From Proteromonas lacertae (lineage: Eukaryota): a DNA stretch of 62,474 nucleotides. The notes below the pieces were generated by a model. It was not told the DNA's origin, did no database searches, and saw nothing but the letters and a program-made list of their open reading frames with translations. The stretch covers positions 1 to 62,474 of the forward strand of contig NGBS01000903.1 of assembly GCA_002245135.1 (NCBI GenBank), given 5' to 3'. The first letter of the stretch is position 1. Each line of letters opens with the position of its first letter. Positions 1 to 62,474 of this stretch are shown here, in pieces. A program made the translations under genes and the position numbers.

Positions 1-3000
1 CAATACTTCTTTGCCAGACTTTTTGTTGACAAGCTACTAATCCTAATTCTCTGGCCCATTGCTTCTGTGTTGGTGACAAATCTTCATATAATATTATCTT
101 TCTTTCAGGAAATAAAGGATACTCTGAAAACTTGCCATTTGTATTATCTGGAGGTTCTATATCAACTTCTAAAATATAACCTCTGCTCTCTGGATCCTTC
201 CACAGCTTCTGATCTTCTACCATAAATGATCTTTTTAAATCCTCATAAGGTTTTAATTTTGTTATAACATTATCATAAATTAATTGAGGATTTGGTTCCC
301 ATTGAAAGTCTTTATAGGGTAATTTCATTGATGCCATTGTAGAAGGATATAGAGAATTATAATCTACATACATAATATATGTTTCCTTGTTTTGGTGGAT
401 GAGAAGTATGATCTGAAAAGTATGGAGGATCCATGTAATGATTTTTAGCTTCTGCTTTTCTCGTAGATCCAATCATTGAAATTCCACCAATAAGACCTTT
501 TCTCATAAAGTCATACTTGTCTTGATCTGATATTAGTTCAATATCCACTTTGGATTTTTTAAGGAATATACTCCAGGCTAAACCAGGGACATGATACATG
601 CCAGCATGGATCTAATGTAAACGTTCTAAATACAACATTCCTAAAGTGATCGAATACACTAGATAATGTAAGAACATCAATTGCTAAATAAAACATATTG
701 TAATCCATCAAGTTTTTACATTTCAATAGAGTCCAGAGAGCTTGAGATGATTCATAATCATAATCAGATATACCTTCATTCTGTTTTAATTGAGACTTAA
801 AAATCTTCTTTTCTAGGTAATTTATTAGTAAGGTATAACTTTTGAATACTATCTACGTATTCGTAGGGGAAATGACCTTTCTGTAAACCCCACTTAGCTA
901 TAAAATCATCTACTGTCCAGTTTCTCTCTTTTAAACAATCATTTATCTCTTTTGTTTGTGTTACATATTGATAAACTGGTTTAAAGAGTACTTTATGATT
1001 AGCATGTGCATCAGCTTCGACTTTCAATGACTTTACTAATGAATCTAATGATGCTGGCATAAATTGACAACTATCTATAAAGTGTAACTTCATGAACTTG
1101 ATAAGTAAAAACTTATTATCAGTTTTTAACAATACAGATAGTTTTGAATGATATTTCTTCTTTCTTGGTGTTGGTTGTTGTTGTTGTTGTTGTTCAGTTG
1201 TTGTTGAATTAGGTTGTGAAACAATAATATTTCCCATCTCTTCTTCTAATCCAATATCTTCTGCTGTTCTTGGTGATATGTAATGATCTCTACTATGTAA
1301 CATATAATACAACTCATTAAATGCTTCTTCATTTCCTGGATCATTCTCATCAACTATTTCAATTGCATTTGGTGGTATTTCTGGTAATGGTAAATCAGAA
1401 TCAGTATCTTCTTCTGTTTCTGCATCTTCTTCATCATTATCAACTGTTTTTTGCTTCTTGTTCTTGTTTCTTTTCTTCTTCAATACCTCTATTGTATTCA
1501 GCTAATCTATCAGCAATTGGTTCAGGTTCAGGTTCAGGTTCAGGTATTGGTAATTGTATAATTTCATTATCTTCATCATCATCATCATAATTATCATTTG
1601 GAATAGGAATATTATTATCATTGTACCATTTTGCTTCCATTTCTTTATCCAACTTTGATAATCCACGTATTATAAAGTTATTGTCATAGTTTTTACTGTT
1701 GTGTGCCAAACATGGTATAGGCATATGTTGTAAACTACAATGCCAATTACAGTTTTGAACATAAGGTTGCAATATACTTACCAGTAAAATGGTCATGGGT
1801 GTCTTGTTCGCCTTCTATTTCTGTCGTTTTCATTGAAGGGTGTATTGCACCACATACATTTATCGATATTTTTATGAGCTGGAATATAAGTGCTTTCATC
1901 TAATGGTTTCAATTCACCACTTTTATAATCTTCATACTTCTTCAATACATAATCTTGAATCTCAACAAACTTCTTTACTAATTGCATCTCCAAATCTTGT
2001 GGATCTTGCTGCAATTCCAGTTTTCCGAAGAATGTTTCTTCGCTGATGATTTCAGGGTACCTGGAACTTAAGTGAATGCACCAACTGCTGAGGATATGTT
2101 TTTTAAACGCTCCTTTGGCTCCAGGTATTACTTCAGAAGGATCTATTGGTACTTGTATAACTTCTGTATCCCAGTATAATACTACAGGAATCATTTGTTG
2201 GTATTTGAAATTATGAAACTTGATGAAAGTATCTGGAGGTGGAAATTGACGAATGATTCCTTTTTGTAATTGGCAATTCTCTTTCTGATGTTGAATTATC
2301 ATATCAGCTGTTGATAAAGTACAGAAACAATACTGGCATCTGGTATAATAATTATGACACCTTTTACCAGAAGGTGATAGGAAGGCTTCTAACTTTGTTA
2401 TTACCATATAATGATCTTTGTATATTAACAGGTTCACATGAGGCCAGTGTTTTCTTTTATCTATGTTGGTAACGTATAAAGGTATTGGTTCATTCTGGTC
2501 AATTGTAAATATATTGATAGTAATATGATTCAGCTGTTCAAACTCATCAATTCTGTCACTATCATTAATTGCATCAACTGGAATCTTAAACTGCTTACAT
2601 CCATTAAATCTACATACTGTTTGTATTTCATTGCTCTGTTACGGTGGTCTTTGAACTCTATATAGTGTAAACCAGCTGCCACGCTGAATAAAAAGCACAT
2701 ATTCTTACATTCTTCACTATATCTTACCAAATTAATAACGCACTTTCTATTGTTGAGGCTTGCTGGTAACTTTATGTTGTCATCTTCTGTAGATGATCCA
2801 GCAGCCATTGAACTTTTCATCAGTATCATCTCTACTTTCTTAATATATCTGAACTTTAGTTCAGATCTTTCAGTGTTGAAAATTGAACCTAAATCTCGAA
2901 TCATGGCATTGTTTAACTTTGAACCAATTGTACCTAACTCTTGAGAAGTTATAATTTCTGGCGCTGTTTCGAATGTTTTGTAACAACTTACTTGTGCATT

Positions 3001-3819
3001 GGCTGGTTCATCGGATCCTATATAACCTACTCTGAATCTGAAATAAACTTTTATATAAGAAAATTTCTTCTCATTTATGTAGTTACGTATGGTAACCATA
3101 AAATCACTTGATGCATTGCAGATTTGGGTAAACAAATCCTCAGGTTTCTTTCCATCTTCTTCATTTATAATCTTCTCGTAGGTACGTTCGTAGTCTCTAC
3201 TACTTCTCTCTACAAGTTGTAACAAACTTACTCTTTCAGGATGTGACATTGTTTTCAACTGCTCTGGATGATTATCAACAACATCCAGAGCAATCATTTC
3301 TTCCTGTAGCTGCCTTCTTCTTTCAACATCTGTAGTTGATTGAGGATGTATTTCAGGAATTGGTCCATCATTAATTGGTGAAAGTGTTGGTGGATCTTCA
3401 GGAGGAGGTGTATCTGGCAATAAATCATCTGGGATTTCTGCTAATCGCTGTATTTTTGGAGGTGGAGGAGGTGGTTGATCAATTACAATTGAAGATGTTG
3501 TTCTTCTTCTTGGTGTTATGAAACTAGTTCCATTAGTACTTCTAGTAGTGTTTGATTGTTGTTGTTGTTGTTGTTGTTGCTGCTGCTGCTGAGGTTGTTG
3601 TGGATGTTGATTTAATGATCCTACATAATATGGTGGAGGATAGTAATAGGATGGTGGTGGTGGGATAGCTGGAGTAAAATAAGGGTTCATCCAGGGATTA
3701 AAATAACTTTGTGGCAACATTGGAATCTGATTTGCTTGACTATTGCCTTGAATAGGTATAGAAGTACTTGGAGACTGGTAATACCATGGATTAAACCAAG
3801 GAGGATAGCTGGGATACAT
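1..3819 (-). CDS. polB: Protein-primed family B DNA polymerase (Polinton type) with N-terminal extension; split by about 7 single-base frameshifts, 3' end outside window
   Basis: Joining ORFs 2530-3819, 1793-2437, 1440-1796, 797-1483, 357-599 and the untracked frames gives motifs in the expected order: NMCFLFSV...DHY (OTU-like), CQYC...H...C, ExoI YWDTE, CMWC...HDHFTGKY..LC.NCN (Endo VII-like), ExoII HNSKNYD, FIDSCQFMPASL, KGHFPYEY, ExoIII YLAIDV, PGLAWS, GGISM, Pol motif A YVDYNSLYP (~344-370), GYILEVDI. Frameshifts near 2582, 1797, 1760, 1450, 800, 588, 385. Confidence 0.92.
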
Positions 3820-4014
3820 TAGAACCTATAAAACGAGAAAGATATAAATATACCCAATAAAATAACTCCAAATGTATTAATATGATTTGCTAATTGAAAT
3901 TCCTTGATAATCAAGGAGTTGTAATAATATAGTTAATTTTTTTTCTTTGATTATCAAAGAAATAATTAACTTTACTTTTAATTTATTGTTTTTTTGATTT
4001 TTTACTATATTAAA

Positions 4015-4428
4015 ATGCGTCATTTTGTTTATCAGAGAGATATAACAATGGTTCAAGAAGAAATACCATTTTGGATCAAAGTTTTTAATAGCATTAGAGA
4101 ATTAGCATTAAATGGATATACAGAAGTTCATTTCTTATATTATTTAGAAGAGAGCATAGCTAATCTAGCAAAGTTAAAAGCTATACTAGACAAAGTTAAG
4201 CATTATTATACTAATCAGTATGCAACGAAAAAAAGATTGGAAATTATCACATATTTAGATAATATTAGAAAAGATGGTAATAGATTTAAGAAAGAATTAA
4301 TTGAGAATAATCAATTATTTATTGATAACAAATTAGATTACGCAGTTAATGGATTACTATCTTTATTATGTGATGCTTTAGCAGCTAGAGTGAAAATGGA
4401 TGCAGATATCAAAAAAAGAAGTAAGTAA
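4015..4428 (+). CDS. Hypothetical intronless helical-looking protein (~137 aa), probably element-encoded
   Basis: Open frame with ATG at 4015 (alternative 4048) and TAA at 4426-4428; divergent from pPolB; no recognisable motif. Confidence 0.6.
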   Translation: MRHFVYQRDITMVQEEIPFWIKVFNSIRELALNGYTEVHFLYYLEESIANLAKLKAILDKVKHYYTNQYATKKRLEIITYLDNIRKDGNRFKKELIENNQLFIDNKLDYAVNGLLSLLCDALAARVKMDADIKKRSK

Positions 4429-4550
4429 TTATGAATTTATCTAATTATGATTAAATAATTATATATTTTAAATACTAATACAGAGATTAATTAAAATAAA
4501 AAGAAGACTGTGTGTTTTTAAGGGTTTATTTAAAATAACATAAAAAATCC

Positions 4551-4666
4551 ATAACCGATTCTTCTTACCCTTTCTTTTTTTCACTTCCTTACTTAGGGAA
4601 AGTGAAGTCGATCACTTTTCTCTAGGTAAATAAGTGAAAAAAGAAAGGGAAAGTAAAATCGATTAT
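4551..4666. repeat. Long imperfect inverted repeat (arms about 55 bp)
   Basis: Left arm ataaccgattcttcttaccctttctttttttcacttccttacttagggaaagtga aligns with the reverse complement of the right arm, ataatcgattttactttccctttcttttttcacttatttacctagagaaaagtga; loop near 4606-4611. Confidence 0.9.
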
Positions 4667-4702
4667 GAAATCCGCATTTCAAAAACTAAATGAGTAAAAG
4701 AA

Positions 4703-4734
4703 AAGGGAAAGTGAAAACAAGGGAAAGTGAAAAC
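4703..4734. repeat. Tandem 16-bp direct repeat AAGGGAAAGTGAAAAC x2
   Basis: Exact copies at 4703-4718 and 4719-4734; the core GGGAAAGT(G/A)AA also occurs at ~4596 and ~4647. Confidence 0.9.
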
Positions 4735-4804
4735 GAGTCTTAGGTGGTGTATATGGCCTTCCTAAGGTTTATATCAGTCTCTATAACATAATTGAACAAA
4801 TGTT

Positions 4805-4892
4805 TACAACGGACGGCAGTTACACCGTCAGTTACACGTCAGTTATGTAACTGACATGTAACGGATTCATAACGACCGTTAAAACCGTTGTA
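4805..4892. repeat. Second nested inverted repeat containing CAGTTA(C) direct repeats
   Basis: Inner stem ttacacgtcagtta-tg-taactgacatgtaa (4832-4861); outer arms tacaacgg (4805-4812) and ccgttgta (4885-4892); three cagtta copies. Confidence 0.85.
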
Positions 4893-4953
4893 CAAATGAA
4901 CGGTTATTGAATAAAATGAAAAATAAGAAAAATGAAACGAATATATGAATTTT

Positions 4954-4996
4954 AGCCTCGGGTCCAGCGTCAAGCCTCGTGGTCTAGCGTCAAGCC
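4954..4996. repeat. GC-rich 19-20 bp tandem repeat (2 copies plus partial)
   Basis: agcctcgggtccagcgtca / agcctcgtggtctagcgtca / agcc. Confidence 0.9.
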
Positions 4997-5488
4997 ATTT
5001 TGGGTCTGTAGCCCTTAATATATATTATTATAACGACACTTCTTTTAATCTCTTTATAGTGATCGTACATTTCCTAAAAAATATTGCAAATAAAATACAG
5101 CTAAATATCGAATGATCAACAGAATAAAAACGAAAATAATAATATAACCGAAAATTATTGAATTACATGTAAATTACATAATCGTACAAATGTAATTGTT
5201 CAAATCAAAGCTGTTTATAGCATGAAAAATTTGAATTGTTTGTGTTATTTTATGGTATAAAATTATTAATTTTATTTGGTAGGAATTGCCTGATTATAAA
5301 ATTACAGATGGTCTTCATAAGTATAAATGCAATAATGAAATAAATTAGAATATGCATTGTATAGAAATAATTATTTAATTTTGTCAATGAATATTGTTCG
5401 TGAAATTATTCATGTTTCACTTAAAAACTATAAAAAAAACAACCAAAATAGCAAATAGCAAAATCAATTCCATATAAAAGTATAAAAA

Positions 5489-7768
5489 TTACATATTCAA
5501 TATTTCATTTAATTCATTTTTATATTCATCACTTACACAACTACTTACTTCTTCAAATATAGATTTTATCAATTCAAAATTATCGTTACTAGTCGACAAA
5601 ATATTTTTCTTATAAAGATTAGAAAACATCTTCACAGAATAATTCAAAAATGTTGATTTACTTTTCTTGTTTTTATACTTTTGTATCTTTTGAATTAGTA
5701 TATTAATATCTTCACTTCCAAGAGATATAGATGAATAATTCTTATCACATATTTGATTAATCAATTCACATACTTTTTCACTATAAAAATCTGAACTTGT
5801 TGATATTAAATATATTAATCTTGAAATAACAGTGGGAGTTGTAATAATTGGAATTGATTCTTTATCTTCATTTGCACAATATAAAAATGTAGTGATTATT
5901 GTTTCAAATATTTCAGTTTTACTATTATCACTTTTAAGTAATATTTCTATATAAATATCTAATCCTTTGTTCTTCCTAAATTCAATTTGATTCAATACAT
6001 TCTGATAGCAACAATTTCTCAGTGTTTTCAAATAAGTACATAAATATTTCTTTATATTATAATTCTGTATTATTGTAATAATCATTGGAATAGCACCAGC
6101 TTCACGAAAATCATCTTGATTCTCTTTAATCCTTCTAATTAAATAAGATAAAACGGCACAAGCTCTTGCAGATATATCTTCATTATCATGCGATAAGAAT
6201 TTCAATAGATTTGATATTAATCCAAATTGTCCAAGTAAAGCACATGATTTTTGATCAGAATTTGTTACATTTAATAAACATCCCAAACATCTTAATAATA
6301 TTTTATTAAACCTTTTATCTCGTGATGGACAAGATGACAAATATTTCAATACAACAGGCAAACTATCTTCTTCACGAATAGGATTAACTTCTTCAGTTGT
6401 ATCTGTTGCAATATTCATTAATATTCCTAATAAATACTCAACGAATTTATAATTCTTTGGTTTGATAAAATGAGAAGATAACATTGATGTTTGTGTTGAT
6501 ATATTTAAAAATGATAATATTTTTGTTATTAAAGTTACACCTTTCATTTTTACTAAAACGGATCTATTTTCGCTATTATTGGATATCTTTTCACATATAA
6601 ATGCTGCTGCTTGTTCTTTAATAATATGATTAGGCCATTTTAAGAATGAAATTGATAATTCAAAGTTAGATTTCACTACAAATGAATATATATAAGCATT
6701 AAACCAACTTCTACCGAATTTATCAATAGTATCTGAGGTAGTAATAGATGACTTTAAAAACATTGAAGATTCTGCTGATAATAATGGTGGTACTCTTTTG
6801 TATTCATTATTATTACTACCTGATAGTGTTGAATTAGGTGATTTTAATGGTTTATCTACATATAAACTCCATAATATTTTATCAGCTTCTTCTGATGTAA
6901 GTATTCTATACCATTCATGATTTACGACAGATAATTGGCAGATTGATTTGGGTGGTAAATAAGAAGCAATTTTTATACGAATTGTTGCTTGAAATATATC
7001 GATTGGATTGACAATGTTGTATTTATTATAACAATTTTGACAAACTCTCTGAAGATTCAAGTTGTAATTATTGTTTTTATTAATGCTAATGCTGTTATTA
7101 ATGATATTTGTAGAAGATGATTTTTTATCAATTTTGAGTGTTGATTCTATTGTGTTGTTACTTGAATTCGTATTATATCCAAGTATTTCTAATTTATGTC
7201 TCCATCTTGTACAATCATTGCAGAATACCTCACCACATCCTCTACAATGGTGTTTACGGTTTAATAATGTGAATTCTGCATTACAACTTGAACATTTAGA
7301 GAATAAACTATCTCTTAACCAAAATTGAGAAGGTAAAGGTCGACTAATTCTGAAAGGAAAATGATCAGTAGAGTCAGAATTACGCAATGATGCAGCTTCT
7401 AATGGATAAAGTGTATGACGCTATATAGAATAGAAAAAAAGTCAATCTAAATACTTCTAAAAGGAAATAATCATTCTCAACATAATCCATATCACATAAC
7501 TGCATATGAGAACTACTTTTTGATCCTCTACTCTTCAGATAGCATCTATCACAAATACGGACTGGACTTTCATATCCTAAATTTGGAATTGGAGAGTAAT
7601 TAGAGCAACAATTATTGCAGAATATCTAATTAAATAATATCGAAAGAATACTTCACCACAGTTCCTACAATGGTGTCTTCTTAAAATTAATCCAAACTCT
7701 TTGTGACATATAGAGCATTGATTACATTCATCATCACAAATCCAAATTGGCTGATCTCCATTATTCAT
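5489..7768 (-). CDS. Double-FYVE, F-box and armadillo-repeat protein
   Basis: FYVE1 WICD..CSIC..RRHHCRNCGE|IFCNNC..VRICDRC; FYVE2 WLRD..CSSC..RKHHCRGCGEVFCNDC..RVCQNC; F-box-like IASYLPPKSICQLSVVNHEW; ARM-like helical repeats. Introns 7626-7651 and 7421-7454; one frameshift near 7570. Confidence 0.85.
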
Positions 7769-7842
7769 TTCTTTTTAAAAACACAATTTTCGATTTGTTT
7801 GATCAAGCCAAACTTCAAATCTTTATTTTCTTTTGAAATGTT

Positions 7843-8882
7843 ATGAGAGGGAATGAAAAGGTATTTATTTATGTTGTTATTAATTTTAGATTATAGATAG
7901 TAAAATTGATTTAAATAAACTCATTTTTGGTTGTGTGGGTCATATCTTTGACTTTTCAAAATTACCAAGTAAAATAGTAAATTATTTGTGTGAATGTGTT
8001 TGTTTTATTAATTATTTATCATTAGAAAGTGAATTGTTTATAAAAAATATAGAATTATCAAATGCTGAAATAAATATTAGAACCTATCGAAATGAATTAG
8101 ACTTACATACAAAGATCAGAATTAATTGTTTTCTAGATGTTTTTCTTAATATAACAAGATCAAATATATTTTATGTATTAACTGAAGAAACAACAAAAGA
8201 AAAGCTAAAATTGAATGAAGAAATGTTATTAGAGATAAGTGAAGATCATTTTAAGTACGAATATATAGATAATAAGATATTTGAGTTAAAAGAAATAGAT
8301 TTATATTACAGTGGATATCACATAGCAGATTTGTTTAAGAGTATTTTTTCAGTATAATTTTTCTTAATAATAGGATCAGTTATAAATAAACAAGTGAATA
8401 AATATTACAATGAGAATTCGTTGGAAATTAATATAAATTGGGGTAATATTGGTGATTCAGGTATAGAATATTTAAGTGATTATCTATATTCAATGTCCAA
8501 TTTACATACTATTAATCTATACATAAACAATATCAGTAGTAATGGTTTATTATATTTCTGCAAAGTACTGAAACATTTACATGAAATTAAAACTATCAAT
8601 CTTGGTGGTAATCGTATAACAGACAAAGGTGTTGTTGAATTAAGCAATAATTTGTGTTATATTACAAAACTAGAAGCATTATATTTGATGAGTATAAAAT
8701 TATTCTATTTTTTGTAAATAGAGAATCAGATTGAAGACATGGGTATAATATATATATGCGATTATCTTAGTTTATTAAATAATCTAAAGATATTATCTAT
8801 AAACCACAATTTTGTAAGTAATCGTGGATATAAGTATTTGATTGAAAAGACAGTAAAATTTTCACAACTAACTATTATATAA
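7843..8882 (+). CDS. RI-like (NLRC3/RNI-type) leucine-rich repeat protein
   Basis: ATG 7843; introns 7861-7889, 8341-8373 and 8692-8721 restore the frame; 28-aa repeats such as LHTINLYINNISSNG, IKTINLGGNRITDKG, LKILSINHNFVSNRG; TAA 8880-8882. Confidence 0.8.
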
Positions 8883-9075
8883 GTTTTATAAGTATGTTTT
8901 AACATTTCTTTCAGTTGTTTAACAAGTAATTATGCTGATATTACTAAATTTCAAATACTTCGAGTTTTTTTCCGACATAAAAATAATAAAAACACTAGTT
9001 AAACTACAGATTAACAATAATAAATAAATAAGCAGATGCTCTAAATGAGATTAACCACAGTTACTAAAAAATGAT

Positions 9076-10981
9076 CTATTTCTTATAACAATAAAGTGTT
9101 TCTGGGATAACTAAAGGACTTTTAGGAAAACGCTTAGCATTCTCAACATACCATTCAGCTGCATTTCTTCTTGTAAAGTATGTTTTTTGAAAATATATCA
9201 CACATACATCTTCTTCACTATTCTCTTTCAAATTACCAACTAAATAACTTATGCCTTTCCTTAACTTCTCAGCTTTTCTAACTAAACTATCAAGAATGAA
9301 ATCATCATAATTCTAGATTATTATATATATACAATTAATATATACTCTAACTGTCAGTTTATATCTAGTTCCATCTGAATCTTCATCAAAATGAAACCAA
9401 TTAATAATCTATCAAAAAATAATAAATAAATTAAAAAGATAGATTTATACAAGAACTGGTTTTGAAGGATCTTTTGACTCTTCTATATATTTTATAACTG
9501 AATCTCTCTTTATTAATTCACTAGTTGGAGTTATTGTATGATGTAATTCATTTATAAATCTCTCTTTATTCTTTTCCCACCATTCATAAGCAGTTATTTC
9601 TGTGAATTTTTCTTTACTAAATAGAATTGATAAAGTAGCTTCTTGATTTGGATTATGTGTTAATTTACCACATAACAGCGAAACTCCATTTGTAGAACTA
9701 TATACATCTCTTTTTCTATATAATGTTTCAAATATAAAATCATTCGGATCTCTTATTTTAAACTTTCCTTTATGCTCATCTGAAGTTGAATCAAACTGAA
9801 ATGGTCGATAGATATATGCTAGTTCTGATGGATAATTTTCCAACACTTCTTTATGATCAATTATTTCTTTTTCTATATCTGCTGGAGCAAATACATTATC
9901 AGTTTTTGTTTCTTCTTCTTCTTTCTTCTCTTTATCATCTTCTGTTGGAGTTTTATCATGAACAACCGATTTTCGATGAATAGAACTCCTTCTTCTACTA
10001 ATTGAGTTTCTTTTTCCTGCTATCTATTTTTATTATTAAATAATAAACAATACAGATTTCCTAGGTGGTTTTGATGGTGGTTTGACAGTTATACTAGCTG
10101 TTGAATTTGGTGATATACTACGGTTGTTGTTGCTGTTTGTTTTTTCTTCCCAAGCTGTTATTGGTGACTATAATGATAATAATTATAACTTTAAATGTTT
10201 TTTATACTCTTGGCAAATCCGTTTTTGAAATTGATTTTCTACTAGAGTCAGCTATTATTGGACTATTCACAGTTTTAATGTTAAAAGTCAGATTCTATAA
10301 TGATAAAACAATGCAATTATACTGGAATTATTTTTTTATCATCTTTCTGAGATGCATGTGTAGTTGTTGATGGTTTATTACTCAATACACGACTCGGTAC
10401 GGTTAAAGGCTCATTTGGTATAAGAGTGGATGGTTTTCTCTATGAAAAAAGAAAATGAATAAATAAAATAATACAAAAATACTTCCTCTTGATATACTCC
10501 TTCTACTACCATTTGATGAAGACCTTGGCTATAATAATAATTAATAAAATGACTATTTAAATACAGTACTTACACGAGATGCGCTCTTTAAGAATGAAAA
10601 GCCTGTTTTCTTTTGTGCTTTTTCAGTTATTTCTAATGGATATTTTCCATATTTTCTTTTATATCTATTATGAACTTCTTCAAAATCTATTGGACAATCA
10701 GCTATTTCTCCTAATTCAAGTTCTATAATGATTATATTTCTATATTATTACCTATGTGACACAAACTAAGCAACATCTTCTCATGGTCTTTATAGCCTCT
10801 TGTTATTTGATCACTTATGATCTATATAAATAATTTATAATAATTTTATATTTACATTTATCGAATCTGGCTTATATGGCCTTCCAGATACATATTTCTT
10901 AATCTGTTTTATTTTTTTATCCCACAATAATTCAAGTTCTGATTTTTCATTATCATTATCATTATTGTCTTTTCTATTCAT
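9076..10981 (-). CDS. Multi-exon hypothetical protein with a duplicated ~80-aa C-terminal domain
   Basis: ATG at 10981; several short GT-AG introns (e.g. 9409-9450, 9313-9345); two similar units FD..SD..(F/Y)K..R..DFI..L.RK...G(V/I)S.L.G.L....F.K..FT...A.EW..N..RF; TAG at 9076-9078. Upstream exon structure not fully traced. Confidence 0.7.
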
Positions 10982-11102
10982 CTGAAAAAGAATTAAAAGA
11001 AATAAAGAAACAGCTATTTTTATTTTTTTTAGCTTTCGGTGTATAGAAAATATTTCGTAAACCTATTTTAAAACTGTTTTATATTTATTTAATTATTGAG
11101 TG

Positions 11103-14100
11103 ATGTTAAATACTAATGCGCTTCGTGTAGCTTCTGGTGTCTTACCAGCTAGTACTCCAATAGAAATTCAAAAAGAAAGAAGTAAATACGCTAATTTATA
11201 TGTATTTTTGTTTGTTTATAGATCCATAGATAAAAGCAACCAATAAAAGTACCAAAAAATCTAACAAAAAGTCTTCTGCATATTTAAATCCAGAAAGTGG
11301 TATAGAATTCAATGTTGACATAACTCATTATTCATCTCAGACACCCATACTTCCTCCATTATCACCAAGAGATAATGGATTAGTTCCAGATATTTTAACA
11401 GAAAGAACAAGACGAAGTTGTGATTATGATACTTTACTCCCTAAACCACCCAATTCAGCAAGACCTACTTTAGGTGGACGTGTTAAAAAAGATCCCTTTA
11501 TATTAGGAGCTCATACAGGAATACCACAATGGAGAAAAAACATAAAACCTGATAAAGATAAGAATGAAGAACCTCCAATGAGATTAGGTGAAGGAGATAC
11601 AGTAAGAGAAGTAAGTCCAATAAGATATAAAAGGAAAAAAAGAAAGAGAAATAATAATGATAATGACAGTGATACAAATAGTGAAAATGAAGAAGAAGAA
11701 GAAAAAGAAAAAATGAATGATAATAATATGATAAAGACAGTATTCTATACAAAATCAATGACAATTCCTCCACCTAAACCTCCTAGAAGTCCACGAATGA
11801 TGGTAAAACCTGAAGATAATAATGTAGATAATAAAAACAAAAGAATAAAACAAGAAGAACAATCACAACAACAGTCGAAAGAACAAACTAAACAATCACA
11901 AATACCAAATCAATTGGAACAACAATCAAAACAATCATCACCACAGCAACAGTCCAGAAAACAATCGAAACAATCACAACAATTTTATTCACCATCTCCA
12001 TCTCCATCAATACCAACATCTAGAAATCAATCTCCTACTATTAATAATAATATTCCAATATTATCAACAACTCCAATTAGGCCTACATCATCAGCATCAC
12101 CAGATAATACATCAATACAACAACAACAACAACAACAACAAACTAATGCACAACAAAAACAACAACATCAAATTCGACAATTACCATCTCATACTCCTTA
12201 TTCATTATCATCATCAACTTCACCATCTCCACCATTAATACCTCCAAATAATAACAATATTCAACAACAACAACAACAACAACAACAAATACCATATCAA
12301 CCTCAAATATACATCGGATCAAAACACAATAATACAATGTATTACAATGGTGATGTACATTTACAGAATAAATCAATAATGAATGATTATTTAAACTATA
12401 ATAATGATCACATTCATCCTAATAATATTCCTCCATTATCTGTAAATATTGATAATAATTATTCACTACCTTCAATCAGTGAAAGTGTATTAAATCCACC
12501 GAATAAAATTATATTAAAAAAGACATTACCCAATAATAATGGATTGTTAGTTGATAATAATAGCATGTATGTTAATTCAAGATTATTACAACCTTATGAT
12601 TATGAGTATGATGATGATGATAATGAGAATAATGATGAAGAAAGTGATTATGAAGGTGAAAAATTATATGATAATGATAATGATAATGAAGAAATACAAA
12701 GAATACAACAACAAAAGAGACTTAGACGAAAGAATAATAATAATAATAATGTAGGAAATGAGAATAGTATAAATGATAATACATTAGAAAGACAATTATT
12801 AAATGAATATAATAATAATAATCATAATAATAACATATCACCTATTGATTCTTCAGTATTAATAGATAATCGTAGTGATAATGAAGAAGAAGAAGAAGAA
12901 GAAAATTATGAAGATGAAAGTGATAATGATGAAACAGTAAATGAATATGAACAAAAACTATTGGCTAATTTTGATCCAGATAAATATGTAATAGATGATG
13001 ATGATTATATGTTAATGCATAGAGGATTACAAGATACTTATTATGATGGATTTAATAATGATTTATATAACACTTATAATAATAATGACATTGAAAGTGA
13101 AAGAGAGAATTTATCTGATACATTCTTTCATGGAAGGAATTATAAGTCGCCAACTCCTGAGGAGAATATATTTTTAGAAAATACTGTGTATAATACACCC
13201 TTTCAAAGTAAATCATTGAATTGTGCAGTAAATGACGATAAATTGAACAAAGAAGCTGAAAATGTGATGAAAGAATATATAAAAAAGAATAAAAAAGATG
13301 ATTCAAATTTCCCAACTACAACTTATTCAATTAAACAACAAAGAATGAATATACAAAACATAAAACAACGTAAAAATAGAGTAGAACAATTAGCCAATGA
13401 AATGTTGCAATTTCAATTGTCGGATCAAACATTCTTCTCCAATGAAAGTGCTCAGATTTTATTTGACAGTCCTCAACGTAATTCCATTTCATTTAGTCAA
13501 CCACCATCAAGAAGTCATAGTCCAAAATATGATAATTATAATGAAAATAATGAAAGTATATCAAAAGTAGAAGAATATTTCAATAAAAGAGTTTCAACAA
13601 TGAAAGAGAATAGAGAAAGTACAATCTCTGTATTAAGTACTAATACAACAAGTTCTAATTATACTAATAATAATAACAATAATACTCGAATTATATCAAG
13701 CCCAAGAACATCTCCTTCAAATACTACGAACAATAGAAACAAATTCCTTACTGCTTCAGATAATAAACTACCAACATGGTCACAAGTTAGAAGAGGAAGT
13801 ACTTTGTATGGTAATAGATCTCCTCGTAGTAATACAAGTGACAGTGATAACAATACATTGCCAAGTATAATGGAGAAACCAATGACAGCTCCACCTAACA
13901 AGAAGAAAAATTAACAGTTGAAGAATTACATAGAATGAGAATGAATAATAGAATCCAAGATTTGCAGGAAAGAATATATGAAGAAGATATGCAAAGACAA
14001 ATTGAACAGCAAGAGAAAGAAGAGAAAACAGTTACAACTGAACATATTAATATTCGATATATGAGTGGTTATGAAAGAGTAGATACTGATATTAAAAGAA

Positions 14101-17100
14101 AAGTGAGAGAATTAAAGAGTATGAGAGTAAGGAAGAGAAAGCCACAAATACCAAAACATCAATTTAAGAAACATAAGAAAGAAGTAAATGAACATTTAAA
14201 TGATAAAGTAGAGAAAGTAGAAGAAGTTGAATATGTAGCACCACTACCAGATGTTGTAGAAGATTTACAACCAAATGCAGATTATTTAAAACGGACAAGT
14301 ATGAAGATAAATCCATTGTTTAAAAAGATTAATTTAGATGATTTTGATTCTCCAAGACGAGGTGCTAGAATGAGTGTTTATAGACGACATTCAATGATTA
14401 AAGCAGTAAAAGATGTATCATTTGTAAGGAGAGCATCATCGTTAAATGTTGGTAAAAGAAATAGTGTTTTAGATATGAATTATATTAACCAATTAGAAAA
14501 TATGGCATTAGTAAATGAAGGTAAGAATGTATTGGATAATTTATTTGGTGATGGTGAAGAAGAAAGATATAAGAATCTACCAGATATATTGTACAGAGGT
14601 GGTGCACATTGTGAATATTTAGTGGAGAATCTTATTACATGGATTAATCCACCAGATGTTGTTCAAGAAATCATTCAAGCCAAGCATTACAAAATGGCAA
14701 TGAAGAATTATACTGTAGCAATATTAAATCACAATATTCAACAGCAGTTAATATGGTCAACAGCATTACAAGGATATAGATATGATAAAGACTGGGAAGG
14801 TTATTTATTAAGAGGACAAACTTATTTGAAAAGTGGACATTTTGAACAAGCTTTGCTTGACATGTGTTTAAGTTTGCAATGTACAAATGATGATAGTAAA
14901 ATGAAAGCAATTTCATTTGTGTGGAGATCTAAAGTATTAGAAGCAATGGGATATGATCAAATGGCTTTAGAAGATGCAGTTGAAGCAATAAAACTAGATG
15001 ATAGAAGTGCAGTAACAAATCTAAGATATGCAGAATTATCATTTGAAAGAGAAGACACAATGAATTACCAGAGATATATGAAATATGCAGTATATCATGA
15101 CTTAACAGATAATTCAATAATGTCAAGAGCAAAATTAAAAGAAAAAACTGAAAAAGGTAGTGGTATTGGTGATTTTAGAACTATTGTTGAAAGAAATATG
15201 AATAATAGTGAAGCAATAGTTGAATTAGCTAACTGTTTAATTGCAAGAGATGAAATAGAAGATGGTTTAGAAGAATTCAAAGTGTTAGCGAATGTAATCA
15301 GTAGAGAATCAAGTGTTAATTCAAACCATGAAATATTGGCAATCATCTATATAGAAATTGCAAGATTCTATTTATTGTTAGGAAAAGTAGAATTAGCTTA
15401 TAATAATATAAACAAAGGATTAGAATTGAAACAGACTGTAGCTTTAGGTCATTATATAAAAGCATTAATTCATATCACTGATGGACCATATTATTCCCTC
15501 TCCAATGCAGTAACACAATTGAATTATTCTTTGACTTTAAATCCACATTTATGGTATTCATATGAGTTGAGAGGTAAATTATATGATTATAAAGAACAGT
15601 ATGCATTAGCAATTACTGATTTCAGGCAAGCAGTAAGAAGAAGAGCTAATTTATATTGGTGCAGATTAATAAGTGCCAAAATTTTCCTAAAAATTACTAA
15701 GAGTTATGCAACTGTTCATAGTGAATGTGATGAAGCGTTATTTTGGGATCCTTTATCTATTCCTGCAAGAGTAATCAAATCATTAGCATATGAAGGTGTT
15801 GGTTTCTTTAATAATGCATATAGAATATATAGCAGTTTAATTCATCTATATCCAACTAATAAATGGTTTTATTTTGGAATGGCTTATATGTCTTTGAAAA
15901 TGAGAAAAGTATATTATTATTATTATTATTATAAAATAGCCTTATTTAGCTTTGGATTATTATACTACAGCTTCGTTCTTAGATAATGATGTTAATAATA
16001 AAACCAATAATCTGTTATGGAGAGCTCAAGCTTATACATTATTAAGACATTCTAATGAAGCAATAAGTGTATTAAATGAATTGATATTACATGATCCATC
16101 AGTTTATAATTACTGTATGTATTCTATTAATTATTATCGACTTGGAAATACTAAAGAAAGTGATAAAAATATTCAAATGATTAAGAAATTATATATTGTA
16201 AATAGTGATAAATTAGAAGTGAGTGATATATTTATGATTGCTAAAACATACTTAGAATGTGAATATATTGATGATTGTTTAGTAATTGTGAAGAAATTAA
16301 GAGATTTGAAGTGTAATAATGCTGATATTGATAATATTGAAGGATTATGTGAATTGAAAAAAGCAACAGATACTTTTATAGAGTTGAATAAATCCAATAA
16401 AAAACTTTCATTCTTAGAGAATAAAGAAATATTCCAAAAGAGTTTAGACTCTTTTCAATAGAGCAATAGAAAAAGATGAGAAATTTGTAGATCCATATAT
16501 AAATAGAGCAGAGATATATTCCAAACTAAAAACACCCTTTGAAGCTGTTCAAGACTATTTAAAAGTAATAGAATATGATAATGAATGTTTAAGAGCATAT
16601 AATAATATAAGTGCCTGTTTTATCAACCAAAGTCAATGTTGTAAAAGTATTGAGTATTTGAATAAAGTAATTGAATTATCTCCTTCGTTTTGTATTGCCT
16701 ATTATAATCATGGATTAGCTTATCATCGATTGAATAATATAAATGAAGCTATAAGTGATTATAATTTTGTATTAAATAATAGTCCAAAATTTGAATATGC
16801 TTTGAGAAACAGAGGGATTGCTTATTATGAATTGAATGAATTAGATAAATCCAATGAAGATTTTAATCAATTAGCATTATATTATCCAAAACATTCCAGT
16901 AAAATGGCATTTGCATTTTTACAATATAAAATAGCTGATTCTCAACAAAATCCAAAACAACATCTCATTTCTACACTTCAATTATTTGATAAGATTATTG
17001 AAGAATATCATGATGATTCTTATTATACTTATATTGGAGCTGGTAATATCTGTAGCAAGATTGCTGTTATAGATACAGTAGAAATAAAAGAGTATATAGA

Positions 17101-17917
17101 AAAAGGAAAATTCTATTATAATAAAGCAATATTGAAATATCAAGGAGATATATATGGAACTTTAGGAATTTGTCATTTGTTAAATATTGAAGGAAAAGGA
17201 GAAAAGAATAAATTAACAGTGAAACGACTATATGCTAAAACAAAGAATGATGAGATGGCAATAGAATCAACTGTTAATGAAAGTGAGATATATGTAATAC
17301 CTGGAAGAATCAATAATAATCCTGAAATTAAATGTAAATATGAATTATATGAAATACCTGAGTCTTCACTAAAAACAAATAAAATAGATAAAACCTATCA
17401 TTATTTGAATAATAAAGCAGTAATTCAATATTTTAAAGGGAAATTGAAAGATAGTAGAATGTTATTTAAATCAATAATTGATAAAGTGAACAATTATGAT
17501 ATAGGAATATATAATTACAGTACAAGTGTATTGTATTTAGATCCATTTGAAAGTATTAAATATTTATCATTATTAATTGATAAAAATAATTCAAATATCA
17601 GTTATTTATGTAATAGAGGAGTTGCCTATATATTATCTGATCAATATGAGAAAGCTTTGTTGGATTTGTCTCAAGCTATAAAGCTTGATAGTAATAATCC
17701 ATTTTTATATACAAATAGAGCGAGTATTTATACTTATTTAAAACAGTATGATAAAGCTATATTTGATTATAGTAAAGCAATTATGATTTTACCAACCAAT
17801 CCAATTAATTATGTTTTAAGAGGGAAGGTGTTTAATTTAGATGGTAATATACCTGCTGCTATGAGTGATTTTAGTGCAGCATCTTATATTGATAAAGATA
17901 TTGTAATTACTTTGTAA
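11103..17917 (+). CDS. Very large TPR-repeat protein (~2200 aa) with long disordered N-terminus; TTC6-like architecture
   Basis: ATG 11103, intron 11202-11229, open into ORF 11578; homopolymer frameshifts near 13910 and 16455; intron 15909-15939; many TPRs (AYYNHGLAYHRLNNINEAISDY, ALRNRGIAYYEL, LYTNRASIYTYLKQYDKAIFDYSKAI). Confidence 0.8.
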
Positions 17918-17998
17918 TTTTTACTTATTTATGATTTGTTAGAGAATTTGTGTTTAATGTTGAATAATACAATTTAGAAAAAAACTTAATAAATGACA

Positions 17999-19090
17999 TT
18001 ATAAAACTATATTACTCTCTGGGACAAAATAGTTGCAATTGTTCTTTAACTTTGCTCTTCCAGCTGGATATAACCCAGGAATCATTACATATTTCTTATT
18101 ATACCTATTTAAAGCTATATATAAGAATGTACTACCACAACTACCCATGATAAAATCACATAATGAAAGGATATAATTTTCACTTATTGCTTTCATAACA
18201 GAACTGTTATTTGATTGGAAAATTGCTGTACCTACATGACTAATCTTTCCAGGTACTTTGAATTTTATAACATTCTGTTTAAAAACACTCATAAAATCTA
18301 AATAAATTCCTTCATTATCTGATATTACATATATCTTCATATTTTTATGTTTCACTAATAATTTCAGTGTTTTATGAATATATAAATGCCATGTATAATT
18401 GTTAAAAAACCTTTGCTGAGTTCTTATATTTACTCCAAGTATTATATTAGATTTTTTATACTTTAAAAACTTGTTTATATTATTTCTTATAATATTGACA
18501 GGATGAAGAAATTCTTGCTGAACTAACATTCTTAAGTTCCATACTTTATCATGATATTTATAATAAGAATCTACACCATAACAATATAACAAATTTGTCA
18601 GATTTCTTTCACAAATGTCAACAAATGATTCTAATAAGTCATAATACACTGATATAACATATATTTGTCTCTTTTTTACACTCTTTAAATCATTTTCAGT
18701 GAATGCAGATCCACTGAAGTGAACATTTTCTTTTCTATCACATTCATAATCAAATAATATGGAAGGAACATGGAAATAGGTCTTTAAAGATTGCCAGCAA
18801 CTAATATAATAGCTCAAATTCATTCCTAATGCTAGATATGCAGTACTGTAATATCCCATTAATTTATTACCCAATCCTGCATTTATATGAGGTAAATAAA
18901 TAATTGATGGAATAATGTCTCTTTTATCATTTGATTCTAGTACATTTAAGAAAACCGGAAGCTTTTTGTCCTGTTGTTTTATATTTGGGTATTTGTATTT
19001 ACTTCTAGACCTTTTTGAACGAAACAGCAACAATATTATCACTGTTATAGCAATTAATAGAAATACAAGACAATAGTTTGGGTCAATCAT
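17999..19090 (-). CDS. Type II membrane fucosyltransferase-like glycosyltransferase (alpha-1,2/1,6/O-FucT clan)
   Basis: N-terminal TM anchor; GLGNKLMG; motif I-like LGVNIRT; motif II-like IYVISDN; motif III-like ENYILSLCDFIMGSCGSTF; intronless. Confidence 0.75.
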   Translation of the reverse strand: MIDPNYCLVFLLIAITVIILLLFRSKRSRSKYKYPNIKQQDKKLPVFLNVLESNDKRDIIPSIIYLPHINAGLGNKLMGYYSTAYLALGMNLSYYISCWQSLKTYFHVPSILFDYECDRKENVHFSGSAFTENDLKSVKKRQIYVISVYYDLLESFVDICERNLTNLLYCYGVDSYYKYHDKVWNLRMLVQQEFLHPVNIIRNNINKFLKYKKSNIILGVNIRTQQRFFNNYTWHLYIHKTLKLLVKHKNMKIYVISDNEGIYLDFMSVFKQNVIKFKVPGKISHVGTAIFQSNNSSVMKAISENYILSLCDFIMGSCGSTFLYIALNRYNKKYVMIPGLYPAGRAKLKNNCNYFVPESNIVL

Positions 19091-19162
19091 TCAGAAGAAA
19101 AAATATGGTCTCTAAATCAATAAACCACCTGAATAAACATTTTAATATACATAAATAGATAA

Positions 19163-22100
19163 TTAGTATGGATTTATTCTTGATCCACTGTTTAGAGGAC
19201 TGAATGGATTAACTCTCTGCCACATAATTGCTTCACTTAACGATATAGCTGAACTACTATCTTCTAATTCAAATTTTTCATCTCTGATTTTCTTATTTGA
19301 AATGATTGAAATAGGATTTGATTCTATTGAATATCCATAGGGTATATTACTTCCAAAAGTCACACATTCACTATTAAGAGCATAAAAATATAAAAAGAAT
19401 ACTATGCTGATGTTGAATAATCTGGAGTATCAGAAATATATGTATGTATATAATCTTTTAAGTCCTTTACATCTGCATTAGTTAATTTCTTATCATCATC
19501 AATATCTTCTTTTAGTATTTGCAACGCTTCTTTACTACAATGACTAAAATATTGAATCTCTAATTTGTATATATCAAAATGACTCATCTATTGGAGATAT
19601 TAGAGAGAGAGTAACTATACTGGTAATTTACTATTTCTATTATTTGATTCTAATGTCATTGCATTTTTAAACAGATATCGAATTATTGGTGTATACTATT
19701 GATTATAATTTCATTAATAAATATATACATGTCTCCAAACTGCTTTTATTCCTCCAATAAATGAATAATACATCAACAACTCCTTTTTATTCTTCTCATC
19801 AACATTTTTCTAAATAGAAAAAATAAAAATATGAATAATTACATTTAAATAAATGAATGATATTGAATCTAGATTACCTTCTACTTCTGAGAAATTCCAT
19901 TCTGGATTTTCAAAAACTTGTTTAATATACATCAATGCAACAAGTAATGCGTTATTTGTCTCTTTACCAAAAATATAGTTAAACATAGCTCCAAAATACT
20001 ATCAATAACAATTATAACATAATAAATTATATACATCACCATTTGCATGCATCGCATTTGCTTGTTTTTTATATTCAGCCACTGATAAAGCACTTTGAAA
20101 TTTTATTGGTTTTGGATTTGTACAATTGAAATAAAAAGGATACATTTGAATAAAATATGGATCTTCTTCATTCAATTCAGCTATTAACATTTCAACTAAT
20201 CTTACCAATTTCAAACTTTCAAATCTCATAACTAACATTCTTTTAAGATATATTGGAACTTTTATCTAAAAAATGATTTATATGAAATTATACTTTGAAT
20301 GAAAGAAATAGATAAAACGCTAATTCTATTTCATTTCCTCTAATTAATGTGTTTGTTACACCATAAATATCACTATTACTAGCATACCAACAAGCAGCCA
20401 ACAAAGTGTCACCATTAATGAAATAAGAAGCAGATAATTCATTTCTATTATTAGGAAATAAAACAAATAATTATTATATACACCAAACACTCAATACTTG
20501 GAGTTAGAATACTCCATTTGTTAGTTGATGTTTTATTTGGTGTAATTGGTTTTATTAGATTACTAGGAGGTTTGCATTGAGATTTATCACTACTACTTCC
20601 CATTTGATATTTCATTGTTTCACTTATATAACATTCTTCAAAATTGTTTCTATCTTTATAATATTCACTGATTTTTTTATTCTCATTCAGACATTCATAT
20701 ATTAATAAAACATCATCATTCTAGGTAATCAAAAAAATAGAATGAAATATAATATACTCCTTCATCTTCAAGTTTTGATTCATATTTCCTCATTAATTCT
20801 TCCCAATATTCCATTGATACAGATGGAGCTATTGCAATTGCACTTTCATAATCATTGTTTAATATAAGATAATCACAATATCCTTTTATATCACCTAGCA
20901 GACACAAATTACGTTGAACAATTCTTTTCTTTTGTAATAGCAAATGCTCATTTGATTTTAATTGTTTTTGTCTTATCATCAAATCTATTCTTTTTGCACA
21001 AGATTCGCCAAGAAATGCTAAATTAGGCACAACTAAATTAGTTGGCGGAGCTGAATTAAATTGACATGATAACAACAATTCAAATAAATTTGTTAGTCCA
21101 TGTAATGGATAAAAGAATAGAAACACTTTATAAAACATTTCTAAATATGATAAAGGTGGATCAACATGTATTTTTTCATATAATTCAATAATTTTTTCTC
21201 CAGACAATATTGGAACTGCTTTTGCATAACTTGATATAGGAATTCCATGTTGTATATCATAAGCATCTTTTCTTATTCTTTGTTCTGGTTGATCATTTAA
21301 AATATTACTTTTTGCTCTTGCAGCTAAACCTTCTAATAAAAATGATCTTAATACTAAATCCCCACTATTTACAGTGAATAAAAATGGTTGTTCATCATGT
21401 ATTGACATTTCATAAACTGGAAAATGAAATGATATTTCTTTTAAACATTTACTTACCAAGCAATCCCATACTTTAACCCTCTTATCTTCTGAACAGCTGT
21501 ATAATAGATTTGGATATTGTGAACAAAATAATAATCCTGTTACAATCCCTTCATGACCTTTCCAATACCCAATTACACTATTTTATATGAATATAACAAT
21601 TATACTCTTCTTTTAAATTCCATAATGAAATATATCCTGCTGCATCACCAGAAGCACAAAGATTTTGGACTAAATGAGATAAACATATTGAAGTGATTGT
21701 AGATTTATGTTGAAAAACATGTTCACTCGATTTGTTATAACTATTACTATAAGTAATCAATTGGTTTGTTGAATTAGCAAGAATAAATCCACTTTCATAA
21801 ACATTCCAATCAAAAATAAGCAATTTAGATTTAAGAGCAAATGTGACTGAACTTAAATCAGGAGAAAGAATATAATATTGATGATCATCTCCAAATACAC
21901 AACAATTGTAAGGAATCTGATTGCAGAAATTGATATTGATAATCTTCTAACATAAATATAACAGATAATAATGATACAGTTCCTGTTAAATCTTCGATTG
22001 GTATTTTATCAACTATTTTTTCATATTTATAGTCCCATTTCAAGACTTTACCAATTCCTCCTGTATATAACATATCCATAGATGGATGCCAGTCAAATGA

Positions 22101-23378
22101 ATATATTTCTCCATCCAAATACTATTATATAACAATTAATATATTAATACAATGAGTGTATTTTCACATTTATTATTGTCAGTATTCCATATCTTTATAT
22201 ATCCATCACTACTTAATGTTGATAATATATTACACCTCTGTGGGCATGATTTGATTTTAATAATCGGATTTTGGTTTCCTGCTTCTGATTGGAAGAGTAT
22301 ATCTTTACTAATTTCATCATATAATACAATTGATCCATTTGTATAAGCAATCAATAATAAGTGTCTGATACTAGATTTCATTGAATATGTTGTGATTGAT
22401 ACTATACTGCAAGAATCTATAAATGAAAAAAATATAAATAAGATTTATTAATACTAATAGTAAAAGTATTAATTGGTGTTGTTTGTGTTATACTGAATTG
22501 AGAGATAATTCCATTTGTTTTATTAACCATATAAAATGTGCTAGAATCCCAATAAACCCATGATACATATCTCAAATTAGTATTCTACATATTAAATATA
22601 TACATAAATATACCATCTTTTCATATTTACATAATGCACTTGCTTTTTCTGTATTAATATCACAAACATACACAACTCCACTTGAATACTGAATTAATGC
22701 ATATTCTGGAGATAATTTATTCCATTCTAATTGTTCTACAGGTTCTGCTGGTAAATTTGGGAACTTACTAATTACTTTATTCTTTCTGTTGAATAACAAT
22801 ACACCATCTTTTGATCCAATCAACAAATAATTCATCTATAAAACATACTATAGGGTATATTCTTACATATTTAGGATTCCATGATAATATGTTTGGTATT
22901 GTCTTTGTATTAATGTTAGTATATGTATTTTCTTGTGTGTTCCAAAAGATTAAACCGCCATCTTGAGTTATTATTGATATTTCTTCATTTTCGTAATTAT
23001 AACAACAATATATACAAGGAGCAGATAATCTATGAATATTTATATATGTGTGATATTACTTTTTTGAAGCTTGCATTTCATTTTCTTTTATTTTCCATTT
23101 TATTACTGTTGAATCAAGAGAAGAAGTGATAAATTCATCATTGTTATTTGGATTCCAACAAATTGATGTAATAGCATCAGAATGTTCTACAAATATGTTA
23201 TAAAACTGATGAGTTTTCATACTAACCAATTACATATTATCTCTTATACTCGAAAACACAAATCCCATAAGTTGATAGATATGCATAATAATGTTCACAT
23301 ATACCTAAAATATGACTATTTTGCGGTTGGCAACCACTTAGAATGAAATTGTTCTTAAATCAAAGAAACAATTCCCAT
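19163..23378 (-). CDS. WDR17: WD repeat-containing protein 17
   Basis: N-terminal LSGCQP, multiple WD40 exons (SFDWHP, ASGDAAGYISLWN, SCSEDKRVKVWD) and the characteristic C-terminus LEDSSSAISLSEAIMWQRVNPFSPLNSGSRINPY; many short introns. Confidence 0.85.
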
Positions 23379-23459
23379 AACTACTTTAAAAAAGATATAA
23401 CTTGACGCTATATAATATAAAAACATAAAAATATACAACCATAACTTCAAATAACGAAA

Positions 23460-24802
23460 ATGGAACCTTATACAAAAGAATGTTGTACTTCTGAAGTAGT
23501 TAAAGTTGAAGAAGTAGAAGCTCAGTATGAACAAAGGAAGCGTAAATTAAGTGAAATATTAGATTCAGATAATACAGAAATCGATGAAAACAGATTTAGG
23601 TATGCAATGTGTATTTTATTATAATCATAGTTTGGAAGGATTAAATTGTGATAGTTTAACAGATGTGGTGAAGAAGACAATCGATAATGCTTATAATGAG
23701 TATATAAGAATCTGTCATAATATTGATGATAATAATGAGATTCCAACACCTCTTAATATTGCAGAATTTACTGATCCAGATGATTTAGATAAAAGTGTTA
23801 TAGAAGCGGCAGATAGGATAAATCCAATATTAGGCAATATAATATCAAGAATACCCAAGTATATTCTACAATATACTATTTAATGTAATTGAAAATAGGA
23901 TAGAAGATATAGAAAAGGATTATATGAATGCTAAATATGACACAATTGATAATTATTATTCTTCTTTAAATAACAAGAAAAGAACAAGGGTGTTAAAGAA
24001 TCATATAGCTCAATGTGATGAAAATATAATAAGAGATGAATCACAGTCAACACCTGTAGATGAAAATGAAATGATATTTACAGTTGAAATGTATATTCAG
24101 TAATGTATTTATGTAATTAGTTTTCGTCAATTTACTCCTTATCCATTATGTATTTGTAATTTTTTAAGTTCAATGAATTTGTCATCTATCAAAGATATTA
24201 TAGAGTATATATATATTATTATTATTATTATTATTATTAGCATATATTGTCCTCCCAAAATGATTGATAATACAATAGATAGAAGTGGTTTTATTTATAT
24301 CAATAATACATTCTATAATGATACTAGGAAAGTTATGAATATTGATTATTCAAAACCAATATTGAATTGGATCAGAGATATACAAGTGAAAAATGATAAA
24401 ATACCGATTGAGATACATTTTCAAACTGACAGTATGGAGAAAACAACATTCAAATCACTTAAACTTTCATTAGGTGAAAGATATTTATATTATCATAATA
24501 AAAAATGTGAACATGTCATTATATTCACAGATATAAGAAGTTATAATAAAGTATCTGATAAAAAATATGTTGAATCATATCCTGATATAACATTTCTAAG
24601 TTATAATCCATCCACTAAGTCTGGTGAAGATATTTGTAAAATGTGTAATATTTGTGAATATTTACCTGCTAAACATGTTACAGTTGGGGATAAATATAGT
24701 GGAGAATATGTATGTTATTTCTGTGACAGTTGTTTCAAGTCTTTACACTACGATGAAAATGGTGATTTGATTTATGATGATTTTGACTATTATAGTTTGT
24801 AA
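23460..24802 (+). CDS. SNAPC3: snRNA-activating protein complex subunit 3 (SNAP50)
   Basis: SGFIYINNTFYND, DYSKPILNW, YLYYHNKKCEHVIIFTDIR and C-terminal zinc finger CNIC...YFCDSCFKSLHYD; ATG 23460; short introns including 24205-24240. Confidence 0.9.
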
Positions 24803-25448
24803 ATTTATGTATGTTTATATTTTTAAATCTTTTCAATAAATAAAAACAAAAATACAAATAAATAAGAACAATTAACTGTAAATCTCTTCAAACGATATTC
24901 AGCTTACTAAATAAATAAATAACACATCAAATATAATATATATAATGAAATTGAGCTCATATAATACAAATTGAATCAACTGGAGTAAATCCATAATAAT
25001 TAGCATGGCATTGAAATCATAGCTCTTGCAAATATTATATATACATACTTATCTTCTATTACAACTCAATTTTTCGTTTCTTTCTGTTTTCTCTCCTTTA
25101 AAACTATAGAAAAATAAGAATTTTCGAAAATAAATATTATATATCATATTTATGAAGAAATAAGATAGATGTTAATATCTACAATCAACGATTTCTGCTT
25201 GATTCGGCCGAAGACAATCACAAAGAATGAAATCGTTTTGACTACAAGCAAATCATTAGTAAATGAATTATAAGTGGCTAATATATACTTTTACAAATAA
25301 TAATCACAATTTATCAACTATGTCATGTGTTTAACTCAAAAAATGAAAAATCATTTCATTTCAAACCAATCAGCTTGATTTAAAAAATGTGTGGTATAGT
25401 AGTGAAATAAAAATATTCGTTTTTAAAAGCTTGGTTGAGTTTGAAAGA

Positions 25449-27324
25449 ATGTTTGATCATTTTACTATTTTCACAAAAGCAGGAATAGTTCTCTATTCAA
25501 AATCCTTTCTAAAGTTAGTAGGATCACCGGTAGAAAAGATCATAAACACTATATTTCTTGAAGGGAAAGAAAGTGAAAATGTATACATTTATAATCAGTA
25601 TGCGATGAGATGGACAATGGCTAACGATCTTGGACTAATTTTTGTTGTAGTTTATCAAAAAATATTGCAAATATTATTCATGAATGATTTATTAGAAAAA
25701 GTAAAGGTAAAGTTTATAGAGAAATATCGTAATGAAATACCTGGAAGAATGTATCAAATATATTAATCTATTAAATTAGAGAACCATTAGATTTTGAAGA
25801 TGAATTTATGGAAATATTTAAATCTTTCACAACATCACGTAGTAAACTAAGAAACGCTCCAAAAGTATATATATTTATAAATTATTTTTTAAATAGCCAT
25901 TTGATATCACTAAGAAAACGAAGAAATCAAAGAATCAGAATAATTCAGATACTTCTAAATCTCCCAAATCTGAGCAAAAAGAAAATGGCAAAAATTCACC
26001 ACAAGAAGATGAAGACGCGTCATCACCAACTCATGAAGAAATAGATGAAAGAGAAGAAGCATTAAAAAGATTAAAAGAAAGATTCAATAAAGATGATAAA
26101 AAGAAAAAACAATCAAATACATTATCAACTTCAAATAGCGATTCAGGTAAAAAGAAAAAAGAAGGAAGAAGTTGGGGTGTATCAGAGAAAATAACAGCTA
26201 AAGATATGAAAGAATTGGATGTTAGTAAAGATAAAGATTTATCATTAGATTCAATAGAAGCAGATGTAAATATTGGTAAATCAGAAATGGAAATACAAGA
26301 TGAAGAAGAAGATGATATAAATGATAATGATGAAGAAATTAATGTAGGAGCAGAAGATGATGAAGACAAGAAAAAGAGCAGTGGTAGTGGTTGGAATTTT
26401 GGATTTGTAGGTGATTTATTTGAAAGAATATCTGGAAATAAAGTATTAAATAATGAAGATTTAGAACCAGTTTTTGAAGAAATGAAGAAGAAATTAATCT
26501 CTAAGAATGTGGCCCATGAAGTATCAACTGAATTATGTAACAGTGTAATGAAAACAATTGTAGGTAAAAAACTACCTAGTTTAACCACAACAAAAACAGT
26601 AGTAGGAAATGCAATAAAAGATGCTTTACTTCGTATTTTAACACCATCCAAATCAATTGATATTTTAAGACAAGTTAGTTTATCAAAAGAAAAGAATATT
26701 CCATATACTATCTGTTTTGTAGGTGTAAATGGAGTTGGTAAATCAACAAGTCTATCAAAAGTTGCATATTATTTAAAAAAGAAAGGATTTAGAGTTCTTG
26801 TTGCTGCTTGTGATACATTTAGATCTGGAGCTGTAGAACAATTGAAAGTTCATGTAAAGAAATTAAGTTTAGATATTTATGAAAAAGGATATTCAAGAGA
26901 TCCAGCTGGTTTAGCTCAAGAAGCAATAACTTATGCAAAATCTAATAAATATGATGTTGTGTTGATTGATACAGCAGGAAGAATGCAGAATAACGAACCA
27001 TTAATGAGATCTTTAACAAAATTAATAGCTTTAAATCAACCTAATTTAGTATTATTTGTAGGAGAAGCTTTGGTTGGTAATGATGGTGTTGATCAATTGT
27101 TGGAATTTAATAGAGCATTGACTGACTATTCAAATATGCAAAATCCAAGAGTAATTGATGGTATTATGTTGACTAAATTTGATACTATTGATGACAAAGT
27201 TGGTGCTGCTTTATCTATGGTTTATAAGACTGGTAAACCAATTATTTTTGTTGGAACTGGTCAGAAATATATACATTTGAAGAGATTGAATGTGAAAGAT
27301 GTAGTTCAAGCTCTTTTTTCATAA
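25449..27324 (+). CDS. SRPRA: Signal recognition particle receptor subunit alpha
   Basis: N-terminal longin/SRX (MFDHFTIFTKAGIVL...FVVVYQKILQ), charged linker, SRP GTPase motifs GVNGVGKST, DTFRSGAVEQL, DTAGR, TKFD, GTGQKY; two short introns near 25751 and 25865. Confidence 0.97.
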
Positions 27325-27439
27325 TTGTCAATTATTTATTGTGTATAAATTACCAATTTTATTATTAAGTTGCGTATTTTTTATTAAGATTAATTGTTTT
27401 AATTGTTTTTTATTTTTGACAGTTTGACATGTCAAAACA

Positions 27440-29059
27440 ATGTCATATTTTGTAATTCTGTTTTTCTTTCTTTATAGTGTATGTAATGAGTATCCTTTAG
27501 ATGAATTAGTTGAAGTAACTATTTTTCAGCCTGGTAATTTGGGAATTTCAATATCAAAAGTATTTTTTATGTCAATCAAACATTTAGAATTTAACAATAA
27601 CAAGTTTTTATCATTCAGATGATGATAAACCATATGAACTAGAATCAACTAAAATGGTTGGTGAAAATGATCAATTAGTTGCTTTAAATGGTATAAACAT
27701 GGAATATAATAATTAGGACAAACTGTAGTAGGATTATCTTGGGATAATGTTCTGAAAACCATATCAAACCTTCGTAGACCACTGAAATTGACTTTCCATC
27801 GAAATAAAAACAATGTAAATGAGAATATAAAGAATAAAATTACTTCAAGTTCACAGCCACATATTGATTTATCAACTATCTGTAATTTCAGAGTAGACTA
27901 TTCATTTCCAGTATCTGTTTTACCATTTTCATCAAATACAAAATGTCAATATCATTTTTTATATTTTAATAATCCTCTATTTCTTAACTTCTTGTTATTA
28001 TATACATTTGATCCAATTGTAATACCTTCTGAAGAATATGGTTGTTATAATTTAGAAGATGATGATTTAAAACATAAAATAGTAATTGTGAAAAGGGGAT
28101 TATGTACTATCTATGAAAAAGCATTTTATATTCAAAGTTTAGGTGCTTATGGATTAGTGATAGGTAATACAGTAGATAATTTAGAATATATCAATATTAA
28201 AGAGGTTAAGGAAAATCAAATTAGAATTCCTGTTGTTATTATTACTAAAACAGCTTATCAAAGATTAGTTGCATTAAAATCAACTAGTTATAAAATATTC
28301 AAAGGCAATATGCAGTTAAGATTTATGGTTGGTAGGTGTTTACCGTTAGACTCAGAATTTGTATACATATCTATTATTATTATTATTATTTAGCATTCAG
28401 CTTCAGCTGATGAGATTGATTATATTGAAGTTAAATCATCATTTAGTAGTATGAAGAGTGGTTATATGTTAATAAAACATCCTACTTTTGTAGTTAAAAC
28501 AGAATTTAGTTTATTTCATGAATCTCAAATACCTACTATTCCTTTGAAAGTTTTTAGTGGGAAAATACTAAATATCTGTAATAATAATAATAATAATGAA
28601 CACAATCTGAAAGGTGGAATAGTATTGATTGATTTGAATAATATGAATTGTGAATTAAGTGCTTTGGAGAATGATATTGTTAAATATAAAGGAACAGTTA
28701 TTATGACTTATGGATTTTCTAATAAAGTTATTAAATATATAGACAATCCACCACAAATAACAATTCCAATTGTGTTTATAACAAAAGAAAGATTTAATCA
28801 ACTTGAAGAAGCTATTGATAGAAAAGATGCTGAAGATATGAAAGTACAGTTTGTAGGTGATAAGAATGAAGATCTATTCTGGAATGATCTTTATCAGATA
28901 TATCATGAGAGAGAATGGAAAAATGATCCATTTTCAATGAAGAGATACTTTAATCAAGTTAAGAAGAAGTTTGACACTGGAGTAGATGATATTGATAATT
29001 TAAAAGTACAGTTTTTATATCATTTATTACTAAACAGCAGAATTGAGGATGAATTATAA
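27440..29059 (+). CDS. Signal-peptide protein with PDZ-like domain, two PA (protease-associated) domains and C-terminal EDEL
   Basis: Hydrophobic N-terminus; GNLGISI...DQLVALNG...RPLKLTF (PDZ-like); KIVIVKRGLCTIYEKA...GAYGLVI...IRIPVVII (PA); second degenerate PA (KGGIVLI...C...ITIPIVFI); ends IEDEL. Confidence 0.7.
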
Positions 29060-29276
29060 TTAATGATTAAGATATTAATTTAAATGTTGATTTTGTGAGT
29101 TATTTATATGCCATTCACCATCATAATTCTAGTTTACAATGAACTTACTTCATTTTTTTGACATGTAATTATTTACCAAAATTATGTAAATTACATAGTT
29201 CCAGAAAAATCATTGGCTGTTTTTGTAATTTTTTGACCATAATTCTCATAAACAATATTAATTGAAGATTTAAAAA

Positions 29277-30871
29277 ATGTCCAACTCACTAATTGACATT
29301 AATCAAACTAATAGTATACATTGATGTTATTTTTTTTAGAAATTAGTAAACCAAACCTTAAAGTCCCTCAGCAACAACAATTTGTTAATAAACAACAGTT
29401 TATTTCTACTCCAGTGAGTGAAGCATGCCAATTGCCGTGTATGCTACCTACAGGAAATGGTATTTCTATATTCATTTATGTTTTAGGTGCGAAAAAGCGT
29501 AAATGTAATAATAATATTCCAATCATTCTGCCACAACAGCTACAACAGCAAACTCCAAAACTTAATAGTGTTGATGCTGCTGAGTTGAAAAAGCAACAGA
29601 GAATAATCAGAAATAGAATATCTGCTCAAATGCACCGTGAAAGGAAATTTGCTTATATAACAAGCTTAGAAACACAAGTCAAAGAAAAAGATAGAATAAT
29701 ATCAGATTTAAGATCCAAAGTTGATTGTTTGAATAATCAAATTGTAGAACTTTCCAATATGAATATTTCTCTACAAGATCAACTTAAAAAATCACTTGAA
29801 AATCAAGTAATTAACAAGCCTTTACCTATCACTGATGAAATAATATCATCAGACGAAGGAGCTAATAAGACTAATTCAGCAACTTCATCACCAATATCCT
29901 CCGATGATTATAGTTCAGAATCTTCAACTGGAAGTCCAGAAATTGGAATAATAAGTGATGTAGATAGTCCAAACATCAACAGTCATGAAAATTTCTTTCA
30001 TTTTGAGCCAAATTTCGATGAAAATGATTATCTCTTTTTCAATACAGATAATATATTTTCATCATCTTCTTCAAACAATAATAATAATAATAATTCTCAT
30101 TCAAACTCATTCAATCAATATAATTCTATAATAATAGGATTATTGATATTTACTTTACCTTTGCTATTTTTAGCAAATGGATTACCATCAGTTGGATTTG
30201 GAGTTACAAGGAATGAGATAAGAATGAATAATAATAATAACAATTATAGATTCTTGGTAGAAAATGAACATTTTCCTGCATTACCTGATGCAATAGAAAA
30301 TCCAAAATTAAATCCGTTTGTGAGTAATCCACCACCTGATCCAGCATTGAAATCATTTAATGACAAATCATCAGATATGAGTAAGGCTATTAGTATATAT
30401 AAACATAAACCATTGAATAATGATATCTTTGCATTGAAGAGATGGGAATCTAAGCTACATGACCAATTGAAGAATAATGCAAATGATGTGTCAAAACAAT
30501 TGTTTAGTAAAAGAGATGATGTGAATAGCAAGAATAATCATTTAAGACATGATAAGCAACATCACCATGAAGAAGATTATCAACGTAAATATAATTCTTC
30601 ATATCTTATGTGTCCAAATGCATTTGGTAAGATGTTGTTGTATGATGGATCATATATCACTGATGAGAACAACAATATTTTGAATTTGACAGATATAAAT
30701 ACAACAAATTGTGAAAAAGAAGGTGAAAAACCATTTTTGTTGTTGTTAATACCAAGACATCATATCCAATTAGAAGGTGATTACAATGAATCTGAGAATG
30801 ACAAAGCAGAATGGGTTGAAATTTCGTGTAATGTTGTTCGTTCAAGAATTGTAAGGAATTTAGCTATGTAA
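29277..30871 (+). CDS. Membrane-tethered bZIP transcription factor (ATF6/bZIP28-like)
   Basis: ATG 29277; introns 29314-29339 and 29460-29486; basic region KKQQRIIRNRISAQMHRERK plus leucine zipper; TM IIIGLLIFTLPLLFLA; luminal RFLV; C-terminal LLLLIP...WVEISCNV. Confidence 0.85.
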
Positions 30872-31014
30872 ATGTTATTAACTCACACTTTTATTTTATT
30901 TCTATACACATTTTGATTTGATAACTTGTTTGTGTTTAGGGGAATATTGATAAATTGTTGAAATACGTTTTTGAATGTATTATTGCGTATTTTTGTCTTT
31001 GTTCATTTATTAAA

Positions 31015-32709
31015 ATGAAAACAGGATATATTGCAGCTATAGATCAAGGAACCACAAGGTATATATCTGTAGTTGCTATTTTGAACATAGTACAAGGTTT
31101 ATGCTTTTCAATCACAATGGTGAACCTGTAGCATCACAAAAATTGGAACATGAACAAATTATGCCCCAGCAGGGCTGGGTTGAACAAAATCCGATGGAAA
31201 TCTTAGAAAACACAAAGGTATTATTCTATTCTATTTGTTAGAAAGTAATAGAATATACTATTGTGTCATCAAAAATACAATTATCAGAAATACATGCTTT
31301 AGGCATTACCAACCAAAGAGAGACAACAATTGTGTGGAATAAGTATTATTTTGTTATTATATTGTCTTCAGATATACAGGTCAACCTTATTGCAATGCAA
31401 TATGTTGGATGGATAATAGAACTAGCGATATGTGTAAACAGCTACTACAATCAGGAACAATTAAACAATACCAAAGTATAACAGGATTGATACTCAATCC
31501 TTATTTTTCAGGCACAAAGTTAAAGTGGATTATAGATAATGTAGAAGGTGTTAAAGCAGATATGGAAAAAGATGAAGTGTTATTTGGAACTGTAGATTCA
31601 TGGCTAATATGGAATTTGACAGGTGGAATAAATGGAGGAATTCACGTTACAGATCACACAAATGCTTCTAGAACATTCCTATATAATTTACATACACAAT
31701 CTTGGGACACAAATCTATTGAATTTATTTGGAATAAAACCTACAATATTACCAAAAATACTACCATCTTCATTTAATAATTTTGGAAGATGTAAACAGAT
31801 ATTAAATGGAGTTCCAATTTGTTCTGTATTAGGAGATCAACAAGCTGCATTGTTTGGTCAATGTTGTTTTAATCCTGGTGATTGTAAAAACACTTATGGT
31901 ACAGGATGTTTTATGCTAATGAATACTGGGTTAAATCCAGTCATAAGTGAATCTGGATTATTAGCTACTGTTGGTTATAAAATTGGAGATGAACCTATTG
32001 TATATGCTATTGAAGGAAGTGTTGCTATTGCTGGTGCTTTAATTACATGGCTTAAAGATAATATGGGAATTATAAAGAAAAGTGAAGATGTATATATATA
32101 TATAATTTATTATTATTATTATCTAGTGTGAGGCAATGGCAAGAAAAGTTAATAATAATGATGGTATTATGATTGTTCCAGCTTTTTCAGGACTAATGGC
32201 TCCTTATTGGAGAAATGACGCTAGAGGAATAATCATTGGTTTAACTCAATATAGTAATAAATATCATATAGTTAGAGCAGCATTAGAATCTGTTGCTTTG
32301 CAAACAAGAGATGTTTTTGAAACAATGAAACAGGAATCAAGTATAACATTTTCTTTATATATTGTTATATATAGAATTATCATTGAATACTCTTAAAGCA
32401 GATGGTGGAATGACACATAATTCTGTATTTTTATCATGTTAATTTTATTTATAGTTTTTAATGCAATATCAAGCTGATATTCTAAATACTACAGTTGTTT
32501 TGTCTACTACAGCTGAATCAACATCAAGAGGAGCTGTTTTTGCTGCAGGTCTTGCATGTGGGTTTTTTAATGATTTGAACGAATTGGTAAGCAAATGGAA
32601 GTGTCTCACTACATATAAACCATCAATGAAAGATGATGAAATTAATAGGATAGTTAATAGATGGAATACAGCAATTTCAAGAACATTTGATTGGAAAAAT
32701 GAAAAGTAA
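31015..32709 (+). CDS. GK: Glycerol kinase
   Basis: AIDQGTTSTR across intron 31059-31090, [75 protein letters not shown]. Confidence 0.98.
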
Positions 32710-32982
32710 ATAATTTTTATTGTTTTTTAACTGTTCATTTGTATTAATGATATTTTATTTTACATAAACAATGTATGTAAATATAATTAACAGTAGTGAA
32801 AGAAATATAAATTGAAGTTCGAATGAAGCTTCTTCTGTTTGAAGATTTGTTAAAACGACTCCAATCTCATATTCAATAAATATACTTTTAACTTTAAAAT
32901 CATTTATGTAAAAACTATTCATTTATAAATCCATGAAACGGATAGTTTACTGAAATTGTTTTTTAATATTTTTTACTTTACA

Positions 32983-34091
32983 ATGTTTTCATTAGGAACT
33001 TATATTAACGGACCTAATAATAAAAATCATGGCTTTGTTTCAGTTGATTTACATCCAAAAAATAACAAAAATCTTAAACAATTAGGAAATGAAATAAACA
33101 GAAGAGATTTATATGCAATATGGAATAATTATTATTTTGAAAATCCAGATGAATGTTTTGATGGGCCATTTCCAAATACTATAACTATGGAACAGATTGG
33201 TGTAAATATAACAAATGACGATCAAATGAATTATAATGAAGAAGTTCGTAATATTAATTCTCCTCCATCTTCATCACCAGAATCTGAGTATCAGCAACTT
33301 ATTCAACAACAACCTATTCAACAACAACCTATCCAACAACAACCAATTCAACAACAACCAATTCAACAACAACCTGTTCAACAACAACCTATTCAACAAC
33401 AACCTATCCAACAACTTCCAATTCAACAACAACCAATTCAACAACAACCTATCCAACAACAACCTATTCAACAACAACCAATTCAACAACAATCTATCCA
33501 ACAACAACCTATCCAACAACAACCTATTCAACAACAACCTATTCAACAACAACCTGTTCAACAACAACCAAGTCAACAACAACCTATCCAACAACAACTA
33601 CTACAACCTCAATTACAAAAACAGAAAAAACGAACAGTACAGTTTATTCGTCCTAAGAATCAAAAGGCAAATAATCAAGGAAATAAAATAGAAACTCCTC
33701 AAGACAATAAAGTTAATGGAAATAACAATAATGTTCCTCCAGTTATTAATCAACCTCAACCACCACCACAGCAACAGCAATATTATCAAACTCCTCCTCA
33801 ACAACAACCACAACAGTTTCCTAATTCTGGTCTTCAATATGTTGCCACCTTCCAATTCATCGATCCATACCTCAACAAAATCCTCAACAACAGCAGCAAT
33901 ACTATTTTCAACCTCCTTCTGCGCCTCCACAATATTACCAACCACCTAATCAACAACAATATCCTAATTCTGATGGTCAATTTCTAATACATCAACAACC
34001 TCCATATATGAATCAACCAGGAGGAATAAATCAAAATCCTCAATACTACCCACCACCACCTCCTCTTGCTTTTCAAACCCCTAAACAATAA
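32983..34091 (+). CDS. Gln/Pro-rich protein with IQQQP tandem repeats
   Basis: ATG 32983; ~100-aa non-repetitive N-terminus; frameshift near 33850 after which Q/P/Y-rich coding continues to TAA 34089-34091. Confidence 0.7.
33301..33600 (+). repeat. Coding minisatellite, 20 x 15 bp (attcaacaacaacct; IQQQP)
   Basis: 300 bp of 15-bp units with mostly synonymous variation (att/atc, cct/cca). Confidence 0.95.
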
Positions 34092-34227
34092 CATACTTTT
34101 ATTCATTATGATTTAACTTTTTGTTAAAAAGAAACAAGAAAAACAAAAGGACAATTATTATCTTCATACATAATGAATATTTTTAATTTTTATATTATTT
34201 AAATTATACAAAAGCAAAATGATTATA

Positions 34228-35490
34228 TTAAATTGTTATTAAATCTGCTATAGTATAATTTATGTATTTTTCATTACATATTACTTTCATCAAATTAATT
34301 ATATTATTCAAATATGCTTTAATTTCATCATCATAATAATGAGGATATGTATAAGGACAAGATAAATAACCAATTCCATCTACTGTGAATGAATATAGCA
34401 ACAAATTAGTAATTCCTGGAAATAGAGAAGTAGTAGGAAATATATTCTGCTCTATCACATCAAATGGAAATTCACCATCATATTGTTTCTTACAAGGTGT
34501 TTTTCCTAATGTACTGCAATCTATTGAATAAGGAGGTAAATAAGAATGATCAGAATTAATGTAGTAATCATACAGCTGTTGTCTTTTGCTTAATTCTTCA
34601 TGCAAAGTCTTTGATATATCTTTTAATAATTCAATCACTTTATCTTCTTTTTTAATTATCTTTCCAACATATAAATAAGCAGCTCCACATACAATATCAT
34701 CTTCTAAAACAAGAGGACTGCAATCACATCTTCCTTTTCCCTCTGCCATAACATGAAATCTTACTTCTTTACTAAAATCATAAATATTAAACATTTTCAT
34801 TCTACTTAATAATGATGTTATCCATAACAGACTTTGGAATGTAAAATGATTATCATGACTACATTTCAGTATTGCTTTTAAATCTTCACTGTTTATTAAC
34901 TCTTGCTTTACATGATAAACTATTTTATCAACTTCATTACATTCATGAATGAATTTTGGAAATGTCAATATTGGAGTTGATTTATTTATATAACTGTAAT
35001 TTAACCCTACTACACCTTCTGGAATAACAACTTGTTTTTGAATTGAAGCGTAACCATGTTTTTGCGGAAGAATTGAAGGATTAGACAAATATTGACAGAA
35101 TTTATGTAATAAAATAATCCCTGATATACCATCAACCATAGCATGATTAAAAATTCCGACAATATCAGTTGTATTATTAATCTTGTCAACATAAACATAA
35201 TAAACTGAAGTTCTATCTTGCTTTTGATTTGTTTCTTTTCTTATATTTTTATAATAATCCTCATTAGTAAAACACTGATTATAAAAATAAAGCTTTGGCT
35301 GATATTCTTCTTGTAATTCTAATATGTTCGTTCCTGGTTTAAATTTTGAAGTTAAATAGTCATATTCTTTCGACAAAGTGTTAATTGTTCTTTCTACTTG
35401 CTCCTTAATAACATATTTGTTAATTTTAACTCTCCAAGTTACATAACATTCACTGCAATGAGTTTCATAATCACTTAATTCGTAGCTCAT
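34228..35490 (-). CDS. CoA-dependent acyltransferase of the condensation / alcohol acetyltransferase / PapA5 fold
   Basis: Intronless 420-aa ORF with HxxxDG motif (IFNHAMVDGISG) at the usual position and a later CSHDNHFTFQSLL segment typical of the second lobe. Confidence 0.7.
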   Translation of the reverse strand: MSYELSDYETHCSECYVTWRVKINKYVIKEQVERTINTLSKEYDYLTSKFKPGTNILELQEEYQPKLYFYNQCFTNEDYYKNIRKETNQKQDRTSVYYVYVDKINNTTDIVGIFNHAMVDGISGIILLHKFCQYLSNPSILPQKHGYASIQKQVVIPEGVVGLNYSYINKSTPILTFPKFIHECNEVDKIVYHVKQELINSEDLKAILKCSHDNHFTFQSLLWITSLLSRMKMFNIYDFSKEVRFHVMAEGKGRCDCSPLVLEDDIVCGAAYLYVGKIIKKEDKVIELLKDISKTLHEELSKRQQLYDYYINSDHSYLPPYSIDCSTLGKTPCKKQYDGEFPFDVIEQNIFPTTSLFPGITNLLLYSFTVDGIGYLSCPYTYPHYYDDEIKAYLNNIINLMKVICNEKYINYTIADLITI

Positions 35491-35611
35491 CTGAAAATAT
35501 AAAATAAAATGAATAGATGTATAAAGAAACTCGGCTTGAGAATTATTTTGGATGAAAATTCAAATAAAATGAGATTAAAAAAAAGAAAATTACAATTATG
35601 TTAATATTAAT

Positions 35612-38600
35612 TTATGAAATAGTCTCATATCCCTTTGTTCTATTTCATTATATATAAAAATTGATAAATATACGCTATTTCCATAATACTAAACGGTTTA
35701 GTTGCTCCAGGAGCAGCAGATGCATTTGGAACAAACCAACTGCTATTATTATTTGCCATTTGTTCAGTCATTATTAACATCTTAGATACTTCTTCCCTAA
35801 ATATACTACAGCAACTCTTCAATATTGTACTATCATCAGTAAATATCGAATGTTTCTTCAATCTGTCAGTCATAGAATCATTAAACTGTGTCAAACAGTT
35901 ATAATACTGTAATATCTTGGGAAATATAGTATAAATAGGATGGACAATAACTAAGAAGATATACAAATAGATAAATATACTCTCATGATTTTCACTTCTT
36001 ATAAAATCATCAGTCATGCATATTCTATACAAAGTCACATATGGAATAGCATATGTATTAATAATAATAGAATAAGCAACATAATCTAAACATTGTCTAT
36101 ATTCCAAAGGTAACTTTATAACTGGACATGTTTGAATGGTTAGAGTTGCTTTCTTTTTACCTGTAAAGAATCGAGCTAATGCTTGAAATCCTTGTCTTCT
36201 TTGTAATGTGTTATTTGGATCTATTCCTACTGGATTTAAGAGAGAACCACCATATATATCTAAATTTATTTTTCTATTTGTAATATATATATATTTCTAT
36301 TATACTTTTCGATTGGTATTAAACAGAAATCTCTCAATAATTGTTTTGAATAGCCACACATCACTTCAATAGTACTCTATTAATAAATGAATAATATATA
36401 TAATATATACTGTTTCATTGGGCAATTGTATAACCATATTTAACTCAAATACTATAAATATATTATACTTCTCAATTGCTCCTCTTTTATAATCCCATTC
36501 GTATCTAACAAATATATTATTTGAATCAATTTTATCAATTGCTTTTGCTGTTTCAGCTGTTTCTTTAATTGGCTTTTTCTTTGGCAATTCAAACGACCAA
36601 ACATCTTCTAATTCTTTATTCCAATTTGCTAATACTTTATATTGATTAGATAACATATTAATTCTACCATTTTCACATTCTTCTATTATATAAATTCTCA
36701 CATACCTTTCTCTAATTATATCACTTAATAATCTCATTTGATTTGGGGGGTAATTCTTCGTTTCAGGATCAATAGGATGAGGTAAACCTTCAATTTTGGA
36801 AAGTAAAAAACTTGTTTGAAATATCACACGATTTGATTGTTTTTCTAAGTACTTCGATGAAACTCTTGCTCCTTCTGAATCTAATACAATTGAATTATAA
36901 TCGTCATAATTAGTGAATTTCAATGCTTTATTATATGAATTTTCATACTATATTATTATATATATATAATATACTAAGTTATCATAATCTTTTCCAAATG
37001 ACATTCTATATGTTTCTGGTAAATATTTCATTCTATCACAATAATTTGGATTGAAAAATGATATTGAATCTAATAATTTAGAAACAAATTTTTCATCACT
37101 TGAATGTGGTAGAATTACTTTAATTCCTCTTTCATCTAAATATTAATTAATAATAAAATTACATATACATATTCTAACAAAAAGATCAATCATTGCATCT
37201 TTTCGAATAATATCTGTTTTTAATGGATCTAATTTCTCAATAATTCTTTCAATATGCCTCATATCAGTTTCTTTAGGATGATATCTTCCTAAACTGTTCA
37301 GATACTAATAATATATAATATAATATAATACATTTATAAAAGTATCTTTATTCATTCTTCCAGTATTTGCATGATCTAAATTTGACCATTTACTCTTTAT
37401 TGTTAGTAATACTTTTCTTGATAATACTCTATATATAAGAAAATTAAAAGATAATAATAATTATACTTTTTTAATAGGAAGTATCTATTGAAATAGGAAA
37501 AAAATTGATCTCCACTGATTGCAAATTCTTCAAACATGTTTGCATTGATGGAACTGTTATTATTATTATTATTAGCTTGTTGTTGTTGTTGTTGTTGTTG
37601 TTGCTGCTGCTGTTGTTGTTGTGTTCTTCTTGGATCTGCTAATGTCTTTTTCTTATTATTTGGTGTAATATAATGCATATAATCCTTCTGTAATTCAATA
37701 TTGACTTTATCCTATTCAAATACATATCAAAATATTAATAATACATCATCTATATCTTCATCAAATGATCTGTAAACTGTAGCAATATCTTTCAGTTTAA
37801 CAGTTCCATTGGGTTGTTTTATTTTATCATAAATCTCATATAAATCTTTCGATAGAAATTCATTTACAGATAATATAGTTTTATTAAATCTACTTCTCAA
37901 TTCCTGACCTTTCCTAGTATTTGTTCCTAATAAATGAATTAAAAAATCTCTATATCTTATATATATAAGGTCTGTTGGAACTTCTTGATATTCTGAATAA
38001 AATTGTACAATAAATGATAATTCTGATATTGAATATGGATAGCCGAAATCATCTAATATATTCTTAAATGTGTAGAATTCAATTGTTCCCTTTTTATCTT
38101 TATCAGCCTATTAAAAACAACAATAATATATATATATATACATCTTCAAAGGCGAAGAAATCAATATCAATTTGATCAAAAACTCTACTCATAGCATCAT
38201 ATTTCTTTGCCAATATATCATGATTAAACTCTGGATCAATAAATGAAGCAAAATCTCTCCAACTATAGTAAAAATAATTATTATATATCATCATATATAC
38301 TCAATATTACCTGATTTATCCCAATCTATTGCTGTAATTAATTTATTACTTTCTTCTGGAGTTAAATTCACTTTTATCTTAGTAATTAATTTTCTAAAAT
38401 CAACTAGATTTAATACACCATCTCTGTCTTTATCAAGAGCTTCACAGAATTCATTTATTCTCTTCTTTCTATTGACTTGTCTGTTGAAATTGTATTTGAC
38501 TAATAAAAGTAAGTTTAATATATCATCTGTTATTGAATCAACTCTTATGAAACTTTGGAATTGTGAAATATTGATTAAAACATCATCTAAATAATTAATT

Positions 38601-41600
38601 TATAAAAATAAAAATATATACTATCTAGATTAAATGCATGAAATAATAAATTCAATTCATTTGGATTAGCCATCAAGCCAACATTTCTAAATAAAGTTGT
38701 ATATTCATCAAATGATAATTTACCATCATTATTCTTATCAAAATCATTGAAAATCTTCCACAAAGAAGTCTTATTGTCACTATTCAAATAAATAAATATA
38801 ATGCTATTAATATACACTATATATTTATGAATAATCTTTCTAAAATCATTCAATATTATCTTAGGTACAAGATAATTAACAGGTTTTGAATAATCTAATG
38901 GGTTAAAATCATCTTTCTTTTCATCTGAAGATAAATCAGAATCAGAACGAGCAATTGAAGCAGTTTCTTCTTCATCATTATATTGGAAATTCAACTCTTC
39001 TGGAGGAGCATTTGGTGGCGGATAATATTTAGTATTAATTTGATAGAAGTTGTTATATAGTTTATTGACATATGCATTTACACTACCCATATCAACAAAT
39101 CCTTTCTTACTTGCATCAAAGAAATTACATAACCATAACATTTCAGATATTGACAATGGTGGGATTTGAAAATAGAAGAAGAATTGATCTATGGTTATAT
39201 CATTCTTATTGCCTAATTTACTATTGCATAAATCCATAAAGTATTGCATTTGATTCTTACTTCTCCAATTAACTATTAATATATAATATAATATAAAATA
39301 TATACTCAGTTTATGTGCGATAATACCTTCATCTAATGTCATTATATTAATAAATCTATCAAAATCATTTGGACTAAAAGAAAATAAATAAATATATATG
39401 TAATTATACTTGATAATTTCACTATAATTAACATCAATTCCTCTAAATAAAGAATTTAAAAACTCTTTAATATCTCTATTGTCATCTAATATCTTCTTAT
39501 TCACTAGGAATGCTGAAAAATCATTGTAATTCAACTGACTTCTATAATAAAATGAATAATTAGAATAAAAATACTGATTATTATATGATTTAAACAGATC
39601 AATCACATTGACGTTATTATTAGAAGGAGATAAATTCAATTTCATCTATGTAAATAATAAAAAACAATAAAAATACACTATAATATAATTCCAATATATA
39701 TGAAGAAATAATTGGTTCAGAGATTGTATAAAAGAACATTTCAAATGGTAATGGACTATTAGCTGAAACTTCAAAGTGTTTTTGTATAGAAATAGTATTA
39801 TCAGTAGATATGGATGATATATTATTAGTTGATAATATTCTCTTTATTTTATTCAGTGATAAGAAATTAGTATGATAAAGATCAGCATCTTTGAATAACT
39901 TTAATAAATTCACTTTAGATTCAGTTATTAAGTCAAATACTTGTGATTTTAAAACTTGATTCAGTGGATATACAATTGATCTAGAATAATCATCTATTTA
40001 TATATAATAACAATAATAATACATTCACGGCAATATCTAAAGAAATCCATTACAACTTTAGTATCAATCTATACATACATAATAATAATATATTATACTT
40101 CATCTTCTTTGCATAATATTCCTAAAAACCATATCCATTCTGATAGTGATATTGGTAAATCAGAACATACTTCATATAAATCACGAATATGAAGTATCTT
40201 TCTACTATTAATATAGCGATCAAATGCATGTGAATCAATAGCATCATATTGTTTAGACCAAATTCCTATTTTATACATTGTGAATGACGTATTGAGTGTA
40301 GGAAATATTGTTTTAATGAATCTTTCAATACTATTGCGATATATATATTAATTATTAATTATTATATATTTATACTCTATTGTGTTTGATAATTCATAAT
40401 CTAAATATTTGAACACTTTATTTGCATTATCTAATGGAATATTGAATGTTTTTAATAACTTTTCAAATGCTTCAGATGACATTACAACACTATCAATATA
40501 TATAAATAATATACTCTTGTTTAGATAAACATGTTAATATTTTTCCTTTTAATTGAATACAAGTTGTTACATTTCTTCTTATTTGATATAAGATATCCAA
40601 TATTTCATCATCAATTGCTGGATCTTTTACCAAATCAATGAATAATCGATAATCTATCTTATTTTGTCCACCAAAACATAACAAATCATTAATTTTATTC
40701 AATTCAGTATTACTCCATGATCTACCAACTATTGAATCTAACGCTTTTGATATTAATTCAATTGTTACAAATTTATTTCCTTTACTAAGATTACGTTCAA
40801 TTGTCTATTTTTATAACAAAAATATAATCATGTTAATATATATATATACTGCAGTCAGTCTTCTTACATTCTTTAAATCTCTATTCTCTTTATATTTATT
40901 GAATAATTCATATTTCATATCTCTTAAAAACGGATATATTAATTCTTTTTGTAAAGGCTCTTTTGTTAATTTAGGAGATGGTGTTTGTCTAGCAGAATGA
41001 GGAGGAACAATGTCATTATTATCTGCTCTCTTTGATTCACTTAAACTATCACCTTTTGATTCTTTCATTTCACCTGCTGATGATGATGGTATATCTTTCT
41101 TTATTATTGGTTCTGGTTCAACTTTTGACTTTGTTTCTTCTACTATTTCTCTTGGTTTTTCGATTGTTGGTCTTGAAATTGGTTTATTATTATCTGATAC
41201 TTTACTTTCTCCATCTTCTTTTACTTTTATTTCTTCTTTTATCTTTATTTGTTGTTCTTCCTTTTTAACTTTATTTTCTTCCTTTTCTTCTGATTTTGAT
41301 TCTGATATTTTAACTGGTTCAAGCTTCTTTGATTCTTCTTCTTTTGGTTTTGGTTTTATTGGTTCTTTTTTATCCATTCTTTTACTTTCGGATAAGTCTT
41401 CTATTCTATTTATTCTACTATCTATTTTCTTTATCTCTGTTGGTCTTGGTGATATCTTTTTATCTCCAAATTTTGATTCTTCTCGTAATGTCGTATCTCT
41501 ACTTGGAATTAGATCGCTTTCAAATTTTGAATCTTCCAAGTGTCTATCCAAAGATGAAGTAGTTGGTGGTGCTATTGTAAAGTCTTTTCTTGCTGAAAGA

Positions 41601-42060
41601 GGTTGATCTCGAAGAGGTTCTGGGCTATCAAATTTTGATTCAGTTAATGTAGATCTTGGAGGTGTTGTAGGTGCAAGCTTTTTTATAATAGGTTCTGAGC
41701 TTTTTGAATCGCCTTCATTTGTCTTTGAATCATTTAAAGTAGGTCTAGCATTATATTAATAAATAATATTTTTAATAACACATACCTTGGTTTAGATACA
41801 ACTACTCTTGGGCTGATTTTAGGTTTAATTGGTTCTATTTTGTCTCTTTCCTTGCTTTCTGAAAGAGGTTTTAAATTAATGTCATTTGACAGTTTGGACT
41901 TTGATGCGAATGGTGATTTACTCTCACTCACTGTTGGATTTAATTGTTTCTTAACCATGGGTCTTGAAATGGGATTTAAGTTTGAAGTAGGTCGACTAAA
42001 GCCTCTACCACCATCTGACTTTCCCTCACCTCGTGGTTCGCTGAATTTAGAATCTATTTT
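35612..42060 (-). CDS. Large multi-exon EF-hand protein with charged ESK-rich N-terminus (could be more than one gene; start uncertain)
   Basis: EF-hand loops DKNNDGKLSFDEY, DKDRDGVLNLVDF, DWDKSGNI, DASKKGFVD; many short introns; last exon ends TAA at 35612-35614; no clear ATG upstream of 41958 although the frame stays open to ~42060. Confidence 0.65.
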
Positions 42061-42170
42061 TTAAAAATTGAAAATATGAAACGATTAATATTTTAAATAA
42101 ATTTGGGACAAAATCAAATTCGTGAAGTGACAGTTTAGAAAAATATAGCTGTTATAAAGTTTTATTTTTG

Positions 42171-43065
42171 ATGAATTCTTCTTCATTAATAGATAATCAT
42201 CCATTTCACAAAGATCCACAAGTAGACTGTTGGATTGACAGATGGGATAGAAGATTTATTAGAGATGAAAATCAAGCTGAATTGAAAACTTATCTGCACT
42301 CATTGCATAATGAAATGAAACATATAGATATAAAGAACAATTCAAATCCTGAATATACTACTAAAAGTATTCTTGAAAACTTTATTATTAGACATGAATG
42401 ACATGGATTTATTGAATGATATGCCGTGCTATCCATTTTCATGTAAAGAACTGAATGATTTAAGAGGAGGTAATGGAGAACAAGGAAAATCAATTGTATA
42501 TATAAAATTTATAATAAAATATTAGATTGACGATGAACATTGTTGTTTACTTTGTGTAAAATCTGGCAGAAAGAAACCAGGATGTAGATGGTGTTTTAAT
42601 CATAGTAACAATGAATTCGCAGAGAAAAGAGTTTATGGTGATAAATATTATCCAAAACCAGAAAAACTTCAATATCTTGATAGAGCACCATCCTATGATC
42701 AATTTATGGATTTAAATGCCAATTATGAACTCTTTAGTGAAGATACTCAAGTGTTACTTGAAAGAACACAGAATATGCTTCATTCACCAGAAACAGATAG
42801 ATATAAGTCATTTATTCAAAAAATAAGAAAAACAAGAAAGTTATTAACCTCGCAACCACATCCTAAACATCCAAGAAAAATGAATTCCAAATCTTTGGGA
42901 TGGAAAGCTCCAAAACATTTCATAAATAGATCTTCATTGGAAGTATATGAAAAGAAAGAACCACCCAAAGAACCAATCATTACTGTTCATGATAGAAGTT
43001 ATATTCCTGAAATATTGACCGATTTTAGTAATGTTCAATATGAATCATATAGAGTGTTTGAATAA
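42171..43065 (+). CDS. Hypothetical protein with CxxC...CxxC motif
   Basis: ATG 42171, frameshift near 42395, intron ~42496-42525, HCCLLCVK...PGCRWC, continues in frame into ORF 42706-43065. Confidence 0.55.
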
Positions 43066-43227
43066 GAGTTGATTAATGTTGTAATTAAGATTAATTTAAT
43101 AGTTATTTATTTATAAGTGTTGCTATTGATTTGAATATATAGAATATATGATTATAGAGTTTCTAGTATATGTCTAATTTACTTTTCACAGTTCCAAAAT
43201 ATATAGTCGTTTTAAGAAATTCTCAAA

Positions 43228-46200
43228 ATGAATGAAAATGATAAATTGTTGTATATTTAGCAATAATTAATTCACATTAGATATATTGTATCTTCTTTAA
43301 AATCTTGGGAAGAAGAAGATAATGCTTTAAACAGATCTTTTGATGAAGAGGCTTATGATGATGAAAAGACTATAAAGACAATCGATTGGGATATATCGAT
43401 AAGTAAAGATAAGAAGAAACTTGTTGTTATTTCACCTAACAGATTATTCTTCTATTCTGTATATTTATGTTTTTATGAGTTATAGAATGCAAATGATATA
43501 AAAATTGAAAATACGAAATATACTTTTCAGAATGATATAACAAGTGTGGACTATAATTATTGTTGGGACGAACAGTCTAAGCATTTTTTCTTTCAAACAG
43601 AATTAACTTTCTACGTATATTAATTAATTAATATGATAGATCTTCTCTAATGATGGAGAACTGATAAAGTCATTTGAAATGTCTGATTTGAAGTTTAAAA
43701 CAATACCTAGTAGAATAATAGGAGTTGGCGTTAGTTATGCAACATGTAGACGTATATATATATAATAAATACTATCATAATAGCTGGTAAACAATGTTTG
43801 AGAGTTGTTTGTACTACATCAAAGAATGAAATTTATATATTCCATCTTTCACTTACATCATATGAATTACACTTATCAAATAATAACAATATTCCATTTT
43901 TATTTACAGATACAATCAATTCAATCTCTTGTTTTCAATATAATTCAGAGTTAAGTTTAATCCATTTAGGTGGAGTATTATTCAATTCAAATACATCAAA
44001 AGAAGAAGAAATAATCATTTGTTTCAAAATTAAAGATGATGATAGTATTGAAGAAGTTTATACAATAAACAATAAAGTAAACAATAAAGAAGATAATGAC
44101 AATGAAGAAAAAGATGATTTAGAGAATGGAATAACGAATATTCCTTGGTATATGAAGATATATAAATCAGTACTCACATTCATTTTCTCTTATTTTTCAG
44201 CTTATAATGTTTTTAAAAGATCAATCATATCAATGGATTATAACAAAGATAATAATCAATTAATGGTATTGAATAACGATGGTTATGTATTTATATGGAA
44301 TATAATGGATGGCACATATATATCATCATTAAAAGAAAAGAGAAATGATAATAGAATAATACAAACTGTTTATTGGAATAATAATGTAATATTGAACTGT
44401 GAAGATGGATTGATTGATATTTATGATAATAAACTAGAAAAGAAATTAAATAAAAACCAAAAGGAATATATTCATACACCATTAAGGATGGTTAGTAATG
44501 AAGATAAGGTGTTTGTATTAACAAAAGAAATAAATAATGATAATAATAGTATAATTGACTTGAAGTGTTTATTAAAATGTTCACCAGAAGAATTATTGTC
44601 TTATTATGTAAAAAATAAAGCATATGGAAATGCTTTGAGCTTATGTGATGAATATCATTTGGAGAAAGATATTATATATAAACAACAATGGCTTGATTAT
44701 GTGTCAAGCCATTCTAATAATCCTTATCACAATATTAACTTGTATAAAAATATGTTGAATCTTATTAATGATAATGCATGGATTGTTAATCAATTAATGA
44801 CTGTATTTTCAAATGTATTTTTTATCATTATTTAATTCTTTTGATTTTTATTCCATAGGATTCAATTGATGATGAAACAGATGCTTTACAGTTTGGTATA
44901 AAAAAGTGTAAAGAAATTTTACATATTGAAGAAGAAATAGAAAAAGGTAAAATAAAAGAAATTATTGATGAAGTATTCAATAAAAATAAAAATGAAAAAG
45001 ATATCAGCACATTCATCTATATGTTATTATTATTGAAATATAATCAATATCATGAGATTTATAAAGAATATATAAAAATTACAAACTCAGAATATGATTC
45101 CACATACTTTCAGCAATTAGTATTAATGAAAATGAAGGGTTGGGTTATTGATCAAGCCAAAAGAGGTAATTATGAAATGATTATATTCTTATTCAAGGAA
45201 TATAATACTATACTATTACCATACAGGTTGGAAATAATAAATAAACTGTCAAGTATTGTTTCACCAAATTTATATAAAGATATTTTACCATCATTTTCTT
45301 TAGATAATAATGATACTGATGTTGAATGGTTTAACAGAAAAGAGAATATTGATTATCTTGTTGATAAATTGAAAGAAAAGAATCTCTTTGAAATGTATAA
45401 AAATCAGTTAGATGTTTTTTATTACTATATTATTGATGAAGAAAGTGATGAATTGTTGAAGAAACAGAATAATATGTTAGAAATATGTGAATGGTATGTA
45501 GACAAAATTAATGCAGTATATAAAGAAACTAGTTTACTTTCATACTGTTATGATTTATCCAAAATATTCTACACACATATAAAAGGCACCAAAGAAAAGG
45601 AAATAGATAAAAAATATATTAAATATATAGAGAATATAAATGAATTATACATTCTTAATTATGAGAAAGATACATTACTATCAACATCCTTAAAAAATTG
45701 GGTTTTATTATCTGCAGAATCAAAGATTCAATTATTATTACAACATTCTACGGTAGATACAATAGTAAGTGATATATATAATTATATATTCCCATTAATG
45801 GATTTGTCATTACAATATAATATAGAAGATGAATATTATAACTCATTGAAAGAATATATAATGAAACAAAGTGAAAATAAATCATATTTGCCATTTATAT
45901 TAGAAATATTTAGAACATCACAGAAAGATTCAGTAGTTTCAACAAGAATAATCAGAACTGATGAAGAGGTAAAAGATATGCTAATTGAAATATGCTCAAA
46001 TACAAAAGAATCTAATCAGTTCGATTTAATTGCTAATATATTAGATTGTATTAGTAATAAATATTCGACGAATGAAAGAATTATTCAATTGAAATGTGAT
46101 ATTGATGCTTCTCTTTTATTAAAAAAAATGTATCAGATTTATATTGAAATACCAAAATATTCAGAATGGAAAGTTAAATATGAAGCAAATAAAGAAAAAG

Positions 46201-49034
46201 ATGAGAGTATATTATCTCTTACTGAAACGAGCGAATATAATATAGTATATCAAATGTATCAGAAAAAAGCAACAATTAAATCATTGTTTGATCATGTAAT
46301 GTTACTTCATCAATTTGTTTTTAATTATATTGATGAAAAGGTGTTGTATGAAATAATCATTAATCAGTTACTAATAGATAATGAATTTTATATGGTGAAG
46401 ACTTACAGTAATAGAATTACGCATGATAAATTAGTACAATTGATAATAAGAACATCAAAAATGATCTATACATCAGCAGCAAATTGTAGTTCTCCAGAAT
46501 TAGATAAATCACTTCAATGTTTAGAGTTATTGGAATATGAAGATAATGAAGAAGTTGAAAAAGAAAAGAATTTCATACTTGCATTGAAAATGATACCTTT
46601 GTTCAAAGTGGAGATATTACCAGCTGAAATTGTGTTACATTCAGATAATAACATTGGAATAATAGAGAATATAATGAAAAATAATCCAAATGCCTATATG
46701 GTTGATAATGCTTATATGCCTGGTCATCATCTACTGGAATTTGCAAATAAAATAGGTATTACTTCTCCAGTGGAATTGTTGAAAGTAAAAGTAATGATGT
46801 TGCAAAGTACAATGAAGAATAATGATTATCAATTATCACATCAATTTTGTATTGAATTAATATTATCCAATGAAATTAAAGACAAAAAAATGGTCAAAGA
46901 AAGAGAGATAATTTCTGAAATATGTTATGATTTAGTTAAAGTGAATGATAATGCAATCAATTTTGCTGGTCAATTAGAATTGATTGAATTTGCATTGACA
47001 AATGGTAGTATTGATGTAATAGAAAAATCCATAGAAATATATCCAAATATTATTCTTTATAGCAATATATCTGATTTATTAAAGATTCAAGCAGTTAAGC
47101 AAATATTCCCAGAATATTTACAAAATCTAAAGGATATAAAATATAAATTGCCAAATGAAATATGTAATGAGATATTTAAATCTTATAAAATACTTGAACC
47201 TTTATTAGAGAATAAAAAAGTAAATCAATTATTAACAACAATATATTCGATGTTATTAAATGAAAATATCACTGATAAGATTGATATATATAAGATTTTA
47301 TTGAAAATACACTTTCCCAAAGATATTATAGTTTCACATGGTATTATCAATGAAATGATATGTAATACTGATTTATTTAATTATGATGAAATTGTTAATC
47401 AATATGAAGATTTGAATTATGTACAATGCCTCTATAGTTTGCTATTCATGAGTTTAAGTGTTTTTATAACTAAATCATATAATAGAGATGAAATTAATAC
47501 AAATGATTATATGAATGATGATAATAATGATGAAATAATATCTCAATTTGAAACAATCAAAACAACAACACCAAAAATAATACCCTATATAGAGTTATAT
47601 CAATCAATATATGGAGAATATCAATCATTAAATATTCTTAACATATCAGATAGCAATAATAACGATACTATTTCATCACCATCTCCAATTAACCCAATCA
47701 ATTCTGAAAGATATTTCAATCATTGTAAATCATCATTACACAAACCAAATACATTTGATAGTTGTGTAAAGTATTTGAAATATTTAAACACAAAACAATT
47801 TTCATTATTCTGTAATGAATTATTCTCGAAAGATAAAGTATCAAAAGAAATACAATTAGAATTTGTTAATTATTTTAGTCAGAATGATTTTATTGATGTG
47901 CTATATAACCATTTAATTGAAGAATCAAATGAATTTGATGTTAATGTTTTCATTTTACTATACAAACTGTTATTATATAAGGATTATAAGAAGAATGAGT
48001 TGTTTAATTTATATAAAGCGATAATACTGATGGATTATTTCCCAAAATATATTCAAAACAATATTAAACTGAATGATTCATTAACTCTATTTACAGATAT
48101 AATAGAGAATTATACTTCAGAAAATGATGTAGAAAAATCCAAAAAATTGTTAAATGTATTGATGTTATGGGATAATTTGAGTAATAATAATTGCAGTGTT
48201 ATTTATTCAAACATGGAAGATTTTCTATTCAATCTAATTCAGCCAAAAGATATTAATTATGATAAGAATAAAGAAATAATCACATTAACAACATTTTCTT
48301 ATCAAATCTTATCAAATTCAAAACCTTTAGAAAAAGAAGAAAGAAAAACAGAAGATAAAAAAGATATTTCATTAAACGAAAGTTGTTGGTTTGTATATTT
48401 AAGTAAATATCATTCAGTTTTATCAAACCAGTTTATATCATTACAATTATATTATAATTATGAAATTCTATCTGAAGAATATGTAATGAAGTTATTCAAT
48501 TTAATCAATAAATCATTAACAGCATATGAATATTCATATTTTATTCTTTCTTTTCACACTGAAGAGAATATATTAATGGTATTAAACCATTTATCAGATT
48601 TTATTGAAAAGAATCAAACATTCTTATATGAGAATGACTTTTTATCATATATAATAATATCAAAAGTGGATATATTATTATTATTATTAAAATGTAAAAC
48701 ACTGTATGAAGCAATTAAGAATATTATGTTAGGATATATGAAGGAATGGATAGAACAATCAAGACCAAATGTTCCATTTCTTTTGTCTATACCATATTTA
48801 TTGATGAAGTTGATATTGAATGGGTGTTATGTTGAAAGTATTGAAGTATATAGAGAATATTCTGGAATAAATAGTTATTTTAAAGATATTGATGGAATAT
48901 GGCAGAGTATGAAGCTTTATTTGAATAGGCTACTTAGAATTGAAGATAATGTTCAACCATTAAGTTTAGGTTGGGAATATGTTCACTCTTTAGTTAAAAT
49001 AACTATTGATAGAATGTCTACAATTGTATTTTAA
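43228..49034 (+). CDS. NBAS: NBAS/Sec39 family ER tethering protein
   Basis: N-terminal beta-propeller-like exons, then SPEELLSYYVKNKAYGNALSLCDEYHLEKDIIYKQQW, LLPYRLEII..L...VSPNLYKDILP, WYVDK and YTSAANCSSPELDKSLQCLELL, matching the NBAS layout. Confidence 0.85.
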
Positions 49035-49145
49035 TATTATTACGTTATATAGTTTGTTGGTTTATGAAATAGAAAGAAAATAAATAAATGTGAAACGAGT
49101 ATAATTTTGAATTATATCAAACTTTTTCATTTCAAGCTTTTTGAA

Positions 49146-50667
49146 ATGAATCGCTTGTTTTCCTCATTGTTGATAAAGCAACAAGCGCAAAAAATTCGTT
49201 TATTCAGAAACTTTGCAGATAATGTTTTAAAACCACCTCTGTTCACAAATCAAATGAAAGAGAATATCAATAATCACTTTTCAAAAAGAAATTTAGCTTG
49301 CTAACAATAGTAAAATGCCAGCTGCAACTCAATCAGCTACAAGTAAACAAATATCAAATAATTTTGAAGCCTATGCTGCAAAGATGAATAAAGAGTCAGA
49401 AGAAAGAAAGAAGTTTAGATTACTAATCCAAGAAAAGCAGAATTTAATGACAAAGTTTCGTCATCGTGATTTAACCTTAGAAGGTGGTATTTCTTTAATT
49501 GAAGAGTTGTACAGATTAGATGCACCATTTACTAATAGAGATGTTGAAACTATAACCAATTATTTATTAGAAAACAAACTATATGAATTAATGTTAAAGT
49601 TTTATCCAAGAATTACTCAAGCTCAATTATATTCACAATTTGGTTATAATTTCTTAATTGCATTTGCTGAATTAAATATGGAAAATGAATGTCATGAACT
49701 GTTATTATCTATAATAAAACAATACAATGTAGTTGATAAAAAAGCTTGTAGTATAGTTTAATTCTTTTTTATTTTTATTTTAATAGATAGTTTATTCTCA
49801 ATGTATTTACGTCAGAATGATATTACTGGTTTATACAATATATTTAATGAAATAACACGAAATAATATATACCTGAAATTAAATCAATATCAATTAAGTT
49901 CTATCAGTTGTGAATTATTAAATGCATTATACAAATATAAACATTACAATTTTGTTATAGAAAAGTACAATGAATATGATAGAAATGGAATAACTTTTGA
50001 TGCAGCCAGTATGAATTCAGTTTTATGTAGTTATTATTATTTACATCATTATGTGGATAGTTTAAGAATATATCATGAAATGACATTATCTAAGTTTATA
50101 CCAAATTTAGAGAGTTATTACAATGTCATTAATATATTAGAAAATGGATATATTTGGGATAAGGTTTATTATGAAATAAAGAATGTTGAAATGCTGATAA
50201 ATAATAATAATCATAATAATAATAGCAAGGATAGCAGCAGTAAACAGATAACAAAAGTAGAATCTGATTATTTTAGAGACATTACAATTATTTTAAAGAA
50301 TCATGCATTTTCAATTCTGAAAAAAGGAATTTCTGATAATGTTATTATTCTAAACTCAAAGATTCATTCAAATATTGATAAAATTAACATATCTAATATA
50401 CCTAAAGGAGTGTGTAGAACTGTATTTAGATATGCTTTGTATAGAAATTATAAGAGATTGTATAATGTTGGAAATCATAGTCTTTGTTCTTTATCTATTA
50501 GTTCTGATAGTGATAATATAGTGGAAATAGAAAGAATGATCCTGGAATATTCATTTTTTCCTTTAAGATTTAAATTTGATCCAAAGAATAATGAGATTTT
50601 CATAAATAAGGCTGATTTACATGATTTTTTTGAATATGTGAATAACAATGGAATATGGCTTATGTAA
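49146..50667 (+). CDS. Mitochondrion/MRO-targeted PPR-like protein
   Basis: Presequence-like MNRLFSSLLIKQQAQKIRLFRNFA; PPR-like FDAASMNSVLCSYYYLHHYVDSLRIYHEMTLSKFIPNLESYYNVINIL; frameshift ~49299; intron from ~49751. Confidence 0.65.
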
Positions 50668-50822
50668 TAGTGTGTTTTTTAATTGATCTTTATTGTTTTT
50701 TAGGGATATTAGAAGAATACACAATTTACTGTATTAGGATGTGTATTAGAGTGTATTCTTTTTTCTTCTTCATTTTTCTTTTGTCTTTATCTGTCAATCC
50801 TTTTGAAATCTATCATTATCAA

Positions 50823-51657
50823 ATGTCATTATTCCAAACATTCACTTCGTATATTTGTTTTTATTAATAAAATTAGACAAGAGTTATTATCTAAACAAGC
50901 AGCTCATGAGTTGATCAATATAGCGGAAGAGTCTATCAAAAAGAATGGTCGTTTTGTTTTGGCTATTGCAGGAGGATCTCTTCCAAAAATACTAGCTTCT
51001 GGTTTAGATTCAAAATATAATTATGAGAAATGGTATGTATTCTTTGTGGATGAAAGATGTGTAGCTTTAGATGATAAAGATAGCAATTACAACCTATTTA
51101 TGCAAACTCTTCAGCCAATACTGAATTTGCCAGAGGATCATATATTTCCTATTAAATACAATGAAGATCCAAAAGTAATAGCACGAGAGTATGAATATAT
51201 AAGATGTAATATTTAGTTATGAAACTGATTTATTAAAATTCTTTGTCAAAACAACAGAATATCCAATATTTGATATTATATTATTAGGAATGGGAGAAGA
51301 TGGACATATTGCCTCATTGGTATATATTTCTATTTTTAATTTATAGTTTCCAAATCACAAATTCTTTGAATACAAAGATTTCATAACAGCAGTATTTGAT
51401 AGTCCAAAGCCTCCTCCATCCAGAATATCTTTTACCATGCAATTGATATTGAATGCAAGGTACATAAGGTTTATTGTTACTGGATCAGGTAAATCAGCTG
51501 TTTTGAATAAAATATTTAACGAAAAAGATTTATCAAGACCTCCAACACATGTATAAATCGAATAATTATATTATAGCTTAATTTGAAACACACTAATGTT
51601 AAATGGTATTTAGATGATGCAGCTGCAAGTGATATTCGTGAATTGGAAAGTAATTAA
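50823..51657 (+). CDS. PGLS: 6-phosphogluconolactonase
   Basis: GRFVLAIAGGSLP, FFVDERCV, DSNY, LLGMGEDGHIASL|FP, DSPKPPPSRISFT, VTGSGK, WYLDDAAA; four short introns. Confidence 0.95.
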
Positions 51658-51850
51658 TTGTGAATATATCGTTATTTATGCTTTTATGAGAAAATTGATT
51701 GTTATTCATTAAAGAGACATAAATTAAAATCGAAAAACATCCACAGGTGTATTTTTTAATTGAAAATAGTAATGAGTATATTGCCAGTTTTTCATATCAA
51801 CGAATTTTGTGATACTGCAATTGACAAGTCATTTGCAAGAGTTGTTATAA

Positions 51851-54800
51851 ATGAAATTCTTAATAATTCTTTTTATAGTGATAATAAATAGTTCTTGTGC
51901 TATTAACGTAGGATATATTGTTCCAGCAGAAGAAGCTTTTAATGTAAAGGATGCTTTAGATGAATATAGTGATTCTATTAATTCACAATTGGAAGGCGAT
52001 GCTAAATTTGTCATTCAAAGCATTTCTTCGTATGATGGTACGGTAGAGAAGTTAAGTAGATGCATTCAGCACATTTTTGAACAACCATGTACAGATAATT
52101 ATATCGTTTTGTGATAAAACAATATATGAGTTTAATTTTACAAATAAATATGAAGATTTAGTTGTGTGGTGTATTAATCCTGTAGCTCCTCGAATATGCA
52201 AAAGAAACTTGATCGCTGGTGATTTAATAGACTATTCATTGGAGATGAGTATATTATATATTTTCATATATACTTTAGTAATATCACTAATTGTTTATCA
52301 GTTCTATCCGAATTTCGTGTATATTGGTGGAAATGACAATACAATAAATGAAGTTATCAGTGAGCAGATGATTCTGTTAAGTCAATCAGTAGGTATGACC
52401 TTAATAGCAAATTTAGACCATGATGTGAAGAAAGAAGATATAAAAAAAGCATTAGAGTTATGTCTGACTTACCAATACAAAGATGGATGTACAATTGTTA
52501 CTAATGCTAATGCAGTAGATGTATATGAAGAAATACTAAGCGTTATTCGAGATGCTGTTGCAGATCCAACTAAAAAGATTCAATTAGGTTTATTTAGTTC
52601 AGGAATGAATTATAAAATTATGGACCAGATATCTACACAGAATAAACCATTTTTGAACATGGCTGGACAAATTAACTCATTCTCAGACTTACCTGTTACT
52701 GGTAATGATATTTCTGCTTATAATGCTCTTAATACAAACCATTACTATCCAGATCTAGAAGCACAAATGTATATTTTCAAATATCTTATGTATTTACCTA
52801 TAGAATTGGTATAATCAACATATTAAAATTAGCATATGAAAGAGTACCATCTCAAGATGCATTTATACTACTTAGTGCTATATATAACACACCAGTTGAT
52901 TATGTAGGTGGTAAAATAATGTTGAGAGAGAATCACTACACTACATCTAATAATTACATAGTTACATTAGGTGCTAATGGTAGACACAGTATATTGAATG
53001 CAGTTGTCGATTTAGACACATTAAATGATCCTCTCAGTGTGTGTGGTAAAGTAAAAGTAGAAGAATGTAACTTCGTATATAATATAGAAAATGGTATAAT
53101 ATCTAAAGAAATTGTGACAATTTTATTCATTCATGAATTGTCTCCTTCAACTATATTTTTTGATAGAACTGTAAGAATTTCAACATTAGAAACTATTAGA
53201 GACATTAATAGTAATGGTGGTTTATTAGATAAGACAATTACTCCATTATATATATCAATTAGTCAGTATGATGATATGAAAATATTTTTAAATGATGTGA
53301 ATAAGATTATAATTGAAAATAATATTTCAGCTGTGTTTTTCTCAGGAAATGTAACTATTCGAGATTCAATTATACAGTCTACTAAACCTACAAATGTAGA
53401 ATTATTCTATTTAGATTATACTGAAGGTAATATATGTGAACCAAATGTCATATTTACAGGAATATGTGGAACAAACATAATATATGAAACTGTTCGTTTT
53501 ATCGTAGAGAATTATATAGATAATATAACAATAATTGGTTCAACCACTTCCAGAGGAAGATCATTAGTAGAATTATTGAAATCTCAATTAGCTGTATTTG
53601 GTAAAACATATGGAGTATCTTTATTAATAAAAGACGATAGTGATGATTATTATAAAGAAGCTGAAATCATTGTTGATAGATTAGTTCAGTTGTATGATAT
53701 ATCAAAAGGTGGATTAATTGTCAATGTTGCTGAAGATATTTATAATGAAGCAATCTATACAACTCTATATAAGAACAATATAACTATACAAAATGGTTGG
53801 AAATCTGTGTCATATTCATTAGATGAATTGCAATCATATTATATTAATAAAGTAACTGGTACAAATATGTATGGATATTCATTTGTAGGACATTATTTAG
53901 ATATATTGAAGAATAAAGAAATGGAAAAAATAAAATCATATTTTAAAGATAAATTTGCTGTTGATCTTCCTATTTCCAATAGGTTAGTTATTGCTTATAA
54001 TTCAATTCATTTCTGGATAAAAGCCTGCGAATTGTCTTTATCAACCAATCCTAAGTTATTTCGTTCTCATTTATATCAAACCACATTAAATATAGATAAA
54101 AGTCCTGGTGGTATTTATTCAGTTGAATATACAGGTTATGCAACAATGGTTTTACGAATTGGAAGAGTATAATATTATTAAATATTATAATATATAGTTA
54201 ATATCAAATACAAAGGTTGTTATTATTAAGAATAATACATATGTTCATTCTACAAATATATTTCACAATGAAAGTTATATTTGTACATGGAAAGATAATG
54301 CTGGAACAATAATAAAGAGTACATATTTAGTTGGTGTTATTTATGATATAAAATCATATGAAGGTATTCAGTATTTAGATAATTTACAACTTGTCATTGA
54401 TTTAATCAATTATGATGGTGGAATAAATGGTAGAAATATTGATATATATGTAGATTCTGAGTTTAATGGAAATTACACTGAAACTATTTTGAAACTAGCT
54501 AAGAATCCTTATCTGATAGGTTATATTGGCACTACTAATAAAGAAGAAAGAGATGAAATAAATGATGTATTGGAAATAGTTGATAAATTGTTATTAAGTC
54601 CACATCAAAGTGTTGGTGAAGTTACTTATAAGAACATAATTCAATTGAATTCAATAACCAATCAATTTACTGAATTCCCATTAGTTTCATTTTACCAAAC
54701 ACATAATTGTGTTATTGCATTTTTAACAAATGATTCTATTGGACATTCAATTGGTCATTATATTGTAAATAAAGCAAATCCATTAGGTTTTTATCCAAAT

Positions 54801-57800
54801 GTTACATATGTTGATGAAAAGAGTAATAATATAGATGATGAAATTGAAAGAATAACCAACATATTGAACAGCAATTTAACTAATATTGATACATGTGCTA
54901 TATTTACATATTTACAAAGTGTGACAGGTGTATTTTTAAAGTCAATTGATGGAGAATATGATGTAGATAATTATCCAGTAGTTATGTTAGATTATCCAAA
55001 AACACTTTTAGAAACATATTTTAAATCAAATTCAAGTATAAGTAAATCAATATTGGTTGGAAGATATATCTTATCTATAACATCATTAGATGCTGATACA
55101 AATTTGAATAAGAAAATATTCAATATTATAAAGACTTATAAAGGTAATCCATATGAATTAATGTCAGTAATCACAACTGCTATATATAATGGTGTTCATG
55201 CTGTACAATTAGTGATGAATAGTAATATAAGAACTTCTTCAGATATGAGAAATAGTTTATATAATACTGAAATTGAAACTGGTGTTGGGAATGTTAAATT
55301 ATATAAGAATAATTATGTATCTAATTATATCTATATAATGCGTATAATAAATGAAGAATATAAAGCAAATTATTATGCTTATTCTGTATTACCAATTTAT
55401 CCAGAAGTATGGAATAGTTTTGATCATGGTAATGAATATTATAGAACTGATTTTCTTAATAGTACTGAAATGATATTAGACAATTATATTGGAATTGCAT
55501 TTCTATTGGATATTGAGAATTATCAATCTACTTATGCATTATATAGATATTATTTAGGATTATTGGAAATAACCAAAGAGAATTTAAATGGTTATATTCA
55601 GTTTAAGAGATTAAAAGGTGAAATATACAATTGTCCAAAAAGTTCTGAAGATGCTTCAGGATTATTGATTGAATTGAATAGAAGAGGATTTAGGTTATTA
55701 GTAGGAGGATGTGATATGGAAAGAGAAAATTATTTAGAAGATGCCTTAAGTTTGTTAAATATGATATTATTATATACTGGGTTAAATGAAGGAAATAGAT
55801 GTTCAAAGAATGTAATATATGTAACTGCAAGTCCAAATCAAAGAATTATTCCTCCATTGTTATATTTAATGAATAATATTGATAATGAATTGGCTTTATT
55901 ATATGATGAAAGATTCAAATCTTGTGCTGATTTGTTGCAAAATGTTGCAGAAACATTGGATTATAAAATACAAATATCAAAAATAATTATACAAAAAGAG
56001 ATGAATAGTAGATTGTTAAGGTTTTTAACTACTATAATAAAGAAGTTTCCAGATGGAATTCCAATTGTATTTATTGGTAGACCAGAAATGACTGAAAACT
56101 TTTTATCAACAGTATATACAATTCTAAAAGATGATTATCATGATTCGATGGTAGAAATAACTGAAGTATACCCTATTTATGTTTATGATTTGGAAAAGAC
56201 ATATTTTAGTAATGTAAAGATTGCAGATGGTGTGTTATTTTTCTCACCATTTTTATACAACAGTGATAATCAAAGAAATATTGAGTTTTTTACTAACATC
56301 AAAAATTATACTGGTAATTCATTAAATCCTACATATTATGATGCTATTTATCCAACTGTAATCTCTATTATATCTAATGCGTTGAAAAATACAAAAGATT
56401 TAAACAATATAACTGAAATAAGAAAATCACTTTATGGAATTGAACCACAAACAGATATTGGAGTAGTAAAAATATCTAAAGACAACATTTTGAATCAAGG
56501 AAATTTGTTAGGAAAAGTGAATATTAAAACTGGATTAATTGAAGGAATAAATCAATTGAATTATCTATGGAAAGGCGAACCTTGGAGAAGTGTTTTAAAT
56601 GAAAAACCATATTATATCTGTAATCAAATAGTTGAGCATAATGGAATAGCTATAGGTGATAAAATTGAACCTAATACTGTGAATATAGGTATTATATTTC
56701 CCAGTGATATTGATTATAAAACAAATGGTTTATTATTGGTTAAAACAGTAATATCAATGACTAATTATATCAATGAAAAGATTGAAAAGAATGAAATTCA
56801 TTCAAAATATTATTTAGTTCCATATTATATAACAGTGTCATCAGAGAATACTACAAAATCAGTGGAAATAATAAAGAATTTTACAGAATATTATGAAATT
56901 GATGCTTTATTCGGAGGATGGACAACTGAATTGAGATATGCATTAAATGATTATATTGTTGAGAATAGTAAATTGTTATTTTATTTCTATGATTATGAAG
57001 GAAGAGAATGTTTAAGAAATGTGTTTTATTTTGCTAATCCATTCAGTACCTATTTCACTATAACACCTTGGTTAAAGAATAATTATCCAGGTATTGGTGT
57101 TGTTTTAGTATTTTCAATAACTACAACATCTAAATCAATAGCACAACAGATTGAATCACAATTTAAAGTATATGGTATAAATGTTATTCATAAATATGAA
57201 AGTCCTACTGACAATCATGATTTTAAACCACTTATGGATTTGATAAGAAGATATACAGTTAATGGTGCAATATTTGTATCTTTTTTAGAAGGAAGAAGTT
57301 CTGTTTTGTTAATACAAGCAATGAATGATGAAGGGTTAAAACCACCAGCTTATTTTAGTTTATCAATGAATTTAGATTCTTTATTAATTGATGAAACATT
57401 TGTTGGTCATTATTATACTATTACAGTAGATTCAAATAGATTATCATCAAATGAATATAAGGAATATTCGAATATTCTTAAATCATATTTTTCTTATCAA
57501 ACAAAATATGTTCAAAATATAGCAAGACCAGCTTCATTGATGTCTATATTTTATAATATGTATGTGAAAGGAAATTTCAAATCAAATGCTGAAGTTTTGA
57601 GGCATTTAATGATGAATGAAAAACATGATACACCTGCAGGAATAATTTCATTCTTACCTAATAATCATGTTGAATATTTCATTAGCATAAGAAAAGTGAT
57701 AGAAAGCGAAGATTATGAATATGATGTTTTAGATGTATTTAATTCACTAATAGAATATATACCAAGGTCATATGAATCATTCTTTAGTAATAATCCAATG

Positions 57801-60800
57801 TATTTGTGTGACTTACAAAATACAATGGATGCTGTTGAAATATCAGAGATATTTATTGGTGTAATAGTCAAAGTATCCACTAAAAATGATTGTGATAATT
57901 CTGTTTTAAATGGTGCTATTAGTGCAATAAGAAGTATCAATGATAATGTATTAATAAATGGTTATACATTTGTACCAAAATTAGTAGAATATTCTAATGA
58001 AATTGATGAAATAATTATTGATAAGATTAATGATATATTAGACATGGATAATGTAGTTGGTATTATAGGATGTACAAATATTAAATGTAAAAGTGTAGTA
58101 CAAAAATTAGCAATTGATAAGAAGAAGCCATTTATATATCCCAAACAGAGTTTAGGTCAAGAATGTAATTATTTTACAATATATACAGGTCTAGTTCCTA
58201 ATCAATATATGAGTAGATTATTACAATACATATTATCATTAGATGTTATTCAAAATGTCTATTATGTTGGTAATAATGATAATGATACAATGTTGTTTTT
58301 TGATATATTTGCTGATGCTTCTAGTGGATTATTATTACATCAAAATGACTTATATATAAATGAATCATACAGCTTAAATGTAGATAGAGTTAAATCCAAT
58401 ATATTTTCATATAGGAATAATATAGATGATGGTGGTGTTATTATTGTATATTTATCAATTGTAGAAGCTATTCAATTTATGGAAATATGTAGTGATATTA
58501 AAATAGACAAATCTAAATGGAATATATTTATAATGAATATAGAGATTGAAGAAATTACTAGTAGTGGTGTATCTTCAGAAATATTAAATAATATACATAT
58601 TATTTCTCATTACTTTTCTGATGTAGTTTCTGATGTAAATGAAAAAACAAAAGAAGTAGTATATCATTATACTGCAGTTGAAAATCCATCTGCCTTGTAT
58701 ATTTCTACATATGTTGGTATAATGTTATTGAAAAATGCAATTGTTGGTATATATGAAAATAGTAACGGCAATATATCAAGTATATATAATTGGGATATAC
58801 TAAGGAAGAGTATGTATCATAGAACAGTTGAATTTGGTGCAGGAATAATCACATTAGAACCAAATCATCATGTCAATTTACCTTTTTTCGTAGGGAAATA
58901 TTCATCAACAGAAAAGAGGTTTATTACTGTTTATTCTAAGTTTGATCATTCTGAAGCAGAGGCTTGGAGTTGGTATTTGCAAGAATATACTGGAAAGCAA
59001 TGTAATTATGAAGGTAAAGGTGAAATATATGATGTTAAAACCATAAGAATATTATTAGTTGGAAGTATCACTGGTGGAGATAGTGAAGAAAATAAGGGTA
59101 TTGTTGATGTATATCAATTAGTAATTGATGAAGTTAATGAATTAGGAGGAATCAAGGATTTCATCCTAAAAGGTGATATCTATGATACTCAATCTAATAC
59201 TAATTATTGTAGTAACTATATACTTCAATATAAAGCAAAATATCATCCATATTTAATACTAGTATCTGCTGAAGAAGAATGTATAAAGAAAGTAATAGAG
59301 AGTGAAGATGATACATCCTCGTTTTATTTAGTATTAAATCAAGTAAATATTGGTTATTGTAAATCAAATGTTATATTATCTGGATTTCATCCTACACTTT
59401 ATGAGAATATTTTAGATGTATTAATAAATAGAGAATATAATAATTATCTGTTAATTGGATCTTCCTATTATCATGTTACAGGTTTTGTGACTTTGTATTT
59501 TAAGAAATACGGATATAAATTCTATGAGCCATTAGTGTTTGATACAAATATAACTAAAGAAAACATTACCGAATATCTAAACAAATTCATGTTAACATCA
59601 CCAAGGAATGAAAGTAACATAATCATATTTGTTGGATATAATCCACAATTCGATGTATTGCAAGAAGTATTAACAAAGTTGAATCTATCTGAACCATATA
59701 TGAATGTAATATCATTATATATGTATTATGAGTTAAAGAAAGGCAATATTATTGATTTTGAAGGTGTAACTGGATATAACTATCGATCACAAACTAAAGA
59801 GAATAAATTATTCATTGAAAATATGCAACAACGTTTAGGTTCAAAAGATGAAATAACAGATGCAATAGAAAGAAGTTATTCTGCATTTAGATTAATGGTA
59901 AAAGCTATGAATGAAAGTTCAGAATTAACATATTTATCAATAAAAGAATCAATATTTAAAGTCAAATATAATTCTCCAGAAGGGGAAATATCACTTGCAG
60001 TGAATCAACAAATGAAAAGAAAAATGATCATTTTTAAAGTAGATAAAAATGATGGTAAAGAAATAATTACATTTCAAACTGGAAATTATGTAGAACCAAT
60101 AATATATTACACTATTGATTCAACTTATCCAGTGTGCGATTTTACTGATAAAACGATTGGTGAAAAAGGACTTCCAACTACTTATGCAATCGGATTATTA
60201 TATTCAATGACAGGTGCATGGAAAGGTATTGAAATACAAATATTCCATACGATTCTATTAGGATTATCAGATATAAATGAAAGAAAATATTTTGGTGATA
60301 CATATGTTATATATGAATTATATGATACAAAATCAAGTGTAAAAGGTTATGTTGATGGATTTAATTCATTCAAAGCAAATGGTAATATTTTGTATGTATT
60401 TGGAGGATCAAATCATGAGACATATCAAGCATTACTTCCATTATTCGAAAAGGTTAGAAAAATATTCATTTATACTGGAATTAATTATAATACTGAGTGT
60501 TATGCTCATACATTTTCAGTTTCAAAACATCCATCACAAATAGCTGAAGCTAGTTTACATTATCTAATAGAATCAACTACAAATGTAGTATTATTACATT
60601 CTGAGAAATCTGAATATTCTAAAGTGGTCTATAAATGGATTTATAATAGGTTTACTAATGTATCAATGGGGATTATTGGTAATATAGAGTATAACAACAG
60701 CTAATTATGCAGTTCATTCAATAAATACAGTATTAAGAAATGGTGGGTTATATTTTGAATATATTATCTGATGAAAAAGAGAATTTAAATTTCTTTAATG

Positions 60801-62474
60801 AAATGTGTAAATCAATCTATTACCAAATAAATACAAGGTTATAAGTGTATTAATAGATGAAAATTTAATACATAAAGTTGATAATATGAAATGTATGAAA
60901 GGAAATGTGTTGTTAGATACATATTTTGAGTCATTAGGAAATAAAGCATTGAATAAAATTGGTGTTATTAATTTATCAACTTCATTTAATATTGCATTAC
61001 ATTCCTATTTAGGATCAAATATAAGAATAACAAGTTTACATGAAAGTGCATATTCTGGATTATTAATATGGTCAAATACAATTAGTAAGCTAAGTACAGG
61101 CAGATCAATATGATATTACCAAAATTATTGGTATATTTACCATATCCAATTCAGTTCCATCGGATTCAGTAGATGTTGAAAAGAATAATTTACTTTCTAG
61201 AAGAATGTATGCTGCTACTGTAACTCCAAATAATCAATTATTAATTGAATATGGTCCAAAAGGTGTATTTTATCCTGAATTGTTTAATCAATACACTAAT
61301 ACAACAGGATGGTTTTGTGATGTATCAAGAACTAATCAGGAATATAGTTACTATAGTTATCCACTATATATTGCATTTATACATGAAAAAGATGTAGGTG
61401 TGAAAACTGAAATATATATGTCATTAGTAGAAGATGCAACAATTAGAGATATTAATGATAATGGTGGTGTATTGAATCATAGATTAATTGGTGTTCATTT
61501 CTTCCCTTCTAAACATCTAATATTTGCTAAAGCTCGTGAAATTACTCTCAGTAATCAATATCAAATTATAATTGGTTGTATGACATCTTATTGCAGAGAT
61601 GAAGTTTAGTAGATATGTTAATAGAAATGATAATGATATGTTATTCATTGATACAGGTAGAGATAATGGCAATGCCATGTTATAGAAAGACAGTTATAAC
61701 TGGAACAACAATGGCTCAAAAATTACCTTTATTATTGGATTATTTAAACAATGTTGGTATTCATAATATAATAATTATTGGTTTGAATGATGCTTATTCT
61801 GTTATAGAAGCTAATGAGATTTATAATAAGACAATTGATGCTGGTTATAATATTGAAGGAATATTTTATTGTTCGCCATACAATAAAGAAGAAATAGCAA
61901 AGATTATGTCGAATATTACTGATATTATTAGTAGAATTGGTAGAGTAGGAGTGTTTAATTTATTTGAATCAAATCAGAATCAAGTTTTAAGCGAATATTT
62001 AGTAGCTTTTGGTGCTAGATTTAACGTTTTTAATATGATTTTCTTTAACTTTGAACCATTTGAGTTTACTGATGATATGTTAGTTCAATTAACAGGATCT
62101 TTTGTTGTTTCATCATATTCTACTGTTTTATCTGAAACAACAAGTGATACATTCAGTTATACACTTAGTACAGAATTTACAAAATACAGTCAAATGTCTG
62201 AAAGTATAGAATCAGCTTATGTAGCAATAAAGTTGTGGGAATCTGCATTAGAATATGCTTCAACACAAACAAAAGAAGAAATACCAAGTAGAGCTTATCT
62301 TCGTCTGAGTTATTTTAATGTCAGACTTACAGCACCATCTGGAGCAGTAAATGTCCAACATAACAATCATTTATCTAAAAGTGTAACATTATTTAAAATT
62401 AATAATGATAATCTTGATTTAGTAACACCAAGAAAAGGAGTAAAATATTATCCACCTGATATATTATATGGAGT
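51851..62474 (+). CDS. Giant secreted or surface protein of at least 9 tandem UrtA/AmiC-like type 1 periplasmic-binding domains; 3' end outside window
   Basis: Signal peptide MKFLIILFIVIINSSCA; introns 52249-52278, 52769-52803 and 54167-54197 join the ORFs; frameshift ~52076 and about six between 60690 and 61680. UrtA-like motifs: AIGLLYSMTG, INSNGGLL/INDNGGVL, DALFGGWTTELR, LLFYFYDYEGREC, YTGLVPNQ, ESAYVAIKLWESA, SPEGEI, NNH/PNHH. Confidence 0.9.
51902..62474 (+). repeat. Nine protein-level tandem repeats of about 380-400 aa
   Basis: First beta-strand of each unit at ~51902 (INVGYIV), 53111 (IVTILFIH), 54324 (YLVGVIY), 55485 (YIGIAFL), 56679 (VNIGIIF), 57849 (IFIGVIV), 59043 (IRILLVG), 60183 (YAIGLLY), 61364 (LYIAFIH). 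No obvious nucleotide-level identity between units. Confidence 0.88.

Follow-up and report, generated by a model that had tools for sequence, protein, structure and literature searches.

What kind of protein is encoded by a eukaryotic gene that consists almost entirely of bacterial-type urea-binding domains joined end to end, and does such a protein capture solutes or signal across a membrane? The question is raised by a gene at the edge of the window analyzed here (the whole 62,474-nucleotide stretch of contig NGBS01000903.1), which starts at position 51851 of the + strand and is still open at 62474. The gene opens with a start codon and a predicted signal peptide of about 17 residues (51851..51901, +). 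This hydrophobic segment, MKFLIILFIVIINSSCA, begins at ATG 51851 and is the only part of the read-through with a 19-residue hydropathy above 1.9; a similar signal peptide opens the relative P0003. Hydropathy over the whole read-through, about 3,500 residues within the window, revealed no transmembrane segment in this portion of the gene. Three small GT-AG introns on the + strand interrupt the first two units: intron 1 (52249..52278, 30 nt), which is in frame and stop-free and coincides precisely with an 11-residue gap in the alignment to P0003; intron 2 (52769..52803, 35 nt), also in unit 1, whose removal restores the frame; and intron 3 (54167..54197, 31 nt), in unit 2. With the three introns spliced out, 2,829 codons from 52107 to 60689 are free of stops. 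The preliminary description of this DNA had proposed the signal peptide and the three tiny introns, and both are borne out; its view of a single, intron-bearing eukaryotic gene is likewise supported by the spliced frame and by relatives that are single open reading frames (ORFs).

Upstream of the gene lie a member of the 6-phosphogluconolactonase family and an ORF that matches PPR weakly. The window is AT-rich, with most 2-kb bins at 23-30% GC, and in this and in its introns near 30 nt it is reminiscent of Blastocystis and its kin (PMC12129017). The Blastocystis termination motif shows no enrichment in the window (5 matches against 6.2 expected).

The remainder of the gene is occupied by type I periplasmic-binding units of about 390 residues each, all on the + strand: unit 1 (51902..53104), the most degenerate flytrap, which contains introns 1 and 2 and a frame break near 52104; unit 2 (53105..54317; Peripla_BP_5 69.1 bits), which contains intron 3; unit 3 (54318..55481; 36.7 bits); unit 4 (55482..56672; 43.6 bits); unit 5 (56673..57845; 65 bits), whose pocket is the best kept; unit 6 (57846..59039; 60.1 bits); unit 7 (59040..60179; 63.1 bits); unit 8 (60180..61363), with frame breaks near 60692, 60745, 60816 and 61100; and unit 9 (61364..62474; 47.2 bits), putatively membrane-proximal and open at the window edge, with breaks near 61606 and 61672. 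The Peripla_BP_5 gathering score of 27 bits is exceeded by units 2-7, the first half of unit 8 and the second part of unit 9, the passing scores ranging from 36.6 to 69.1 bits. Unit 1 is weak in Pfam (E 0.15); its pieces combined with unit 1 of P0003 in a profile match the unit profile with an hhalign probability of 91% (E 1e-6), and its tblastn matches to unit 1 of P0003 have E values of 1e-6 and 2e-5.

The closest solved structures are UrtA-type urea-binding proteins. TIGR03407 reaches 185.9 bits summed from six stretches, far below its cut-off of 492.75, and the nearest PDB entries by phmmer (8HIC, 7S6F and 7S6E) are UrtA proteins of cyanobacterial or thermophile origin. A model of unit 5 (pLDDT 85, pTM 0.85) has urea-binding proteins at Foldseek ranks 1-6 (TM 0.79-0.81), and unit 5 retrieves only bacterial Peripla_BP_5/6 clusters from the ESM Atlas. 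Pfam, NCBIfam, PDB and Foldseek matches support the UrtA-like identity first assigned to the units from the sequence alone. The repeat unit is an entire UrtA, including the Cys-containing C-terminal tail, and this tail leads directly into the opening strand of the unit that follows. A three-unit model of units 5-7 (pLDDT 84, pTM 0.79 across 1,169 residues) suggests that these units have a defined packing, pTM being no direct measure of rigidity. The setting typical of UrtA, a single-domain gene beside an ABC permease and ATPase, was not found within the window, where nine units are chained and the upstream neighbours are of other kinds. The repeats are old, since five other units are 15-21% identical to unit 5 (identities taken otherwise than from a global matrix, which is unreliable for short overlaps) and BLAST self-comparison finds nearly no self-similarity among them.

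Relatives of the gene indicate its probable missing end. A word-index homolog search with the 2,167-aa ORF or with unit 5 returned nothing at E <= 0.001 because the units are too diverged, and profile search alone worked. The latter covered 1.84 billion representative sequences, and its best 150 matches were examined: 39 of them have at least four matched stretches, and a Pfam scan of 54 found the class C seven-transmembrane (7TM) domain, 7tm_3, in 21 (19 above the gathering score). Pfam also places 7tm_3 in P0180 and P0181. Within a family of 42 AT-rich ORFs, unit 9 is complete in 17, and all 17 run into a class C 7TM. A linker of about 20 residues separates unit 9 from TM1 in the relatives, and the window stops there, within 8 residues of the start of the linker-7TM profile in 16 of the 17. 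The closest relative, P0002, ends inside unit 9 and so shows no 7TM, and two metagenome scans found no continuation of the contig past 62474. Six ORFs initially flagged as extending past unit 9 without a 7TM (P0017, P0019, P0033, P0037, P0045 and P0056) were set aside, as the unit-9 profile scores best (55-111 bits) on one of their inner units; five map to earlier unit positions and P0056 is unplaced. Judged from these relatives, the window gene likely continues past the edge into a class C 7TM, and we infer a total length near 3,800-3,900 residues. The preliminary description had counted at least nine units; the nine stand, and the number is very likely exactly nine, since unit 9 is the last before the 7TM in the relatives.

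The 7TM of the relatives is of GABA-B-like character. Among solved structures, that of P0001 matches GABA-B2 best (E 1e-17), the K.WR motif in TM3 and the FNE motif in TM6 are present in all five relatives checked, and the alignment of relatives shows the TM3-ECL2 cysteines; class C receptors are described as having K..R in TM3 and E in TM6 (PMC3727952). The NCD3G cysteine-rich domain, a feature of the mGluR/CaSR/T1R subgroup, had no match in any scanned relative.

Nine-unit UrtA receptors with a 7TM also occur in three less AT-biased sources (P0001, P0180 and P0181), while both Capsaspora (CAOG_05347) and a chytrid, Phlyctochytrium, have shorter forms. This alters the earlier account of the acquisition, which is not peculiar to this genome. 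Six bacterial-looking matches with two UrtA domains (P0029, P0032, P0034, P0036, P0054 and P0069) were rejected as a different architecture, with one UrtA at either end of the protein; in all but one of the six, these domains flank HEAT or NTPase matches. In a tree of units, each position from U2 to U9 of the AT-rich family forms one group (10 changes versus a shuffled mean of 49.8); the window gene belongs to this expanded receptor family of AT-rich protists, in which unit positions are conserved. Among P0001, P0180 and P0181, an in-register signal is significant over units 2-8 (p 0.0065, 0.015 and 0.0006). Between the AT-rich family and these three it is not (units 2-8, p 0.95, 0.38 and 0.10), and positional orthology is unsupported except for the end units. 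FastTree also pairs units of P0001, P0180 and P0181 off-register and within one protein, and the 7TM tree has long branches and unsettled bootstrap.

Urea is a major microbial nitrogen source, and UrtA contacts it through Trp120, Ser122, Gln144, Tyr190 and Asn246 (PMC10392092). All five residues are intact in five, eight and seven of the nine units of P0001, P0180 and P0181, respectively. Units 2-9 of the window gene retain between none and two of the five, in a column mapping that may slip at 15-20% identity (unit 1 did not align); since its units hold at most two, the gene is probably not a urea sensor. Unit 5 has Asp at the Gln144 position and Glu at that of Asn246, and has lost the Tyr that contacts the urea oxygen. 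Position 144 is acidic in unit 5 of 18 of 23 paralogs, compared with 1/8, 1/35, 3/32, 2/35 and 2/33 for units 4, 6, 7, 8 and 9, and position 246 is acidic in unit 5 of 18 of 34. A cationic nitrogen compound (an amine, ammonium or guanidine) would suit such a pocket, this being the weakest step of the argument.

Two alternatives would deny that the gene is a single, intact unit. The window copy could be a recently broken paralog whose frame breaks are real: there are seven of these, none with an intron signature, and copies are often lost from large paralog families. However, the 2,829 codons contain no nonsense codon, although a random substitution would create one in about 6% of cases; each of the seven breaks would be explained by a run of bases gaining or losing one or two; and six of the seven fall inside 980 nt near the sequence end (simulated p 0.0002). 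The broken units are no more diverged (48% and 61% identity to P0002, the former for unit 8, against 41-55% for unbroken units), the codon-position GC pattern is retained, and a neighbouring TPR gene in the window shows two similar breaks. The breaks are likely homopolymer assembly errors, and a decayed copy seems rather unlikely. That separate single-domain genes in tandem have been misread as one would be in keeping with units merely 15-21% alike and with breaks inside units 1, 8 and 9, but the open frames (one of 2,168 codons begins where unit 2 ends and stays open until halfway through unit 8), the single signal peptide and the single-ORF relatives, which reach 3,244 aa and match in unit order, largely refute this, and we regard it as exceedingly improbable.

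The other two alternatives concern function. The preliminary description had entertained a solute scavenger or surface coat. Such a protein, secreted or GPI-anchored and without a 7TM, would be in keeping with the absence of a transmembrane segment from the part of the gene inside the window and has a parallel in the GPI-anchored single-VFT protein of Entamoeba; 25 of the 42 family ORFs, moreover, stop before any 7TM. Yet these 25 all stop within or before unit 9, and many share an end point in the profile (about 155-160 or 209), a pattern that introns or contig ends would produce, while every one of the 17 paralogs that extend past unit 9 bears a 7TM. A scavenger or coat protein now appears quite improbable, the product being very likely a GPCR of class C. 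A 7TM protein whose nine units serve as a structural stalk or adhesion rod, sensing contact, proteins or force instead of small molecules, is harder to dismiss, if still unlikely. None of 145 AT-rich family units with all five columns covered exceeds three of the five urea residues; pocket columns in units 6-9 are conserved no more than background (p 0.88-0.99); the structural Cys pair is kept far better than the pockets across paralogs; and the read-through contains 31 N-glycosylation sequons. Most units may indeed bind no ligand. Against a pure stalk stands the specific acidic pocket of unit 5, kept among paralogs less than 50% identical, although conservation of its pocket columns is marginal (p 0.044 among six tests); diversified chemoreceptors would likewise be expected to show variable pockets on a conserved fold.

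We therefore favour, with a probability of roughly 0.6, a chemosensory class C GPCR of GABA-B-like type that lacks a cysteine-rich domain, has nine UrtA-derived flytraps and responds to a ligand other than urea. In such a receptor the nine units would pack into a fairly rigid rod, because each tail leads without a break into the opening strand of the following unit. Ligand would close at least one of the outer flytraps, and the movement would travel along the rod to unit 9, whose pocket is degenerate in every nine-unit form examined and which could act as the transducer; the 7TM would then relay the signal to a G protein. In the presumed ancestral type, which P0001, P0180 and P0181 represent, the five to eight intact sites might add up the response to urea or make it steeper. 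Multiplication of the gene and remodelling of its pockets would have taken place in the AT-rich lineage, as in the acidic pocket of unit 5, where Gln would have become Asp, Asn become Glu and the urea-oxygen Tyr been lost. The wider proposal is more tentative, and we hold it at somewhat below even odds: a hitherto unrecognised eukaryotic family of giant class C GPCRs with a rod-like ectodomain of nine UrtA domains of captured origin, with conserved members that sense urea through five to eight sites per chain above a non-binding membrane-proximal transducer, and a single AT-rich protist lineage that expanded them into a large set of chemoreceptors with rebuilt pockets, this gene among them.

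Such a family would matter in several ways. A chain of nine flytraps poses the question of how sites far from the membrane communicate with it, and whether having many of them provides cooperativity, range or reach. The relatives that combine a GABA-B-like 7TM with a full set of the urea residues defined by mutagenesis are candidate urea-sensing GPCRs, and we know of no urea-sensing GPCR. The AT-rich family suggests that a protist has diversified such receptors into dozens of forms.

In the usual picture, class C receptors have a single flytrap in each chain, which closes onto a dimeric 7TM; they are obligate dimers that act on heterotrimeric G proteins. Those nearest to the present gene, the GABA-B receptors, share its signal peptide and, as seen in the relatives, a flytrap ectodomain joined to 7tm_3 without a cysteine-rich domain; they differ in having a single flytrap of the ANF_receptor type, whereas here there are nine of the UrtA subfamily, and the 7TM is predicted. 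Trypanosome receptor adenylate cyclases and Bordetella BvgS show that flytraps in tandem are capable of transmembrane signalling, although these have two units, no 7TM, and a cyclase or histidine kinase as output. EhVFT of Entamoeba histolytica has one GPI-anchored domain and no 7TM (PMC12965686). Closer in plan are the non-metazoan Glutamate-family receptors, which also fuse a bacterial solute-binding domain to 7tm_3 (PMC3251606, PMC3971589): the supplement of Krishnan 2012 includes the Capsaspora relative CAOG_05347 (PMC3251606), and a supplementary figure of de Mendoza 2014 includes '/Peripla_BP//7tm_3/' (PMC3971589). The text passages of these papers and supplements considered here name ANF, Bmp, OpuAC, LysR, SBP_bac_1, PBP_like_2, TctC and generic Peripla_BP domains, and give no copy numbers, UrtA identity or nine-unit array. 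Our literature search found neither a nine-unit UrtA array nor a urea GPCR; the earlier statement that no described family of this architecture is known is thus supported for the array, while the generic fusion of a bacterial binding domain to 7tm_3 is already catalogued. The best matches in both sequence and structure remain UrtA (PDB 8HIC, 7S6E, 7S6F and 8TG1) and AmiC (1PEA), which have the same fold; UrtA, however, is the single soluble domain of an ABC importer, whereas the units of the window gene are chained, eukaryotic and intron-bearing, and are without the urea residues.

The gene on the + strand that begins with an ATG at 51851 and a signal peptide, and is still open at the window end (62474), likely encodes a class C GPCR with nine flytraps, of a UrtA-based type not described before, and is cut off by the window edge. 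It lies in AT-rich eukaryotic DNA with short GT-AG introns, and has three of these itself (30, 35 and 31 nt). Its nine units, of about 370-400 residues each, start at 51902, 53105, 54318, 55482, 56673, 57846, 59040, 60180 and 61364. The preliminary description of a signal peptide, three tiny introns and nine units is right. A single unspliced open frame has 2,168 codons and the spliced exons give 2,829 stop-free codons (52107 to 60689); since both extend across units, the idea that the units are separate genes can practically be dismissed.

Units 2-9 reach, wholly or partly, the Pfam gathering score of Peripla_BP_5, while unit 1 gives a weak Pfam match (E 0.15) and aligns to the unit profile in hhalign (91%, E 1e-6). 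The sole NCBIfam matches are two urea ABC-binding models, far under their cut-offs. The predicted structure of unit 5 (pLDDT 85) has four urea-binding protein entries as its nearest structures (ranks 1-6, TM about 0.8). The HMM searches and structure prediction proposed at the outset thus bear out the UrtA-like identity of the units.

The unit profile was searched against 1.84 billion representatives. Among the best 150 matches, 39 contain at least four matched stretches, and 7tm_3 occurs in 21 of the 54 that were Pfam-scanned (19 over the cut-off). Amino-acid composition and collinearity group 42 matches, all from Logan contigs, into an AT-rich family. The last unit is complete in 17 of these ORFs and all 17 run on into a 7TM, the final residue of the window mapping, in 16, no more than 8 residues from where the linker-plus-7TM profile starts. 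The remaining 25 end inside unit 9 or earlier, many of them at one shared position. Six ORFs flagged by script as passing unit 9 without a 7TM were discounted, their best unit-9 score being on an inner unit. Because every family ORF with a complete last unit enters a 7TM, unit 9 is very likely the final unit of the array, and the window most likely stops about 20 residues ahead of TM1. The original count of 'at least nine', open at the edge, holds as nine and open, with the relatives pointing to unit 9 as the last. The same 17 ORFs speak against its scavenger or surface-coat alternative; a protein of this kind, with no 7TM, is quite improbable.

Each unit position in the AT-rich family forms its own lineage in the unit tree and by collinearity, so the array is older than the expansion of the family. 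Another relative, P0003, resembles the window gene in its signal peptide and its nine units. Outside the family, three giant receptors, P0001 (3,745 aa, incomplete at the start), P0180 (4,080 aa) and P0181 (3,909 aa), combine nine units, by manual division, with 7tm_3. The giants are mutually similar in register (p 0.0004, 0.0004 and below 0.0001); in-register similarity of the AT-rich family to them across units 2-8 is not significant (p 0.95, 0.38 and 0.10). The common count of nine is striking, and given this missing signal its inheritance from a shared ancestor is not proven. In P0180 a cysteine-rich linker (residues about 3690-3730) and the 7TM differ from the C-x-F-G linker type of other relatives, which hints at the same ectodomain having been joined to a different 7TM. 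Shorter arrays include Capsaspora CAOG_05347 (roughly three or four units and 7tm_3), Phlyctochytrium KAJ3101170 (two units and 7tm_3) and a Pfiesteria transcript (three units and Ephrin_rec_like repeats, with no 7tm_3 match). In an unrooted FastTree unit tree, intact eukaryotic units join 2 of 22 single-domain, presumed bacterial matches (local support 98), one of which has cyanobacterial UrtA motifs; the grouping fits capture of a UrtA gene. UrtA-like domains are also fused to arginase, to glutaminase, to an amino-acid permease that carries pentapeptide repeats, and to Ser/Thr kinases (P0044, P0110, P0142, P0055, P0077, P0114); the domain is a widely reused sensor module. Such domains stand at both ends of six proteins of about 1,500 aa (P0029, P0032, P0034, P0036, P0054, P0069), five with HEAT or STAND-type NTPase matches in between.

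Urea binding requires Trp120, Ser122, Gln144, Tyr190 and Asn246 of UrtA, as shown in PMC10392092. Of the nine units in each giant, P0001 has five with the full residue set, P0180 eight and P0181 seven, and the relatives P0043 and P0182 have one such unit each; the last unit of each giant keeps only 0-1. In the window gene the count per unit is 0-2, and it does not exceed three in any of the 145 AT-rich-family units that are fully covered. Unit 5 deviates in pattern, retaining Tyr141, Glu146 and often Trp120, with Asp or Glu at position 144 in 18 of 23 paralogs and at 246 in 18 of 34; this acidic pair is absent from the 30 commonest pairs among 112 aligned stretches of other matches. Pocket conservation exceeds background, weakly, in unit 5 only (p 0.044) and is not above background in units 6-9. 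That the array is a stalk that binds no ligand is an unlikely reading, though one to be kept in mind.

At the junctions, the Cys-bearing tail of each unit reaches the first strand of the next within about 15-20 residues, and the Cys pair is near-invariant across units 4-8. A predicted three-unit model (pTM 0.79 over 1,169 residues) suggests that the units are packed in a fixed arrangement. We propose that a flytrap rod sits above a class C 7TM, that outer units would bind ligand, and that unit 9 would act as transducer with a G protein as the predicted readout; we put this whole reading at roughly 0.6. The ancestral receptor type would be a urea sensor, and the window gene may sense a non-urea ligand, perhaps a cationic nitrogen compound via unit 5.

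The frame is broken at seven sites that show no sign of an intron (near 52104, 60692, 60745, 60816, 61100, 61606 and 61672), as would be expected if the window copy were a pseudogene. Every one can be read as a 1- or 2-base run-length change, six fall inside 980 nt (simulated p 0.0002), and the intact-frame relative P0002 is collinear across the last six. There are no nonsense codons outside the breaks, and identity to P0002 is 48% and 61% in broken units versus 41-55% in unbroken units 5-7. The TPR gene of the window has two breaks of like appearance, judged without a reference sequence. On these grounds the breaks are probably assembly errors, and a pseudogene is slightly less probable than the stalk.

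That TPR-containing region (11230-17917, + strand) is broken about 13905 and 16453, at base runs without intron signals. Broken ORFs at 1-3825 (- strand) have no Pfam match at E <= 0.001; their motifs are presumably those of a protein-primed family B DNA polymerase, and they are possibly a Polinton-like element. Other genes encode a FYVE, F-box-like and ARM-repeat protein (5489-7420, - strand) and a bZIP protein (29315-30871, + strand; bZIP_1 match, with a hydrophobic stretch further on), which we take to resemble membrane-bound ER-stress transcription factors. A 6-phosphogluconolactonase-family gene with short introns (50840-51658, + strand) ends about 190 nt upstream of the receptor ATG.

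No description of a multi-UrtA or urea GPCR was found in the literature searched, which covered a minority of subscription journals. The main value of the finding lies in the relatives as testable urea-receptor candidates. Among solved structures their 7TM best matches GABA-B2, and like it they have no NCD3G domain listed in Pfam scans. Diverse ectodomains are noted in eLife 107467 (PMC12716839). Non-metazoan Glutamate receptors with bacterial-type binding domains, CAOG_05347 included, appear in Krishnan 2012 (PMC3251606), a combination like that of the UrtA and 7tm_3 relatives. De Mendoza 2014 (PMC3971589) lists a '/Peripla_BP//7tm_3/' architecture with copy number not given; the pairing is the same, and the nine copies are the feature of the relatives described here.
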